Virus record (IMG/VR): IMGVR_UViG_3300022552_000002 | Coordinates: 1 to 64,000 of that record | From: a virus | Length of the DNA: 64,000 bases | Direction: 5' to 3' (one strand) | Part shown: piece after piece, positions 1-64,000 of the stretch | How positions within the stretch are numbered: position 1 is the stretch's first letter | Layout: each line of letters opens with the position of its first letter | Made by a program: the position numbers and the translations under genes | The notes under the pieces: model-generated | Seen by the model: the letters and a program-made list of their open reading frames with translations, nothing else | The model's database searches: none | Told to the model about the DNA's origin: nothing

Positions 1-161
1 ACTACATTATCAAGCATCTTATCTGTATCTCTTCCTGATACAAAATGTTCCTTATGATTACCTGAAGTCAAACCAAAGAAACCCATTTCATTAAACTTTT
101 TAAGAATATCCAAGCAGTCATTTGTTCTTCTCAAAGCGCGTGTGTTAACATATTTGGACAT
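1..161 (-). CDS. hypothetical protein, runs off window edge
   Basis: ATG at 161 preceded by GAGGGA; frame open to position 1 (MSKYVNTRALRR...). Confidence 0.6.
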   Translation of the reverse strand, partial: MSKYVNTRALRRTNDCLDILKKFNEMGFFGLTSGNHKEHFVSGRDTDKMLDNV

Positions 162-171
162 TGTTTCCCTC

Positions 172-549
172 CTAGTTTTCGTCTGCTCTGATGAAACGGT
201 AGTCTTGATCATCAAGATCATCTTTATATTTTCCAAGACAATCAAGACAAAGAACTTCACACTCTAGTTTACCATTCTTTTTAGTTGGAAGATTTTCTGG
301 ATCGAAGTCTTCATTTTCACCGATAATAAAGTAACGATGGTTATCTTCAGTTAATTCACCACAGGTCTCACAACATAGACAATCGTTGCACATGCCACCA
401 TTATTTTCTAATTCTTCAAGCGTGAACCACTTGTCGCACCATTCACACTTGTCGCAGTTACCACAATCGCCTTCGCTTTCGTGGTAACGTTCTCCACATG
501 TACTACAGGTGGTAAAATAATTACCCCAATCATCAGGCACGTTGCTCAT
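172..549 (-). CDS. Cys-rich putative zinc-binding protein
   Basis: multiple CxxC pairs; overlaps stop of upstream gene. Confidence 0.6.
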   Translation of the reverse strand: MSNVPDDWGNYFTTCSTCGERYHESEGDCGNCDKCEWCDKWFTLEELENNGGMCNDCLCCETCGELTEDNHRYFIIGENEDFDPENLPTKKNGKLECEVLCLDCLGKYKDDLDDQDYRFIRADEN

Positions 550-881
550 GGTTTTCTCTTCTTTCTCTTCTTTTTATCTTTCAAAGCTTCAAGAACAGAT
601 TCACTACAAACAACTGTCCATCCTTTTTCTTCAAGTTTTATTTTCATAGTCGCTAAATCATCAGGATAATTATATCCTGATTTATCTTTTTCTTTTACAA
701 TCCACAGATTTTGAGAAGCTAAATATATTAAGTCATGGCAACGAAAACGTACTTTTCCTAAATCAATAACAAGACCGGGTAATGGTTGAATTGGGCAATC
801 AAAAATTTTTGAAGCATCAATCCAATCACCACAATAATTATGGTGTAATGTTTTTCTATGAACTTCAACTTTAAAGCTCAT
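546..881 (-). CDS. hypothetical protein
   Basis: ORF with AAGGAG RBS, tight packing. Confidence 0.7.
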   Translation of the reverse strand: MSFKVEVHRKTLHHNYCGDWIDASKIFDCPIQPLPGLVIDLGKVRFRCHDLIYLASQNLWIVKEKDKSGYNYPDDLATMKIKLEEKGWTVVCSESVLEALKDKKKRKKRKP

Positions 882-908
882 GGTTTCTCCTTTGATAATG
901 GTTTTAAC

Positions 909-1775
909 TCAATCCACAAATTTAGTTTTGTTATTAACCCAAGAATTGTCTTTAACTTTTATTGTTGTATCTTTTGACGGTATTGATTCTAAAGATATTG
1001 ATTGTAATTTAATTTCTCCCCATGTAGAATTATAAGCATGTATGCTATTAGTTTTTAAATATTCTCCATTCCATTCCCAAACTACTGGATATTTATTGTT
1101 TGTAGTCCATGTAATTGGGTAATTAAGTGTAAGCAAAATAGCCATTCTACCGACATGATTTGGTTCTTTATCTAATTTTGGGCGCTTCTTGATAAGACGA
1201 TTCCACATTTTTTTATCATTTTCTTTTAGATGATTTAAAAATGTAGGTATGCTTTCTTTTTGATATGAAGTTATTTCTCCACCAAACATTGCTTGTGGTT
1301 TAAAATCAACTATTGAAAGTACAGTATCAATTGACCATGTTGAACGTGGAAGAAAAGGATTACCACCGACAAATGGAATAGAGTGGCTTAAAAAAGGAAG
1401 TGCTTTATTCATATCCATATGTGCATATGGAAGATAAATATAATCACTAATGAAAGCTAATTTGTTAGTAGAAGAACTATTTAATGATGGTGTATTAGGA
1501 TATTCTTTTTTCTTTTTATCGATCCATCTATAAAATGCACGCGCGCGCTTTGTATATCCAGTTTCTATTGACAATTTACCATATGGACAGCGATGAGTTG
1601 AAAACATATTAGCAAATATACATTGATCTTTGCTTCGTAGTGGACATTTATCAAGTTTACATCTAATAGTAGTGCATTTGGCTTTTGAGTTAGCCACTTG
1701 CTTGAATATAGTTCTTGATGGATCGAATATAAATCTAGAAATCACTTTATATTCTTCGTTAGACACGTTACTCAT
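909..1775 (-). CDS. hypothetical protein (288 aa)
   Basis: long ORF with AGGAG RBS. Confidence 0.75.
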   Translation of the reverse strand: MSNVSNEEYKVISRFIFDPSRTIFKQVANSKAKCTTIRCKLDKCPLRSKDQCIFANMFSTHRCPYGKLSIETGYTKRARAFYRWIDKKKKEYPNTPSLNSSSTNKLAFISDYIYLPYAHMDMNKALPFLSHSIPFVGGNPFLPRSTWSIDTVLSIVDFKPQAMFGGEITSYQKESIPTFLNHLKENDKKMWNRLIKKRPKLDKEPNHVGRMAILLTLNYPITWTTNNKYPVVWEWNGEYLKTNSIHAYNSTWGEIKLQSISLESIPSKDTTIKVKDNSWVNNKTKFVD

Positions 1776-1942
1776 GGTTTTCTCTCCTGAAGATAGCTAT
1801 TAAAACATTCAAACCATTCTTTCATGGTGCGATTGTTTAGATCTTTATCTTTATTAGCAGCCATCATAATCTTGTGTTCCATCATTTGCTCAAAGTCTCT
1901 TACAACCTGGTGCAGATCGAGCACAAATTCAGTTAGTTTCAT
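1772..1942 (-). CDS. small hypothetical protein (56 aa), not in ORF track
   Basis: MKLTEFVLDLHQ...QERKP; ATGA overlaps at both ends fill the gap exactly. Confidence 0.65.
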   Translation of the reverse strand: MKLTEFVLDLHQVVRDFEQMMEHKIMMAANKDKDLNNRTMKEWFECFNSYLQERKP

Positions 1943-2238
1943 GTTGTTTGCCTTTCTAATAGATGCGAAAGCCTGTCTCTTCTGACAGCGAGATCTTCTT
2001 TATCTTTTCTCCATCTCATTTGTATGTCGTCTATTAATCTATTTTGTAGACTTTTGTTTCTTTTGAAGTTATTTGACCATGGCCAACACATACCGAATTC
2101 AGGATATTTATCTTCGAATTCTCTAGCACATGTATTACATCCATGTTCAAGATAAGATCCTTTAGTTCCATATCCAAACATTGGACTATGATCGCCTTGA
2201 TTAATGCTACCTTTGCATCTTGAATTATTGCATGGCAT
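1939..2238 (-). CDS. hypothetical Cys-containing protein
   Basis: TAATG coupling to helicase stop. Confidence 0.65.
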   Translation of the reverse strand: MPCNNSRCKGSINQGDHSPMFGYGTKGSYLEHGCNTCAREFEDKYPEFGMCWPWSNNFKRNKSLQNRLIDDIQMRWRKDKEDLAVRRDRLSHLLERQTT

Positions 2239-4919
2239 TATGCGGTCTCCTTATCAAACATTGAGTTAAGAACATCACCAGAAATATCACCTACGTCAGC
2301 GGCAGAACCATCAACAATTTTATTAATGATCTTCATTTTGTGAGCAATGATTGCAGCCATCTTCCCATCAATGCTATTTTCCATATCAAGATATTCGATC
2401 ATTACATTGTTCCTCTGATTTATTCTCCAGAGTCGGTCTTCCATTTGCACCATATCAGCTGGACGCCAAGTACGTTCAACTACCTTCATGTTCTGACAAA
2501 CTTGAAGTCCATCTGTTCCTGTTCCAGCTGCCATGATGGAAGCTAAGAAAACACGAGCTTCTTTTGCTACGAATTTATCAATAGCATCTTGTCTTTTAGA
2601 TGAGTTATCACCACCTCTGATAGTAACAATAGAGTGTCCAGCTTTCTTAATAGATTCTTCTAGTCTATTAACCACATCTTTGTGATGTGCAAAGATAGTT
2701 AATTGTTCGTCTTCATTGCTTTCGAACCAATCATTGAAATATTCAATAAGAGAATTGATTTTAGAAAGAGCACAAAGGCGCTTCAATGTAGTAAGTTTGG
2801 TGATAGCTTCAGCTGCTTGTGCTTTGTTAAGTTTTTCTATACCACCTTCTTCAAATGCCCACTTAAAGAAATCTTTAACTGCCAAATCATATTCTGCTCT
2901 ATCTTCTTTCTTAATATCGAGCGTAGTTCTGAAAACTAGTTTTTCGGGTAGATCTTTAAGTACATCTTTCTTTTTACGACGAATCATATATTGACCAACC
3001 ACTCTACGATGTAGTTCATCAAGATTAGACGCACCATCGAACTTTTTGATAGTAATGAAAGTATCTTTGACTCGATTATAGATCTGTTTCTCTTCTGGAT
3101 TACAATATTTGTAACCGAATGTAGTAAACTTTGGCCACTTCTGAGGGTCACAGATATGAAGTTGGTGCCAAAGCTCTCTTGGTCTGTTAAGAACTGGAGT
3201 ACCAGTCATGAGAATTCTTCTAGGAATATTCTTGGCAATTTCTCGAGCTGCAATTGAACGACCTGATTTAGATTCTTTAACGTAATGAGATTCATCTAAA
3301 ATCATAGTACGAAAACCATAGTATCTGAAGAAGTTTTTATGACGCTTTAGCAGATCGTAGTTTGTAATAACAATATCTGGTTGATAAGTAGAAAGTTTTT
3401 CGATACTGTGTTTTGTCTTTTCTTTATTGCCGTTCTTATTAATTTTGTAGAAAAAGCCACCTTCAATTACTACGCAGTTAATGTCGTTATTAATCCATTC
3501 TATAATTTTCCTACCCCAATTAAGTTTAACATTAGCTGGACAAACAATGAGACTTGGTTGTCTTCTGTAATCACGATCAATAAAAGCTAGTGCTTGAACA
3601 GTTTTACCACAGTTATGTACAATAATTCCATTAGCAATAAAATTTCTATATGGATCTTCCATTACAATATCATAGACTCTTCTCTCACCAATATTTCTGA
3701 TACTAACTACTCTATCTTCTTTTGGAAGGAATGTAATTTTACCACCAGTACCGGCGGTTCCACCATGCATATTAAGATGTTTATTGTGCAAAATATGATG
3801 TTCAGAACAAGAAGTTAGTTGAAGATTTTCTATTCTATTATCATGTCTTATCTCATTTTTATGGTGAATTTGTTCTGGCCATTCAATATATCTTCCAAGA
3901 TGTTTTTCCATTACAAGTATGTGTTCAAAAACAATACCATTATTGAATTCTCTTGGATGATCAAAATTACCAGAGACACGAATGTATCCGTCCTTATCGA
4001 TAAATTTTCCACCTTTGAATGTTGGTTTCTTTCTCAGATACCTATAAATACATTGTTTACAATATCCTCTATACTTTGAATATTTATACGTTGTTATATT
4101 TTCTGTACCACTACATCTTTTGCAAACAATTTTTCCATTAACAAGAATTTTCTTATTCAATGAGTTTGCTGCTTCAATTTCTTTACCATTCTTTTTAAAC
4201 AATTCATGGTCAGGAGTGAGTCTTAATTTTTTTCTAGATTTAGTTGTGATTTCGATTACATGTTTTTTACCTTGATAGATAACTTTTTTAATTCTATTGA
4301 GTGTGAGTTCGTTATCGGTGAGAGATTTAGTGTAAGTTGGAATATCTGTGTTCCATCTGCCTTCGATTCCATTAAACTTTTTATACAAATCCCTTAGTTT
4401 TATTTTAGAAGCTTTACCAGCTCTGTTAATAGCAATGATTGCATTACCACTAATACAACCCATATCGTCACCAATAATAATGCCACCATTGATAGCAATT
4501 TTCAGTTCAAGGAAGCGCACACCAGCGCTTTGGAACGGATAAAGCGCACCACCATGAATACTGATTTCATCTTCCTCAGAGACAGTAGTGGCTGTAGAAA
4601 ACTTATTCTGCTTCTTAACTCGGTTGACTAGATTAAGAATGGTCTCGTCAAATTCTGCTGTTGGATAATGTTCAATCACAACACCAATAGCTGCCTCGAC
4701 GAAATCATTCTTAACCCACCAACAACGTTTTTTCTTATCCCACCCTTTGTTCCATCCAAATACAGCTGCTTTCAAACTGTCATTAAACGCACCATTGTAC
4801 TTTGGTGTGTAGATATCAATTCCTTCATTAGTTGCTTTGACTTTCGTAACTGACACTTTTGGCGTGGGTTGTTTTCTAACAACACTTCTTTCTGGAATTA
4901 TCATTTCAATTTGCTTCAA
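2238..4919 (-). CDS. SNF2/SMARCAL1(HARP)-like helicase interrupted by an intein
   Basis: LYPFQ Q-motif, DDMG/CGKT Walker A after splicing, IVCPA, DESH, MTGTP, QMEDRLWRINQ motif VI; N-terminal HARP-like segment. Confidence 0.9.
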   Translation of the reverse strand: MKQIEMIIPERSVVRKQPTPKVSVTKVKATNEGIDIYTPKYNGAFNDSLKAAVFGWNKGWDKKKRCWWVKNDFVEAAIGVVIEHYPTAEFDETILNLVNRVKKQNKFSTATTVSEEDEISIHGGALYPFQSAGVRFLELKIAINGGIIIGDDMGCISGNAIIAINRAGKASKIKLRDLYKKFNGIEGRWNTDIPTYTKSLTDNELTLNRIKKVIYQGKKHVIEITTKSRKKLRLTPDHELFKKNGKEIEAANSLNKKILVNGKIVCKRCSGTENITTYKYSKYRGYCKQCIYRYLRKKPTFKGGKFIDKDGYIRVSGNFDHPREFNNGIVFEHILVMEKHLGRYIEWPEQIHHKNEIRHDNRIENLQLTSCSEHHILHNKHLNMHGGTAGTGGKITFLPKEDRVVSIRNIGERRVYDIVMEDPYRNFIANGIIVHNCGKTVQALAFIDRDYRRQPSLIVCPANVKLNWGRKIIEWINNDINCVVIEGGFFYKINKNGNKEKTKHSIEKLSTYQPDIVITNYDLLKRHKNFFRYYGFRTMILDESHYVKESKSGRSIAAREIAKNIPRRILMTGTPVLNRPRELWHQLHICDPQKWPKFTTFGYKYCNPEEKQIYNRVKDTFITIKKFDGASNLDELHRRVVGQYMIRRKKKDVLKDLPEKLVFRTTLDIKKEDRAEYDLAVKDFFKWAFEEGGIEKLNKAQAAEAITKLTTLKRLCALSKINSLIEYFNDWFESNEDEQLTIFAHHKDVVNRLEESIKKAGHSIVTIRGGDNSSKRQDAIDKFVAKEARVFLASIMAAGTGTDGLQVCQNMKVVERTWRPADMVQMEDRLWRINQRNNVMIEYLDMENSIDGKMAAIIAHKMKIINKIVDGSAADVGDISGDVLNSMFDKETA
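3612..4457 (-). mobile_element. intein (282 aa) carrying an HNH homing endonuclease
   Basis: starts CISGNA, block B LTPDH, ends VYDI...NFIANGIIVHN followed by Cys+1; internal EHILVMEKHLGR...HHKNEIRHDNRIENL. Confidence 0.92.
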
Positions 4920-4928
4920 TTTTGTTTC

Positions 4929-5381
4929 CTAAGCAGACTTTGCAACAATCTCATTGTAAACTTCAAGCTCCAACTCTTCAGAAAGAAGCTTCGCATTGAG
5001 ACGAACAACCTCGGTCTTCGGGAGCTTACTAATCACTTCCCTCTTCATGCGATTCACAAGAGACTCCATCTCATCAAACGACATTCCGATCATTTCCGCA
5101 ATGTCGTCTTGACCCATCACCATTGAAACCTTGATGGCTTCCTCCATAGCAAACAAGATGTTCTCTCTCTGAATGCCGCTCTTGTGGAGAGCAATTGCTA
5201 GACACTTCAACCATGGAATAGAGGTAGTTGAAGCCTTCTCGCTTGTCTTCTTGTTGAGCTTACCAAAAATACGAACAATCATGTCAATATTGTACTCTCC
5301 ATCAGAGATGTCGTTCTTTGCTTCCTTCTCTTCCTTGCTGGAGATGGCCTTTGACAGAGCGAGAGTGTTGATTGAGTTCAT
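4929..5381 (-). CDS. hypothetical protein, paralog of 33489..34013
   Basis: shared LAL.K, D.IVR..G.L.K and T.SIPWL...A.....SG motifs; GGAGG RBS. Confidence 0.8.
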   Translation of the reverse strand: MNSINTLALSKAISSKEEKEAKNDISDGEYNIDMIVRIFGKLNKKTSEKASTTSIPWLKCLAIALHKSGIQRENILFAMEEAIKVSMVMGQDDIAEMIGMSFDEMESLVNRMKREVISKLPKTEVVRLNAKLLSEELELEVYNEIVAKSA

Positions 5382-5518
5382 CTTTTCCTCCGATTTTTGT
5401 TGGCTTTTGGATTACAATAAATATGCATAAAGTTTTGCATATAACATGGGTATTGTCAATCGTTGAATATACATATAATAATGTCTAATGTTTATCAACA
5501 GTTGATTGAAAACTACAG

Positions 5519-7078
5519 TTATGTCAGATACTTAACTCCACAGTGAATACACAGATTGCCTTCAATGGTGTGTTGTCCTCCACAGTGCGAACACACTTCA
5601 AAAGTCTCTTCAATGTATGTTCTGGCTTCTTCTTCGGTATCGAACACACACCAATCAGTACAATCCATATAGCCAGGAGCAGAGAGTCGAGCACCGTAAC
5701 CTTCAACAATTTTTGATTCGTAGAAGGTTCTGTTGCGTGTCATCTCCAGCATTTTTGTTGCCAACTTATTGTTGGTATTTTCAGCAGCAATTTCTGCCAT
5801 CATCATTTTGATTTCTTCTTTTCCCCACAAATCTAGAGGAAGCCATTCAGTTCCTTCTGGACCGTCGATCTCTACCCATTTCTGTTTAACGATTTGTGGA
5901 ATCATGTGTGGCATTATAGCTCCTTAAACAATGGGCCATTGTCTGGTTCGAATGGATTTTGAAAACAACAATCAAAATAACCAAGTACCATGTTTTGTAT
6001 TGCTATTCCCAAATCAAAATCACTAATGAACTCTGATATGTCACAGACATAATGATGTTCATTGATAGAATAGAAAGTTCTGCCATGTTGGTACTCTGTG
6101 TAGATAATCACGTCTTTGAGATTATGCATTAGTCTTCCTCCTTTATAGGAACACCATCGATACCATATCTAACTTTTTCAACACCATCATATTCAATTTC
6201 GTATGAAACTAAATCATAAAGCTCATACCATTCAGAGTAACAATTGATGCAATAGATTTCCTGCCATGCTGTTGCATCTTCGATGTGGACAGGGCCACCT
6301 TCAATATCAGTATTGTTACACACAGGGCAACGACTGCTATTTTTCAAATGTTCTTTGTTAGTTTTCATTGTTCCTCCATACCTTCGATAACAGACGCCAA
6401 CCAAGGAGCAGCGTACTCATTGAACAAGTAGTCATGTCGTCTGCTTGGAAATCTTGAAGGCATTGCGTTCTCTTCGAAGCGATTCTGTTCTGCTTTGATT
6501 AGTTTGACAGCAACAGGATCGACATCTTCGCCACCTTCATATTTCCAATCCTCTTTGTCGAGCAGTCCAATCATCACAAAGCCGATTTCAAGTCGTAGTT
6601 CTTCCTTCAACTTCTTGAATCGCTCTTCATAGTTAATATTTGCCATTGCTTTCTTGCGTGCAGTATCAGCAATGTAATTGCCGACGTGTTCTGCTGAACG
6701 CATAGCAGACTTGGCTCGCTCAATCATTTGCTTTTTGGAAACAATGAAAGAGATGCGATCTCGAATGTAAGTTTCAAGATCACCATAAACATGAGTCAAG
6801 TGACCGAGGATTTCTGCGGCATTCATATGATCGCTTTTGTACTTCATAGTTCTAGAGATGTTCAGAAAGGCATCCCATTTACCGTTCATTCGCCCCCATG
6901 TACAGCTGTTACACTGCGCATTTTCAGGCAAATCGTTGAAGAAAAGTTCCAAGTGAGAGGCAGCTTGGTAAGCATCACAATCTTCCTCGAAAGTGAGAAT
7001 AGCAGTGATGATTGCCTTGTGTTCACCTCGCTTGTGGTGATTGTCACACATGATATTGACATTGATATCAGTCTTCAT
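5519..7078 (-). other. four early-type hypothetical CDS (5519-5914, 5914-6129, 6129-6368, 6365-7078)
   Basis: overlapping stop/start codons and RBSs; 5519 has an RLSAPGYMDCTDW motif typical of phage early proteins. Confidence 0.7.
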
Positions 7079-7596
7079 CGTTGCTCCTTGTTTCTTAGAA
7101 AGTTAAAGTTGTTAGGTTGTTTACTCATAATAGCTTCGATTTTATCAAGACTAAATGGATAGAAGTTATTGTTATCTACTCCAATGTCCCATTGCTTACC
7201 TATAGGCGGTAATCCGCCATGTGAGTGACCAAATAATTGCCAACTATTGTAATGAGATTTGTGCCATACTCTGCCTGCATAGTGACATACAACTATAGGT
7301 TGTCCATTTAATGTCTTTGTCCATACTTCATGATAAGACCCACCCATCCAACTATCATGACTACCACGTAATAGAACATGGTTTCCATTCAATTTTCGCA
7401 GAATAGCTTCTGCGTCTTTCTTGTTGCCGAAACAGAAATCACCAGCATGAATTGTTATATCTTGTGGTGTTACAATTTCATTGTGTCGTTTAATAATTTG
7501 AGCATTCATTTCTTCAACAGAAGAAAACGGTCTATTGGTGTATTCTATAATTTTAGCGTGACTGTAATGTTCATCTGCTGTAAAGAAGTATCCCAT
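7075..7596 (-). CDS. calcineurin-like metallophosphoesterase
   Basis: ADEHYSH, HAGDF, RGSHD, CHY, FGHSH, DIGVD motifs. Confidence 0.9.
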   Translation of the reverse strand: MGYFFTADEHYSHAKIIEYTNRPFSSVEEMNAQIIKRHNEIVTPQDITIHAGDFCFGNKKDAEAILRKLNGNHVLLRGSHDSWMGGSYHEVWTKTLNGQPIVVCHYAGRVWHKSHYNSWQLFGHSHGGLPPIGKQWDIGVDNNNFYPFSLDKIEAIMSKQPNNFNFLRNKEQR

Positions 7597-10433
7597 TTAC
7601 CTCTCCTATTGAGATCTTGGGTGTCCGCATTCAAGAAAATCTGGATTACTATTAAGAACGTTCGTCCATTTGTCGCATTCATAGCAAAATGCAATTGACA
7701 ATTGGAGAACTAACACATCAGCATACTCAGAACCACAACGGTAACTGCAAAAATGACTGTTGTTTCGAGCTGCCCTATTGCCACAGTGAAGGCAAAGGGG
7801 TTTACTCCTCTTTCTGCCTGCCATTACTTTTTAATTTTAGAATCAAAGTTAGCAGCATGTTCAATTGTTCGTTCTATACTCTTGATCATTCCAGCAATCT
7901 CTTTCATGTTGTCAGAATCCAGATCAACAAGAGACTGTTTAACAACAGACTGAATTGTACTTTTAAGATTGGGGAAATGACCTAAAGTTATTTCCCTTTC
8001 TTTCCCAATATTTTCGGCTTTAGCCTTTCTTCCTCTTGTGCTTTTTCCTGTGATAATCTTCTTTCTTTTAAGAACAAAATTATATCCATCTTCGATTTCA
8101 ATAAAGAGTTTTTTGGTTATTTCAATCTTTGCCATTAGACGCTCCTTCTTTTCAACTTTGTACAATGACATATTTGTGTATACTCTCCATATTGAACGCC
8201 CCACCAATGGCCAATTTCATCATTGCCAAACCAAACATCTTCTCTGGTTCCAGCAATATTATGAGAGCCATTACTTGAAGCATAGCAATTGAGCTTCAAC
8301 GATCCAGGCCAATTACTTACTACGCGAGGATGTTTTTCTGTATTCAGATAGAGATGAACACGATCTCCTGGCTTTGCGTCTTCCATTCTCTGAAGATCTA
8401 GTTTGCCACAGCAGTCGTAACAAATTGTTTCACCAGCAACATTCTTACCATAACCTGTACCAACACCACTTGTGCTAATGGGTTTTGTTTTCTTACAAAT
8501 TGGACATTCAAATGCTTTGACTTTTTTCATTTTACCTCCTAAATCCAGTTTCCGTGGCAGTATTCAATAGCTTCATACTCATCTTCAAATTCTCCAATGT
8601 CAACCGTTTCCATACGATCAACAGAAGAACAATGCATATAGATAGAATCTTGATCTGTATCTGAATCATTAATTCCATCATACATTTCTTCTCGTTCATC
8701 TTCGTTTAGTTCTATATCCCAATCAGACTGAGTATGAACGAAAAGAAGTTCATATGAAGGTGTTAACTCACAACAATGAGTTGCTTCATTTGGATTAAAC
8801 ACATATACGCCTACCATTTCAGTGATGCCGAATTTTTCACGGAATTTTTCGTTCCAATGCCGTGTTTCATCTATCTTCACTGCTTTGAACTCAGGCATTT
8901 GTTTCTCCTAGTAACGATTGTGAGTTTTTTCACCACTTGGGTCGTGGGTTTCTATAAGAATATATTTGAAATCATCAAACGAAATCTTGTTCAATATCTT
9001 ACCATCAAACCAGAAGTAGTAATTGTCTTCACCATCAGTCTCGAAGTGCTGAATATATCCAAACAGACTCTTGGTATTCATTCGAGGATCGAGTAGGTTG
9101 GTTCCTAATTCTCTCAGAATCCAACCGAAGACAGTCGGTGCATCTTTCTCTTGTAGTCTGTTAAAGTCATGCACTACAAGATCTGTATCGAACCTTGTTG
9201 GTCGCATATACTTCACGGACATTCTTTTCATTTGGTCAAAAGGATTAGCCATTGTTGTCTCCTATAAACCTGCTTTTTCGTGTGGTATACAAGTACAATC
9301 TTCTATTGTTTCTTCACATAAAGAGCATTTATTTACTATTCTTCTCCATTATCTCTTTGGAATTGCGAATTCATTCTTCTTTCATGTTCTTCTTCCATTA
9401 TTTCTCTTTCTAATTCCGACATCATGTGATCATCATAATATTCTCTTTGTCTTTGTTCCTCTTCCTCTTCAGCTTTTAATAGTTCATCTTCTTCCATTTC
9501 GTCTGCAACGAATTGAAGCATCTTAGAATTCATCTTAGCCATTGTTGCCTCGATTCTTTGTAGCTTCAATCAGTTTTTGTGTCAGTTCTTCTTCATCTTC
9601 TTTTTTAATTTCAGGATCAAGATAACCAAGCGCATATAAAGCTATTTTACAAGAATCTTCAGAAGGGTAAGCGCCTTGATCGTCATTATTCTCTAACTCT
9701 GTTTGATCATTATCCCAGAGCCAGGAGAAAACGTCTGCACACCAATCAACATCGCTGTCGATTAGATCGTCGCGAACAAAGTTGTGTGCAATTTGAGAAA
9801 TATTTTCAACAGCAGCTTCGTACTCTCTGTTTGAGTAATCACTGTCATCGAGTACAGGATATTCTTCGAGAGCCATTTTCAATTCACAGACTTTCTTTAC
9901 TGCGTCTGTGACATTTCCATCCTCATCTACGACTCGAACAGAATATCCATCGATCCATCCACATCCCCAATGGTTGTGGCTTTCAGAGTGTGCGGTTCCG
10001 TCTTCAACAAACGGTTCCATTTCCTTATCAAACACAGATGCGTTTGAAAGATCGAGGATACCGGAGTCTCGATTGTGGGTGTAGAAGATACCCCAATTCT
10101 CAGGGTCTTCAATACCCATTCTCCAATGAGACCAGCCGAAGCTTTCAAACTTCTGCCAATTACCCTTGAACTCTTTCACGAAATCATCGAGATGATCTTC
10201 AAAGTGCATTATCTTTCTCCTCTATCATCATATGTGTGAATACTTGCGAATGGAATGTTGTATTCTCTTAGGTGTTCTAGAATAGTATCAGCATATACAT
10301 TGTGACAAAAAATTCTGGCTTTTCCGTATTTGAAAATTATTGCATAATCAGTATTTGGTTTAATGCTATGTTCTTCTCTTAAATGAGACTGCATTTGTAT
10401 CAATGGTATTTTAACGTCTGTCATTTTGTCTCC

Positions 10434-10493
10434 TTTCGTGAATCCATCACTCCCACATTTCCGTAGAAATAGGGAGTACAAAGAGCCACGAAA
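10434..10493 (-). promoter_or_regulatory. long imperfect intergenic RNA hairpin abutting an RBS
   Basis: TTTCGTG/CACGAAA, ACTCCC/GGGAGT, ATTTC/GAAAT nested stems; 3' arm runs into AAAGGAG. Confidence 0.55.
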
Positions 10494-12238
10494 TCAAGCA
10501 TACTACAGGAGAGATTTCAAGCGCTTCAGAAAATCTTCCTTTCCTTCTCGTTCGTCCATTCCGTAGTGGCCTTCACCGAAGCCATTGCATTCATGGTTGA
10601 AGTACCATGTGATATGTTCTATACCACCTTCAATGTGTTCGGCTTTACGTTTAAAGAGAACAACACTCAGAATAGGATTGCGAATACATCGACAGCTTGT
10701 GACAAGCTGCGCTCCGACGTTCTTTGTTGGCATATGATGTTCGCTCATCATTACTCCTCTGGATAGAGACAAAAAGCTTCAGCAATTTGTTCTGCTAATC
10801 CATATCCGAAAGTCCGACGTGCGCCGTCGAACCAATCAAGATAATGGTAAGAACCACCAGTCCAATCTTTTCCTTCAGGATCCCAGTCAAGACAAATGTA
10901 GTCTTGTGGGCCACCATAGGAAAGCTCAATTTTGAATTGAACTGTCTTAGAAATAGCAAGCGGCAACTCTGAAAGCCGCTCCTGATGAAATTCTCGAATG
11001 AAGTCTAGGATTTCTGTTTCGTAGTTTTCCCAGACCCACTCATCGAAATCAGAGTCAAGTTGATCGTCTTGACTTCGTTTCAAGCCATTAGCTTTTTCTT
11101 CATCAGTCAAAGGATCATCAGTATCAGAATACTCAGGAAAAGAATCTTCACACGATTCAACCCATTCATCGAGAAGAACATCGTGTTTCATTCCTGTAGC
11201 ATCCTTGTAAAAATCATTAATGACACTGCTTTGATAAGCAGCATAACAATCAAAACAATCTTGAAGACTCTCAAGATCAGGAAGAATCTGATCCATCCTT
11301 GATGCCTGATGAGACTCAACAAGCTCTTCGCAGCTTAGCTCTTTCTTTTGATTCTCAGCCATTACTTACCTCCCTAGATGCTTGATGTTTTCGAGAATAT
11401 GCCACTTGATTTTTTCTTCATCGCCTTCATTTAATGCTTCAATGAAATTCCTCATTTCATCTGAAACATGATAAATCTTCTGTTTTCTATTTTTAAAGTA
11501 CGGTTTAATTTGAGATACATGACCAGCACGCGCCATATTCTCGAGAACACGATAAGCTCTTGAATAAACTTCGTTTGCTCTTGACCAATCAGGAAGATTA
11601 TTCATTGTTTCTCCTTATGCTGTAATGAATCCAAGTTCTTTAAGTTTCTTTCTTGTAACTACTTTCCAGGAATTTATTTCATCAACTCGTTTCTTATATG
11701 CTTGTCTAGCTTGTTTCTTTGTTCCGAATTTTTCGTCTCTATCATACCCACAATCATCAGCTCCCCAAACGCATGTTCTAATTGCTGGATAGCCCCATAT
11801 TTTTGTACATAGTATCACTTTCACTCTAACCGTATCATTTGGATAATTAGGATAAAATTGATCTGTTGTAGGTAGATATATTTCGTGTTCAAGATATTGT
11901 TCGTGTTTATAGATTTTCATTTGTCGCTCCTTACAGATCTTTCATGATCTCATATATCTTTTCGTAATCTGATTCGTTGATTTTGTTATCTCTTACTAAT
12001 TTGTATAGTTCGTATTTTATTCTTTCAACCATTTCTCCTATTTCTTTTAGCTTTTTAAATGTTTCCCTTGAATGTTCAATAGAATGCTTACACCATGAGT
12101 CAGTTTCAGACAGAAAACCACGAGCACCATCTGTAATTTCATCTTTTGGTATTGGATCTGGATACATATGCAATGATGATTGTGCGTCTATTAATTCATT
12201 CATTGCAGATAGAATCATTTGTTTACTCATATCTTCTC

Positions 12239-12296
12239 CTTTGTTAACTCACAGAATCCCTTGATCTGTATCAAGAGAAACTGTTAGGCAACAAAG
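12239..12296 (-). promoter_or_regulatory. long imperfect intergenic RNA hairpin abutting an RBS
   Basis: CTTTGTT/AACAAAG outer stem, TCTCTTGAT/ATCAAGGGA inner stem; 3' arm overlaps AAAGGAG. Confidence 0.6.
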
Positions 12297-13416
12297 CTTT
12301 ACTTAGCCCAATCTGGCCAAGGATTGTCACCACAACGAACTGAAACGCCAAACTTATATCCTTCGATATAAGCAGGAGCAAGATCTTCTCTATTGTCTTC
12401 CATTTTACTACTGTTCATACCTGCCATGAATCCCATTGTGTATGGCAAAGGATCGTCAGAAGGAACAGAGGATGGTCCACCAATAGGATGCATCCTGAAT
12501 TGTCCCGCATTAAATTTGGTTTCCATTCCTCTCATTTTGTCCATTAGATCATCGGACATTCCGTGCATCTTTCCGATGATACGTGCATCATCTTTTCCTT
12601 CTGAAATACCGCGAAGCATTCCACTTCTGAAATCGCCCTGCATAAACTCTCTGGCCGTTGAACCAAGAGCATTAACAGGGCGATTCATTCTTTCTTCATG
12701 TGATTCTAGATCATCAAGCTCATATGAGAGCTTTCGTGCTTCACGAAACATCTTATGCCAATTATTTCCACTCCAATCTTCAATTGGAGCTTTACATCCA
12801 TAAGAATGAAGCATCTCCACTTGATACTCTGGATTGTCTTGATCCATTCCTTCCCAGCCACATGATCGCATAGCATCTTCAATATTCTTTTCAGAGACCA
12901 TATCAAGATCGATCTCTGAAAGATCAACAAGATAGTTACATTCAAAATCGTTGTAATCGTGAACGTCATTCATTTCGATCATATGATAGCGGTGATAAGC
13001 TACCTTTCGCAGCCATCGACCACCATCATCGAGATAGATTTCTTTGAATTTTCCCATTACAGTTCCTCCACATCCATAGTGTCGAGAATACCAGAGCGTA
13101 GACTCCAAGCATGATCGATCAAATCATAATCCATTCCAAATCCTTCGTGAAGTCTACGAAGGAGGACAAGCATATCCTTTGGGGAAACGTCACAGGTTAA
13201 ACGATAACCGTCATCACTAAAAGACGATTCAGTAAAAGCTTCAAGATATGCATCGATTCCTTGATTGACTACATGAATCATTACATCTCTGTCTTCTCCA
13301 ACAAGAGACATATTATAGTTTCCGTGCTCTTCAAAGATTTCTTTCAGTCTTTCGATTGGTGTTTCACCAGAGCTGTAAGTTTCCATGTTTGCCTCCTTAG
13401 TTGTTTTCTTAATAAT

Positions 13417-13470
13417 CCCATAGAGACTCCAAATAAGTTTAGAATCTCTATGGGGCTATCAAAGCCCCAT
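13417..13470 (-). promoter_or_regulatory. overlapping hairpin pair (8-bp and 17-bp stems)
   Basis: AUGGGGCU/AGCCCCAU overlaps CCCAUAGAGAUUCUAAA/UUUGGAGUCUCUAUGGG; both irregular positions are G-U pairs on the minus strand only. Confidence 0.7.
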
Positions 13471-13476
13471 TATTTT

Positions 13477-13491
13477 CTACCACCAGCGCAT
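13477..13491 (-). CDS. putative leader peptide/minigene MRWW
   Basis: AGGAGG, 5-nt spacer, ATG CGC TGG TGG TAG. Confidence 0.4.
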   Translation of the reverse strand: MRWW

Positions 13492-13562
13492 ATCATCCTC
13501 CTAGTTAGTGGTTAACGATACAAATCAAATCAAGTTGCACCTCCTTTGTTGGAGACAAAACA

Positions 13563-13871
13563 TTACATCCTCTTTTCCATATCATCCATGAACTCTCGGA
13601 AATTGACAAGGTTAATACCAACATCCAAAGCATAACTCTGGATCTCAGTAAAATCCCATTTCTCATTGCCAAGAAAGCGCCAACGACGTGTGTCAATCAC
13701 GCCATTAGCTACATTGAGAACCCAGACAAGTTGATTGCCTGAATATGAGATAAAAAGAAAAACCTCATCAGGTTCAATTGGCCGGAACATTTGTTCGGCT
13801 TCTAGGTAATTCCTTACCTCAGAACACCGAAAGTCAGCGGTAGCAACAAAAGAAAGTTTGAAGTCAGGCAT
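13563..13871 (-). CDS. hypothetical protein, possibly IS66 Orf2(TnpB)-like fold
   Basis: ADFR...PDEVFLFISYSGNQLVWV...RRWR pattern; GGAG RBS before ATG 13871. Confidence 0.4.
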   Translation of the reverse strand: MPDFKLSFVATADFRCSEVRNYLEAEQMFRPIEPDEVFLFISYSGNQLVWVLNVANGVIDTRRWRFLGNEKWDFTEIQSYALDVGINLVNFREFMDDMEKRM

Positions 13872-14172
13872 TGTTCTTCTCCAACCAGTCTGTGATTTGC
13901 ATATAGGCATTATGAAAGTTATCATCCGATCCACCACACAGCGAATCGATCTTAGAAGCAAAAAGAACAGAAACAGGGTGAGTATTAACCCAATCTGTTC
14001 CCTTATTCAAAGATGTAGCAATATCCCAAAGCTCTGTCATGACCTTTGAGAATGAATGAATTACACCAGAAAGGTTAGAAGCATTTTGAACATCTAATGC
14101 TGTCTGACAAATGTTTCTCAGCTTTTCCTTGTCTTCTTCGTCTAATGACTTGAATTGTTGCTCAACCAACAT
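13864..14172 (-). CDS. hypothetical protein
   Basis: AGGAG RBS; ALDVQNASNLSGV...NTHPV motif. Confidence 0.7.
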   Translation of the reverse strand: MLVEQQFKSLDEEDKEKLRNICQTALDVQNASNLSGVIHSFSKVMTELWDIATSLNKGTDWVNTHPVSVLFASKIDSLCGGSDDNFHNAYMQITDWLEKNNA

Positions 14173-14323
14173 TTTTTCTCCTATCTATCTCAGATTGAAT
14201 TTTACGCAGAGTCGTAACATTGTTACTCTGCGTTCGAATATTCTTTGCAATTTCCTGACGCAACAGTTTGCGCCATTCAATTAATTCTTCTCTTGGAAGA
14301 TTCGTGATAAGATTGTTAGACAT
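14162..14323 (-). CDS. small hypothetical protein (53 aa), not in ORF track
   Basis: AGGAG RBS, MSNNLITNLPREEL..., overlaps next start. Confidence 0.6.
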   Translation of the reverse strand: MSNNLITNLPREELIEWRKLLRQEIAKNIRTQSNNVTTLRKIQSEIDRRKNVG

Positions 14324-14340
14324 TACTTCTACTCCTGTTC

Positions 14341-14400
14341 AAAAACCCGACAAAGTAATCTAAGAAAAAAACCTAGATTACTTTGCGGGGCTTTCGCCCC
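14341..14400 (-). terminator. intrinsic terminator-like long hairpin with an overlapping upstream GAAA hairpin
   Basis: GGGGC-GAAA-GCCCC overlapping CCCG-CAAAGUAAUCUAGG/CUUAGAUUACUUUG-U-CGGG, then UUUUU. Confidence 0.7.
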
Positions 14401-14406
14401 TTTTAA

Positions 14407-14763
14407 CTAAATAGTGGTTTCGTCAGCGATCTGTCCTACCATCTTGTACATTGTATCTCTCAGTTCCATGAGGTTTCCACCAGCGGCCTTGAGGATATAT
14501 TCCCCTTCCTCATTCCGCTGATAGTGCTTTTGAGCGCTCAGAAGCATCTTGAGGACAGCAGCGCGCAGAAAATCGTAGTCGTCTGGACCGAAACTCTGCT
14601 GCTTCTCCTTCATTCCGCGCAGAAACTTCAGCTTGAATGCCTTCCACAGAACACTGTGAAGCCATGGATCACATTCCTTGAATGAGAGAATGATCTTACC
14701 GTCTTCCTCGATTCGAAGGTAGAAACGCGGAGTCATTCGGTTATTGTTTGGATTCTCACTCAT
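14407..14763 (-). CDS. hypothetical protein (GC-richer than neighbours)
   Basis: AGGAGG RBS; followed by terminator-like structure. Confidence 0.75.
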   Translation of the reverse strand: MSENPNNNRMTPRFYLRIEEDGKIILSFKECDPWLHSVLWKAFKLKFLRGMKEKQQSFGPDDYDFLRAAVLKMLLSAQKHYQRNEEGEYILKAAGGNLMELRDTMYKMVGQIADETTI

Positions 14764-14864
14764 TTTCGATTCCTCCTACTTTTCCTAAGTTTCTTGGCTT
14801 GATATCTAGCCAAGTAAAAAGCCCGATCTCTTTGACCGAGCCGCTTCAAATCTTCCATTTTCAT
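14760..14864 (-). CDS. 34-aa basic microprotein
   Basis: MKMEDLKRLGQRDRAFYLARYQAKKLRKSRRNRK; ATGA overlaps at both ends. Confidence 0.5.
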   Translation of the reverse strand: MKMEDLKRLGQRDRAFYLARYQAKKLRKSRRNRK

Positions 14865-14935
14865 CCTCCAATAATCAGGTAAAAGATTGTTCCTGTAATG
14901 AACCAGGAAACGAAGGTAAAAGGAAGTGCATTCAT
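14861..14935 (-). CDS. 24-aa single-TM microprotein
   Basis: MNALPFTFVSWFITGTIFYLIIGG; fills gap, AAGG RBS. Confidence 0.5.
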   Translation of the reverse strand: MNALPFTFVSWFITGTIFYLIIGG

Positions 14936-14938
14936 TAT

Positions 14939-15340
14939 TTACCTTTCATAGCGTTTGCGCATTTTGGTAATTACTTCCAAAGGAACGCCGTGAGTATTTC
15001 TAGTGGTCAATTCTTTGTCAGAGAAAAGACCGTCAAAGAGATCGATTATTTTGAATTCATAACCCATTGCCTTTACAATACTCAGATATACGGAATATTC
15101 CCATCTTTGAGTATTGGTATTATCTACTACAATAACAGGGATATTATCAATCATTGCATCTATGACTTTACACATATTTTCGTTGTGTGCTTGTCCAATC
15201 AACCAAGGTCTAAAATCATAGTGTCCATTAACCATGAAGAAATCATCGGTCGAGAAGATTGGTGCGTCAGGATACATTTGCTTGGCTTTAGTGGATTTTC
15301 CACTTCCAGGCAAACCACGCATAATAACAAGTTTCTTCAT
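14939..15340 (-). CDS. P-loop polynucleotide kinase-like protein (AAA_33 / N4BP2-like)
   Basis: MRGLPGSGKST, STDDF, VVDNTN, RNTHGVP. Confidence 0.85.
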   Translation of the reverse strand: MKKLVIMRGLPGSGKSTKAKQMYPDAPIFSTDDFFMVNGHYDFRPWLIGQAHNENMCKVIDAMIDNIPVIVVDNTNTQRWEYSVYLSIVKAMGYEFKIIDLFDGLFSDKELTTRNTHGVPLEVITKMRKRYER

Positions 15341-16399
15341 TTCAACTCCCAATCGTTAACTACAATCCAAGCGTTGTTTTTATTCAACTTCTTTTGCCGC
15401 AATTCCTTGTTAGTCAACTTTCTACGAAAACCACAAGAAATTCCATCTAAATCAAAAAGCTGAAACACCTTGGATTTTCCCACTCTAAAAGGTGTTTCCA
15501 TTGTTCGATAGATTCCGTTGTTTAATTCAAGTGTCATCTTTCAGTCTCCGATTCTATACGCAAAGTAACTCCAATTTCTTTCAACAAATCTTTTCCTGTT
15601 AAGAATTCATCTGCGTCTATATCAAAAACAATGATTGGATCTATAAATGAATGACCACAATTAACTTTTTCAGAACCAAAAACATTCATAGCAGCATAAG
15701 CCGCTGAGAGTGTAGCTGGTTCAACTCTAGCTCTAATGATCTTTTTCAGTTTGATAGTCATTAGTTGTCCTTTTTATTCCCTATTCCTTCTTCAATAATA
15801 TTCACAATAACATTTGCAATCTTTTTATCACTCTCTACACAATTAAAAACAACACCTACATGTTTCATTTCGCCAATGAAAGTAGTAACAGTAACGTTGG
15901 TTTGATAGTTGTTCCTTCTATCAAAAAACCCTATATCTATTCTGTGACAGATCTCAAAGATACGAATAGAATATCTTACTTCCAAACCATTATGTAGATA
16001 AACTTTTTGATATCCATGCTCTCTAAGTAGACCAATAACATTACCAATGATAGTGTTAAATCTACGTCTGTTGAACAATTGGAATTTCATCTAACCTTCT
16101 CTTTCAATTGTGCAATAGTGAGTAACAGAAAGAACATCACCCACAATATTGAAAGTAATCTCTCCCTCTACTCTCAGGTAGTCCGTATCAGCGTCTTTAT
16201 TGTAATCCAGGATATAATGAGTAGAAGTTTCCTGTTCTTCGATTGAGCCCCATTCTATGAAGTTATGGAGTCCTATCGCAGCACAACATTCTGCAACATT
16301 CTCTGTATGATGCATTTCAGTAGAAATAGGCTTTCCACTTCGTATGTCAAGAATCATAGGAAATGTCAGTTTATGAAACATCGTTTTCCTTTTTAGCCA

Positions 16400-16487
16400 G
16401 TATGCATCATCTTATGCATACTCCGTTTTATTTCCCTGGCTACACTACGTGTAGCAAGTCAGAAATTATGCATCATCTTATGCATAA
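16400..16487. promoter_or_regulatory. two tandem TTATGCATAA-type box pairs flanking the palindrome GCTACAC-TAC-GTGTAGC
   Basis: pairs at 16400-16421 and 16466-16487, each two 10-mers with a 2-bp spacer; palindrome at 16439-16455. Confidence 0.7.
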
Positions 16488-17107
16488 CGATTTCATCAAT
16501 GTTTTTCAGTCTTTGTTTCTCAATTAGAATCATAAGCTGTATTATGACTCTAATAAAGCTACAGAGAACTATTCCCACTCAAATTTAACAGAGGAGAAAT
16601 TGGACAGAGTGATTCTTTCCAGCTCTCCATTATCATCGTAGAAGGTAGCGATCGTTCTAGTACCCATTCTATCTTTCTCTTCTTGAACGATATTCAACAA
16701 TTCATTCTGTGTATCAGCTTCAAGAATGAATTCATCAGAAGTACCAGAATCAAAGATAGCTTTCACAATCTTCTCCTTAGTAAACAACGTTACCGTTGAC
16801 ACTAACACCACAACGCATATCACGATCCATTCTATCGAACATATCGTTATTCTCTTCCTTGATTACAGAGGCTTCAGTAATAGCCTCTTTCTCTGTACCC
16901 AGGAAATGGAACATGCGGATAAACTGAGAGCCATATGAAAGCTCCCGTCTATATCCGTTGTACCAGACTTCTATCACTTGCTTCATATTAACTGTTCCTA
17001 GTGTCTGTTATCTGTTCTGTTCTATGTTGTTCAATTAATAACTTACTTTGTTCGATATATTCGCGTATTACAAATCTAATGTAGTGTGCGATAGAATATT
17101 CAAATAC

Positions 17108-17172
17108 AAGTAAACTAACTATTCCCAGGTACACTGTAATAAAAGTAAACTAACTATTCCCAGGTACACTGT
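17108..17172. repeat. 30-bp perfect direct repeat, 35-bp period
   Basis: AAGTAAACTAACTATTCCCAGGTACACTGT at 17108 and 17143. Confidence 0.95.
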
Positions 17173-17996
17173 CTATAGTGAATGGGGGGCTGTATACCTG
17201 CTTTCTACCCACGATAAAGCCCCTTCAAAGGATCTTAGGGTTTATCTACCATATGATCAGATCCAGTCCCCCTTCATAGCAAATTCCATAGCATCGAATT
17301 CCTTGATCTTCTTTATCCGCTTTTTCCTAGGATTCTTTTGTGGCTTTGGTTCACAGATCTCAGAAGGATACTGTGATTCATTTAACGCGATGAATCGAGC
17401 CGCACTATCAGAGGTAAGAAATTCTTCCTTACCATAAGACTTCATAACCAGATATCCGTGATTCGTTTCCTCTACTGTACCCTGTCGCATTTCATCCCTG
17501 ATAACTGCATTATCACCGTTATGCATATTATGTTGCATAACATCGGGACACAAACGAGAGAAATCTTTTGAAGCTGTCATAGTTTTACCCTACTCTCAAG
17601 GAAACTGTACCAATACCTGTATTACAGGTAACAGTCTTAGGTTCTGATATGGCTTCCGCTTTCATACGAATTCTGGCTCCAGCCATCTTCATACAGTTAT
17701 TCAAAACAAATGTAGGATTTTCCTCGTTTTGATATTCCATATTATCGTGCAATTTAATATCGTGTTCTTTTGCAAAGGACATAAGCAGATCGATTATCTC
17801 GAACATACAGTCAGTTGAATAGACAATATTTTTTATTTCTACGATAAGAGAATTAGTTTTCATATTCTGTGGTTTGTATATAGGGGAATTCTCTACAGCC
17901 ATTATCTGTTGAATATGAGAATGCAAATAGTCGTCAAAGTCAAAATCTGGGGATTTTCCAGATTGCTTTAGCTCTTTATCTGTCTTATGTCCGATC

Positions 17997-18018
17997 TTAT
18001 GCATAATATTATGCATAA
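17997..18018. promoter_or_regulatory. tandem palindrome box TTATGCATAA-TA-TTATGCATAA
   Basis: perfect copy of the recurrent motif. Confidence 0.75.
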
Positions 18019-18067
18019 CCTTTCTATCCCTGGTCAAAACAGGGAAAACAAAGCCTCTATAATAGGG

Positions 18068-18103
18068 AAAACCCCCCGGACCACAAAAGATCCGGGGGGT
18101 TTT
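18068..18103. terminator. bidirectional intrinsic terminator
   Basis: AAAACCCCCCGGA-N10-TCCGGGGGGTTTT just downstream of 18126..18500. Confidence 0.85.
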
Positions 18104-18125
18104 GAGAGGTAGGGCTAGCTAGATT

Positions 18126-18500
18126 CTAGTCGCTGGGGACGGTCGCGACCGTTTGCGATCCGCGCTTTCCCTCACTCTTCGCGGCAACCTCAGTCTCCCA
18201 GCGATCATGATCGATCATCGGGACGGCCGTAGCGGCGACGTGCGAAGCGAAAGCCTCAACTAGCTGGCGCGCCTTGTCGCTGTACTCACCCACGGTTAGG
18301 CCATTGTTCTTTGCGAACGTGCGAAGCTTGGAGAGATCGGACTCGATCTTCCGCGCTAGGGTATCGAGAGGGCAGACCACAAAGGAGCCAGATGCGTCCG
18401 CGTAAGGAACGATCATGGAAAGGGGAGGTAGATCAGCCTTTGCCTTAGGCGCGATCTCCTCGATCATGGTGGAAAGGCTAGAAAGCTTGATTTTCTTCAT
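18126..18500 (-). CDS. first left-arm gene, hypothetical 124 aa, GC-rich, probably monocistronic
   Basis: MKKIKLSSLS...; GAGG RBS; bounded by a sigma54-like promoter and a terminator. Confidence 0.75.
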   Translation of the reverse strand: MKKIKLSSLSTMIEEIAPKAKADLPPLSMIVPYADASGSFVVCPLDTLARKIESDLSKLRTFAKNNGLTVGEYSDKARQLVEAFASHVAATAVPMIDHDRWETEVAAKSEGKRGSQTVATVPSD

Positions 18501-18578
18501 CGTAAAAACCTCAATCTCAGGTTTGATTTTTTCTATTGCTTGAATCCCTGAGAAAACCCACGCAACACCGCTATTGAT

Positions 18579-18594
18579 TGCAACTAATGCGCCA
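18579..18594 (-). promoter_or_regulatory. sigma54 (-24/-12) promoter-like site
   Basis: TGGCGC-ATTAG-TTGCA vs consensus TGGCAC-N5-TTGCW; about 80 bp upstream of ATG 18500. Confidence 0.7.
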
Positions 18595-18706
18595 AAAGTT
18601 AACTTATTGTTATCATTAGGTTTGACATAGTGACAGAGCCCCAAAACTGGCTTATATAAACCAATAGTGATAACTCTAAGCATCACCATACATTTAAACC
18701 TAATGA

Positions 18707-18719
18707 AATCAACATGTTG
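18707..18719 (+). promoter_or_regulatory. IHF consensus site
   Basis: AATCAA-CATG-TTG matches WATCAA-N4-TTR; a one-mismatch site also at 18600-18612 (-). Confidence 0.45.
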
Positions 18720-18829
18720 AATCCCTCAGAAAACTGAGAGTCTAACCTCAGAAAACTGTTACATAACTTATCATGACAAAATGGCAATACTATGGTAATA
18801 GAGCCATAGTATAGGGTACAGATACCACG

Positions 18830-18851
18830 TTATGCATAATCTTATGCATAA
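18830..18851. promoter_or_regulatory. tandem palindrome box TTATGCATAA-TC-TTATGCATAA
   Basis: perfect copy; overlaps the -12 element of the sigma54-like site at 18845. Confidence 0.75.
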
Positions 18852-19009
18852 GACGTACCAGAACAAATGTTATGCAATGATTATACCAATGAATACAACG
18901 AAAACATATGCAATAAACAAGCCAATTAGTTAAGGGGATTCCTTAGCAAGAAATAGGCCAAGTTTTATGGGGGGTAGGGCGTTGAAAAACACATGCAATG
19001 TTTATACCA
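18845..19009 (-). promoter_or_regulatory. array of five sigma54 promoter-like sites
   Basis: TGGTACGTCTTATGCA (18845), TGGTATAATCATTGCA (18873), TGGCTTGTTTATTGCA (18909), TGGCCTATTTCTTGCT (18945), TGGTATAAACATTGCA (18994); all GG-N10-GC. Confidence 0.7.
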
Positions 19010-19075
19010 TAAAAAATAATGGACGGATGTTACTGTTGGCACGATAATTGTTAATCCAGGTGCCCACCCAAATCG

Positions 19076-19158
19076 CCCCCAATTTTTAAAATTCCCCCAA
19101 TTTTTAAAATTCCCCCAATTTTTAAAATTCCCCCAATTTTTAAAATTCCCCCAATTTT
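19076..19158. repeat. 18-bp tandem repeat, 4 perfect + 1 partial
   Basis: CCCCCAATTTTTAAAATT units at 19076, 19094, 19112, 19130; partial at 19148. Confidence 0.95.
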
Positions 19159-19323
19159 CAACATCCGTAATTTCCTCATCTTTAATTCCTCTATTTTCCT
19201 ACTAAACATCTCCAACAATATCCACGAGTTTTGAATATATCCATTGTTATGCATAAGCCTTCTAAAAAATTCCGCCCATAATTTTCAACTATCCAGTATT
19301 TTCTTTGTTATTTTTTTGGCCCC

Positions 19324-19335
19324 TTGTAGTATATA
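19324..19335 (+). promoter_or_regulatory. phage promoter motif TTGTAGTATATA
   Basis: recurs upstream of genes at 30460, 35303, 38891 (+) and 48228-48239 (-). Confidence 0.65.
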
Positions 19336-19358
19336 TAATATACAGAAAGGCATGTAAT

Positions 19359-19898
19359 ATGTGGTCTGAACTAAAAACAGTTAGATATAATTCTCCTGAA
19401 GAAATAGCTAACTTCTGGTGTAGACCTGATGAAGAAGGTAAGGTAGATGGTTTTTTAAAAAGAGTAACTGTTCCTGAGTTTATTCAAGAAATATATGTAA
19501 ATGGTATTTGGGGATTTTTTCACATAGAAACAGGAGAAATACATTATTGGTGTTCAAATGAAACCTCGTTAGGAAGTGCTATACGATTTTTTGGTCATGA
19601 ACTCGGACATCTTTTAGGTATTCAAGATGGCACATATTACGAGAATGAGTTTGAAGCAGAGAAGTTTGCTAATGCTGCATATTTTGCTGCAAAACTAGCA
19701 TATGAAGCTGTTGATGTTTTGAGTTGCAAACGACTTGGAGCATCAATAAAAACCAAAACAAAAAAACCAGTTATCTTATTTGCTGCTATTGAAGAAGAAC
19801 AAGATGATAGAATAGTCAAGATGAGTATAGAAGAAGGTAAAACTTCTGGTGAAATTATTCGAGAAGCTATTAAATTATATTTGTCTAGGAAGAAATAA
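19359..19898 (+). CDS. HExxH metallopeptidase (ImmA/IrrE-like) fused to a C-terminal ribbon-helix-helix domain
   Basis: FFGHELGH...EFEAEKFA; C-term ILFAAIEEEQDDRIVKMSIEEGKTSGEIIREAIKLYL; AAAGG RBS before ATG 19359. Confidence 0.6.
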   Translation: MWSELKTVRYNSPEEIANFWCRPDEEGKVDGFLKRVTVPEFIQEIYVNGIWGFFHIETGEIHYWCSNETSLGSAIRFFGHELGHLLGIQDGTYYENEFEAEKFANAAYFAAKLAYEAVDVLSCKRLGASIKTKTKKPVILFAAIEEEQDDRIVKMSIEEGKTSGEIIREAIKLYLSRKK

Positions 19899-19968
19899 TT
19901 TATACTTTTATTCCAACAATACTCACGAATACCTACAAATACTCACAGTTTTTCACAGGAATCACAGG

Positions 19969-19990
19969 TTATGCATAAGCTTATGCATAA
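19969..19990. promoter_or_regulatory. tandem palindrome box TTATGCATAA-GC-TTATGCATAA
   Basis: perfect copy. Confidence 0.75.
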
Positions 19991-20126
19991 AAAGTTCCTA
20001 CAATTTCCACTTTTATCCACAGAATCTAAGGTAATTTTCTGTACTCACTATTCCGACTCCCCAAAAAATTCCACCCATATTTTTGAAATCTCAGCTTTTT
20101 CTGTATGAACAGAGTATATATAGATT

Positions 20127-20276
20127 GGGCGAGACAACGGCTTAACTTAACTAGCCTTGAGATTTGCTGTTGTCTGCCCTGGGTAGCACGGTGGCTGAAA
20201 TTTTTTGTGGACTCCAACAATGGTGCCCTCCATTAGAGTTCAACAATTTATGGAAGCGTGCCACACCGTGCTACCC
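20127..20276 (+). ncRNA. putative two-domain structured RNA / 5' leader
   Basis: stem 1 GGGC-G-AGACAACGGC/GCTGTTGTCT-GCCC; stem 2 closed by perfect 13-bp GGGTAGCACGGTG/CACCGTGCTACCC; starts 3 nt after GTATATATAG. Confidence 0.55.
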
Positions 20277-20296
20277 TTTACTTTAAGGAGCAAGGG

Positions 20297-23136
20297 ATGA
20301 CGAAGAAGACTACATCCACGAAGCGCATAGACTATTTATCTGATATTGGGCAGGCAATTGTTACTGGTATGCGAGCTGAGACCTTGGCAGCTATTGCCAA
20401 AGACAAAGGGCATCCTAGTTATTGTCTGACTGAGCTTTTTCGTCTAGCTAATATACCTCTGGATTTTCAAGTGCGTTGGTCCAGTGAACGTGCAATATTG
20501 GATGTCTTGATAAAGGCACGGGATTACGGATTTGTTGATAAGCATTGTGGAGGTCGCTGGGTATATACAGGTCCAGAAGTCAAAGCTGCTGAAAAAGCAC
20601 GGGATAAAAAGCGCACAGAAGTCAAGACTAAAATTGTTATATATTTTAAATCAAGGGGATTGGTCATTGATAGGGATTCAATTAATGTTGAGAGCTATGG
20701 AAAGAACAAAGGTAAGACAACAGTTATAGTGACTGTTCCCAAGGATTTGTGGATCAAGTGATATGTCAGATGATTGGGGTAATTGGGATAAACCATTTTC
20801 TATTGAGGATTTCAAAGAATATATAGAGGAGATAAAGAAAGCGCCTATTAAATCAGAGAGACATTTAATTCATGTTACTAAATGTCTTATCGATGTTTTT
20901 GAGAAGAGAGGGATATTACTTAATCTACAACATTGTCAATTAGTAGGTAGTCCTGAAGCAATTGCCTATGCTAAAGAACGAGTACAAATTGTTTTAAAGG
21001 AGAAGAAATAATGAGCATGTCAACACATGTTGTTGGATTCAAGCCACCGGATGAGAAGTGGAAGAAGATGAAGGATATTTGGGATGCTTGTAATGTTGCA
21101 GCAGTCCCAATACCAGATGAAGTAAATAAATTTTTTGGATATTCAATACCAGATAGTGCTGGTGTTGAAGCAGAAATAGAATATCGCGCATATGATGACG
21201 GTAACGGAAGAGATGGTTTTGAGGTAGATATTAAGAAACTTCCTGAAGATGTGACTATTATTAGATTCTGGAATTCTTGGTAGAATAATGGGTGACTACA
21301 CTCAATTAGTTCTTGAAGCGTCACTCGATCTATCCTCCATTCCAGAATTAGACTATATTACATTGCAAGCTATGGCATTGGGTAAAACAGAAGGTTTATT
21401 TCCATTACCCAATCATCCTTTATTTTCTAAATTCCGTTGGGAATATATGTTGCGGTGTACTTCATCATATTTTGAAGAGGAAACGAATACTACTTTAGTT
21501 GAGGATAGATTGTGTATCTGTTGTAGTCTGAAAAACTACAGAGGAGAAATTGAATCTTTCCTTAATTGGATAGCTCCCTTTATTAAGGATGTGGTGGGGT
21601 ATATTCGAGATGAATACGAATTGAGTTTAGATACTAAAAGATTGATTACTATTGAAGACGGAGTTCTTACTATTACTGGTATTTTACAAGAAGAATTTAG
21701 TAAAAGACATAGAGAAATTTATGGTGGGTGATGGATAAAGAAACAAGAGCTAGAATTCTTCTTAAATCTTTTCGCGAACAGGACAAAGGTTTGTTCGCTT
21801 TTGCTTTGTTTAAGGTGTTCAAAAAGATTATGAAAGAAAATTGTTATAATGATGGTTTTGTTGAATGGGAAACAGCTGCAAAATATGAGATTGAAGAGTT
21901 AGAAGAAAGAATACGAAAAGAAGCTGGGTTGGATTAAGAGGAAATTGGAAGTAATAATGGAAGTTGGAGTTAGCAAAGATGGTGTGGTGACTGTTCTACA
22001 TAAAGGATACGTTCACTGCTATGCTTCTTGTACTAACTGTGGAGCATTAGCTCCTAAAGATCAAGTGACAGGAACCGGACCCGGTGATGTGAAAATCGAG
22101 CATTACGTTTGTTCTGATTGTGTTAGAAAATTTCCATCAGTATTCGATATTATTTCCAACGGAGATTGCAGAGGGAATTTTCTAGAAGGCTCAGAAGTTT
22201 GCGAGGTGAAGTGTCTAATGAGACAAGAGTGTGTTTATTTGACTGTTCATTCAAATGCACCGAGGGATTGATGAATCTTTGTCTTGCTCATGGTCCGTAT
22301 GCGGGTGGTCAATGTTTAAGATGTAGTGATGGAGATAATATGTCTAAGATACCACAGTTCGATAAGCACGTTCGTCAAATGCTCGATATGGTTAAGTCTC
22401 CTGAAGCGAAGGCACGTATTCAGGAGTTAGCACCACAGATTGAAGAAGAACTTTCAAAATTAGAATCGTATGTGCCTGTTGAGGTACAGGTTGCAGAGAT
22501 TCTTCATGAAGCTTTCTGTAATGCGAATCATATAGATGGTTGTAGTTGGGAATATGAGAAGTGGGAAGATGCTTATCACATGCATAATGAAAATGAGATG
22601 CGTGTATCAAAGTCGATGAGCGCGAAGGCTGGATATCTTCGTCGTGCGATGGCGATGTTAGGCAAGCTCAGGTTTGGAACATTCCCTCGAGAAACAACTG
22701 AAAAAGATATAACTGTTTTTGATTTGAAAATAATGAGCGACAGAGCAATTGTTGAACTTGTGAAGGTTGTGTTGGGGGTAGAGGAAAGATGATTGTTAAA
22801 AATGATAAACGTTTAGCTGTTGTTTCTTCATTGAGTGAAGATGGTTCTTCTCGTGAACATACATTGCAATGGGAACCAGTGAATCCATCTGGCCTGTTTA
22901 AATCTGAACACATCGTTTCTTTAAATGATGATGAAGCTAGTGAATTAGCTGGTCTCATTAAATGTGTAGTAGGTGAAGATTTATCTATGGCACATGCTTA
23001 TCAAGATGGACGCAATAGCACATTGATAGATGTGATGAGCGCAATCAAAGAGAAATTTCCACGTTATTCAAGTGACGTTAGACCAAGTGTTGAAATTGAT
23101 GAAAATGGTAATCCACACAATCCACAGGAGAAATAA
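20297..23136 (+). other. hypothetical CDS 20297-20761, 20763-21011, 21011-21283, 21288-21731, 21728-21937, 21945-22271, 22271-22792, 22789-23136
   Basis: co-oriented ORFs with coupled stop/start codons and RBSs. Confidence 0.7.
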
Positions 23137-23216
23137 TGGGAACCTGGGCTATTTTTCTTTTGGTTGTCTTGGTTGATTCCATTGGGACAGCCGTTGCCTT
23201 GAGGATAATGAGATGA
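23136..23216 (+). CDS. 26-aa single-TM microprotein, not in ORF track
   Basis: MGTWAIFLLVVLVDSIGTAVALRIMR; AGGAG RBS, TAATG and ATGA coupling. Confidence 0.6.
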   Translation: MGTWAIFLLVVLVDSIGTAVALRIMR

Positions 23217-23599
23217 GAAAGCGTAAACCCCTCCCAAAAATCAATTCCTGTACTTGTGGCAAAAGTCTTTACGAAGAAGACGTTGTTCTGATACCAATCG
23301 GTTTGGTTTCTGTTCAATGTTGGAATTGCGTAAAGACAGGACCATCGAGAAAAATTGCGCGTAACGCGATCAATGCGTGGAATAAATTAGCGATGAAGTT
23401 GAATTGGAAAAGAAAAGGGTTTGGACGCTATATCTATCACGAATTTGAAGTTGGTGTTTTAATTGAATACGGAAACAGTCCGTCTTACGAACCAGGTTGG
23501 CACTTCTGGCGAACCAATCAATTAGGACCACCAGCTCTTGGTCCCTTCAAAACTTTGAAAGAAGCCAAAGCAGCTGTGACTAGTCATACTAAGTGGTAA
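23213..23599 (+). CDS. Lar-like (restriction alleviation) zinc-finger protein
   Basis: CTCG...VQCWNC..TGP...AINAWN pattern. Confidence 0.5.
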   Translation: MRKRKPLPKINSCTCGKSLYEEDVVLIPIGLVSVQCWNCVKTGPSRKIARNAINAWNKLAMKLNWKRKGFGRYIYHEFEVGVLIEYGNSPSYEPGWHFWRTNQLGPPALGPFKTLKEAKAAVTSHTKW

Positions 23600-25286
23600 A
23601 GAAATGACATTTTTTCCTGAACAAATAGTTGAAAACGATGAGTGGCAAAGCAAACACAAAGGTCACAAGATTGAAGAACAAGTTGATGAGTATCCTCTTG
23701 ATGAAGGTAAAGCAATAAAGAGAATGTGTTACTGGCGTTGTATAACGTGTGGTGCGCGCCATCTTTACAATATGGAAACAGTTGAAGTAAACAATAAGGG
23801 AGAAAAATAGATGAAGCAATTAGTGAAAGATTGCATAAGACAACATATGCTAGATTTAGAAGAAATTGTTTACCAACATGATGAACTTTCACTTACGTTA
23901 AAAAGGATACTTTGTTGTATGGTAGATGATATTGTTAATTTTGTATCGAATGCAATTCAAGAAAAATATGATCATGAAATTTCTAATTCTGAGTTGGATA
24001 AAGAATACCTTAAATACAAATGTATTATGGATGAAAAAGTTAAAGAGCTTATTTGTTATATGGTTCGTTTGCAGAAGGAGATCAAATGAGAGAATTTACT
24101 AGAGCTGAAGTTGCCTCTGGCGCTTGTTGGAGTTGGCAAGAGAGATCTAAGAAGTTAGTAGATCAACTTCAAAGATTGAAGGGGAGAAGCAAGTTTACTT
24201 TTTTTGATGTTGTGACTAATCTATCTATAGATAAAGATGAACACGATGTTGTTTATAGTAGGATGGTGAGAGTTTTCCTATTGACTGGTGAGGATGCAGC
24301 TGAATTCGATGAATGGTTGTTTGGTACTGATCAATTCATTGGAAAGGTTGGTGAGCATCAGTACCGAGAAATCATCTATACTTTGATTAGAAGTGGAATA
24401 TTTGAGAAACTTCTAGATGAGTTCAAGAAATGGAGAGAAGATGTTTAAGCACACACAAAAAGGCAACAAGCACATCATTGAGTATACAATTGAATGTAGC
24501 GCTTGTAAGGGAACAGGAATTTACTGTGGTTTTGCAGAAAAGGATGGTATTGGTGTTGTTTGTCATTCTTGTGATGGAGAAGGTGAGATAAAAACGACAG
24601 AAGAATTTACAGAGAGTAGATATTTCAAACGTAAAAATAGAAAAGGAATCAAACTTGTTCTTCAATATAACCCTGGAATGATTGTTGGAGTAAATGAAAA
24701 GCTTTCGTATGAAGATTGGGGTGGAATGAGTTATGAAGAGTGGAAGAAGAAAGGAAAGTTTCCACCCAAGTCTGAAATGAGAAAGTATATATGCCCTGCA
24801 TGGTGGTATCAGAATATAGACTATAAAAAGAAACCAGATTGGAATGAATGTGGATTTGGTGCTTTTTCTGATTGTAAACATTTCAAGAATAAAGCTGCGT
24901 GTTGGAAAAGATGGGACAAGGAGCAGAGGTGATGACTGATAGTGAACGACTTCTTTGGGCAAGTGTGTTTGCCAATGGAATCACCGCAACGAATGCCTAC
25001 AGTTGGAGAAGCGACAAAAAAGAAATGACAAGAAGAGCAGCTCAATTAGCCGATGAAGTTTTAGAAGCTGTAGAACAAGTATTGACCGATAATTTAGATT
25101 GGGAAGAATCAAAGATTCTTGGTCTTAAAAAATTTATGGAGGGCTAAGATGAGCACAAAGAAGGTTGCGAATCAGACTGTCTACATGTGCTGGATTAATG
25201 AAGAACCTTATCAAAAAGAGGTTCGAGCTAGAAAACAACAATCAATCAAAAGGATGGCGCTTCATCCTATGGTGATTGAAGACGAT

Positions 25287-25361
25287 GATGCAGAAGATAT
25301 TATTGAAAATGAATTCAGAGATGCAGAAGATATTATTGAAAATGAATTCAGAGATGCAGAA
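25287..25361 (+). repeat. in-frame 33-bp tandem duplication in CDS 25149-25601
   Basis: GATGCAGAAGATATTATTGAAAATGAATTCAGA x2 (DAEDIIENEFR). Confidence 0.95.
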
Positions 25362-27441
25362 TACAAAGATGAGCGTTTCAATTTCAGAGTTGTATTCTGT
25401 GATAATGGAAAGTGGCGTTATTCTTGTTTAGGTATAGATTCTATTAACGAATGTGATTGTGACTATTTTCACGAATGTGATTGTGATAATTACAGTGCTG
25501 GAGATACAATTAGAAAAGGAACAATTGATGAAGCATTGAAGTGGCTTCTCGATGGTGAGAAAAATATGGAGAAGCTTTTGTCATTGAAGGAAATGGGATG
25601 AGTAAGATATTAACAAAGGTTGAAGAGGAAGCACCCGGTTGCTTAGCTGGTATCGAGAATGAACGGCGTCGTCAGGAGAAGAATGAGAAGCAAGCAGAAA
25701 TTGATGCTTGTCTGCCTTCTTCAAGATTACGTGAAGACACCGAATATGTGGAGGAGTTGAACAATCTTGTTGTGAGATTGAATGTCAGAAGTCATCATTT
25801 GGTTGACAAGCTTACGCGCATTGTCGAATTGATTTCGCCTCTGAACGATAGTCCGATACTCGATGCCATCAAAGTCATCGCTTTCGAAAACCTGCCACTA
25901 CCAAGCGATCCTATAGCCACGGCTGAAGGTGAAATGTTGCAGGAGATTGATAAGCTACTCATGGATGCCGGTGTTTGGGTCGATAATCGTTTGGATTCAA
26001 TCAGACGCTTGATCGGATTCTACACGGCTTTAAAGAGTATCATGCGTGAAGAGGCGAATGATGTTTAGAGCCGGTGATATTGTTTATTATAAACCAACTG
26101 GCGAAAAATGGGTTTTAGCTTGTGATGAAGAACGTAGTCGTGTCATGTGGCTTGGTTGGCCAGGTGGTGTGGCTCATGCTTCAGATTGTCAATTAGTTGA
26201 AGCTGCGTCAGAAGATGAAAGATTGAAAACGTTGCGTGAAGTTTCAGATATTAATAAGTTGTCTGATTTTCGTCGTATTATCGCACAACGTCAACTTGCG
26301 CGTATTGAGGAGAAGTAATGAAACCAAAAATGACATGTGAATTTACCAAGGTTGTAGATATTGCATTTAGTGGATATCGTTTACCAGAAGATAAACATAC
26401 AATGCGTGTACCTCGTGATGAAGGAATGCTTGAAAAAATTTATGACTTTATGAAAGAACACAATATTTATCCTGCTACTCGAGGTGGAGCAAGCGGTGGT
26501 GGTATTTACATTCATTCGTTCTTTGAAGATGATGCAATGAAGATTGTTGATTTTCTTGATAGTCAAGGAGTTAGATGTACCGAGATTGTGAAGGGACAGT
26601 AATGAACAGAGATAAATTACTTGATGAATGTCGAGCAGGGAATAGATGCTTTTGGGTTTGTTTTGATTTGGGCAATCCTGCATATCTTTGGTGGTATCCG
26701 ACTCGAGAAGAAGCCAGAGAACGATACAATAAACACAAAGCAAATCCTGATTTGGCACAACTCTCTTCACCTGTTAAATGTAAAGTGAGGAGAAGAAGAT
26801 GAGTAATTTGTTTAGTGAACTTTCGAAAGAGATTCAACGAAACAAAGAGTTATTGAAAGTATATGAAGATATCGGTCCAGCTGGTGCTTTTGGAGCTATG
26901 TTTATACGTCAAGAAATCAATAATGGTGAACAAGCAATGGAAACTGGTGAAGCAACTGCTATGGTGGTAGCGTTAGCTAAATTAAGGGAGAGTGAGTAAT
27001 GCCTGAAAACATCAAAGACATTAAAGCTATTCAAAGTGAGTGGAAAAAAGCTGAAGAGAAATGCAAAGATTTACGAAATCTAGAAGATGAAGCTTTTCAA
27101 AAAAGTCTTCCTGAATTGAAAGGAAGTTTTGATGATGCTAAAGAAGTAGGAGATGTAGGTATTTGGAATGATTTTTTACCTGATGGTTTAGATGATACTG
27201 AAATACATCTTGTCGATAGTGCAGGACAGGCAATGGACATTCGTGTTGGTCCTGTGTTCGGTCAAGAAGGAATCCATAAAGAGCCGGGCATTTGGATAGG
27301 AATTCAACGTAGATATTTATCATCAGGACGAAATGTGGAATTTCTGATTAGTCCTGAGATATGGAAGATATTATCAGAAGAAGTTAATGCACGCATTGAT
27401 GATTATAGTAAAGAAAGATATTCAATAAAGAAGGAGAAGTG

Positions 27442-27756
27442 ATGCACGACATTAGATAGCCATGGGCATTCGAAGAGTCAGGTAAGAATCGATACCAAGG
27501 TAAACTTCATGGTCAAGCTCATTTCAATTCAGGCTATTGGGCTAAGCAGATGCGTAGCCTTTCAAATTTAAATCTTGTATTCTGTGAAGAACTTGAGAAG
27601 TTGATGAGAAAACACGGTGTTGGTTCTGTGAATGTCATCAGAGATGAAACAACATTTGAAATGAGTAAAGATGAAACTAGAAAATTAGCTGAAGAACATG
27701 GTGCAATGTCAGAAGGCGATAGAGAAAGGATGTTTAAGCAAGATGATAACAGATAA
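27442..27756 (+). pseudogene. gene with an in-frame TAG at codon 6
   Basis: AAGGAG RBS and TGATG-coupled ATG at 27442; TAG at 27457; frame continues open into ORF 27550. Confidence 0.5.
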
Positions 27757-27913
27757 AGAATTTTTTCAATGGATACATGATCTTTTGATTAATCATGGAG
27801 AAGATAAAAATTCAGATTATATGTATAAATTGAGAGCTATCATAGAAGCGACTCCAGAAGAGCAAGTAACTCCGAATGTGGTTTTGATTGAACCAGCATA
27901 GTAAGAAAAAGCA

Positions 27914-28117
27914 ATGACTATAGATTGGGATAAAAGAGCAAAGGTTTATGAGGAACTGAAGCGCATAGTTATGGAGAATAATCTTACAATTTGGATAGCA
28001 ACTCAAGCTCCACCTTCTGGTTTAGGTAATAGAAGATTTTTCATTCCATTTTCTGAACCAGAATTGTTAATTATTGATTATCCAGATATCATGAGTCCAT
28101 CAAAGAAGGAGAAGTGA
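27914..28117 (+). CDS. 67-aa protein made of DnaB-like motif fragments
   Basis: YEELKRIVMENNLTIWIATQ and PELLIIDYPDIM. Confidence 0.5.
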   Translation: MTIDWDKRAKVYEELKRIVMENNLTIWIATQAPPSGLGNRRFFIPFSEPELLIIDYPDIMSPSKKEK

Positions 28118-29846
28118 TGCCTAAATCATATTACACGAATTACAAAGAATCCTTTCCAGATCAAGATACTAAGAATGAAGAACTTCATAAACAACATCCA
28201 TGTAAGATAGCTCGCGATTGTATGGAACGAGTCACAATAGGAGAAATGTTTGATCGTTTTCTTGAAGCATATGAAAAAGGTGGAGAAGACGCAGCTGTTG
28301 ATGCGATTGATGAAGATTTTCTTTTTGGTGCTTGGGGCCATGTAATGAAAGAAGTTGTAGAATACACTTTTACTAAAGATTTAAGAGGCATCATTGTTGA
28401 GGGATTAAAGAGGATATGTAAATTGAAAAATAATCAAAAAGAAAAAGAAGCATTTACTAAAGTTGCTTTGGGTGGTTTAGGTATTGCAGGAGAAACAGAT
28501 CGAGAACGTGCAGAGAGAATAGAAGCAGAATATGAAAGAAGGCACAATGCTCATAGGCGTCAGATGTATCAACGAAGAATATCAAACAAACCTGTGTTGA
28601 ATGGAATCGCATGTCCAAAATGTGGTAAGGAAATGATGGATAGCAATCCATCCATTTCTCTCTCTAGTAATCCACCACAAAAGAACATCCATTGTCCTAA
28701 GTGCAACTACAAGGACTTCAGAGTTAAGTGATGTCAGCTAAACCATTTACAAAAGAAGAGTGGCAGGAAATGATGAGTATGACTCTTCATGGTCCATTGC
28801 CACAAAAGACATTATATAGAGTGTATGCAACTGTAGATGCATTGATGTTGCAAAAAGAAGAATTAGAAAAGTTGTTGAGAAAATATGCTTTCAGTATTGG
28901 TCTTGATTCTGGTTTGGGAGCAAGTTGTATTGAATGTGGTTCTCCACCACATGAGTCACATCATCATGGATGTAAAGTAGAAGAGCTTCTTGGTAAAGAT
29001 GATGGCAGTAAACATTGGAAGACATCAGATCAATTTGTTAAGCGTGGAAAAAAAGGTTGCCCTGGTTGTGGATACACATTCAAGGGCCATCAATGTCCAA
29101 GATGTGGAGGTGAGTAATGACTGACAGTAGTGGATGGGAAAAGTTTTGGATGGTTTATCGTGTAGACAATGTGGAAGGTTATGACCACCATAACTACAAG
29201 CCATCCGTACAGCACACTTCTTTGGAAGCTGCGAAGGAAGAAGCTGAAAGGCTTTGTAAACGAACTAGAGGAATTTATGTAATTTTGGAAGCAACAGAAC
29301 TTTGTCAATTGAAGAATTTAGAATGGCATAAGTTTCCTAAATCTAAACCGCCGAAGTCAAAAAGCAGAGGTTTTGCAGATCCTAGAACTAGAAAGAAAGG
29401 AAATAGTTAATGGCCAGGTTGGTTAAGAACAAGAATCGTGAATTTGTTTATTTGGATGGTAAACCGTATAAGCGTGAACATAGACTTATGTGCATACACT
29501 GTAGTAAAATTCATAAAATTGAAGATATTTTGAGAACTAGAGCCAAAGGAGCTATTGGTAGATGTCCAAATTGTAAATCTACTTTAAGGAAACTTTTGCC
29601 ACCTTTGCCTATTGAATATTTTTTGGGTGCATAGGAGCAAGTGATGAAAGAACGTAAAAGAAAATGTTGTAAAGAGTTTATAGATTACATGAAAAAAATT
29701 GATAAACTAGGTGGTGTTTTTTCTGGTGGCGAAGGCTTAGGTAGAATTAGCGTTACTGTATTTTATGAAAGTATAGAAATTGATAATGGTTGGGATTTCA
29801 TTCCGACATTGTATTTTAGATTTTGTCCTTTCTGTGGCAAAAAACA

Positions 29847-30459
29847 ATGAAAACATATCCAGAAATTTCTCGAGTGATTCGTAAGGGTCTGTCGTGTTAT
29901 GTTTTTGATAAGATTGATGGTAGTCAGATTCGCGCGGAGTGGTCAAGGAAGCAGGGGTTTTATAAGTTTGGTACACGGAAGAGATTGTTAGGTGAAGACG
30001 ATCCATTACTAGGTGAAGCTAGAAATTTGTTTATGTTGAAGTATGAAGATACTTTGGCTGCAATATTTAGGATGAATAGATGGGATAGGGCAATCGCTTT
30101 TTGCGAGTTTCATGGAGAGAATTCTTTCGCTGGTCTTCATGAAGACGAAGAACACACAGTGACTCTCTTTGATGTTGCATATCAGAAGAAAGGAATATTG
30201 AGTCCTCGAGATTACTTGAAGTTGTTTGGTCATCTTGATATAGCAAAGTTATTGCATCGTGGAAATGTGAACGCTGAATTTATCGCAACAGTAGAGAATG
30301 GAACTCTCCCATTTATGACGTTCGAAGGTGTGTTGTAAAAGCACCGAGTTTGTTTCTCCTGGTAGACCCTTGATGTTCAAAGTGAAAAGCCATGCGTGGA
30401 TCACGAAACTCAGGGAAGTCTATAAGGGAGACGAAGAAAAGATTCAAGAATTACTGTAG
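29847..30459 (+). pseudogene. RNA ligase-like nucleotidyltransferase, frameshifted between motifs IV and V
   Basis: DKIDGS (motif I), CEFHG, LFDV, FEGV then TAA ending 30338; shifted frame 30334-30459 gives CKS...MFKVKSHAW. Confidence 0.7.
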
Positions 30460-30488
30460 TGTAGTATATACAAACAAAGGAGACAGAT

Positions 30489-33405
30489 ATGAAAGTGTGG
30501 AAGTATAATCTGAAGGGCTTGGATGCGCTCGAGGGCACACTAAAGTTAGTGGGTGAATTTGAGATACCATCACCAGCTCAACCAATTTCAGCTGCAATGA
30601 CTAGTGCATATCAAGCATCTATGTGGGTTCTTGTTGGTGATAATCCAGAAAAAACTAATGGTGTGAAAGTATTCTGTATTGGTACTGGATATGGAGAAAT
30701 ACCTGATGATGGTGACGATGAAGAAGAATATGAGTTTCTTACTACCATTCAAGATGATGCTTTCGTATGGCATCTCTTCTACACAGTGGAGTAGTTATGA
30801 AAATAGTGAATAAGCGTAAGAAGAAAAAATCTCTTACTCTCAAAGATATGACTTATGGTGATGATGTTTTTATTTTTCCAAATGAACAAGATGATGGAGA
30901 TTTTGATCCATGTATAGCTGTTAATCCTATTGAGCTTGGAGCTACTAGAGTTAAAAAAGGATCAAAAGGAAAGAGAAAACGTTCTTTTAATGTAAGAGAT
31001 TGGTTGATTGAAAATGATTATGTTGCTGTTGTAAGTTTAGATTCAGGAGTTATAACTGTTCATCCTGAAGAAATAATTGTTGTTTTGATGGATGTTAAGC
31101 TTGTCATTGAAGGTGAAAAGTGAACCATGATAACTGATAAACAAAGAGAAGCAGCAAAAAGAAAATTTGAAGAAGAATTTCTTACTACAAAGAAGATTCA
31201 AGAACAGGTTGAATATTGTCAATCGCAAATAGATAGAAAACAAGGACATTATCCTAATTGGGACGATGAAATGGTTATTCTTTTGTTAAAAGAAATTCTG
31301 AGATTGAGGCAAAGAGAAATAGATACAAATAGCGACATTCAAAGATTAAAAGGGATGTTGTACATACAAAGGAATAGAAATGTGTAAAGAACATTGTGGT
31401 ATTGATACTCCTCCATGTCCACCTAAACCTCGTCTCAGAGGTGAAGATCTTTTTGAAGACCCTAATACATGGAGTGCTATTGGTTATCATCATGGAACAA
31501 AAGGTCAAATTAATACACTTCTTTTATATACAGAAGAGTATTTACGACGAAGATCAGAAGGAGAGCAATAAATGAAAACAAATGTTCTATGGACTTGGAT
31601 TTATTTAGTAGTTATGTTTGTACTTTTATATTGTATGTTTTCAATGATAGTGTATTGGTTTAAGCATCCTGAACTTACGCAAATGCAACTCTTGCTTTAC
31701 CATTTCCTTGATGCAGTCCTTTGGAGGTAACGATGCCACATACGTTTAAAACCAATGTCTATTATATCAAGGAAGATGAAAATAGTCCTGTGAATGAATA
31801 TTTTCGTATTATGCCATCTTCAAGACGTGGAGCCATTGAAATATGGTTTGGTACGAAACGTAGTTTGAGACTTAGTCTTCCTATTGCTAGAGAGATTGCG
31901 AATAAGATTTTAGTTCTCTGTAATTTGTTAGAAGAGGAGCAATAAATAATGCTACGCAAACCCAGAGGTCGGCTGATCGATCAAGAGAAACAAAAGCAAC
32001 TTTCTTCTGAGTACGATCATTTTCTTGTAAAGATGCTGAATGAACCATTTCTCACAAGATGGTATAACGATTCAGAAGATTGTTTTGGAAAACATATTTC
32101 AATGAGAAGTTCTCATTGTAGAAATTCATGTTCATGTACTATATTGTGTAGACTCTTTTTCTGTAGATTCCATAAAACAAAGAATAAGTAATGTTTGTTG
32201 AAAGAGAAAAAATAGAGAAACTATTTGAACTTTGTTTTGATGATATGACAGAGTTTGAGAAACGTGAATTTGCCATGTTTTGTTTTACTCATCTTTACTT
32301 CATCACATGTGTAGTTGGTGATGATGGTTCGCCAGTTAGTCTCCAAGGATTAATGAAGTTTAGACAATCAATAACAACAAATCTTTCAAGAGAAGATTTA
32401 GAATACATCCGACGATTCTTTAGAGAAGTAAAAGATTTGTAAATGACGAAGACTGAGACATTAATTGTAATTTGTTTTGTTTCTTGTCCCTTTTGTAAGG
32501 CCAAGAAAGGCGAACATTGTGTATCTAAATGTAGAAGTTCTCATAGACACGATAAAAGATATAGACCTTATTGGGATCCTGAACATAAACCAAATTTAAA
32601 ATATAAACCTGTTTATTTCAAAGAGCTTTACACAGCATATGAATCCAGAAGAAGAAAGTATGAGGCCGTGAAAAATGCCTAGAACTTTGTCATCTGACTT
32701 AGCCCACATTGCAATCTTCATTGCTGAGATAGGTGAAGAATTTGAGATGCCCCTTGAAGAAGAGAAAAAAACAGAAGACAAATTCTTTATCATTGAGTTT
32801 TTTGCTTATATGGAAGTCAGCAAAGAATTTAGTTTGAGACGTAGGGGAATTGAAGATGGTTATTATGTTGAATTTGAAAACAAAATGACAATTGGAATTC
32901 ATTTGAAAGATATGAATGATGATATAGAGTGTTTAATGCAAACAAGAATATCAGGACAAATGGTTGGACTTTCTTTTCTTTTATCCAACATTGAAGCTAC
33001 AGCAAGAGTAGCTGATGTTTTGTTGGGTGAAGTTGTGACTATAGAACTGCGTTGGTAGGAGATAAAATGTCTGAAAGAAAAGACAAAAAACCTTCAAAGA
33101 AACCGGCAAAAACTAAAGCAGAACTTCTTGAATTAGCAGTTAAAGAAAGAGCAGAATTGCGTATAGCAATTCCTTTCGATGAAGTAGTAGATCTTCTTGA
33201 TGTAGAAAATAGCAATATTGACCTCGATCTTGTAGGCATTGAAATAGATTATGATGATTTTATGTTTGGATATGAGAAAAATTTCAAAGACGAATTGGTT
33301 GAAAAAACAAAAAGAACTTCAAAAATTATTGTATTTAAAGCTGTTGATTTTATTGAAGTTGAAGTTCCATCTGTAACGAAAAAAATCAGAACTTTGAAGC
33401 TTTGA
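30489..33405 (+). other. about 11 small hypothetical CDS (incl. membrane protein 31572-31730 and zinc finger 32443-32682)
   Basis: packed ORFs with RBSs; preceded by TGTAGTATATA at 30460. Confidence 0.65.
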
Positions 33406-33413
33406 AAATTTTC

Positions 33414-33442
33414 TTGCGAAAAGAAAAGAGCAGCGCTACAGT
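33414..33442 (+). promoter_or_regulatory. sigma70-like promoter
   Basis: TTGCGA-17bp-TACAGT upstream of 33489. Confidence 0.5.
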
Positions 33443-33488
33443 CAAGAGTAGCTAAGAGATCTCAGTTCAAGAGACCTCGGGAGGAAAA

Positions 33489-34013
33489 ATGGTTGCCAAG
33501 AAAAAGTCTTCGTCTATCCCCACACCCAAATCACTCAACCTTCTCAAGTATTTGGGCGATCTAACGCCACTTCAAGCGTTGGCTCTCACCAAGTTCAGTG
33601 TGGTTCCTAAGGAACTTGTCGGTGAACTCACTGACCAAGTCTCCGCAGGATGCCATGTGGTGGACTTCATTGTACGTTTCCGTGGTGAACTCACCAAGAA
33701 TCCTGACCACGAAAAGAAGCCTACCAGCAGCATTCCATGGCTCGTTGTGATCGCTCTCCTCGTTCGTCGTTCTGGTGCTACCAGAAAGAAGAGCGTAGAG
33801 ATGTTGTTTGAGATTCTGAAAGAAGCAATGAAACTCAACAAAGAAACAGATGAAGTTCGTGAAGAAATTCTTGAGAAAACTGGTGTTAGAGATGCAATGG
33901 AACAATTGTCGGAACATATTGACGACCTGCCTAAGATAACAGCTCGAGGTCATGTCAGTAAAAGATATGAAGTAGATTTGCTGGCAGACATTGAAGCTAC
34001 ACACGTTAAATAA
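33489..34013 (+). CDS. hypothetical protein, paralog of 4929..5381
   Basis: shared T.SIPWL motif region; GGGAGG RBS. Confidence 0.8.
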   Translation: MVAKKKSSSIPTPKSLNLLKYLGDLTPLQALALTKFSVVPKELVGELTDQVSAGCHVVDFIVRFRGELTKNPDHEKKPTSSIPWLVVIALLVRRSGATRKKSVEMLFEILKEAMKLNKETDEVREEILEKTGVRDAMEQLSEHIDDLPKITARGHVSKRYEVDLLADIEATHVK

Positions 34014-34059
34014 AAACAAAAGCTAGGCGTTAAATGCTTAGCTGAAAAAGGAGAGAGTT

Positions 34060-35298
34060 ATGATGAGTCCTCGTCAAGTGGTCTGTCCTACATGTGGTGT
34101 GCGTCCTGGTCAAAGCTGTGTGACAGTAGATGGTTTTCGAGCACATGGCTATCACGCTGCACGCAAGGGCGTGGCTAATGATAATGGTGCGGCGAAGCCA
34201 AAGCCAAAGAAGGCTAAGAAGAAGCTAGAACCAGCAATGCCGCAGCAGGTTGATGCTTCCAAATTAGTTAATCACATTGCTCTCATTATTGATGGTAGTG
34301 GTTCGATGGGTCATCTTTACAAGAAAGCGCGAGAGGTGATAAATAGTCAGCTGAAAACCATTAAGAAGAATGCAGCTGCAAATAGCATAAAGACTTTTGT
34401 TAGCCTCTATGTCTTTGAGGATAGAGTTAAAACAATTTATGTGAATGTGCCTATTAAGATGGCAGCGCCTTTGAGTGAATTTGATTACGGTCGAAATATG
34501 GGTATGACTGCGCTTCGTGATACAGTGATGCAGGCAGCAGCAGATTTCAATCAGTGGACAAACGATGTTAATCATAGCTTCCTCATTGTAACAGTGACAG
34601 ATGGAATGGAGAATGCATCTCGTCGATATAGAGGGCATTCAGGTAAGAAGCAATTCCAAGAATCTGTTGAAAGATTGCAGAAGACAGATCTCTGGACTTT
34701 TGTGTATTCTGTTCCTCCTGGTGATTCTCGGGAAGTTCAAGATAGTCTTGGTGCTCATCCTGGTAATATTCAGGAATGGCAACAGACAGAGCAAGGTATC
34801 AAGCGTGCTGGTGATATGATCTCTAGCGGTCTTGATACTTATTATACGAGTCGCGCACAAGGTCAGCGTTCAACTACAACCTATTTTGCAGATCTCAAAC
34901 ATGTTGATGATGCTGATCTCGAAAATCTCAATGATGTTTCTGGTAACTTCATTCGTTGGAAGATTCCTTATGATGTCGATATTCGTAGTTTTGTGAATGG
35001 AAAAGTCAATTCTGATATGCGTGTGGCCAGACAAATCGATAGGTACAGACAAGGTAAGGGCTACTATCAGCTGACCAAGAGCGTGCTTGTTCAGGAAAAT
35101 AAAAGGTTCCTCATCATGGACAAGAAAACAGGGGCGATCTTCGGTGGTGAGCAGGCTCGTGCGCTCGCTGGTATCCCCCTTGGCCAACGTCACCAAGTGC
35201 GTCCAGGGGATTTCAAAGACTACCTCCTGTTCATTCAGAGCACTTCTGTCAATCGCAAGCTCATTAGCGGAACTGTTCTTTTGTACGACACAAACTAG
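34060..35298 (+). CDS. vWA-domain protein with N-terminal zinc finger
   Basis: MIDAS DGSGS, GMTALRD, VTDGMEN; N-term CPTC...C...H. Confidence 0.85.
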   Translation: MMSPRQVVCPTCGVRPGQSCVTVDGFRAHGYHAARKGVANDNGAAKPKPKKAKKKLEPAMPQQVDASKLVNHIALIIDGSGSMGHLYKKAREVINSQLKTIKKNAAANSIKTFVSLYVFEDRVKTIYVNVPIKMAAPLSEFDYGRNMGMTALRDTVMQAAADFNQWTNDVNHSFLIVTVTDGMENASRRYRGHSGKKQFQESVERLQKTDLWTFVYSVPPGDSREVQDSLGAHPGNIQEWQQTEQGIKRAGDMISSGLDTYYTSRAQGQRSTTTYFADLKHVDDADLENLNDVSGNFIRWKIPYDVDIRSFVNGKVNSDMRVARQIDRYRQGKGYYQLTKSVLVQENKRFLIMDKKTGAIFGGEQARALAGIPLGQRHQVRPGDFKDYLLFIQSTSVNRKLISGTVLLYDTN

Positions 35299-35318
35299 AC
35301 TTTTGTAGTATATATAGT

Positions 35319-35385
35319 GGGGGTGCTGGTGGGAGGAAGCTCAGGAGAGTTTCAGACACTCCTCTCTGGGTTCCACCAGCACCCC
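35319..35385 (+). ncRNA. GC-rich intergenic structured RNA
   Basis: GGGGTGCTGGTGG/CCACCAGCACCCC perfect 13-bp closing stem plus inner stems; immediately after TTGTAGTATATATAG. Confidence 0.55.
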
Positions 35386-35397
35386 TTCGGAGATTGA

Positions 35398-35877
35398 ATG
35401 AAAATCATCTTCCTAGACATTGATGGAGTGCTTGTTACACCAGGCTCATTACGCGCTAGTGGTGGAAAAGTATTCTCTGATTTTCATCCTCCTTGTGTTG
35501 CTTGTTTAAACGAAATTATCAAGAAGTCAAACGCCAAGATTGTAATATCTAGCACTTGGCGTCATGGTCATCCAAAATATTTTGATATACGTTCGTTCTT
35601 AGAAGAACAAGGAGTCAAAGGCGAGATAATAGGAATGACACGAACTGGTGATTCTGCTCATCGTGGAATCAAGATCATGGCTTGGTTAGCAGATCATAGT
35701 AATGGTTTTCAAGTTAAAAATGCAGTAGGTCAAATAATAGGAAGTGATAGAATTGATTCATATGTGATTCTTGATGATACATTGGTTAGACCTTATGATA
35801 ATCTTGTCCAAACAGACATGAATGATGGACTCAATCCAAATCATATCAAAAAAGCATTGGAAATTTTGAATGGATAA
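35398..35877 (+). CDS. HAD-family phosphatase (Swiss-army-knife RNA-repair-like HAD)
   Basis: FLDIDGVL, IVISSTWR, YVILDD, GL. Confidence 0.85.
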   Translation: MKIIFLDIDGVLVTPGSLRASGGKVFSDFHPPCVACLNEIIKKSNAKIVISSTWRHGHPKYFDIRSFLEEQGVKGEIIGMTRTGDSAHRGIKIMAWLADHSNGFQVKNAVGQIIGSDRIDSYVILDDTLVRPYDNLVQTDMNDGLNPNHIKKALEILNG

Positions 35878-38532
35878 CAATCCAATACGTCCAGGAAGCA
35901 TAGATGAAATGTTTGGTAAGGTAATTCTTTGGGAATTAGAACAAGTAGCTGAAAATCTGAAGATAGATATAAAGGATGTTATTACCGCAATCAAATCAGG
36001 AAAATTAGCATTTGTTCAATTTCCTGGAGAAACAGAAAAAATAGCACTGTATCATTTGTATCAATATGTAGAACAGTACACGTACAAATATGATGAACTC
36101 AAACAAGAAATGATACAGATTATGAAAGGAAAAGAAAATGGCACTGAATAAACACGAATTGAGAATTCTTCTTGTTATTCTACAAAGAATGAATAAGGTT
36201 TCGAATAATTACGAATCGTGCAGTGAGTGTGGCACGATTCATGAAATTAATGAATTTGATGATTTGCAATTTGATTTTCAAATGGAAATCATCGATCATC
36301 CAAGTAATAGACAGATTGCAGTAGCTATGGAGAGTTTTATTATCGAAAGAAACAAAAGAAACGAAGATGATATGATTTTTGAAGCTGGTCAATCTAAACC
36401 TGGAAAGGGCCAGCGAAAGATGATTTACTTCAATTCGTACTATATGTTTGAGTATCTGATGCATAGGATAAAAGAAGAGAGCGAATAATGTCAGCATGGG
36501 CACATTTGGTAATTGTAATAGTGAATATTTTCTTTTGTATAGTTTTGTTGATACGATTGTTTAGGATGATATTTTTACAAAGAGAATTAAAAAGATTGTA
36601 TATGGTAGTAAAAATTCAAGATAAAGAAATATTTGATCAATTGATACAAATGAAATATATGAGTGTTCCTGGGAAGATATTGAACAAAAGCACAAACAGA
36701 TGATAGGAAGACACAATGGCAACTCCTAAGCTGAAAGAATTAGCTCGCAAAGAGCTTCGTAAACTTGCTGATGAATATGGTCTTGACATCTCTGAAGAGA
36801 TGAAGAAGAAAGATATACGTAAACTTATTAAGAAGAAAATGAAAGATGGAGTTGAACCTCCACGATCCAAGGATGAGTTAATTATCGATTTTATTAAGAG
36901 TATGGTTGCAATTGAAGAAGCAATAGAACCGTATAAGGAACAAAAGAAAGATCTCAAGAAGCAATACAAAGAGAATAGTTGGCTCGATGCCAAGGAGCAG
37001 AAGAGAGCACTTCAAGCTCTTCGTCTATTGAAGAATGGTGAGAATATTGATGCTCTTGTTAAATATTATCAAGAGATTCAACAACAGACTGGTATTGGAG
37101 AAGACTAATGAATAAGATGAAACCACTTGAACTTTCTCTTAATAGCTGTATGAATCCAATAGAGGTTATGAAAAGATTTGCAGATATTTGTGTCAAAATG
37201 AATGAAGTGATAGATGTTGTTAATATATTAACAAGAGAAAGATTATTGTCTTCTGAAGAGCGTAGAAAACTCGAGATAATGAAAATACAAGCTGAAGATA
37301 AAGTGAAGATATGATTTGCGAACACGGCAGAGATCGCAGTCAAGAACCGTGTAACGTTTGTGATGAATTGGAGACGTGCGATCCTAAACATCACAGACGT
37401 ATGAAGCGTGGAATACAACAAGGACAAAAAATGGATGTTAAAGAGAGCATTGCTATTCTTCTTACAGCAAAAGGCATGTTAGAAGATGAACTTCTGGAAC
37501 AAATTACTCGAATAATTAATACATTCAGAGAGACACATAGTATTGCTCCATCTGATATATACGTTGAAATGATTCACAGAGAAACACTTGGTCAACCAAA
37601 AGAACATGTAGTGGGTAGAATTCAAGTGTGTTTTGATTTGGAGTAATTATGAAAAACATCTATGTTGAAAAATGTTGTGAATGTCCATTCGTTTGTTGTG
37701 TAGGCGAAGACTTTGGTGAATATGATTGTGAATTTAAACCAAAAGGAATCGATAAAGAAGGTACATATGAAGATGGAAGAAAATATATTATTGCAGAAGA
37801 TATTCCTTCTGGAACAGAGAAACCACCTGATTGGTGTCCGCTAAGAAAAGAAGAAGTCATCACAGTCCAACTAACCATGAAGTGGGCTTTAGAGGAAGTA
37901 GATGGGAAATCATAAACACGTTAAGGTTCGTAACAACGAAGCTGCTATTGTTTTCACCAACGATAGAGGTTTCGATATCGTTACTGGTTACGGACCATTG
38001 CTTATTCTAAAAATGGCTCAAGCTTTTGCCGTGTGTTATGCTGTAACCACACATGAACATTTGTTTGATGCCTTTAGAAGAATTATTATTTCAGATATGC
38101 AGATTCGTAAGCATCATTCAACCGATGTTAAAGAAAGAATGCAAAGACAACAGATGATCGATTTGTTGTCTGATGGACTTGAAGAATTCGAAGACAAGGG
38201 GGGAGAAGAAGATGGTGATGGAGAAGATGGACCCACAGAAGAGACATGATGTAGTCGAAAGAATCGTCAACTCAGGTGATGAATCTGCGAATATTATTTT
38301 GCAGATTTGTGATGAAATAGAAGTAGAAGCCAATGGTTATGTTGATTTTCATATAGGTAAAAATGTATATTGCTGGAAAGAAGAAGGTGGTTGGTTGATT
38401 TTTCCAGAAAAAGAATTAACAGAATTTGCTTGTAATTTGATGAGAAAAAACACTGAAATGCAATCGTTGCTCGTTCAGCATTTTTCAACACATCAACAAT
38501 TAGAACGGTTAGCGCGGAGCCAAGATGACTGA
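35870..38532 (+). other. hypothetical CDS 35870-36151, 36138-36488, 36488-36703, 37108-37314, 37311-37646, 37649-37915, 37902-38249, about 38212-38532
   Basis: packed ORFs. Confidence 0.65.
36716..37108 (+). CDS. GapR/T4 DsbA-like dsDNA-binding protein with N-terminal Rho_N-like helices
   Basis: FIKSMVAIEEAIEPYKEQKKDLKKQYKE...LDAK...ALRLLK. Confidence 0.45.
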   Translation: MATPKLKELARKELRKLADEYGLDISEEMKKKDIRKLIKKKMKDGVEPPRSKDELIIDFIKSMVAIEEAIEPYKEQKKDLKKQYKENSWLDAKEQKRALQALRLLKNGENIDALVKYYQEIQQQTGIGED

Positions 38533-38875
38533 TGAAACCGATCTCTATTTTTATAAGGCAACGGTTCGTCGTGTAGTCGATGGCGACACAGTAGATCTCG
38601 ATGTAGATTTAGGAATGAAGTGCCACGTACACGAGAGAATACGATTCAACAATTTTGATGCTCCTGAAACCTATGGTGTGAAGAAAGATTCTGAAGAATA
38701 TCAACGTGGTTTAGCCGCGAAGATTGAGTTGCAAACTCTTCTTCCTGTGGGTCGTGAAGTTTTTGTGAAGACTTTCAAGGATAAAACAGGCAAATATGGT
38801 AGGTATATAGCTCAAATTTTTACTGGTGGTATTAATGTTGGTGAATTTATGGTTTCTTCTGGACACGAAAAGTAG
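38525..38875 (+). CDS. thermonuclease (SNase-like)
   Basis: RVVDGDTVD, RFNNFDAPE, GKYGRYIA. Confidence 0.9.
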   Translation: MTDETDLYFYKATVRRVVDGDTVDLDVDLGMKCHVHERIRFNNFDAPETYGVKKDSEEYQRGLAAKIELQTLLPVGREVFVKTFKDKTGKYGRYIAQIFTGGINVGEFMVSSGHEK

Positions 38876-38921
38876 GAAAATTTGTAGCTTTTGTAGTATA
38901 TGTAATATAGGAGAAAAACAA

Positions 38922-39552
38922 ATGTCGAATGGTTACAAGTTTTGTTGGAATTGTGAATATTATCATTCTCTTGGAATGAATGACGATTCTCATGGAAAAT
39001 GTCAAGGAACCCCTCCGAATCCATCGGTGACAGAAGGTAGTGGTTATCCTCGTGTTTCTTTCAATAGTGACTGTAGTTGCTGGAGACCGCATCCAAATAA
39101 AGTGAAGATTCCTGGTCAAGATCCATTGCAAAAACGTATCGATTCTGCTATCAAAGAATTAGTACAATTTGGAATGGGATTAGCTAAACAGCATCATCAA
39201 TTTAGACTTAGACCGCATGAAACTCTATCATTACAAGAATTAGAAAACGATCCTGAATATCAAAAATTATTACACATCATTAAAATTCTCTCTGGTGAAA
39301 ACGAAACAACGAACTCTGAAGAACAGATATAAAAGGAGAAAGAAAATGGCAAAGAAGAATCCTCTCGTCACTACTGCCAAGATCAAGGGTAAGGTCTACT
39401 ACTTCGTCGATGGAGTGGGACCAAAAGGCCCTCACGTTGAAGCTCGAGGCGACAGCGTGAAGTTCATCAATCCAGATGATGAAGAGACTCCCAAACGCGA
39501 CATGTCCTATGTCGGTTCTGCCATCAAGCTCATGGTTGAAGCTAATCAGTAG
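38922..39552 (+). other. two hypothetical CDS (38922-39332, 39346-39552)
   Basis: AGGAG RBSs; TTGTAGTATATG at 38891. Confidence 0.65.
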
Positions 39553-39654
39553 AGCTTCTGTATCGACAAGGACATTCAGTATCTAACGAGGTTTATGTCT
39601 CGTGATGCTCAAAAAGTATCTAACCAATCCTTGATTTTTTCAAGGAAACAAAGG

Positions 39655-40551
39655 ATGAAAACAATGGCAAATTCGAAAGTGGCAATCTTTGTGGATGGTA
39701 AGAATTTCTATGAAGGTCTTCGTGCCAGTGGATTGACTAACAAGATTGATTTTCCAGCTCTGTCTGAGTTTATGGTCAGAGTTGTAAGAGGTAATATACT
39801 TACAGGACTTCATTATTACACTGGTATTGAGCCAGTGGGATATCAACCACAGCAGCAGCCATCACAATCATCAGAAGACAATGACGAGAACAGTGATGAG
39901 AAGCCAGAGCAGCTTCAGGAGCAGAAGAGAGGCGGTCTTGATGGCTTTCTTTCATTCCTTGAGACGCAGCCTGGATGCTTTGTGTATCGCTTTCCTCGAC
40001 GCATTCGGCGTGTCTCTTGTGGTGAGTGTGGTCATGAGCACGCCTATACAGAAGAGAAGGCAGTTGACACGTCGTTGGTAGCGACCATGATTAGACAGGC
40101 GGCAATTGATGCGTTCGATTCAGCGGTGCTTTGTTCAGGAGATGCCGATCACACACCGGCACTTGAAGCACTACGGGACCTGGGAAAGCCTACCTGGGTT
40201 GCAACTTTCGGGGGTCATGGTCTCTCACGTCGTCTTCGTCAAGCGGCTTATGGCCACATCGATCTTTCCGCAGCCCATGGGAAGTATTCCGAGGGATTCG
40301 ATGAGGAAAATGAGAAGGGCGACGATGAATACGATGTGGTTGCGGCTCTTGAAGAAGCCGAAAAGTATTTCGGTGACGAACGTTATGTCGGCTTCAATAT
40401 GTTTGTGAAAGAATGGCGTTCAGAATATCTCCCAAAAAACATCACGCGACGTAAGCAATTCGTGCAGGAAATGATTGATGATGGACGAGTTGAAGCATAC
40501 GAAGCCGATGACGGATGCAGAGCCATTAGAACAATTTGTGCCGATAGCTGA
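39655..40551 (+). CDS. NYN/LabA (DUF88) PIN-like RNase
   Basis: IFVDGKNF, EKAVDT, SGDADHTP, LSRRL; start uncertain (39655 or 39664). Confidence 0.85.
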   Translation: MKTMANSKVAIFVDGKNFYEGLRASGLTNKIDFPALSEFMVRVVRGNILTGLHYYTGIEPVGYQPQQQPSQSSEDNDENSDEKPEQLQEQKRGGLDGFLSFLETQPGCFVYRFPRRIRRVSCGECGHEHAYTEEKAVDTSLVATMIRQAAIDAFDSAVLCSGDADHTPALEALRDLGKPTWVATFGGHGLSRRLRQAAYGHIDLSAAHGKYSEGFDEENEKGDDEYDVVAALEEAEKYFGDERYVGFNMFVKEWRSEYLPKNITRRKQFVQEMIDDGRVEAYEADDGCRAIRTICADS

Positions 40552-40787
40552 TCGCTCTGAGTATCCATTAAGCTACTATGACATCGTGGAGTACATGCTC
40601 CACGGTGATTATAGTAAATATCAATTCAAGCGTCCACCTGAAGAGGTGAGTGTTATGGTGCATGATTATATGTGTCATGCTGAAAAAGCATCGGCAATAT
40701 TCCATCCTGAATATGGATGGTTTGTAATCAAGGCACCATGTTCAGTTGTTGCATGGTGGAAGAAGACACACTTGATAGGAGATTGAG

Positions 40788-41327
40788 ATGTTTGCTACAG
40801 AATATTTTGAAGACGAAACATGTGATGGTGAGGGATGTAATGACGAAGAATGCATTTCAACAAAAATTCATTTTGTAGGATTACTTGTAGAATATGATCA
40901 TATTCTACCAACTGTTGAAATTAATCATAAGGGTGATATTTATTATAAATTAGCCAATGATGGAGGAGGTTTTAGCGAAGAAGAGAGTATAAGGACAGAT
41001 ATCGATGCTGCTCTTCTACGTCTTGAAAGAGAGTGCGCGGCAATAAAATCTTTCCACGGACAAATCAGAACAAAAGAACAAAGAAAAATCGTTGAGATTC
41101 TTGGTTTGAGGCACACTGGAAAGAAAATTGTGATTGAAAATAATAATGAATGCTACGGTTTACTATACAGTAAGAATGCTGAAGTTTGTAATCTTCATTG
41201 TGGATTAATGAAACAATGTATTCATAGTACAAAAATACTTCGAAAAAGAATAGAGAATGTTTTTCCAACTATGAGCAGAACAATCTTTAAGTTGATGAAG
41301 GAGATTATGGATAGCGATGAACGTTAA
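40788..41327 (+). CDS. hypothetical Cys-rich protein
   Basis: ORF with RBS. Confidence 0.65.
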   Translation: MFATEYFEDETCDGEGCNDEECISTKIHFVGLLVEYDHILPTVEINHKGDIYYKLANDGGGFSEEESIRTDIDAALLRLERECAAIKSFHGQIRTKEQRKIVEILGLRHTGKKIVIENNNECYGLLYSKNAEVCNLHCGLMKQCIHSTKILRKRIENVFPTMSRTIFKLMKEIMDSDER

Positions 41328-41859
41328 ATTACCAATTAATCCATTAAACGAGGGAGAAGAGAAATTCTACACTGGTGTAGGATCTCGAGCTATAGATTTC
41401 GATATTGATTTTCTCATGAAGAGATGTGGATATGTATTAGCAAACCTTGGTTATATCCTTCGTTCTGGTGGAGCAGAAGGTTCTGATAAAGCTTTTGAAG
41501 ACGGGTGTGACCAAATTGATGATAGTTTGAAAAGAATCTGGAGACCAAAACACGCAACACCAGAAGCGATTGAGATAGCAAAGCAGTATCATGGAAGATG
41601 GGATTTAGTAACTGAACATGCTGCGAAGCTTCATGGCAGAAACATTTTCCAAGTATTAGGAAGAAGTCTTGAGGTTCCAAGCGAGTTTGTATTGTGCTAC
41701 ACCCATGACGGTTGTACCAATCACAAAGATCGAACAGCTAAAACTGGTGGCACAGGAACAGCAATCAGTGTCGCAAGTGAACGAGGAATCCCAATATTCA
41801 ATCTCAAATTAGCCAGACATAGAAAAATAGTAGAAGAGTGGTTGAGGAGGTTTAGATAA
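41317..41859 (+). CDS. SLOG/DprA-like protein
   Basis: YTGVGSR, LRSGGAEGSD, GRNIFQVLG, GGTGTA, IPIFNL. Confidence 0.85.
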   Translation: MNVKLPINPLNEGEEKFYTGVGSRAIDFDIDFLMKRCGYVLANLGYILRSGGAEGSDKAFEDGCDQIDDSLKRIWRPKHATPEAIEIAKQYHGRWDLVTEHAAKLHGRNIFQVLGRSLEVPSEFVLCYTHDGCTNHKDRTAKTGGTGTAISVASERGIPIFNLKLARHRKIVEEWLRRFR

Positions 41860-42113
41860 TGTGGGTTTTATATGGGGTTTGTGCTTTCTCAGGTCATCCA
41901 GATGAAATTTCATCTTATGCTAAGTTCTCTTCTGAAGAATTAGCTAGAGAATATATCAAAAAATCATCTTTAAAGAAACCAACTAGATATACTGCTTTTA
42001 AAGCAAAAAGTCTTTTAGGTGGTTGTTGTGAAGCATATGTTGAATATGAAGACGAATTAGATATTGATCCTGTTTTTTGAAGAAAGGAAAAAATTTTTAA
42101 GACTAAAAGTTAT

Positions 42114-42189
42114 GGGGGTATAGCTCAGCTGGTAGAGCACCGTCCCTTTAAGTCGGTGGTCCAGGGTTCAAACCCCTGTGCCCTCACCA
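42114..42189 (+). tRNA. trnK: tRNA-Lys(UUU) with C33 and a U30-U40 mismatch
   Basis: cloverleaf GGGGGTA...TGCCCTC-A-CCA, anticodon loop CCTTTAA, T-loop TTCAAAC. Confidence 0.85.
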
Positions 42190-42278
42190 AAACTGGTCTT
42201 GAAAAAATAATGGCTCATTGTAAATGGAAGTACATTTGTTCTCATGGAATAAACCATCATCAACCATGTGAGGAAAAG

Positions 42279-42563
42279 ATGTCTAAAACAGAACAGACAG
42301 CAATTCGTATTTCTGAAGAATTGATAGCACGTATTGATCGTTATATAGAAAATAAACAAAAGGAAATACCATATAAAAAACTAACTCGTTCCGATGCAAT
42401 TCGGATGTTGTTACATCAAGAATTGGAATTAAAAGAAAAAGATTATGTTTTGGAGTTAATTTCATCAAATGAAGAAGCGCTATCAGAACAACTAAATAAA
42501 AAAGCAGAAGAATTGGCAACTGAAAGTCCCAACGAACCCGTGATCGTGCCACCGAATAAATAA
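42279..42563 (+). CDS. CopG/RHH-type DNA-binding protein
   Basis: TAIRISEELIARIDRY...TRSDAIRMLL; start uncertain. Confidence 0.7.
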   Translation: MSKTEQTAIRISEELIARIDRYIENKQKEIPYKKLTRSDAIRMLLHQELELKEKDYVLELISSNEEALSEQLNKKAEELATESPNEPVIVPPNK

Positions 42564-43030
42564 TGAGTTTTTGTTACGGATGGCGTTGGATTGAGCCATT
42601 TTGTCCTAAACATTGTAGAGATTCAGAGAAGTGTAGAAAACTTACTGAAAAATTGAAGAATCAAAACAAAATGATACAATCGGCTAAACCTGAAAGGGGT
42701 GAAGCCGATGAACAACCAACTAGACAATGCAATTGCCGACAGAGTGATGATTGTCATTGCAGGGATGTTCGGAGCTGATCCTTCGATAGCTCAATCTCTG
42801 TTTGATTTTAGAGTCAATGTAGGCGACAACGATACATTCACCTCTGTAGTACCAACACATGAAATATTTGAAGTAAATGGCGAACCTTGTCGTTTCATTG
42901 GCTTGTTTCACATATTGAATGCAATGATGTCTCCTGTTCAAACTGAAAAACATAATGGATGTAGTCGCCTTTCTCTTATCCGTGACGAAAAAGGCATGAG
43001 GATAGTTAAAACAGAAGAGCTGGAGTAAAC

Positions 43031-43261
43031 ATGGCATCTTCAAAAAGCACAGGTAGTGCTGTTGACCATCCTTCTCATTATAACCAAGGTAAAATTGAAG
43101 TTATCGATTTTATTGAAGACCAGAATCTCGGTTTTCATGAAGGTAGTGCGGTAAAGTATATATGTAGGCATCTATTTAAAGGAAAGCCAGTTGAAGATTT
43201 AGAAAAAGCCATTTGGTATCTTCAGCGTCTTATCTCTCTGCATAAGGGAGGTGCGCGATGA
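43031..43261 (+). CDS. DUF3310 (T7 gp1.7-like nucleotide kinase domain)
   Basis: VDHPSHY, IEVIDFI, KYICR...K..EDLEKAIWYL. Confidence 0.9.
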   Translation: MASSKSTGSAVDHPSHYNQGKIEVIDFIEDQNLGFHEGSAVKYICRHLFKGKPVEDLEKAIWYLQRLISLHKGGAR

Positions 43262-43890
43262 AGGTTGACGAACTCGACTACACAGTTTTAACACCGGACG
43301 TTGATTTCGAACGTATGTTAACGTGTATCGAACGTGCTGGTAGAAATTGCTACAAATCAGAGGATAAGATCACTGATGAGAGCGCTAAGGCTTTCGTGGC
43401 TATGCTTATCAAGCGTGGTCATGAAGCAATGTTGGAACACGCACCTAACATTGGTACTTTATTTCATGTGCCACGAGGATTAACTCATGAATTCGTTAGA
43501 CATCGTTTAGCTAGTTTCGGTCAAGAGAGCACTAGGTACTGCAACTACTCCAAGGGAAAGTTCGGTACTGAATTGACGTTGATTCCAATGATGGATGGTC
43601 TGACCTCGGTCCAGATAGAGCGTCGTAAGGACTTGTGGGAGGCCATTGAGCGTGTGTACCTGGCCGAGATTGACGAAGGCATCAAACCTCAACAAGCTCG
43701 TGACAACCTGCCTATTTGTCTAAAGTCGGACATCGTCATTACCACTAACGTCCGACATTGGCGCGAGATCTTTCGACAGCGGACGACGAAGTTTGCACAT
43801 CCACAGATGCAGACAGTTATGAAGAAGTTATTGGCCGACTTCCGTAGCCGTGTGTCTGTGTTATTCGATGATGTTGGAACAGTTGATTAA
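43258..43890 (+). CDS. thyX: flavin-dependent thymidylate synthase
   Basis: GHEAMLEH, HEFVRHRLASFGQESTRY, QAR..LP, AHPQM. Confidence 0.95.
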   Translation: MKVDELDYTVLTPDVDFERMLTCIERAGRNCYKSEDKITDESAKAFVAMLIKRGHEAMLEHAPNIGTLFHVPRGLTHEFVRHRLASFGQESTRYCNYSKGKFGTELTLIPMMDGLTSVQIERRKDLWEAIERVYLAEIDEGIKPQQARDNLPICLKSDIVITTNVRHWREIFRQRTTKFAHPQMQTVMKKLLADFRSRVSVLFDDVGTVD

Positions 43891-43891
43891 G

Positions 43892-43964
43892 GGGCTGGTA
43901 GCTAAGCGGTAAAGCACGACGCTCATAACGTCGCGACGCGGGGGTTCGAATCCCTCTCAGCCCA
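43892..43964 (+). tRNA. tRNA with CAU anticodon (Ile2 favoured over Met), CCA not encoded
   Basis: GGGCTGG/TCAGCCC acceptor, CGACG-CTCATAA-CGTCG, TTCGAAT; G1-C72 paired, so not initiator. Confidence 0.85.
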
Positions 43965-43990
43965 TCACACAACGATAAAAGGAGGATAAG

Positions 43991-44383
43991 ATGGCACCCA
44001 AGAAGAAGACAATGACAGCAAGCGAACGAATGAAGAAGTATTGGAAGGATCGAAGGAGCGGAAAGATCAAGGCTCCGAAGAAAAAGAAGGCAACAGCCAA
44101 AAAGCCGATGACCAAGATGGAGATAGCTCGCCACATGGCCGATCTCCACGAGATGAAGCCTGGGGAGGCTCGAGACTTCATCGCTGATTTCGTGGAACTC
44201 GCTGTGAAGCAGGTGAAGAAGAATGGCTCCTTCACCATCCCAGGGCTCGTGAAGCTCGTGAAAAGGCGCACCAAGGCTCGTGATGGTCGCAATCCAGCCA
44301 CAGGTGAGAAGATCCGTATCAAGGCTAAGACCGTGGCCAAGGCTCGTGTCCTAAAGAAGTTCAAGGATGAAGTGCTTGGATGA
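43991..44383 (+). CDS. hup: HU/IHF-family DNA-binding protein with Lys-rich N-terminal extension
   Basis: MTKMEI, FTIPGLVKL, ARDGRNPATGE. Confidence 0.92.
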   Translation: MAPKKKTMTASERMKKYWKDRRSGKIKAPKKKKATAKKPMTKMEIARHMADLHEMKPGEARDFIADFVELAVKQVKKNGSFTIPGLVKLVKRRTKARDGRNPATGEKIRIKAKTVAKARVLKKFKDEVLG

Positions 44384-44883
44384 TATGGTTCTCTCTCTTT
44401 GTGTTTTCTGTCCTATGCTATGTTATATGGGCAGCAATTCATGAATTGTCACATGTCTATATGGCTCACAAGCTTATAGGCATTACATATTGGGAAATTA
44501 ATCTTATTCCAAAATTACCACAAGAAGCTAATTCTTTTCGAATACAGTTTGCATCCTGTTTCTACACACCGGGAAAGCTCCCAACCAAAAAACAACAAGC
44601 GGCAATTAGCATAGCACCGAGGATTCCTGATATTCTCGGTGCTATAGCTTTGCCATTTACTTGTTATACTTCAGAACCATTCTCTTATTTTCTTATGATA
44701 TTTTTTGGTTCCGCTCTTATAGATTTGTTTGTTGGTTCACTTGGAATGTCTAAGAAATCTGATTTGCGAAAAGCATCTAATAAACTTGGATTATCTCCAT
44801 GGTGGTTAAGAATTTTTGGATTCTTAACCATACTATGCTCTATAGGTCATCTGCTTAAAAATACAGGATGGATCATCAAATGA
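44380..44883 (+). CDS. membrane zinc metallopeptidase (M50-like)
   Basis: AAIHELSH next to a TM segment; several TMs; SIAP...SD. Confidence 0.5.
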   Translation: MIWFSLFVFSVLCYVIWAAIHELSHVYMAHKLIGITYWEINLIPKLPQEANSFRIQFASCFYTPGKLPTKKQQAAISIAPRIPDILGAIALPFTCYTSEPFSYFLMIFFGSALIDLFVGSLGMSKKSDLRKASNKLGLSPWWLRIFGFLTILCSIGHLLKNTGWIIK

Positions 44884-45551
44884 GAGAATGCCCTATCATC
44901 TGGTTGGAAAGTATCATTGGTGGTGGCAAAACAACATTGTTAGAATACTTGAGAACAATGTTGAACATCAGAGCTTTTGATGAACCATTTGAACAAAATC
45001 CTTATTTTGATGATTCGTATGAGAAGCCAGAACACTTTGCTGCATTAGCTCAATTGTGGTTCGCTTTAAAGAGAGGAGAGATACATGAGCTTGCTACAGC
45101 TGAAGCCTTATTTGGAACTCAATTCGATGCTGTAGTAATCGATAGAGGTTTGCCTGGTGATGAGGTTTTTGAAGCTGTACATCACAAGAGAGGAAACATT
45201 CAAGAAAGAGAACACGAACTATACAAATTGTTTTATAACAATATTTTTAATAGACCGAAAGCATCTGCATTACTTATTTATTTAGATGTATATCCAGAAG
45301 AAGCAATGCAACGCATTAAAAATAGAGGTAGAGAAGCAGAGAAGGCAATTGATTTAGATTATTTGGTTGAAGTGAGAAACGAACATTATGATTTAATGGT
45401 TCGCATTGAGAATGGAAAACATGCGTGGTCTGGTAAAACTAAAATAGTCAGAATTCCCTGGAACAGTCGTAATCAAAATCCAGAGATAGTTGTCGCAGCT
45501 ATACTCAAAGAGTATCCTCATATAAGAAGAAGAGATGCCACACAATCCTGA
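44868..45551 (+). CDS. deoxynucleoside kinase
   Basis: ESIIGGGKTT, DEP, IDRG, YLDV, RIKNRGREAE. Confidence 0.88.
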   Translation: MDHQMRECPIIWLESIIGGGKTTLLEYLRTMLNIRAFDEPFEQNPYFDDSYEKPEHFAALAQLWFALKRGEIHELATAEALFGTQFDAVVIDRGLPGDEVFEAVHHKRGNIQEREHELYKLFYNNIFNRPKASALLIYLDVYPEEAMQRIKNRGREAEKAIDLDYLVEVRNEHYDLMVRIENGKHAWSGKTKIVRIPWNSRNQNPEIVVAAILKEYPHIRRRDATQS

Positions 45552-46042
45552 AAAATATATGGCCAATAGATATAGACGCGGTACACCTGAATATCTGTGG
45601 CGCAAATGGTATCAAAAGTTTTGGAAGGCATATCCAAGATACGCACAAGATCCAAGAGGAGAGCCGCCATCATTCATGCGGGATGAATTTATTAGAGATG
45701 TGATGGCTATGGTAGAACGAGAGCTAGCGAAGATAGCTCCAGAGAAGACAATTCTCAAAGACGAATAAGTATAAACAAGAAAGACAACGATATGCGGAGA
45801 AGAAGATGTCTGAAGAAACTAAAAGAGAAGAGCATTTGATCAGTGAACTACATGTTAGAAATTATATGTTACTTGAATTTCGAAAACTAAATCTGCATTT
45901 AAAAAGAATTGAACATCATCTTGAGAGGATTGCTATTCCTCCTGCTACACTTGATTATCAAGATCCTGATGCTGTGAAGAAAGCAACTAAGACTATTTCT
46001 GGTACTAGAAAAGTATCATCTGGTCAGGTAGATCAAGGTTAG
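45535..46042 (+). other. two hypothetical CDS (45535-45768, 45806-46042) ending the plus-strand arm
   Basis: ORFs with RBS, converging on the minus-strand block. Confidence 0.6.
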
Positions 46043-46533
46043 TCTGTTCTCGGATATCTCTTCACGCCAAATTCATCGACTACGCAGACTTGTTTTCCTA
46101 GTGCCAAATATCTATCAATGGTAGAAAGCCATTGATATCCATTACTATCTTTTCTAGCGAAAATGAGTAGCGAACGTGTTTTCTCTGCCATTGAATCAAA
46201 TTTTGTAAACTTTATTTCTTTCTCAGTGTATTTCTCCATTATTTTTCGATACGGTGTGGTTCCGATCTCAGTAGTTACTCTGAATTTCCAGTTGGTAGCT
46301 TTCAATTGTTTCATGATTGATTTGAATATTTTTTGACCTTTATTTTCAGCTTCTAATCCATCTTTCAAAAGAAGTGGTATTTGGTCTCCTGGTTTTACAG
46401 AATTAGGTTGACCACGATAATCAGAATCAATAATTATCATCATAGTGCGATTTGCTTCAGCACCACGCAGAAAGATATCGTTGACGGAAGATTGTGGACT
46501 AGGTCGCATAAAACGAATTTGTTTCTTCTTCAT
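46039..46533 (-). CDS. hypothetical protein
   Basis: ATGA-coupled to the endolysin. Confidence 0.65.
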   Translation of the reverse strand: MKKKQIRFMRPSPQSSVNDIFLRGAEANRTMMIIIDSDYRGQPNSVKPGDQIPLLLKDGLEAENKGQKIFKSIMKQLKATNWKFRVTTEIGTTPYRKIMEKYTEKEIKFTKFDSMAEKTRSLLIFARKDSNGYQWLSTIDRYLALGKQVCVVDEFGVKRYPRTD

Positions 46534-47027
46534 TGTGTGACAAGCCCCTTACGATATCTTTTTTCACCAGAGAGCTTGGAGAGAACTTGTTCTCTTAGAC
46601 CACTAAGTTTTATGCTTACATGTACCCAACCACTATTAGGGCGTCCAGCTGTGTGGTATTCAAGAATCAATTGATCAAAGAAGATGTTGTTATCAATCCA
46701 TTGAGCAAGTTTAAGATTTGAGACACCGTAGATTTCGATATCACCTGCTTCACCTTTTCGATGTTGACTTCTTCTGCTACTGCCAGGTGTTGCATTATTT
46801 AGTTTAGGACCACGATATCCACTGTTGACGTGAACCGGTTTTTTGAAGTGGTCTCTAATTGGTTGAAGTACATTTTGGCAGAGTAGAGTGAGAGCTTCGA
46901 TGACTTTGAAGCTTGTTGGTGTATTGTCGATACCAAGTCTTTGAGCAATAGAAGATCTTATCATTTCTCTGAGAGTAAAGTTTTTACTGAGTCTCATATC
47001 AAGATCGACCACGAATTTCTTTGCCAT
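46530..47027 (-). CDS. peptidase M15A endolysin
   Basis: LSKNFTL.E, VNSGYR, SQH..GEAGD, FDQLI.E, WVHVS. Confidence 0.9.
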   Translation of the reverse strand: MAKKFVVDLDMRLSKNFTLREMIRSSIAQRLGIDNTPTSFKVIEALTLLCQNVLQPIRDHFKKPVHVNSGYRGPKLNNATPGSSRRSQHRKGEAGDIEIYGVSNLKLAQWIDNNIFFDQLILEYHTAGRPNSGWVHVSIKLSGLREQVLSKLSGEKRYRKGLVTQ

Positions 47028-47030
47028 CTT

Positions 47031-47252
47031 TTACTCCTGTTCTAGAATAAGAAAACGATAGATTGTTTGGCATCCACCGCAAATCATTCTAGCTTCTGCA
47101 AACAGAGGTTCATTCTCTGCTTTGTGAAGGTTAGTCATACTGAGTGTGCGACCACATTTGCATGTACCTATAGCAGAGAATTCACTTCGATCTTGAATGA
47201 GCCGAAGTGGTATAATTTTTTCTTCATCTGATTTTGGTTTGCTTTTCATCAT
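47031..47252 (-). CDS. small Zn-ribbon protein
   Basis: CKCG...CGGC. Confidence 0.6.
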   Translation of the reverse strand: MMKSKPKSDEEKIIPLRLIQDRSEFSAIGTCKCGRTLSMTNLHKAENEPLFAEARMICGGCQTIYRFLILEQE

Positions 47253-48169
47253 TCTCCTAATTCACATAACGTAGTCATATTGTTTTTATGTTCATAGATA
47301 CTTCTAAATTCTAACGCCATCAAAAGATCGAGCAACTTTTTAGGTTTTTGTCTTGGTGTTTCTAGAGGTATTAATTCTAAGTCTAATTTCAGTGTAATAA
47401 TACCAAGAAACATTCTTGCTATTTCCATACCTTCTTCTAGTTTCTTTTTTACGTTTTCAGTTAGAGCCATTGTATGGATTTCACTTTCAATTTCTTTCAG
47501 TGTTGGAGAATCAACTTGACTGAAGATGTCTGCTGCTGTTTGCGGACCAATGCCTTTGATGCCTGGAATATGGTCTGTAGAATCTCCCACAATTGCCAAG
47601 AAGTGAGGGTAAAATTTTGGGTGGAAGCCAAAACGCACTTTCTTGTATTCGTATTCTCTGATGAATTTTTTCTTGGTCCACCATCTGCTCTCTCCAGATC
47701 TTCGTTGGAGCACTCTCACCTTTTTCATGCGGAGCATTTGCAGGAAGTCATGATCGTTGGAGTAGATGACGAACTGCTCCCATTCATTCTTGTGTTGCGC
47801 AATGTAGCTCGAGATCAAATCGTCCGCTTCTTCACCCTTCACTCGGTATTGTTCTATTCCAATTAGCTTCATTAACTTTCTACATGTTTTTAAGGAATTT
47901 TTTATGTCTTTATACTTCATCTTTGTATTGAGTTTTCTATTGGCTTTGTAATCTGGAAATATTTTCTTTTTTCTATCAGAACCACCATCCCAAAAAACTA
48001 CAATTTTATCAAAAGTTTTTTCTTCGGTAATACTTATAAGTCCTTTCAAGAACCCAAAAGCCATTCCAGTGAAGACCACTTTTCCATTGAGCTTGGTGGT
48101 CAGAGTCTCATGAGAAAAGAGACTCCTGAATGCTAGAGCATTCCCATCAACAAGTACAACTCTATGCAT
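47249..48169 (-). CDS. 5'-3' exonuclease / flap endonuclease (PolI N-terminal type)
   Basis: LVDGN, YKANR, EADD, SNDHDFLQ, GDSTDHIPGIKGIGP. Confidence 0.93.
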   Translation of the reverse strand: MHRVVLVDGNALAFRSLFSHETLTTKLNGKVVFTGMAFGFLKGLISITEEKTFDKIVVFWDGGSDRKKKIFPDYKANRKLNTKMKYKDIKNSLKTCRKLMKLIGIEQYRVKGEEADDLISSYIAQHKNEWEQFVIYSNDHDFLQMLRMKKVRVLQRRSGESRWWTKKKFIREYEYKKVRFGFHPKFYPHFLAIVGDSTDHIPGIKGIGPQTAADIFSQVDSPTLKEIESEIHTMALTENVKKKLEEGMEIARMFLGIITLKLDLELIPLETPRQKPKKLLDLLMALEFRSIYEHKNNMTTLCELGE

Positions 48170-48227
48170 AATCTTTGCCTCTTTTTGACTTCAGGAACGT
48201 TTTTGTATAGTATGTTGTTTCACTACA

Positions 48228-48275
48228 TATATACTACAAACCTACCTTGCGATGAGTTCTTTTTTCATATAGAAT
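48228..48275. promoter_or_regulatory. back-to-back promoters: phage motif (-) and sigma70-like (+)
   Basis: TTGTAGTATATA on minus at 48228-48239; TTGCGA-17bp-TAGAAT on plus at 48247-48275. Confidence 0.6.
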
Positions 48276-48296
48276 TTATTCATAGGAGTATTCCAA

Positions 48297-48800
48297 ATGT
48301 TCAAGAAACGACGCAACGCATTTCGCAAAAGACGAGCCGTTTATCTTCTAGTTGCATGTCAACTTGATGAGAAGACCGTTGCACGAGAATTAAGCGTCAA
48401 AGAGAGCACTGTTCGTAAGTGGATGAAACAACCTGACTTTGCTGCCGAACTTGAGAAGGCTATGCAAAGGATAGAAGGCATTGATGCAAAGTGGCGTGCA
48501 AAACAGAATAAAATTCTATCTGGCAGGTTATATGAAGAGGCACACAATAGAATAGCGAACACTCGTGAATTAAGAGATATTCCATTGACTACATTAATCA
48601 GCAAGATAAGAGAAGTGAACAATGAAATCAGAGTTGATACTCCTGGTGATGCTACATCTCGAGGCGAAATGACACACAAGCATGAGCTACAAGATGCTCT
48701 GCTTGAACGATACAAGGAAGCACAGAAGCAACAACCGCGTCTCAGTTTGGTTGAAATGCCATCTGGAGATGAACCAAAGAAAGAGGGTACAAATGAGTGA
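48297..48800 (+). CDS. terS: probable terminase small subunit (HTH)
   Basis: VARELSVKESTVRKWMKQPDF HTH; lies upstream of TerL. Confidence 0.6.
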   Translation: MFKKRRNAFRKRRAVYLLVACQLDEKTVARELSVKESTVRKWMKQPDFAAELEKAMQRIEGIDAKWRAKQNKILSGRLYEEAHNRIANTRELRDIPLTTLISKIREVNNEIRVDTPGDATSRGEMTHKHELQDALLERYKEAQKQQPRLSLVEMPSGDEPKKEGTNE

Positions 48801-49062
48801 CGAAGAAAAAAAAGAAGGCATCTCAACAAGGATCTTTAGCAGAAAGAAGAAAGAATCTCCTGAAGAAGAAAAAGCCAAGGTGATGGAAGAGCCAGAGGCC
48901 ATGAAGCTCGAGGAGACGGCTCCTGAGCCACCGCCACCAGCAGTTTCCAAGGCACCAGCAAAGAAGTCAAAGCTCGCTGGTCATCCGGTTGCGCGCAGAA
49001 AGCATCGAACTGTGCTTTCTCAGAAGCCAAAAGAAGCACATAAATATCTGCAAACGAAGTAA
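48793..49062 (+). CDS. hypothetical low-complexity protein
   Basis: GAGGG RBS; overlaps terS stop. Confidence 0.6.
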   Translation: MSDEEKKEGISTRIFSRKKKESPEEEKAKVMEEPEAMKLEETAPEPPPPAVSKAPAKKSKLAGHPVARRKHRTVLSQKPKEAHKYLQTK

Positions 49063-49078
49063 CGGTTTTTGGTGCTTC

Positions 49079-51094
49079 ATGTTATCAATTAGTTCCGACA
49101 TAAAAAATAGTATAGGATCTCACTTTGATGAAGTTGTTGAATCAAAGAAAAAAGAACTGAAAAAATCGAAGAGTAAAAAACTTAAATTAGTTGAAGAAAA
49201 ACCTAAGCGCTTTCCACGACCAGTAAAACGCTTTCCCAAACCAGAAGGATGGACTCCACCTAGTTATCGAATAATCGTCAAGAAAGAACTTGATGAGGAA
49301 ACGATGAATAGGTGGATGTCTACTCCTCCGGGATGGCTTGCTGCATTAACTGAAGATGCAGAAGGTGATCCGACTGAGTTTTATGATTATCAAAATGAAC
49401 ATTTGCTCGACCAATCAATTTTCAAAGGTGTAGATAAAGCCAGACAAACTGGTTTCAGTTATGGCAAAGCTGGAGAAGCTTTAGCTAAAAGCCATTTGAA
49501 GTTGGTTCAGACAACGATTTTTATTTCAAAAGACAAAGAAGAAGCAAATGAAAAAATTTACTTTGCAAAATATCTATATTATTCAATGCCAACAGAGTAT
49601 CAAAGAAAAATTGTTGTTGAAAACAAGCAATCATTAGAGTTCGAATACAAGAATAGACGCACAAGAATTCTTAGTTTTGCTCAACGTCAACCTCGTGGTA
49701 AAGGCAATAACACAGATATTCTTCTTGACGAGTTCGCTCATATGATATGGGCGAATGAAATTTATACAGCTGCCGTTCCTGTTATTACCAGAGGTTCAGG
49801 AACAATTACTGTTGGTTCTACTCCACTTGGTAAGGGAACACTTCATTATGAAATCATGAATAATAAGGAAGGTTTTCCCTATTATTCACGTATACAAATT
49901 CCTTGGTGGTATTGTCCAATTCTTTGTACCAACGTTGAAGATGCCAGAAAACTCGCTCCTTTCATGGAAACAAAGGAGCGAGTTGATATATTTGGTACGC
50001 AAAAATTGAAAATGATTTATAAATCAATGATTGATGAAGAAGATTTTCAACAGGAATATGAACTTCATACAGCTGATGAAAGTTATTCTTATTATCCATT
50101 AGACCTGATTCGTTCTTGTGCATTCGAAGATGAGAAGAGTCAGATACTCGAAAACAATATCGATCCAGATGAGATTCCTGTAGGCTTCGCTCCAGTCAAA
50201 GGTGAGAGTGGTTTAGTGATGCCTGATACCATCATGAACCACTACAAGGATGAACATATCAATTGGTATTGCGATACAAATTCATTCCATGATGAAAATA
50301 CTATTATGGATGGCATTGAAGAAATGACAGATAAACTTCTGTTAGCAATGCAGATTGAAGGCTTTGGAAGAAATCTTCTTCTTGGAATGGATATTGGACG
50401 AAAGAGAGATAGTTCAGAGATTAGCATACTTGAAGAACATGATTTAGATTTATATAACCTTCATATCGAAAGAATGATGATAGAGCTGATTCACATACCA
50501 TATAGAATCCAAAAAGAAGCAATCAGGCTACTGATTAAAAAACTTCCAATTGTCAAGGCCACTATCGATGGGACAGAAGGTTCGCATGGTGCGGACATAG
50601 CTGAGACATTGACTTACGAATTTCCACAAGTTATTGAATCGATGAATTTTACTCCTGAATCAAAAGCACGTATGGCTAAGAATTTCCGCTTCAGATTGGA
50701 AGACAGAACAGTTGCTTTGTTGAATGATTCTAAGTCGATAAAGCAAATTCACAGCATTAAAAAGATTGTCACTGAAGCATCAAATGTAAAATTTGGTGCT
50801 GAAAAATCCAAGAAACATCATGGTGATAAATTCTGGTCTAAAGCATTAGCTAGTATTGGTGGTAATGAATATGATAGAAACAACATTATACAATCAGGAA
50901 AAATAATTGGTATTGGCGATAGCAGAAACTTTGCATCAAATTTGCATAATGGCGACTCAATCATTAGAATAGCTGACAATTCAATGACACCCAATATGCA
51001 ATTAGTGAAAAGTAGAATCCACAAAGACGATTTGCTCAGCGAAAGAGACGCTTATCAAGGCGAATTCTTTGACGCTGTTCCACATAAGTTCTAG
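49079..51094 (+). CDS. terL: terminase large subunit (Mu gp28-like)
   Basis: KARQTGFS Walker A, LLDEFA, GSTP.G, GMDIGRKRD, HGDKFWS.ALA; start uncertain. Confidence 0.93.
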   Translation: MLSISSDIKNSIGSHFDEVVESKKKELKKSKSKKLKLVEEKPKRFPRPVKRFPKPEGWTPPSYRIIVKKELDEETMNRWMSTPPGWLAALTEDAEGDPTEFYDYQNEHLLDQSIFKGVDKARQTGFSYGKAGEALAKSHLKLVQTTIFISKDKEEANEKIYFAKYLYYSMPTEYQRKIVVENKQSLEFEYKNRRTRILSFAQRQPRGKGNNTDILLDEFAHMIWANEIYTAAVPVITRGSGTITVGSTPLGKGTLHYEIMNNKEGFPYYSRIQIPWWYCPILCTNVEDARKLAPFMETKERVDIFGTQKLKMIYKSMIDEEDFQQEYELHTADESYSYYPLDLIRSCAFEDEKSQILENNIDPDEIPVGFAPVKGESGLVMPDTIMNHYKDEHINWYCDTNSFHDENTIMDGIEEMTDKLLLAMQIEGFGRNLLLGMDIGRKRDSSEISILEEHDLDLYNLHIERMMIELIHIPYRIQKEAIRLLIKKLPIVKATIDGTEGSHGADIAETLTYEFPQVIESMNFTPESKARMAKNFRFRLEDRTVALLNDSKSIKQIHSIKKIVTEASNVKFGAEKSKKHHGDKFWSKALASIGGNEYDRNNIIQSGKIIGIGDSRNFASNLHNGDSIIRIADNSMTPNMQLVKSRIHKDDLLSERDAYQGEFFDAVPHKF

Positions 51095-51100
51095 AGGTTA

Positions 51101-52723
51101 GTGATGCAGCAAGCTCACGTTTTGAGAACGCCGTTCCCTAGCGAAACTGAGATAGCATCGCTTCCTCCGATTGCGAAAAATATTCTTGGAATGTTCGAAG
51201 GTCAGGTAGAAATGTCTGACTACAAAGAATTAGCAAATGGATTGGTTGATGCAAACAATGGTAGAGAACCAAATTTTGGTGAAGCAAAAGTTAAATATCG
51301 TAACCCTGATTTATTAAGGACTGCGAAAAAAGAAGCAGGAATTGGTGAATATAATCCTGATAGAATACCAGTTTCTACTTATGAAAAAATGAGGTTAGAT
51401 CCTCAAATTGCTCTTGCTACTGCACTCATAGAACTTCCTATTCTGGCTCAAAATTACAGAATCGAATGTGCCAATCCGAAGATAGCTGCTGTTGTAGATG
51501 CTTGTCTTCGTCCTATTTACAAGAAACTTCTCAAATCAATGCTTCGCGCAGTTCAGTTTGGTTTTGCAACTGGTGAGAAAGTTTGGGAAAAAGTCAAATT
51601 AAGAATCGATCAAGAAGGCGATGATGGTAAGAATGCTACTATTTATAATCGTTATACTGTTGTTCTTAAAAAGGTTAAGTTTATTCATCCAAAATCAGTT
51701 AGAATTATTAGAGATGAAAAGTCGGAAGATATTGAGTATGTTACGCAAACCCAAGACTATTATGATTTTAAAGGAAAAAGAGTTCCGAAAGTCCATATCA
51801 AAGATATGGTTTGGTTTGCGTTAGACGATGAATATGGAAATTTCTTTGGAAGTGCTCGTTATAAAAACGTATATCAAGCGTGGTACTGGTATCAAATAGT
51901 TGTTCAATTTATGCTGCGCTATCTTGAGCGTCGTGGCGCTCCAGCAGCAGTTGGTAAAGCACCATTTGGTTCTACAACAAAAGCAGATGGTGAAAAGGTT
52001 TCAAATATTGATGTGATTTTGGAGGCAGCATACGCTCTTGTTTCAAATTCTGCTGTTGCCATCCCATCACAATATGATAAAAATGGTAACGAATTATGGA
52101 AACTCGAGCTTGTTGAAGACGAACAACGTGGCGAACTCTTTCTTGAAGTTCTTCGTTATTTCAATATCTTAAAGCTTCGTGGTCTCTTTGTTCCAGACAA
52201 GGTTGGGACAGCTGAAGGTGCGTCAACGAATGCTACTACTGAAGGGCACACTGACGTTCATCTTTTAGAAGAAGAGGCTTTAACTCAGTTCCTTGAGAGT
52301 TGTTTAAACACACAAGTTATTCCTGATATTGTTCAAAACAATTTCCCTCCAAGTAAAATAGTTCCTTGTACTATCAAGATTGAAAGACTCAATCATAGCA
52401 AGCGCGCACTTATGAAGGACGTGCTAACTAGAATGCTTATGGTCTATTCAGGAGCCATGCGTGATGGTAATTGGCCAAATTGGTTGCCATCAGTGAAAGA
52501 GATTGCAAAATTCCTTGAGGTTCCTGGTTCTGAATCAACAACACAATTCTTGCCATTGAATATCAATGATGGTAATAATGATAATCCAGATGCATCATCT
52601 GATGATGATTCTTCAGATGATACGCCTTCAGATAAAAAAGATAAGATAGATAAAAACAACAAAGATGCGACTCCCCGGAAGGATCGTACTCGTCGTGATA
52701 GGCGTTCAAAAGAGCGCGCCTGA
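51101..52723 (+). CDS. portal protein (DUF935 / Mu gp29-like)
   Basis: follows TerL; M..DPQI, FGFA.GEKVW, YLERRGAP..VGK. Confidence 0.88.
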   Translation: MMQQAHVLRTPFPSETEIASLPPIAKNILGMFEGQVEMSDYKELANGLVDANNGREPNFGEAKVKYRNPDLLRTAKKEAGIGEYNPDRIPVSTYEKMRLDPQIALATALIELPILAQNYRIECANPKIAAVVDACLRPIYKKLLKSMLRAVQFGFATGEKVWEKVKLRIDQEGDDGKNATIYNRYTVVLKKVKFIHPKSVRIIRDEKSEDIEYVTQTQDYYDFKGKRVPKVHIKDMVWFALDDEYGNFFGSARYKNVYQAWYWYQIVVQFMLRYLERRGAPAAVGKAPFGSTTKADGEKVSNIDVILEAAYALVSNSAVAIPSQYDKNGNELWKLELVEDEQRGELFLEVLRYFNILKLRGLFVPDKVGTAEGASTNATTEGHTDVHLLEEEALTQFLESCLNTQVIPDIVQNNFPPSKIVPCTIKIERLNHSKRALMKDVLTRMLMVYSGAMRDGNWPNWLPSVKEIAKFLEVPGSESTTQFLPLNINDGNNDNPDASSDDDSSDDTPSDKKDKIDKNNKDATPRKDRTRRDRRSKERA

Positions 52724-52738
52724 ACATAGGAGTCCAAG

Positions 52739-54766
52739 ATGCAAACTAAGCTTGAAAAACGTATTCAAGACCTTCTTAAAGACCCAAAGTTCAGGCCAAA
52801 TCAAAAGAAGAAAACACGCGAGATGTCTGCTTTGGCTATTTGCCAAGCGTCTCAGAATAAAAAGAAAAACTCTGAAGCAGACATTTTCTCTACTTTATAT
52901 GATCTACCAGAGAGCATTGCTATTTCCATCAACGAAGATGGAATGATTGAACTTTCTGAAATCGAAGATATTGAAGATCAGGTTTTTGAAGAAACTAATG
53001 ATGAATCTGGATACGATTTATTCTTTGATGAAAATGGCATGGAAGACGAAAGCATGAATGGGTTTTTGATCCTTAGTGAAATCAGTCTAACTGAAAAGAA
53101 AAAGAAGAAGAGCGAAGATAGCGACGATGATGACGATGATGACGATGATGATGATGATAGCTACAAAGCTGCTATTTCTCAATTAGAACTTCTTCGTTCT
53201 GGTACTTGGGCACATCCATGGTATGGAAAAATTGTTTTTGATAAGAAATATTTCGTAAGTTGTATTCAGAATTTTGCCAATAATATCCTTCATCGCGACA
53301 TCTCCTTTGATGCTCAACATATGCCATGGTTTGGCGCAGTCGCTTGGGTGACTAAGCTGAGCATGAGTTTGAGAAAATTCTTCGATGGCAAACGTCGTTG
53401 GGTGCTGAAAGCTGAAGCTGAGTTCACAGAAGATGGAGAGAAAATGATCCGCCAAAAGCGGTTCAAATATTTCTCTTCTGAAGTTCACGATAATTATCGC
53501 GAACAAGAGATGGGTAAAGACGAAGACGAAAATAAACTCAAAGAATACGGTCCCACTTTGATGGGGGGTGGCGTCACCAATCGCCCTTACATCTCGGGAA
53601 TGTTGGCAGTACAGCTCAGTGAGGATGGTTTGGGTTTCAGGAGTGTCAAGCCCGTCACGAATGGTCCCCCAACCAAAACCTTTACTGAAGTAGCAGTTGG
53701 TGACGAGGAGGTAAGCGAAGAAGAAATTGAAAAAATTGTTACCAAACTGGACGAAATTATAAAAGAAAAGAAAATAGATCTAGCAGAGACAACAGCTCGA
53801 CCGCCTGAAAGTACGCTTCCTGATACATCATTTGCCCTGATAAAAGAAGACAAGACAGGGAATGTGGTGAAGCGTGCGTTGTCTCACCACAAACCTGATG
53901 TCAAGTCAAATGCAGAGGACAGCTCTGTGGACATTAGGGCTCTCAGGAAGGCTTTGGCGCAGTGGAATCATGTCAAGGGGTTTACCCCTGCTGAAATCGT
54001 CAAGGCAAAGGAACACCTTCTAGCTCATGCTAGTGAGGTGTTGAAGTCCCAAGAGGCTGCGCCAGCAGCAAAACCAGCAACACAAGAAGGAGTCGATAGC
54101 ATGGACTTCGAGCAGATGATCAAAGATGTCCAGACGAAGCTCGACGCCTTGGACGACAAGGACTCCGAAATCGCCAAGGCATACTCCGAGCAGATTACCA
54201 CCATCAAGGCTACCCAGCAAAAGGCAGAGGAAACTGCGAAAGAGTTCGCAGATGACCAGGGAAAGAAATTTGCTGAGCAGCAGAAGAAGATCGAAGAGCA
54301 GAACGAAGCTCTCGAGAACCAGAAGAAGAAGTTCGATGAGATGGAATCTCGTTGGGCTGTCGCAGATGAGGAGCGTCGTCAGGCGCAAATCAGTCTCTTC
54401 TGTGAGTCTCTTGAGAAAGAAGATCACCTTCCAGCGACTATCGAAGTCGTGAAGAGGTACATGTTTGCGGACGTGGGCAGCTTCACGATGGAGTTCAGTG
54501 AAGGCGAAGGCGAAGAGAAGAAGGAAGTCAAGGTTAACCTTGAAAAGATGTTCAAGGAAATCCTGGATTCCATTCCGAAAGAGCGTCGCGCCAAGCTGAG
54601 TGAGAATCTGAGAGGCGAAGGTGATGACACTCCTGTTGTCGCCGCCAAGACAGAAGTCAATCTCTCGGATGAAGAGAAGCCGGTCAACATCGACGATCCC
54701 AAACGTCGTGCCCGTGCTCTTTCCAGAGCTGGCTACAAGGTGAAAGAAGCAGGCGACATTCAGTAA
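52739..54766 (+). CDS. prohead protease (Mu gpI-like) fused to coiled-coil scaffold
   Basis: G.W.HP.YG, FD..H, AVAWV, FT..G...I....FKYFSSE, GPTL.GGGVTNRP; poly-Asp tract; C-terminal coiled coil. Confidence 0.88.
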   Translation: MQTKLEKRIQDLLKDPKFRPNQKKKTREMSALAICQASQNKKKNSEADIFSTLYDLPESIAISINEDGMIELSEIEDIEDQVFEETNDESGYDLFFDENGMEDESMNGFLILSEISLTEKKKKKSEDSDDDDDDDDDDDDSYKAAISQLELLRSGTWAHPWYGKIVFDKKYFVSCIQNFANNILHRDISFDAQHMPWFGAVAWVTKLSMSLRKFFDGKRRWVLKAEAEFTEDGEKMIRQKRFKYFSSEVHDNYREQEMGKDEDENKLKEYGPTLMGGGVTNRPYISGMLAVQLSEDGLGFRSVKPVTNGPPTKTFTEVAVGDEEVSEEEIEKIVTKLDEIIKEKKIDLAETTARPPESTLPDTSFALIKEDKTGNVVKRALSHHKPDVKSNAEDSSVDIRALRKALAQWNHVKGFTPAEIVKAKEHLLAHASEVLKSQEAAPAAKPATQEGVDSMDFEQMIKDVQTKLDALDDKDSEIAKAYSEQITTIKATQQKAEETAKEFADDQGKKFAEQQKKIEEQNEALENQKKKFDEMESRWAVADEERRQAQISLFCESLEKEDHLPATIEVVKRYMFADVGSFTMEFSEGEGEEKKEVKVNLEKMFKEILDSIPKERRAKLSENLRGEGDDTPVVAAKTEVNLSDEEKPVNIDDPKRRARALSRAGYKVKEAGDIQ

Positions 54767-54831
54767 GTAGGAGACCTGGCTTATTGAGTGTTTTCTGTTG
54801 AAGAGAAGAAAAAGAAACTCGGAGGAACGAG

Positions 54832-55245
54832 ATGAGTGACCAGATTGGATACCACGGGTACGATGGCACGGGTCTCAGTGAGGAGATCCTTGCTTCGAAA
54901 GAAAACCTCGTCGAGCAGTCTGTGACTATCGACGCTTCCTGTCGTGACACTCAGCACGATGTTACGACAGATCTTCGTCGTGGTTTGGTTCTGTGGCCTG
55001 ACCCGACAGTGGCAGATCGCTACACGCAGTTCGATGCTGCTGCCAAGACAGCCCTCGCTGGTGCTGAAGCTGTGGTTCTCGCTGTGCCGCTGGACATCAG
55101 TGGTAGTGTGGATCTTGTGGCAAAGGTCTACTACGGTGGTGTCTTCAAGCCAGACAAGCTGGTGGATGACAGCGGTTATGGCCTGACCCACTTCGATGCA
55201 ACCGAGCGTGCTAAGGCACAGCGCATCATCATCAAGAATGAGTAG
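54832..55245 (+). CDS. head decoration protein (lambda gpD-like)
   Basis: position between scaffold and MCP; LRRGLVL, A.VVL, VYYGG.F. Confidence 0.7.
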   Translation: MSDQIGYHGYDGTGLSEEILASKENLVEQSVTIDASCRDTQHDVTTDLRRGLVLWPDPTVADRYTQFDAAAKTALAGAEAVVLAVPLDISGSVDLVAKVYYGGVFKPDKLVDDSGYGLTHFDATERAKAQRIIIKNE

Positions 55246-55303
55246 TGTGGTTTGGAGGAGACACACTCTTTCTTGAAAGGAAAGTTCTGAAAAGGAGTAA
55301 GAA

Positions 55304-56557
55304 ATGGATGATCTGAGAAACCACGAACTCCTCCAGCCAGCGCATATCTCCAAGCTGCTGGATGAGATCATTCCTGACGACAGTCAGTATTACATGACGA
55401 CTATCATTCCGTTAGTCACTCAGGATACTGACGAAGTGATCGTGGATGTGCGCGACAATATCGGTGGCATGACTCAGGCAGTGGCCCAGGGTGCTGAGTC
55501 GCCGATGGTTGAGTTCCGGGGACAGAGCCAGTTCAAGTTCACCCCGGCGCATTTCCGTGAGAAGACAGTGTTGAGTGAGCGCGATCTCAAAGTGATCCGC
55601 AAGATCGGTACTGCTTCTGAGTTAGCCAAGGCTGAAGATCGTGTGGCCGAGGTCGTTGGTGGTCTGCGTATGCGCCTCGAGACAAGGATCGAGTGGTGCA
55701 AATGGCAGATGGTCTTCGGTACTCTCGACATCGATCAAACCGATGTGCAGTTCTCGGTGGATTACGGTATTCCAGCGGACTACACGCCAACACTCGCTGG
55801 TGTTGACAAATGGGATGCGCTGGCAACAGCTGATCCTGTTGATGACATCATTGAGTGGGCGTACCTGTTCAGGGATGAGGGAATCGATCCTGAGTACCTG
55901 CTCTTTACTCGTGCGGTCGAGAAGCTTCTGCTTCAGAACACAACACTGCGTGAGTTGGCCGAGGCACACTACACCAATACCGGCAAAGCCGAGATGAACA
56001 CGGCTCGCCTCAACGAGATGCTGAAAACCTTCGCGGGTTATGCATACAAGGTGTACGACAAGGGTTACTTCTTCAAGATGAAGTTAGAAACTCCTGTCAC
56101 ACCAGCGAGCACAAGCTTCATCGTCAGCGAGAACCCTGGTGTCAATACTGGTGATGAGGTGACGTTGATCCACAAGAGTGGTTCGCGTCTTCCTGGTGGA
56201 AAAGTGAAAGTCACGGTCACGCCGACCGGTCTTTCCTTTGCGCACGCTGCTATCGGTGGAACCGTGACCTTCCCGGCCGGTTCTACCGTTCGCATCAAGA
56301 AACGCTTCATCCCTGACAACCTAGCGTTGCTCATGGGTGCGGTGCCTCCTGGGACCACAGGTGGTACGGACTTCGCAGAGTTCGTTTCAACTCCAAGTCC
56401 CTACAATGGTGGCATCATGAATGCGCAGCCTGGTCCGTTCGGGAAGGTTGTTGTGGATGATGATGGCGATCCTCCTAAGGTGTCGGTCATTGCCGGTATC
56501 TCGGGGCTTCCTGTTCTGTATCATCCGACCTGCAACCTGATCGCTACTGTCTACTAG
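55304..56557 (+). CDS. major capsid protein (lambda gpE-type HK97 fold) with insertion domain
   Basis: PAHFREK, RIEW..WQ, VDYGIP, KW...ADP..DI, YDKGY, RFIPD, D.DPP...GLPVL..P. Confidence 0.9.
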   Translation: MDDLRNHELLQPAHISKLLDEIIPDDSQYYMTTIIPLVTQDTDEVIVDVRDNIGGMTQAVAQGAESPMVEFRGQSQFKFTPAHFREKTVLSERDLKVIRKIGTASELAKAEDRVAEVVGGLRMRLETRIEWCKWQMVFGTLDIDQTDVQFSVDYGIPADYTPTLAGVDKWDALATADPVDDIIEWAYLFRDEGIDPEYLLFTRAVEKLLLQNTTLRELAEAHYTNTGKAEMNTARLNEMLKTFAGYAYKVYDKGYFFKMKLETPVTPASTSFIVSENPGVNTGDEVTLIHKSGSRLPGGKVKVTVTPTGLSFAHAAIGGTVTFPAGSTVRIKKRFIPDNLALLMGAVPPGTTGGTDFAEFVSTPSPYNGGIMNAQPGPFGKVVVDDDGDPPKVSVIAGISGLPVLYHPTCNLIATVY

Positions 56558-56575
56558 CGTAGACGTGATGAATGT

Positions 56576-56618
56576 TTTTCAAGGCTGGGGTATGGGAAAC
56601 TGTACCCCACCTTGAAAA
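56576..56618 (+). terminator. long GAAA-capped hairpin after MCP
   Basis: TTTTCAAGG-C-TGGGGTATGG-GAAA-CTGTACCCCA-CCTTGAAAA; weak U-tract. Confidence 0.55.
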
Positions 56619-56663
56619 GCTTCTTCATAAAATAAAAAACAACAGAAACGATAGGAGAAAACG

Positions 56664-57071
56664 ATGGCAAAGAAAGTTCTTAGTGATTTCACTGTTGAGT
56701 GCCATCTCAATGGTTGGCATTGCAAAAACAAGTCAAGTGCTACCAAGATGGTTGGTGGCAATGTCAAGATTCTGCGAAGTGGTCAGAAGTTCAGGGGTGA
56801 CGAAATCATAGAACGCATGGTTGTCGCCCTTGAGCCACCAGCTGATACTTTCAGAGATAAAGCTACTGGCAAAATGACAGAAGTTCTGTCTCTTGTTGGT
56901 GGTTCTGCCAAAGATCTTCGCGTTGCTTTCGAAGATAGGCAGAAGGAACTTGAGTCTGTCAGTGAAGCATCGGTTGTCAAACCTGAGCCGACTCCTGATC
57001 CAGAAGATGATGAAGAAGAAAAGAAAGAGAAATCGAAAGAGCCCAAGCGTAATCCACGCCCCCCACAGTAA
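56664..57071 (+). CDS. hypothetical protein
   Basis: AGGAG RBS. Confidence 0.7.
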   Translation: MAKKVLSDFTVECHLNGWHCKNKSSATKMVGGNVKILRSGQKFRGDEIIERMVVALEPPADTFRDKATGKMTEVLSLVGGSAKDLRVAFEDRQKELESVSEASVVKPEPTPDPEDDEEEKKEKSKEPKRNPRPPQ

Positions 57072-57106
57072 GAGATATCAACAATTTCAGTTGAGAGGGG
57101 CACAAG

Positions 57107-57460
57107 ATGAGTAGAGACATAAAAGAAGAAGTCGTCAAAGCTGAATATTGGCTTGACGGAATCGATCCTGAGCTTCACGACAAAGCTCAGAACGATCCAG
57201 ATTATTTGTTTCGAACACAAGAAAAAAAGATTGCAATATTTCTCAAAGCCAGAGGATTTCCTGTTCGTGGCTTAGAGAAAAAGCAGTTGAGAATTGCCGG
57301 TGGTCAGAATAAGAAGATTCTTACATTCTGTTTTGACCATACCGTGCAAAGAGCTAGATTAGAATATTACAATGACAATAATCCTGAGTCGTACAACGTG
57401 AATGCCAAATCCATTCTCGATGCGCAACAGGACATCACTTCAATGATTGTGAATTTTTAG
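57107..57460 (+). CDS. DUF5659-like hypothetical protein
   Basis: IAIFLKARGF...F.F...YYN...VNAK pattern. Confidence 0.45.
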   Translation: MSRDIKEEVVKAEYWLDGIDPELHDKAQNDPDYLFRTQEKKIAIFLKARGFPVRGLEKKQLRIAGGQNKKILTFCFDHTVQRARLEYYNDNNPESYNVNAKSILDAQQDITSMIVNF

Positions 57461-57469
57461 GAGGGAAAG

Positions 57470-57802
57470 ATGGAAGAAGCAACAAAACTCGTTTCACTTA
57501 ATGACTTAATCACATTGAGTAATCTTGTGTTGATTATTGCGATCCAAGTTGTACTTGGTGCTGTTAAGGTCACACTCGAAAAACTGAAGCTTTTGAAAAA
57601 GCTTCCAGTGGAAATACTTCTTCCATATGCTCCAATGCTCATGGGCATGGCAGCGGCTTTTATTCCTGGTGTCATTGATGCAGCTAACTTAGGCACCAAG
57701 ATTGTTTTTGGTGTTGCGATTGGTGGCATTAGTGGTCAGATTTGGAAAGCTGTTTGGAAGAATAGTGGCGATCTTCTTGATGGTAAACTTGGAGAAAAAT
57801 AA
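57470..57802 (+). CDS. putative holin
   Basis: 110 aa, three hydrophobic segments, charged C-terminus. Confidence 0.55.
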   Translation: MEEATKLVSLNDLITLSNLVLIIAIQVVLGAVKVTLEKLKLLKKLPVEILLPYAPMLMGMAAAFIPGVIDAANLGTKIVFGVAIGGISGQIWKAVWKNSGDLLDGKLGEK

Positions 57803-58158
57803 TGAGTTTCAAATTAATCATAAGTTGGTTTAAAACTAACGCAGTAAAAATATTACTTCTATTACTGCTTTTTGTTGTGCTTATTTTGATAGCACTCACG
57901 TTTTGGTTCAAGCTGCGTGGGTTTAAGATAACGGACTTGCTTCTTCGTTTGCAGGTGGCCAATGCTAAGAATGAGGTAAACCACCTGCAAACGAAGAAGA
58001 CACTATTAGAAGCTAAAGAAACAATTAAGATAAATGATATTAGAGAAATTGAAAAAGAAATCAAAGAAGAAAAGAAGAAAGTAGAAGCAGGAAAGATGAA
58101 GATTGAAGGGATGACAAACGATGAGATTATTGCTCGTTTTACTGAGCTTGGCTTTTAG
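57802..58158 (+). CDS. putative i-spanin-like protein
   Basis: N-terminal TM plus coiled coil; overlaps next gene. Confidence 0.5.
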   Translation: MSFKLIISWFKTNAVKILLLLLLFVVLILIALTFWFKLRGFKITDLLLRLQVANAKNEVNHLQTKKTLLEAKETIKINDIREIEKEIKEEKKKVEAGKMKIEGMTNDEIIARFTELGF

Positions 58159-58543
58159 CGTAAACGCTATAGCAGTTCCAGAGAAGTGTGAAACTGCCGA
58201 TGGCAGGGAGATGATTTGCTTTGATGTCGATAAAGCAAAAGAACTTTTGAAGATTGTTGACATTGAAGTTCCATCTTTAAAAAGAACAGTTGCAAAACAA
58301 CAAACACAAATTGATGCACAAAAAGAGTTAATGAAAATTAAAGATGAAAAGTTCAAAGTACAAGAAGATATAACAAATAAATGGAAAGAAAATTTTGAAA
58401 ATCTTTCTACTCAAATGGCCGCAATGAATGATGATGAACGAATAGAAGCGTATATTGATGTTGGAATCTTTTTATTAGGTACGTTGGTTGGCGGTGGCAT
58501 AATGTATACGTCTTCGTTGCTGGTGTCTAACACCATTAACTAG
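58121..58543 (+). CDS. signal peptide + coiled coil + C-terminal TM protein (spanin partner-like)
   Basis: MRLLLVLLSLAFSVNAIA signal; VGIFLLGTLVGGGIMY TM. Confidence 0.45.
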   Translation: MRLLLVLLSLAFSVNAIAVPEKCETADGREMICFDVDKAKELLKIVDIEVPSLKRTVAKQQTQIDAQKELMKIKDEKFKVQEDITNKWKENFENLSTQMAAMNDDERIEAYIDVGIFLLGTLVGGGIMYTSSLLVSNTIN

Positions 58544-58552
58544 GAGAAGAAG

Positions 58553-59218
58553 ATGGCACAACAAGACCTTGGCTCTCTCAGAGATAGAGCACAATTATAT
58601 TCTGGTCAGATAAATAGTGAATCTCTTAGTGTTGAACGTAGCACTGGTTTGGTTCCAACTTCTGGCTTTAGACGCGCAGATATATTTGTTGATTTTACAA
58701 GAAGTGTTGTTGATGAAATTAGAATTCAACACAAATCTACTGATTATATTGAACAAGTAAAAGACGAATCTGCTCTTCCTGTTTTTGAGTTGAAAGACTT
58801 ACAATACAAAAAAACAATTACAGAAAATAAGAAATTCAAATTTTCTATTGATTTGAATTCTGAATACACAGAGCTTATCTTCAATGCATTAAGTGCTGCT
58901 GTTGAAAGTGTTGTTTTTTCTGGTAGTGGTCTTGATGATGCATCGTCAAGCGGAATATTTACTGGTTCTGATCCAGTGGAATATCTTGTTGAGATTGATG
59001 GAACAGGTACACCAGATACTTTCCGTTGGTCAAAAGATGGTGGTTCTACTTGGGCGGTAAGTACAGTCGCTATCACAGGTGCGCCACAATTGCTTGATGA
59101 TGGTGTGTCTATTGCATTCGCCGCAACCACAGGTCACACTAACGGAGACCAGTGGACCATCAGAGCAGGTTACGGTAGCTCAGGCGATCTTATCACAGTG
59201 GATGTTTCACTGAGATAA
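58553..59218 (+). CDS. virion structural protein
   Basis: SGSGLDD, IDGTGTPDTFRWS.DGG, GV.I.F.ATTGHT.GDQW. Confidence 0.6.
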   Translation: MAQQDLGSLRDRAQLYSGQINSESLSVERSTGLVPTSGFRRADIFVDFTRSVVDEIRIQHKSTDYIEQVKDESALPVFELKDLQYKKTITENKKFKFSIDLNSEYTELIFNALSAAVESVVFSGSGLDDASSSGIFTGSDPVEYLVEIDGTGTPDTFRWSKDGGSTWAVSTVAITGAPQLLDDGVSIAFAATTGHTNGDQWTIRAGYGSSGDLITVDVSLR

Positions 59219-59593
59219 TTGAGCATCGTAAAATTGGAGGCTGTGATGACCTGTGATGCACAACAAATTTTAGAATACAAGGTTAACGATACACAGCCTT
59301 CTATTGCGTGTACTTACAAAGAAATAGATTCAGTTACAGGAGAAAGAACTCCTATTGATATTACTGGATACACTTTTAGATTAGATATTGGTTATGAAGT
59401 TCCAAATAGTGTTACAGGAAGTATTGTTGGTGCTCCAGTAAATGGAGAATTTATTTTTGAATTTACAATTGGAGCAAGCGAAGTTGATGAAGTTGGAAAA
59501 CCACTCACAGAAATTGTTATTTGGGATAATCTTGGAAATCAAGTCACATATGACTTTGTGAAATTCAATGTGAAGTCAAGGATTGTTCCATGA
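59219..59593 (+). CDS. BppU-N-like structural protein
   Basis: K.NDT.P, P.DITG, GA..NG pattern. Confidence 0.5.
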   Translation: MSIVKLEAVMTCDAQQILEYKVNDTQPSIACTYKEIDSVTGERTPIDITGYTFRLDIGYEVPNSVTGSIVGAPVNGEFIFEFTIGASEVDEVGKPLTEIVIWDNLGNQVTYDFVKFNVKSRIVP

Positions 59594-60333
59594 CAGTTGA
59601 GCTGATCATAGGTGGCAATCAAGTTGAGGTCGTCAAAGGCAGTGTGGGTTCTGAACTCATTGCTGGTGATAACGAAGTCGTTATCGAGAGATCTGTTGTT
59701 CACGTTGAGATAACCAAAGGTGAGCATGAAGTTCTTCTAGTAGAGCCAGAGATTGGTTCAGAACAATTAGACTTAAATATTGAACAAGTAACTCCACAAG
59801 TAAATATTGAACAAACAGAAGTAGATTTAGATATTGTTAGAGATGGAATTGAAGTTGAGATAGTAACATCAGAACAACTTGTTGAAGTTCTTCAGGGTGA
59901 TGTTGATATAGAGATTGTAGCTCAACCATCAATAATTCATGTCAACCCAGAAGCATTACCAGAAGAAGCTTTTTGTTCTGCGTTAGAAATTGTAGGAGAT
60001 TGTGTTTATATATATGATGATAAAGTTACAGGAAAACCAGTTGTTAGAAAATGCGATATATTTGATTTAACAAAGATGCCTGCTATTGCAATTATAACTG
60101 AGAAAATTACAACTACAGAATGTAAGATAAAAAAGATTGGAGAAGTAGATGGGTTTGGCAGTTTCACTTCAGGAGGAATGGTGGTGGTTGGCTCGAGTGG
60201 ACAGCCTGTGCATCCACCAGCGTTACCTGATCCAACGATTACACCGTACTACGTGCAGGTATTAGGTGTTGCATCTAATCCTGACACGCTTTTGCTGCAC
60301 ATAGATATGACTATGTGTCAACGTATAAGATAA
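59590..60333 (+). CDS. structural protein, V/E/I-rich N-terminus plus cement-like C-domain
   Basis: VGDCVY...PAIAII...QVLGVA. Confidence 0.55.
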   Translation: MTVELIIGGNQVEVVKGSVGSELIAGDNEVVIERSVVHVEITKGEHEVLLVEPEIGSEQLDLNIEQVTPQVNIEQTEVDLDIVRDGIEVEIVTSEQLVEVLQGDVDIEIVAQPSIIHVNPEALPEEAFCSALEIVGDCVYIYDDKVTGKPVVRKCDIFDLTKMPAIAIITEKITTTECKIKKIGEVDGFGSFTSGGMVVVGSSGQPVHPPALPDPTITPYYVQVLGVASNPDTLLLHIDMTMCQRIR

Positions 60334-60345
60334 CAGGAGAAAAAG

Positions 60346-60741
60346 ATGAAGAAGGAAGAGAAGAAAGCGCAACCTGACAATGTGGTCGAAATGAAGGATA
60401 ATGGAGAGACAGATAAAAGAAAAGAAGAAGAAAAGGGAGCGGTTGATCTTCCGCATCTTAATGAAGAAGAGCTTCAACAGTTTAAGCTCTTTGATGCTGA
60501 GATGACGAAAAGAATGCTGCTTGTTGGCAATACTACTTTGGCTATGAAACTAGAAGAAGCGCAACATCAAAATAAAGTAAGTCAATTAATGACAATGAGA
60601 AATCAACAACAAGAAGACTCAGAACAATATCAGAGAAAATATGAAGAATTTAACAAAGGTTTGACAGGAAAATATCGTATAAGGCCAGATGTGAAGATAA
60701 GCATTGATACAGAAACAGGGGTAATACGAGAGTTACCATAA
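60346..60741 (+). CDS. coiled-coil hypothetical protein (possible fibre chaperone)
   Basis: lies between fibre genes; ID.ETG.I C-terminus. Confidence 0.5.
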   Translation: MKKEEKKAQPDNVVEMKDNGETDKRKEEEKGAVDLPHLNEEELQQFKLFDAEMTKRMLLVGNTTLAMKLEEAQHQNKVSQLMTMRNQQQEDSEQYQRKYEEFNKGLTGKYRIRPDVKISIDTETGVIRELP

Positions 60742-60760
60742 GTTCTCAAGGAGATAGAAA

Positions 60761-62341
60761 ATGGCTGAAGTTGTTCCAGTTTATCACCTTCTCAGCGGCA
60801 ACTACGCTGCTCTCCAAGGCGTAGATCCAGCAGTCGATACTGTCACGTTCAAGGGTCTCACCATGAACGGTGTTGTCGCTATGGACAGCACTGGTGGTGG
60901 CACACCAAATAAAATAACTGGTTTGGCTTCTGCTACAGCAGATGAAGATGCCTTAGCTTATGGTCAGACAGGTGCAGACCTTAATGGTTTGAATCTGACA
61001 GCTAACTTGACCATGAATTCCCAGAAGATTACTGGTCTTGATCCAGGTACAGCTGGTACTGATGGTGTCAATAAGAACCAGTTAGACAGCGTAGCAGCTG
61101 GTGTTGCCTGGAAACACGCAGTTCAAGTTCTCAGAATGGTCAATGATGCATTGGCTACTTCACCAACGCTTACTGCTGGTGACGCAGGCAAAGCCTATGT
61201 CGTTGCTGGTACTGGTGGTGATTGGTCTACATTCACAATCGGTGACATCGTAGAGTGGGATGGTTCTGCTTGGAATCTCGTTCTAGCTGGTTCCGGTGCT
61301 GAGCCGCCAGACGGAACGTATGTTATCATCGTTGAAACCAGTGCAGCTGGTTCATTCGCTGGTCAAGAGAATGAAGTTGCTGTCTACAACGCCACCACCA
61401 ACACATGGGCATTTACTCCAGCATCAGATGGTGATGGACGTACTGTTGCTGGCGAAAACAGTGTTTACGAAAACCTCGGTTACGTCTGGGATGCGACTCC
61501 AGGCGAATGGGTCATGTTCAATGGCCCTGGTCAAATCGTAGCTGGCGCTGGTCTAACAAAGACCTTCAATCAGCTTGATGCAAATGTCAAAGATGGTATT
61601 CAGATTGATGCTGATGCTATCACACTTCTTCTTGCTGCAACTCCAGGTCTCCAACTTACTGGTACATCACCAGCGAAAGTTCTTTCGGTTCTTCCTGATG
61701 GAGCTAAGGGCGTTGAAGTTGGCGCAAGCGGTGTAGCGGTAATAGTTGAGTCAGATGGTGCTATTGAATTCGATGGCACGAACGGTGGGTTGGAAATTAA
61801 CCTCGAAGCATCCAATCCTACATTGGATATTGTTTCGAATGAACTTGGTGTTAAGTATAGCGCCACAGCAGGCGGTCTTACTCAAGACTCTACTGGTTTG
61901 AAAGTCAAGGTTGACGGTACAACCATCACAATCAATGGCTCTGGTCAATTGGTTGGAGCATCAGCAGATGGTGATCGCATTGCTGATGATTATGTGGTCA
62001 GTGAAAACATTTCAGCTGGTGATCCGGTTTACTGGAGCACAACAGCAAATCAAGTTGCTCAAGGTGATGCAGCACAAGCTTTGTGGCCGAGCCATGCACA
62101 AATCTTTGGTGTTGCAGAAGATGCAGCTACAACTGGCAATTCGTCAACTATCGTTAGTAGAGGACCGTGTCTCGGTGTTCTTTCAAGCGCGACTCCTGGC
62201 GATATTTATTGGATGGCAGTCGGAGGTGGAATCACCACTACCATTCCTTCAACGAACAATGCTCTCATCCGTGCAGGGTGGGCAAAGAACGCAGATGATC
62301 TCTTTGTGTCCATAGCCGACTACGGTCGTCGCGGATACTAA
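60761..62341 (+). CDS. fibre protein (head or tail)
   Basis: KITGL..GT...D.VNK.QL, AG.GL, VKVDGTTI repeats; C-terminal cement-like domain. Confidence 0.7.
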   Translation: MAEVVPVYHLLSGNYAALQGVDPAVDTVTFKGLTMNGVVAMDSTGGGTPNKITGLASATADEDALAYGQTGADLNGLNLTANLTMNSQKITGLDPGTAGTDGVNKNQLDSVAAGVAWKHAVQVLRMVNDALATSPTLTAGDAGKAYVVAGTGGDWSTFTIGDIVEWDGSAWNLVLAGSGAEPPDGTYVIIVETSAAGSFAGQENEVAVYNATTNTWAFTPASDGDGRTVAGENSVYENLGYVWDATPGEWVMFNGPGQIVAGAGLTKTFNQLDANVKDGIQIDADAITLLLAATPGLQLTGTSPAKVLSVLPDGAKGVEVGASGVAVIVESDGAIEFDGTNGGLEINLEASNPTLDIVSNELGVKYSATAGGLTQDSTGLKVKVDGTTITINGSGQLVGASADGDRIADDYVVSENISAGDPVYWSTTANQVAQGDAAQALWPSHAQIFGVAEDAATTGNSSTIVSRGPCLGVLSSATPGDIYWMAVGGGITTTIPSTNNALIRAGWAKNADDLFVSIADYGRRGY

Positions 62342-62369
62342 GGTTTTGGTAGAGGGTAAGGGATAAGAA

Positions 62370-63152
62370 ATGCCATTAACACCCGACGACTACGATGTAG
62401 TTCAGGTCGTTAAACAAGAATGGCCTAATCTCGGCGGGAAACCTGGCCCACTTATCCCTTACTCTCTTCCTATTGAACCTCTTGAAGATGGAATTGAAGC
62501 AGGAGCATTATTTGTAGTTGAAGTTGGAAGAAGAAATAAAAATGTAGCTATTTGGGCCAATCAAGGAAAGATGATTTTTAAAGATATTGAGAACCCAGGT
62601 GTTGGTGGAATTGGATATACACTTACGCAGATTCTTACCGCAATTCTTGGACAAGTAAGAGTCAGCGCTAATGACACTATTGCTGGTTATCTAAATGGCA
62701 AACTTATAGCTGGTACAGGAGTAAATCTCAATGAGCTGAATGACGGTGGTAATGAGGCGTTAGAGATTTCAGCTGAGTTTTCTGAGATCTTTTCGGTTGA
62801 TTACGACACCGCTACTAACATACAAAGCACAAGCAGCACTACAGCGCAGGATGCTGGAGTGTCTGTTGAAATTCCTGTTGATGGTGATTATGTCGTATTC
62901 TTTGATTCTGAAACTCGTGTTTCTAATAGTAATGGTGATATGGCTATTAGTCTTAGCGCACCAAATACAATAATTGAAAATTCTAGTACGGTGCGTATTA
63001 TTGGTGGAAATAAACGTAGTTCGTCTATTATTATTTATCCATTTATTGGTTTGAGTACCGGTGATGTGATTAAAGGATTATTTCGCAAAGAAGGTGGTCC
63101 TGGCACGGCTTATGTTTATAACCGTTCCATGTTTTTGATGAGGATTGGCTGA
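62370..63152 (+). CDS. fibre/receptor-binding-like structural protein
   Basis: VRVSANDT.AGYLNGKL.AG motif; beta-rich C-terminus. Confidence 0.6.
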   Translation: MPLTPDDYDVVQVVKQEWPNLGGKPGPLIPYSLPIEPLEDGIEAGALFVVEVGRRNKNVAIWANQGKMIFKDIENPGVGGIGYTLTQILTAILGQVRVSANDTIAGYLNGKLIAGTGVNLNELNDGGNEALEISAEFSEIFSVDYDTATNIQSTSSTTAQDAGVSVEIPVDGDYVVFFDSETRVSNSNGDMAISLSAPNTIIENSSTVRIIGGNKRSSSIIIYPFIGLSTGDVIKGLFRKEGGPGTAYVYNRSMFLMRIG

Positions 63153-64000
63153 TGACTGCTACTAAGTATCAGTATTCCATCTCCAACGATTTTCCCAATC
63201 AGGCAGTAGATACTGACCGCTTGGAACAAGAAATTCGTGACAGTGTCATTATAATTGCTCTTGACTATGTTAATACGTCAGGTGACGACTGCGATATTTG
63301 GTTTAAAGATGCATTGTCAGCTGGTGATAAAACAATACTTGATGGAATCGTTGCATCACACTCTGGTCTTCCATTAACACCAGATCCAACTGAAGTTATT
63401 ATTCAAGAAGAGTATGGTGTTAAAAGAACTGGTGGAAATTTTGGATCACGTAGTCATAATTTCGACATTTCATCTGGTGTTCCTGGTGCATTAACTGAAC
63501 ACGATTTTAGTTTTCCAATTCCAATAGCTATTTTCAGCGCTCAACTTATTGGAAAAGAAATACTGGAAGGTGATGAAATAGAATTTCAGATAGCACCAGA
63601 TACTCCCATTGGAGCGTTAGTAGCAGATGTTGCTGTTGATGCTGAAGTAATAACTGTTACGCAAAGTGCGTATGACAATTTGAAAGTTGGTTTTACTGTA
63701 TGTTTAGATGACCAAACAAATCACAACAATCTGGGTATGGTGGTAGAAAAACAAGTAAACAATCAAATCAAAGTAGAGAAGAAAACTACAAATGCTTTTG
63801 CTGCATCTACACCAACGTATGTTCTTTTAACAGTGAAGATGATTCCTCATGGACATCTTCCATCTTGTTCTCGTCTTGTTCTTGGTGAAAGTAAAATTGG
63901 TGGTACATACATTAATGCAAATACAACACTTAGAATTATGTATAGAAATTCAGATGGACAAGCTAAGAAATTTGATTTCTGGTTAGAGTACATGTATTAA
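63152..64000 (+). CDS. virion structural protein
   Basis: L.QEI...D.WFK.ALS..DKT.LD.IV..H N-domain; internal beta-barrel segment. Confidence 0.55.
   Translation: MTATKYQYSISNDFPNQAVDTDRLEQEIRDSVIIIALDYVNTSGDDCDIWFKDALSAGDKTILDGIVASHSGLPLTPDPTEVIIQEEYGVKRTGGNFGSRSHNFDISSGVPGALTEHDFSFPIPIAIFSAQLIGKEILEGDEIEFQIAPDTPIGALVADVAVDAEVITVTQSAYDNLKVGFTVCLDDQTNHNNLGMVVEKQVNNQIKVEKKTTNAFAASTPTYVLLTVKMIPHGHLPSCSRLVLGESKIGGTYINANTTLRIMYRNSDGQAKKFDFWLEYMY

Follow-up and report, generated by a model that had tools for sequence, protein, structure and literature searches.

The record (109,973 bp) comes from an uncultured marine tailed phage of a siphovirus lineage, and its complete genome is probably about 149 kb; nearly all early genes of this lineage are without a known family. 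A strand-switch gap separates the leftward early genes from a rightward arm that begins with gene 19359, and the preliminary description had placed a recurrent tandem palindrome around the control region. The most over-represented 10-mer of the whole record is TTATGCATAA, a 10-bp palindrome with a 6-bp core (ATGCAT), which occurs in 11 perfect copies where 0.113 are expected under a third-order Markov model. This count against expectation bears out the earlier report, and the sites are not uniform along the record, being confined to 5.4–20 kb and 103.0–103.3 kb. Within the window (the whole stretch of 64,000 nt), 15 boxes with at most one mismatch were found, compared with a shuffle mean of 3.75 (sd 1.87, maximum 10; 100 shuffles), and a search for the 22-mer pair at up to three mismatches returned seven matches (5421, 16400, 16466, 17519, 17997, 18830 and 19969), where shuffles gave 0.00. 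The features are as follows (no strand is assigned to boxes and pairs):

5421..5442, degenerate pair ATATGCATAA-AG-TTTTGCATAT (1+2 mismatches), ahead of minus-strand gene 4929-5381, 40 nt from its start
16400..16421, degenerate pair GTATGCATCA-TC-TTATGCATAC (2+1 mismatches), ahead of minus-strand gene 16091-16381, 19 nt from its start
16466..16487, near-perfect pair TTATGCATCA-TC-TTATGCATAA, in the same 187-bp gap as the 16400 pair and 66 bp from it
17519..17540, degenerate pair (1+2 mismatches) at most 60 nt into minus-strand gene 17257-17580, in-frame peptide MQHNMHN
17997..18018, perfect pair at the 5' end of minus-strand gene 17585-18016/18037, in-frame peptide MHNIMHK
18008..18037, minus strand, sigma70-like site TTGACC-18-CATAAT, matching 10/12 consensus positions
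18830..18851, perfect pair within the gap at the strand switch, 141 nt before minus-strand gene 18126-18689
18845..18860, minus strand, proximal sigma54-like site TGGTACGTCTTATGCA, its -12 element being box 2 of the 18830 pair
19247..19256, perfect box standing alone (no partner at +/-12 bp), 79 bp upstream of promoter-like GTAGTATATA (19326) and 103 nt upstream of gene 19359
19359..19898, plus strand, candidate regulator of 179 aa with an HExxH (HELGH) N-terminal domain and a C-terminal RHH_1 domain
19969..19990, perfect pair 70 nt past the stop of gene 19359 and ~300 nt ahead of gene 20297, between DnaA-box-like 9-mers at 19949 and 20013
42279..42563, plus strand, second candidate regulator of 94 aa with N-terminal KTEQTAIRISEELIARID, an Arc-like ribbon
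103025, perfect single box, beyond the window
103111, perfect pair (the fourth in the record), beyond the window
103237, weak pair, beyond the window

All coordinates given in the preliminary description hold: the perfect pairs at 17997, 18830 and 19969, the near-perfect or degenerate pairs at 16400, 16466 and 17519 (recovered in the 22-mer search), the single perfect box at 19247, and the two peptides encoded by pairs lying inside ORFs. It had also listed one-mismatch singles at 5421, 6122 and 48162. The first of these is a degenerate pair and not a single; the other two exist, but one-mismatch singles outside pairs (n = 7, comprising 6122, 48162, 56038 and four beyond the window) are at the level expected by chance (about 6, from window shuffles scaled to 110 kb), and they were therefore excluded from the count.

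The spacing of the pairs is strict. Nine box pairs with a period of 12 bp are present record-wide (up to three mismatches in total per pair), and at periods of 10, 11 and 13–17 bp the same search of the whole record found none, in agreement with the constant period and variable spacer described earlier. The ATGCAT core is intact in 15 of the 18 boxes of these pairs (the others read TTGCAT, twice, and ATACAA, once), while the box flanks and the 2-bp spacer vary. Since the perfect singles at 19247 and 103025 share the control regions of the pairs, the 10-bp box is a unit in itself, and its 6-bp palindromic core would be compatible with a reader of one major groove. The boxes thus have the form looked for in a tandem operator of ribbon-helix-helix (RHH) proteins, short and symmetric and no more than about one helical turn apart. 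The sites lie at the strand switch, at the starts of leftward early genes and ahead of the replication-helicase operon at 103 kb, and a scan of the whole record found none in structural genes. Nine of the 11 lie outside coding sequence, although only 10.9% of the record is non-coding by our own ORF mask, which omits 17 small or overlapping ORFs (binomial P = 9.5e-8).

Several sites coincide with promoter-like elements. The -10 hexamer (18008-18013) of the sigma70-like site lies inside the 17997 pair, and this site is directly downstream of a hairpin terminator (18067-18100). The 18830 pair covers -12/+1 of the proximal sigma54-like site, as had been proposed for its -12 element, and is downstream of, or overlaps, all five intergenic sigma54-like sites. 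A perfect TTGACA is found on the minus strand 11 bp upstream of the 5421 pair. Thus, at least two pairs appear to occupy repressor positions, over a -10 element (17997) and over -12/+1 (18830). A scan of the region for sigma70-type promoters gave 9 sites compared with 14.4 in shuffles, so the promoter overlaps are suggestive only and that at 17997/18008 is a positional argument. The rightward sites 19247 and 19969 are not placed as a repressor's would be, since the promoter-like motifs are 80–150 bp or more downstream of them.

From the motif and from how often, at what spacing and where it occurs we infer, at roughly even odds, that the TTATGCATAA boxes are double-stranded DNA operators for a two-fold symmetric, sequence-specific protein, most likely encoded by the phage, that represses early genes. 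One protein dimer would bind each 10-bp palindrome, and a pair, whose 12-bp period is roughly one helical turn, would take a cooperative dimer of dimers of the Arc/Mnt or MetJ type. The sites would then form a small regulon, situated at the heads of the replication-helicase operon and of the early transcription units to either side of the strand switch. A pair over a core promoter (-10 at 18008-18013; -12/+1 at 18845-18860) would block initiation, a pair between promoter and start codon (5421, 16400) could act as a block or roadblock, and early transcription would be turned off as the regulator accumulates.

Tandem boxes of this kind look like the docking sites of small repressors, an ordinary kind of phage switch. 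In the Arc and Mnt operators of phage P22 and the met-boxes of MetJ, a beta-ribbon dimer reads one major groove at each short symmetric box, neighboring boxes are bound cooperatively by a dimer of dimers, and the sites lie over promoters; the box period is about 11 for Arc and 8 for MetJ. The phage boxes are likewise short, symmetric and adjacent, some over promoter-like elements, and by analogy may be bound in the same way; the phage encodes small candidate RHH proteins, one of them with an Arc-like Q-x-A-x-R ribbon. They differ in their 12-bp period, in that each box is a perfect 10-bp palindrome, and in number, there being about ten sites dispersed over several operons instead of a single operator. 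In this last respect they resemble the operators of P1 C1 and the 'stoperators' of mycobacteriophage L5 gp71, where one regulator serves many operons and one short motif recurs at the heads of many transcription units, and inside genes, of a large genome. Those motifs are asymmetric 13–17-mers read by HTH repressors of temperate phages, whereas the sites described here are palindromic tandem boxes, and domain scans of the phage ORFs detected no integrase or other sign of lysogeny.

Two RHH candidates, the products of genes 19359 and 42279, had been named for the phage regulator. That proposal is upheld in part: motif, spacing and placement fit, and of the two, gp42279 looks the better reader of DNA, having a polar ribbon and a predicted homodimer where gp19359 has a hydrophobic strand. 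The RHH_1 domain of gp19359 scores 25.8 bits against Pfam (cut-off 20.5), and its one homologue (67% identity) keeps both the HELGH motif and the strand, but this strand (PVILFAAI) is all-hydrophobic, with no polar side chain for base reading. The AF2 model of gp19359 is unusable (pLDDT 42.7). In the Atlas, the same protein gave SprT and ImmA-IrrE, as leads only. In gp42279, residues T4, Q6, A8 and R10 of the ribbon fall on one face, and the homologue P0004 retains TEQTAIR; the matches of gp42279 are below threshold in every library (RHH_1, 0.039; phrog_4738 'transcriptional repressor', 6.8e-4; NCBIfam aCcr1, 6.4e-4). The predicted gp42279 homodimer scored 0.63, the best of three controls 0.00, with run agreement of at least 96%, partner pLDDT of at least 82 and antiparallel contacts 8:8' and 10:6'; this mark was attained by 20 of 30 proteins solved as one-chain pairs and by 1 of 23 solved as single chains, and resemblance to RHH dimers of known structure may account for the pass. 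The model of the monomer consists of helices only, and the PDB gave no match to it. As for an operator over the regulator's own promoter, gene 19359 has only the single box upstream, and the record-wide map places no box near gene 42279, giving no sign of autoregulation. The distant complete relatives G002 and G003 show no enrichment of the motif and lack both RHH genes, a phyletic pattern in favor of the operator reading. The proposed box regulon offers a first handle on the gene-expression programme of this lineage, marking its early and replication transcription units, and the two small proteins, together with a 22-bp DNA probe, can be tested in vitro without knowledge of the host.

A second, rather unlikely reading is that the boxes are sites of a host transcription factor borrowed by the phage, coupling early transcription to host physiology. 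The exact 22-mer recurs in 80 unrelated loci, 27 from genomes and 53 from metagenomes, which would allow a host factor to be its reader, and the phage is present in marine, sediment and vent metagenomes. The half-site TATGCAT(AA) is the ArgR half-site TNTGCATWW, and TATGCA is that of AphA, a quorum regulator of Vibrio; the spacing, however, is 2 bp wider than in either, which counts against this reading. AphA is a host protein of the PadR family, and its box is ATATGCA-N6-TGCATAT (PMC3440409). The core TATGCA and its outward orientation are identical in the phage, and site 5421 (ATATGCA-N8-TGCATAT) has full AphA-type half-sites, but the phage spacer is 8 bp and not 6, so that by this account (PMC3440409) the pairs are not AphA boxes; nor did the phage show a PadR domain. 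In Streptomyces the ARG box reads AWTGCATRWWYATGCAWT; it is an 18-bp palindrome (TGNAT-N4-ATNCA) of which there are usually two, 20-21 bp apart (PMC5291005). The phage half-site TATGCATAA fits TNTGNATWW, but the pairs read TGCAT-N6-ATGCA, with a central spacer of 6 bp instead of 4, no flanking outer half-sites and no second box 20-21 bp away, and are thus not ARG boxes as outlined there.

The neighborhoods of the 22-mer give a mixed picture. Among 127 adjacent ORFs scanned there were an arginine deiminase (L078), argG with an argC-like gene (L129), argG (L130) and four amino-acid binding proteins of type SBP_bac_3 (L084, L105, L106, L115). In some Clostridia the exact 22-mer adjoins arginine genes. 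At most of the 80 loci, however, the neighbors are unrelated (SecG, NusA, pantoate ligase and others). Four of five Clostridia genomes have ARG-like N4 boxes upstream of argG, read by eye (exact in L164 and L166, with an imperfect second half-site in L167 and L168), and in none is the 12-bp pair found there; in L130/L166 some 280 bp separate the pair from argG downstream, and a terminator-like hairpin follows the pair. Eleven perfect copies would also be unusual for host sites borrowed by a phage. A more elaborate version, in which a host AphA/PadR- or ArgR-type regulator (or a phage mimic) with the 2-bp wider spacing reads the boxes and, with the unidirectional sigma54-like array that one pair would gate, makes the early switch answer to cell density, arginine/nitrogen status or another such host signal, gp19359 (the HExxH-RHH fusion) serving as a protease-coupled, self-inactivating part, is less probable again. 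Were the binder a host factor, this would be a virulent-looking phage that reads host physiology at its early promoters.

Comparably unlikely to the simple host-factor reading is that the pairs act as hairpins (stem NTATGCA/TGCATAN'), either in single-stranded DNA or in early transcripts at their 5' ends, with a processing enzyme, translational repressor or replication protein as the reader. All pairs can fold (stems of 7–9 bp, loops of 4–8 nt, -5.9 to -11.6 kcal/mol as RNA), the variable positions fall in the loop, and several pairs adjoin or contain start codons. The outermost-position changes within pairs are complementary in both cases (16400, G..C; 5421, A..T), which a hairpin accounts for better than a protein site. 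Nevertheless, it is the stem sequence itself that is kept and not merely pairing, there being no G-U or other compensatory change within the stem; no U-run follows any pair on the transcribed strand; the element is symmetric and so gives no strand signal; and the perfect singles at 19247 and 103025 are unable to form a stable hairpin yet occupy the same control regions.

It is highly improbable that the boxes serve in replication origin or partition, as targets of an initiator or of a centromere-binding protein, rather than as transcriptional operators. The strand-switch gap coincides with the cumulative GC skew minimum and holds an 18-bp tandem repeat (4.6 copies), but divergent transcription explains the skew switch just as well. 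Unlike iterons, the sites spread over 15 kb and appear again at 103 kb, each at the head of an operon, and domain scans of the phage ORFs found no ParA-type ATPase. The consensus of the DnaA box is TTATNCACA, from which each box differs by one mismatch, at position 8. DnaA-box-like 9-mers (TTWTNCACA) number nine in the record compared with four for a reversed-pattern control, and only three (19516, 19949, 20013) lie in the gap, so the boxes do not amount to a DnaA box cluster.

Least probable is the enhancer function proposed earlier, with the pairs (read as TGCA-N8-TGCA) serving as upstream activating sequences for an activator of the strand-switch sigma54-like promoters: six such sites do cluster on the minus strand (18579-19009), with 37 in the record compared with 15.0 +/- 3.9 in shuffles, and the 19247 box lies ~240–390 bp upstream of the array, but for eight of the nine pairs the 300 bp downstream contain no sigma54-like site, the ninth (18830) lies over -12/+1 and not 80–150 bp upstream, the GC...GC spacing within a pair is 12 bp compared with 11 bp for the -24/-12 elements of the sigma54 consensus, and a Pfam scan of 159 phage ORFs found no Sigma54_activat or AAA+ enhancer-binding domain; by position this reading is already largely refuted.

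Elsewhere, at locus L114, the same 22-mer is found immediately upstream of the RBS of a DUF4160 / CopG-BrnA-like RHH antitoxin operon, a supportive parallel from outside the phage.

The palindromic box that the preliminary description noted around the control region, all of whose coordinates were confirmed on rescan, is strongly enriched genome-wide: TTATGCATAA is the top over-represented 10-mer of the record, with 11 perfect copies against 0.113 expected. The window holds 15 boxes with no more than one mismatch (3.75 expected) and seven tandem 22-mers with no more than three (0.00 expected). Only one spacing occurs: all nine pairs have a 12-bp period, and 10, 11 and 13–17 bp are unrepresented. 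The site at 5421, previously taken for a single box, is a degenerate pair, and the one-mismatch singles, including 6122 and 48162, were dropped from the count since seven lie outside pairs where about six are expected by chance. Three sites lie beyond the window, all in the 778-bp gap preceding the replication operon: a perfect single at 103025 and two pairs, of which 103111 is perfect and 103237 weak. Of the 11 sites counted (nine pairs and the perfect singles at 19247 and 103025), nine fall in non-coding DNA, which makes up 10.9% of the record (P = 9.5e-8; the mask is a greedy ORF call of ours, less 17 doubtful ORFs), and the other two lie inside the first 60 nt of genes. The core is ATGCAT in 15 of the 18 boxes of the nine pairs, TTGCAT in two and ATACAA in one; the TT/AA flanks are variable, as are the inner positions, and the 2-bp spacer is unconstrained. 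The motif is real and statistically extreme, and forms a small regulon at the heads of the early and replication operons.

The record is 109,973 bp long (38% GC; the window is its first 64 kb), with a completeness of 76% by CheckV. A 149,110-bp contig found elsewhere holds proteins identical to those of two phage genes, gp19359 and gp42279; about 39 kb are probably absent from the record, so that every box count is a minimum. The gene content, from searches of 159 ORFs against Pfam and PHROG, is that of a siphovirus-like phage with a Mu-type portal, E-type capsid protein, tail tube and tape-measure protein, as well as nucleotide-metabolism genes. The tape-measure protein, of 3,752 aa (71141-82399; 7141-18399 of stretch L031), points to a tail of exceptional length. 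Inteins are present in both large helicases (2238-4919, minus strand, and 103687-106182, plus strand, or 1687-4182 of stretch L033): that of the SNF2-type helicase has an HNH endonuclease, and the DEAD/ResIII helicase has a Hint domain and a LAGLIDADG homing endonuclease. Most early genes belong to no known family in these scans, and no RNA polymerase, sigma factor, integrase, ParA or sigma54 activator was found among the 159 ORFs. The only Rfam matches are two tRNAs. Nothing close was found among GenBank phages, and the control region has no DNA match there. Letter-identical sequence does occur in marine, sediment and hydrothermal-vent metagenome assemblies, and the contigs of one sediment run and one vent run show zero variation from the phage over the part covered; none of the sequencing-run matches listed is an RNA dataset carrying the phage.

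Leftward genes run from about 18.7 kb and rightward genes from 19.36 kb, while the replication operon (helicase, DnaC-like, DnaB-like) is rightward and begins at 103.45 kb. The sites and their surroundings are as follows.

Boxes and neighbouring elements, by position in the window
5421, leftward arm: pair, 40 nt before a start codon, with a perfect TTGACA 11 bp upstream of the pair
16400, leftward arm: pair, 19 nt before a start codon
17103-17172: direct repeat of 35 bp whose two copies are 97% identical, within the 270-bp gap ahead of gene 16777-16986
17997: pair, containing the -10 hexamer of TTGACC-18-CATAAT, which precedes the next leftward gene after the hairpin
18067-18100: strong hairpin at the end of gene 18126-18689
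18579-19009, minus strand: cluster of six sigma54-like sites of the TGG-N9-TTGCA type, every one leftward, within 430 bp
18830: pair, over the -12 element of the proximal sigma54-like site and downstream of four more, all leftward-pointing
19076-19158: 18-bp perfect tandem repeat CCCCCAATTTTTAAAATT, 4.6 copies, separating box 19247 from the sigma54-like array
19247 (perfect single) and 19969 (pair), rightward arm: 80–150 bp or more upstream of promoter-like GTAGTATATA
20127-20276, plus strand: structured 5' leader or ncRNA with two long stems, before gene 20297

The 18830 pair is placed as a gate or roadblock would be, unlike an enhancer. Since the leftward boxes occupy gate or promoter positions and the rightward ones lie far upstream, different effects on the two arms are conceivable: one protein may, speculatively, repress the leftward units while sparing or even aiding the rightward ones. 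A sigma70-type scan found the region no richer in sites than shuffled sequence. A sigma70 promoter within a pair was rejected, its hexamers being only 10 bp apart, as was leaderless initiation from the CATAAT of the pair itself, which leaves just 3 nt to the ATG.

Because two perfect singles exist, one 10-bp box can stand as a unit by itself. Its informative core of 6 bp appears too small to accommodate both recognition helices of an HTH dimer; a protein with two-fold symmetry that reads one major groove, for instance through an RHH beta-ribbon, would fit it. Judged from sequence, the best reading of the boxes is a set of operators for a repressor with two-fold symmetry, with an RHH tetramer as the leading model for this putative protein; each pair would take two dimers, offset by about one helical turn. 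The control device is a familiar one in phages, here in an unfamiliar phage. Alternatively, one dimer per pair could read TATGCA-N8-TGCATA, but this leaves the perfect palindromy of each half unexplained.

A minority rival is a host transcription factor of the ArgR or AphA type. Exact copies of the 22-mer are present in 53 stretches from metagenomes and 27 from genomes, and homologues of phage ORFs were found in none of 95 loci carrying it. Several of these outside loci are clearly functional in their own settings. Two (L063, L080) have arrays of at least three boxes with the same 12-bp period in DNA of 56–65% GC, in a third (L114) the copy lies at the ribosome-binding site of an operon encoding an RHH antitoxin, and some copies adjoin arginine genes and amino-acid binding proteins. 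The last raised the possibility of ArgR, and the box does equal an ARG half-site; however, ARG boxes have a 4-bp centre (PMC5291005), against 6 bp in the phage pair, and ARG-like boxes with N4 spacing were seen by eye upstream of argG in four of five genomes. The AphA box of Vibrio, ATATGCA-N6-TGCATAT (PMC3440409), has its half-site in common with the phage pair but a spacer 2 bp shorter. With both spacings different, a host factor stays the minority view. By title, the full-text matches listed for TTATGCATAA concern primers or eukaryotic sequences, and none suggests a bacterial operator. Also among the clearly functional settings is one Clostridia genome, G009 (loci L113, L119, L120, L127 and L135-L146), with 21 copies of the pair (three mismatches or fewer), sitting inside a longer shared repeat, ...ccagtggtcggga[pair]aggtaccattgatgg..., which is probably a dispersed mobile or REP-like element.

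The pairs could instead act as RNA hairpins: every one can fold (-5.9 to -11.6 kcal/mol as RNA), and changes at the outermost position are complementary in both cases seen. Against this, two boxes occur as perfect singles, the sequence is conserved beyond what pairing alone explains, and strand-specific features are absent. The sigma54 enhancer proposed in the preliminary description is largely ruled out by position. Also discarded were an intrinsic terminator (no U-run follows the pairs), a tyrosine-recombinase core site (the central NN is not constant between sites) and avoidance or enrichment of ATGCAT as a restriction site (50 copies, near a hand estimate of about 37 from base composition).

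If the operator is read by a phage RHH protein, the two candidates proposed earlier differ in their merits. Only gp19359 (19359-19898) exceeds a curated DNA-binding threshold (RHH_1, 25.8 bits; cut-off 20.5), but its predicted strand is devoid of polar side chains, which would be odd for a base reader. The protein fuses an HExxH domain to the RHH domain; Atlas leads weakly suggest a SprT or ImmA/IrrE metalloprotease. It is reminiscent of ImmA/IrrE-repressor pairs, but is one fused protein with RHH in place of HTH. GenBank phages have no match to it, and a search of 5.8 billion proteins gave only one homologue at near length (67% identity), which retains SLGSAIRFFGHELGH and the strand KPVI(L/V)FAAIE. 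Its AF2 model is unusable (pLDDT 42.7), and a sequence search of the PDB with the candidates was empty.

Conversely, gp42279 is sub-threshold for RHH in three libraries but has a polar ribbon and a predicted dimer, and is the leading candidate binder. In its N-terminus, KTEQTAIRISEEL, residues T4, Q6, A8 and R10 lie on the same face and resemble the Q-N-R of the Arc ribbon; the single homologue, P0004, retains TEQTAIR. Two copies of residues 1-55 gave a predicted pairing score of 0.63, against 0.00 in the best of three controls (run agreement at least 96% of contacts, partner pLDDT at least 82); of 30 proteins with solved same-chain pairs, 20 attain this mark, as does one of 23 whose solved structures are single-chain. 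The modelled contacts 8:8' and 10:6' would form an antiparallel ribbon, and the pass may reflect likeness to solved RHH dimers. The monomer model (pLDDT 80.8) is all-helical, with no PDB match at E <= 0.001.

Several other elements of the control region were observed. Of the six clustered sigma54-like sites, five fall within the gap lying upstream of gene 18126-18689; the whole record has 37 sites of this kind, compared with 15 in shuffled sequence. The TTGCAT portion of the clustered sites is similar to half a box, and three look like a box with one extra A (ATGCAAT). The CCCCCAATTTTTAAAATT repeat, iteron-like or UAS-like, is where assembly contigs end. The 20127-20276 leader folds at -68.7 kcal/mol (z = -5.3; none of 200 shuffles equally stable) and matches no Rfam family. 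The blocks AAAAAATTCCRCCCATA... and TCCAACAATAYYCACGA are repeated (19264-19293/20063-20092 and 19211-19227/19912-19928), and the two rightward control modules look like mutual duplicates with a box or pair between the shared blocks. The 35-bp repeat has CCWGG-type words, which also adjoin the 16400 and 17997 pairs. Gene 18126-18689, of no known family, may be a chimera or recent acquisition; its C-terminal two thirds (18126-18500) are far GC-richer than the remaining early region, and the 18–19 kb bin has 45% GC against about 36%. A second recurrent motif, GTAGTATATA, is found at 19326, 30461, 35305, 38893 and 48228 (minus strand) and at 103437 (L033 1437), upstream of at least six genes and 17–93 nt from gene starts. 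It resembles a promoter or -10 class belonging to the phage itself; the copy at 103437 ends 7 nt before an ATG, and the start there may be leaderless.

Among viruses, the exact 22-mer was not found in IMG/VR, and its 18-mer core occurs there in 17 loci, one site each, unrelated to the phage; their sole tblastn match is a weak one to a DUF3310 ORF. A scan of viral contigs with the gp19359, gp42279 and P0004 proteins gave no relative, and the only known homologues of the RHH candidates are P0002 (1.4 kb contig) and P0004 (53 kb contig). The motif is not enriched in the five terminase-based relatives (G001-G005), of which G001 (terminase 90% identical) spans only 43.9–69.8 kb of the phage map. 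Neither RHH gene was found in G004, G005 and G010-G012, mostly fragments. Both RHH genes and the motif are absent from G002 and G003, two complete distant relatives; this is consistent with a lineage-specific module and does not discriminate between gp19359 and gp42279. In G003 (L044; terminase 54% identical, 57% GC) a different 10-bp palindrome, TAGGTACCTA, has three copies against 0.03 expected, at 48528, 49733 and 49829, all in the syntenic gap before the replication-helicase operon: the same layout as in the phage, with another word.

Follow-up and report, generated by a model that had tools for sequence, protein, structure and literature searches.

Sigma-54-type boxes at the early strand switch of an uncultured marine phage and in the control regions of its relatives

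Early transcription in phages is, in textbook terms, driven by the housekeeping sigma factor or by a phage polymerase. A cluster of -24/-12-like sites in the control region of an uncultured phage raises the question of whether the host sigma-54 (RpoN) could be involved, and whether such sites would serve as promoters or as something else. The sequence-only reading of this DNA had offered both an early program started from sigma-54 promoters and a decoy or loading array. The window analyzed here is the first 64 kb of an IMG/VR record (G000; 109,973 bp, 38% GC, estimated 76% complete) from a marine phage with a genome of about 110-150 kb. Minus-strand genes, among them those of an HNH-containing helicase and of a PNK-like ATPase, occupy the left arm from 172 to 18500, while the plus-strand arm begins at 19359 and continues into the terminase and virion genes. 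The strand switch between them (18504-19358) is an 855-bp gene-free region that contains the box cluster. It is flanked by the following features:

18126 to 18500, minus strand: first leftward gene, a 124-aa orphan of about 53-60% GC against 38% for the genome
18068 to 18103: strong terminator hairpin after the first leftward gene, which has its own terminator and is monocistronic
19359 to 19898, plus strand: first rightward gene, with a HExxH-type N-terminal part and a C-terminal ribbon-helix-helix (RHH_1, E 9e-6)

DNA identical to that of the window phage is carried by marine, sediment, and hydrothermal-vent metagenomes. The control region shows zero variation across contigs from four DNA runs (sediment, two hydrothermal-vent metagenomes, and a possible source run of the window itself), the phage was found in no RNA run, and a 149-kb contig carries the first leftward gene in identical copy. 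The DNA search against isolated phages gave no match, nor did alignment A1 against metagenome contigs or the Rfam search, and no IMG/VR relatives of the neighbour proteins were found. The first leftward gene has a sole homologue among 5.8 billion clusters, a 168-aa ENA protein (63% identity) on a 1.4-kb contig. Searches in Pfam, PHROG, PADLOC, and Atlas gave no lead for it, and its AlphaFold model, at pLDDT 59, was not good enough to search for similar folds. The gene has the look of a moron of recent acquisition, sitting immediately beneath the control region. The product of the first rightward gene is a candidate operator-binding regulator. As a separate observation, the 893-aa helicase (2238-4919, minus strand) has its HNH endonuclease segment at about residues 260-385, N-terminal to the helicase core, and the matches of the relatives described below span the core alone (about 455 aa).

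The earlier description of the locus listed six minus-strand 16-mers fitting TGGY-N7-WTGCW, five of them within 165 bp, all facing the left arm, and a near-match on the plus strand at 19037. We recovered each of them in place and letter for letter, including the grouping of five in 165 bp, and all six are co-oriented with the leftward genes. The scores below, in bits, are those of the matrix (PWM) presented further on.

18994 to 19009, minus strand: U1, TGGTATAAACATTGCA, 14.9 bits; predicted sigma-54 start at about 18983
18945 to 18960, minus strand: U2, TGGCCTATTTCTTGCT, 14.0 bits; lacks A at -22; predicted start at about 18934
18909 to 18924, minus strand: U3, TGGCTTGTTTATTGCA, 13.2 bits; lacks A at -22; predicted start at about 18898
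18873 to 18888, minus strand: U4, TGGTATAATCATTGCA, 15.6 bits; predicted sigma-54 start at about 18862
18845 to 18860, minus strand: U5, TGGTACGTCTTATGCA, 12.6 bits; predicted start at about 18834
18579 to 18594, minus strand: U6, TGGCGCATTAGTTGCA, the proximal box; predicted start at about 18568
19037 to 19052, plus strand: R1, TGGCACGATAATTGTT, whose -24 half is perfect and whose -12 position has GT for GC

The GG-N10-GC spacing holds for the six minus-strand boxes and not for R1, which belongs to the 12-mer TGTTGGCACGAT (19034-19045). The five packed boxes are spaced by 28-49 bp, and the predicted U6 start lies about 68 nt from the ATG (18500) of the first leftward gene.

The claim that this cluster is far beyond chance was upheld, with six boxes seen against 0.08 expected in the shuffled intergenic region. 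In 5000 dinucleotide shuffles of the 855 bp, the richer strand had a mean of 0.08 boxes and none reached three; genome-wide, the maximum per 200 bp is five, compared with one or two in 200 shuffles. Over the whole window the pattern occurs 16 times (4.2 expected), and the ten matches outside the cluster are all in coding regions and on the coding strand. Seven GG-N10-GC 16-mers occur in the region, six of them on the minus strand, and T-26 together with T-14 is found in all these six, against 19% genome-wide. Positions that the pattern does not impose are also shared, since Y-21 (position 6) and R-20 (position 7) are found in 6/6 boxes. W-11 is present in all six, and the -12 half is TTGC, the sigma-54 form, in five of the six, as opposed to the TATGC of the operator described below. 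Some boxes are close kin (U1 and U4 are identical at 16/17 positions, U2 and U3 at 12/16), and as these pairs are copies the independent events are fewer than six.

A scan of IMG/VR for triple boxes returned at least 117 loci, where the majority of matches are coding repeats. Among the matches listed, seven loci have non-coding clusters with TGGYAYG-N4-TTGCW features beyond those that the pattern demanded:

L004, L015, L022, L109: tandem arrays, non-coding, IMG/VR
L003, L083, L113: face-to-face arrays, non-coding, IMG/VR

As in the window, several boxes of one orientation lie together in a control region devoid of genes, and in L015 the boxes also lie at a strand switch and point toward the left arm. 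Their boxes are near-consensus (median 22 bits), whereas those of the window score 7-9 bits lower and are intermingled with -10 and operator signals. No bEBP (bacterial enhancer-binding protein) or sigma-54 domains were found in the records of L004, L015, L022, L109, and L003, one of which is complete. The literature searched gave no account of sigma-54 boxes clustered in the control regions of phages. The predicted boxes of the window are a weaker and more entangled example, yet one that adds conservation in a lineage and the absence of an activator in complete genomes.

We built the PWM from 48 boxes of these non-coding arrays in seven other viral contigs. Its training set (minimum 15.3, median 22.2 bits) is therefore made of viral arrays and includes no validated bacterial promoters; a supplement of PMC12316311 gives activator protein motifs and no promoter PSSM. 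Scoring the 110 kb places six of the ten best matches in 18845-19052, and R1 is the top match genome-wide (18.2 bits) despite its GT at -12. However, U1-U5 score 12.6-15.6 bits on this viral-array PWM, against the minimum of 15.3 and the median of 22.2 of the array boxes, and U6 is not among the best 30 matches (the lowest of which has 8.5 bits). A at -22 is present in 3/6 window boxes, compared with 93% in the canonical arrays. Hence the whole-genome check singled out the cluster, but with scores under those of canonical arrays: the window boxes are weak by sigma-54 standards.

The same DNA carries other signals. U4 is also a perfect extended -10 (TGGTATAAT), the sole intergenic perfect TGnTATAAT in the 110-kb record, and U1 is another with one mismatch (TGgTATAAA, TGGTATAAA). 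U2, U3, U5, and U6 do not fit TGnTATAAT, and a simple sigma-70 scan found a -35/-10 pair at none of the boxes. Three further elements lie in the control region:

18830 to 18851: TTATGCATAA palindrome pair with a 12-bp period, read as an operator
19076 to 19158: tandem repeats CCCCCAATTTTTAAAATT, 18 bp in 4.6 copies, each copy with the palindrome AATTTTtAAAATT
18601 to 18618: block AACTTATTGTTATCATTA, 17/18 identical to a block of the control region of the relative G006

The -12 half of U5 comes from this TTATGCATAA pair, which also extends over the predicted starts of U4 and U5. Other TTATGCATAA sites in the window are 12-bp pairs at 17997 and 19969 and a single one at 19247. A pattern search for the operator gave 0 viral matches and 53 metagenome matches, none related to the window phage. 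Beyond the window, a single perfect TTATGCATAA box and a 12-bp pair of them, three in all, lie at 103,025-103,132 of the record, at a 413-bp non-coding gap (102,676-103,088) and just past its right edge (103,111 and 103,123); this gap is a second control region with the same TTATGCATAA operator. The CCCCCAATTTTTAAAATT repeats directly downstream of R1 lie between -93 and -175 relative to the predicted start of U1 and between +13 and +95 relative to that of R1; the block is a candidate enhancer, iteron, or operator.

An IHF consensus had been reported at 18707 between the boxes. It is present, within the palindrome TCAACATGTTGA, but IHF sites are not enriched (five in the window where 7.9 would be expected). 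Further repeats crowd the leader: the AACTTATTGTTATCATTA block (18601-18623) has an inverted partner at 18696-18718, TTGAATCCCTSAGAAAAC occurs twice (18540-18557 and 18717-18734), and so does CCTCAGAAAACTG (18724-18736 and 18746-18758). These repeats are probably sites of additional regulators. They also make both strands fold unusually well (leader RNA folding z of -4.5 for minus and -3.6 for plus; -7.2 and -7.7 in G006). Both strands score, the fold signal stems from DNA palindromes, and it does not speak for an RNA element in the leader. DnaA boxes show no enrichment overall. The sole perfect DnaA-box 9-mer of the window (TTATCCACA, 20013-20021) is 30 bp away from the 19969 operator pair, amid ATCCAC/ACTCAC-type repeats (19211, 19912, 19996).

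Relatives were found by a terminase search. Two of them, G006 (142.9 kb, 45% GC, 59% terminase identity) and G007 (147.7 kb, 56.5% GC, 54%), have complete genomes that end in terminal repeats; in common with the window phage they have the structural module and the helicase, and few early genes. The search for the same clustering at the matching position was positive in both, as sigma-54-type boxes were found in their non-coding control regions. In G006, the best four PWM matches genome-wide lie within 790 bp of a non-coding region of about 1.6 kb, about 11 kb from the helicase:

114283, plus strand: TGGTATAATACTTGCT, among the best four PWM matches of G006
114619, minus strand: TGGCACGATACTTGCT, 22.7 bits
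114972, minus strand: TGGCACGATTATTGCT, 18.8 bits
115056, plus strand: TGGCACGATTCTCGCA, among the best four PWM matches of G006, with an iteron block just downstream

Two of the G006 boxes are canonical, TGGCACGAT-N3-TTGCT, and the sole TTATGCATAA box of that genome (114350) is inside this control region. The non-coding region 2560-3650 of G007 has TGGCACGATATTGGCA (15.9 bits) pointing toward the helicase arm, two weaker minus-strand boxes (11.0 and 8.5 bits), and a TATGCAT pair.

The control regions do not align, and the genomes range over 38, 45, and about 56% GC, but they do have some blocks in common. The window (R1) and G006 at 115056 (plus strand) share TGTTGGCACGAT at 12/12 positions, on the same strand relative to the iterons. 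The TTGGTATAAT..TTGC of U4 recurs in G006 at 114283, where a module is kept in which ACATTTGTT and a TTATGCATAA box lie downstream of TTGGTATAAT. G007 has TTGGCACGATA of the R1 block at 2705 (plus strand), and further common blocks are TTATGCATAAG and, at 17/18, AACTTATTGTTATYATTA. As a specificity control, TGGCACGATNNTTGCW (at most one mismatch) had 0 matches in 25 other terminase-related records, and a scan for conserved 18-mers gave nothing beyond identical copies of G006. U6 was not found in G006. The tandem array itself is not kept in G006 or G007, which carry three to four dispersed boxes, and in G008 (39% terminase identity) PWM matches occur in coding regions only. Taken from these comparisons, the predicted sigma-54-type boxes are a conserved feature of the control region of this lineage over a wide range of GC, and the tight five-box array of such predicted sites is specific to the window phage. 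The iterons that follow TGTTGGCACGAT are in the same place in the window and in G006, with unrelated repeat sequences, as would be expected of iterons or of a lineage-specific binding protein; the repeat block could be an origin. In G006 it consists of GTGAGCTAAT-type units (115,146-115,257, or L202 7147-7258; about 21 bp, 5.5 copies) after the TGTTGGCACGAT box.

The window had been said to lack a visible bEBP, and this extends to the rest of the record (76% complete) and to G006 and G007. The bEBP AAA+ domain (PF00158) had no match in G000, G006, G007, or five other array-bearing records. The record, G006, and G007 also have no match to the sigma-54 DNA-binding domain, sigma-70 region 2, or a T7-type RNAP, and lacking the latter two the phage must use the host polymerase. 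The sole region-4-like match in the record, a weak one, is the probable small terminase. Concerning the host, visible start sites have strong GGAGG-type Shine-Dalgarno sequences, and among isolated phages the closest terminase is that of Brevibacillus phage Emery (33% identity). All seven GTDB prophage relatives by terminase (32-34% identity) are in Bacillota, in genomes that encode sigma-54. These remote genomes are compatible with an rpoN-bearing host, as a weak proxy. In G038 (a Pelosinus MAG) and G042 (Brevibacillus massiliensis), several contigs carry open frames of about 980-1060 aa besides the normal rpoN; their match to the Sigma54_DBD model is confined to its final ~60 positions (the HTH/RpoN-box part).

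The simplest reading that covers both the window and its relatives is that the host sigma-54 holoenzyme recognises the boxes, which we regard as reasonably probable. The phage lineage would thus probably borrow host sigma-54, and the boxes are most likely weak tandem promoters or docking sites for it, mixed with sigma-70-type and operator signals. We tentatively favour the promoter form, i.e., weak tandem promoters of the leftward unit which depend on a host activator and would be read by the host sigma-54 (RpoN) RNA polymerase. The holoenzyme would dock on the boxes as a closed complex. Because the phage and its complete relatives encode no AAA+ activator, an enhancer-binding protein of the host would have to open it, with the 18-bp palindromic repeats (between -93 and -175 relative to the U1 start) as a candidate enhancer, and leftward early transcription would be conditional on the state of the host. 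Five weak tandem boxes would offset the low affinity of each. Since extended -10 elements coincide with U1 and U4, the housekeeping sigma would be a competitor of sigma-54 at these sites, and repression encoded by the phage would come on top through the TTATGCATAA operator pair that lies across U5 and the start sites.

The promoter reading is in line with boxes that point at downstream genes, with an operator placed over start sites, with the dispersed canonical boxes of the relatives, and with the promoter-like distance of U6. From the original proposal of sigma-54 promoters, the non-random co-oriented cluster stands and is backed by boxes kept in relatives, but scores are weak, -10 and operator signals overlap the boxes, and the enrichment of IHF is missing. 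Other points speak against sigma-54. U1 and U4 are fully explained as an extended -10 followed by a CA start, in a module kept in G006; R1, the best-conserved box, is without the near-invariant C at -12; the hint at Bacillota rests on 32-34% terminase identity. There is also no recognisable enhancer common to U6 and the array.

These points lead to a composite explanation without sigma-54, which we find doubtful. Here, U1 and U4 would be strong extended -10 early promoters of the housekeeping sigma, U5 an operator, and U2, U3, and U6 sites of a DNA-binding protein of the phage lineage or drifted copies, so that the likeness to sigma-54 promoters would be partly coincidence. It accounts well for the uniqueness of U4 as an intergenic TGnTATAAT and for the near-perfect U1, for the TTGGTATAAT/ACATTTGTT/TTATGCATAA module of G006, for the operator over U5, and for the low PWM scores and the missing A-22 in half of the boxes; Bacillota, the group hinted at, typically use extended -10 promoters. 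However, it leaves unexplained why TGG is exactly 10 bp from TTGC in each of the six, why TTGC follows TGGTATAAT at equal spacing in U1, U4, and G006, and why G006 has canonical TGGCACGAT-N3-TTGCT boxes with no -10 reading, and the sigma-70 scan gave it no -35/-10 pair at any box. Another view is that of a drifting remnant, duplicated pieces of one ancestral promoter/operator unit which are now functionless or have an unrelated role, for example in replication or packaging. The pairwise kinship of the copies, the fast turnover of early regions in the lineage (few early genes in common with G006 or G007), and the lack of U6 in G006 would fit. Yet the TGG and TTGC positions are kept though spacers differ, and box blocks are among the very few strings kept between non-aligning control regions, which makes this view improbable.

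If sigma-54 is retained, its binding may still be silent, with the holoenzyme or free sigma-54 sitting on the DNA and not transcribing. Such a docking array could occlude the overlapping -10 promoters or stop read-through where the strands switch; it could also mark or structure the adjacent block that resembles iterons or an origin, or titrate sigma-54. An activator is encoded neither in the record nor in the two complete relatives, and the spacing of 28-49 bp is near or below the footprint of a sigma-54 holoenzyme. Moreover, R1 and its G006 counterpart face iterons and no obvious gene, and the face-to-face boxes of L003, L083, and L113 cannot both fire. Stable closed complexes and widespread non-transcribing sites of sigma-54 are established (PMC4591121, PMC5095919). 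On the other hand, each of the six boxes has the orientation of the genes that follow it, the three to four boxes of the relatives are dispersed and form no packed array, and an operator over start sites suggests the regulation of real transcription; weak boxes also make a poor sponge. We thus consider silent docking unlikely. The decoy or sponge proposed at the outset is disfavoured for its weak, gene-facing sites and for the dispersed boxes of the relatives. A sponge calls for many high-affinity sites of any orientation, whereas these boxes are sub-consensus and all co-oriented, and a strict sigma-54 sponge is unlikely because they are weak. In the literature searched, no family of sigma-factor decoy or sponge arrays is established.

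How would host sigma-54 promoters in this phage compare with known systems? Sigma-54 needs a bEBP and forms a stable closed complex (PMC5095919, PMC7057263). Bacterial sigma-54 promoters (glnAp2, pspA; TGGCACG-N4-TTGCW) resemble the window in the GG-N10-GC spacing, T-26, T-14, and W-11, in their position upstream of genes, and in the possible repeat block at enhancer distance. They differ in that the window has no cognate bEBP or defined enhancer that we could find and lacks A-22 in half of the boxes, and five boxes 28-49 bp apart are an arrangement not known in bacteria. E. coli has silent and intragenic sigma-54 sites (PMC4591121). As in the docking reading of the window, these are -24/-12 sites occupied by the holoenzyme without transcription (PMC4591121), but they are single and scattered in genes, whereas the window boxes are clustered in a phage control region. 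Among phages, Pseudomonas phage YuA uses host sigma-54 promoters (Ceyssens 2008, PMC2238194, as reported in PMC10914365). According to that account, YuA is like the window phage in having no RNA polymerase or activator of its own and -24/-12 promoters for host sigma-54, and its promoters are single, experimentally confirmed, and located in the late/structural region of a 58-kb phage. The window shows instead a packed tandem cluster of weaker predicted boxes at an early strand switch, in an unrelated phage of about 110-150 kb. Another parallel lies with the tandem early promoters of T7 (A1-A3) and T5, which are stacked at the head of the early unit and capture the host polymerase; these are housekeeping-sigma promoters placed about 100 bp or more apart. 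The window boxes are likewise stacked at the head of an early unit, but the housekeeping reading is available for U1 and U4 only.

In the sources consulted, YuA is the one phage with a documented use of sigma-54, and there for late genes only. As the sigma-54 polymerase needs an ATP-driven activator that senses the state of the cell, boxes in phages without an activator would imply either host-gated infection or a roadblock of silent complexes. If true, the outcome of infection would be gated by host physiology, or the closed complex would be exploited as a DNA-bound roadblock, and either would be a new regulatory principle. To what a single array can tell, the window adds the persistence of boxes in related phages across 38-56% GC. 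A bolder joint reading, which we put forward as speculative and rather unlikely, is that large marine phages without activators wire the decision point of their early program to host sigma-54. The holoenzyme would either start transcription whenever the host has an active stress or nutrient activator, or sit silent and shut housekeeping promoters. The phages would use for this the TGTTGGCACGAT block beside the iterons and multiplied weak boxes over early -10 promoters. The control region would then be a sigma-competition switch that senses host physiology, and one case of a widespread, undescribed class of arrays.

Finally, the window contains a motif of another kind. The 10-mer GTAGTATATA occurs four times (19326-19337, 30461-30472, 35305-35316, and 48228-48237 on the minus strand), where about 0.2 copies are expected from sequence length. 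Every copy is just 5' of a gene start, and at 48.2 kb, where the strands switch ahead of the terminase genes, one pair stands back-to-back. It is a candidate phage-specific promoter motif, perhaps middle or late, unlike the sigma-54 boxes.
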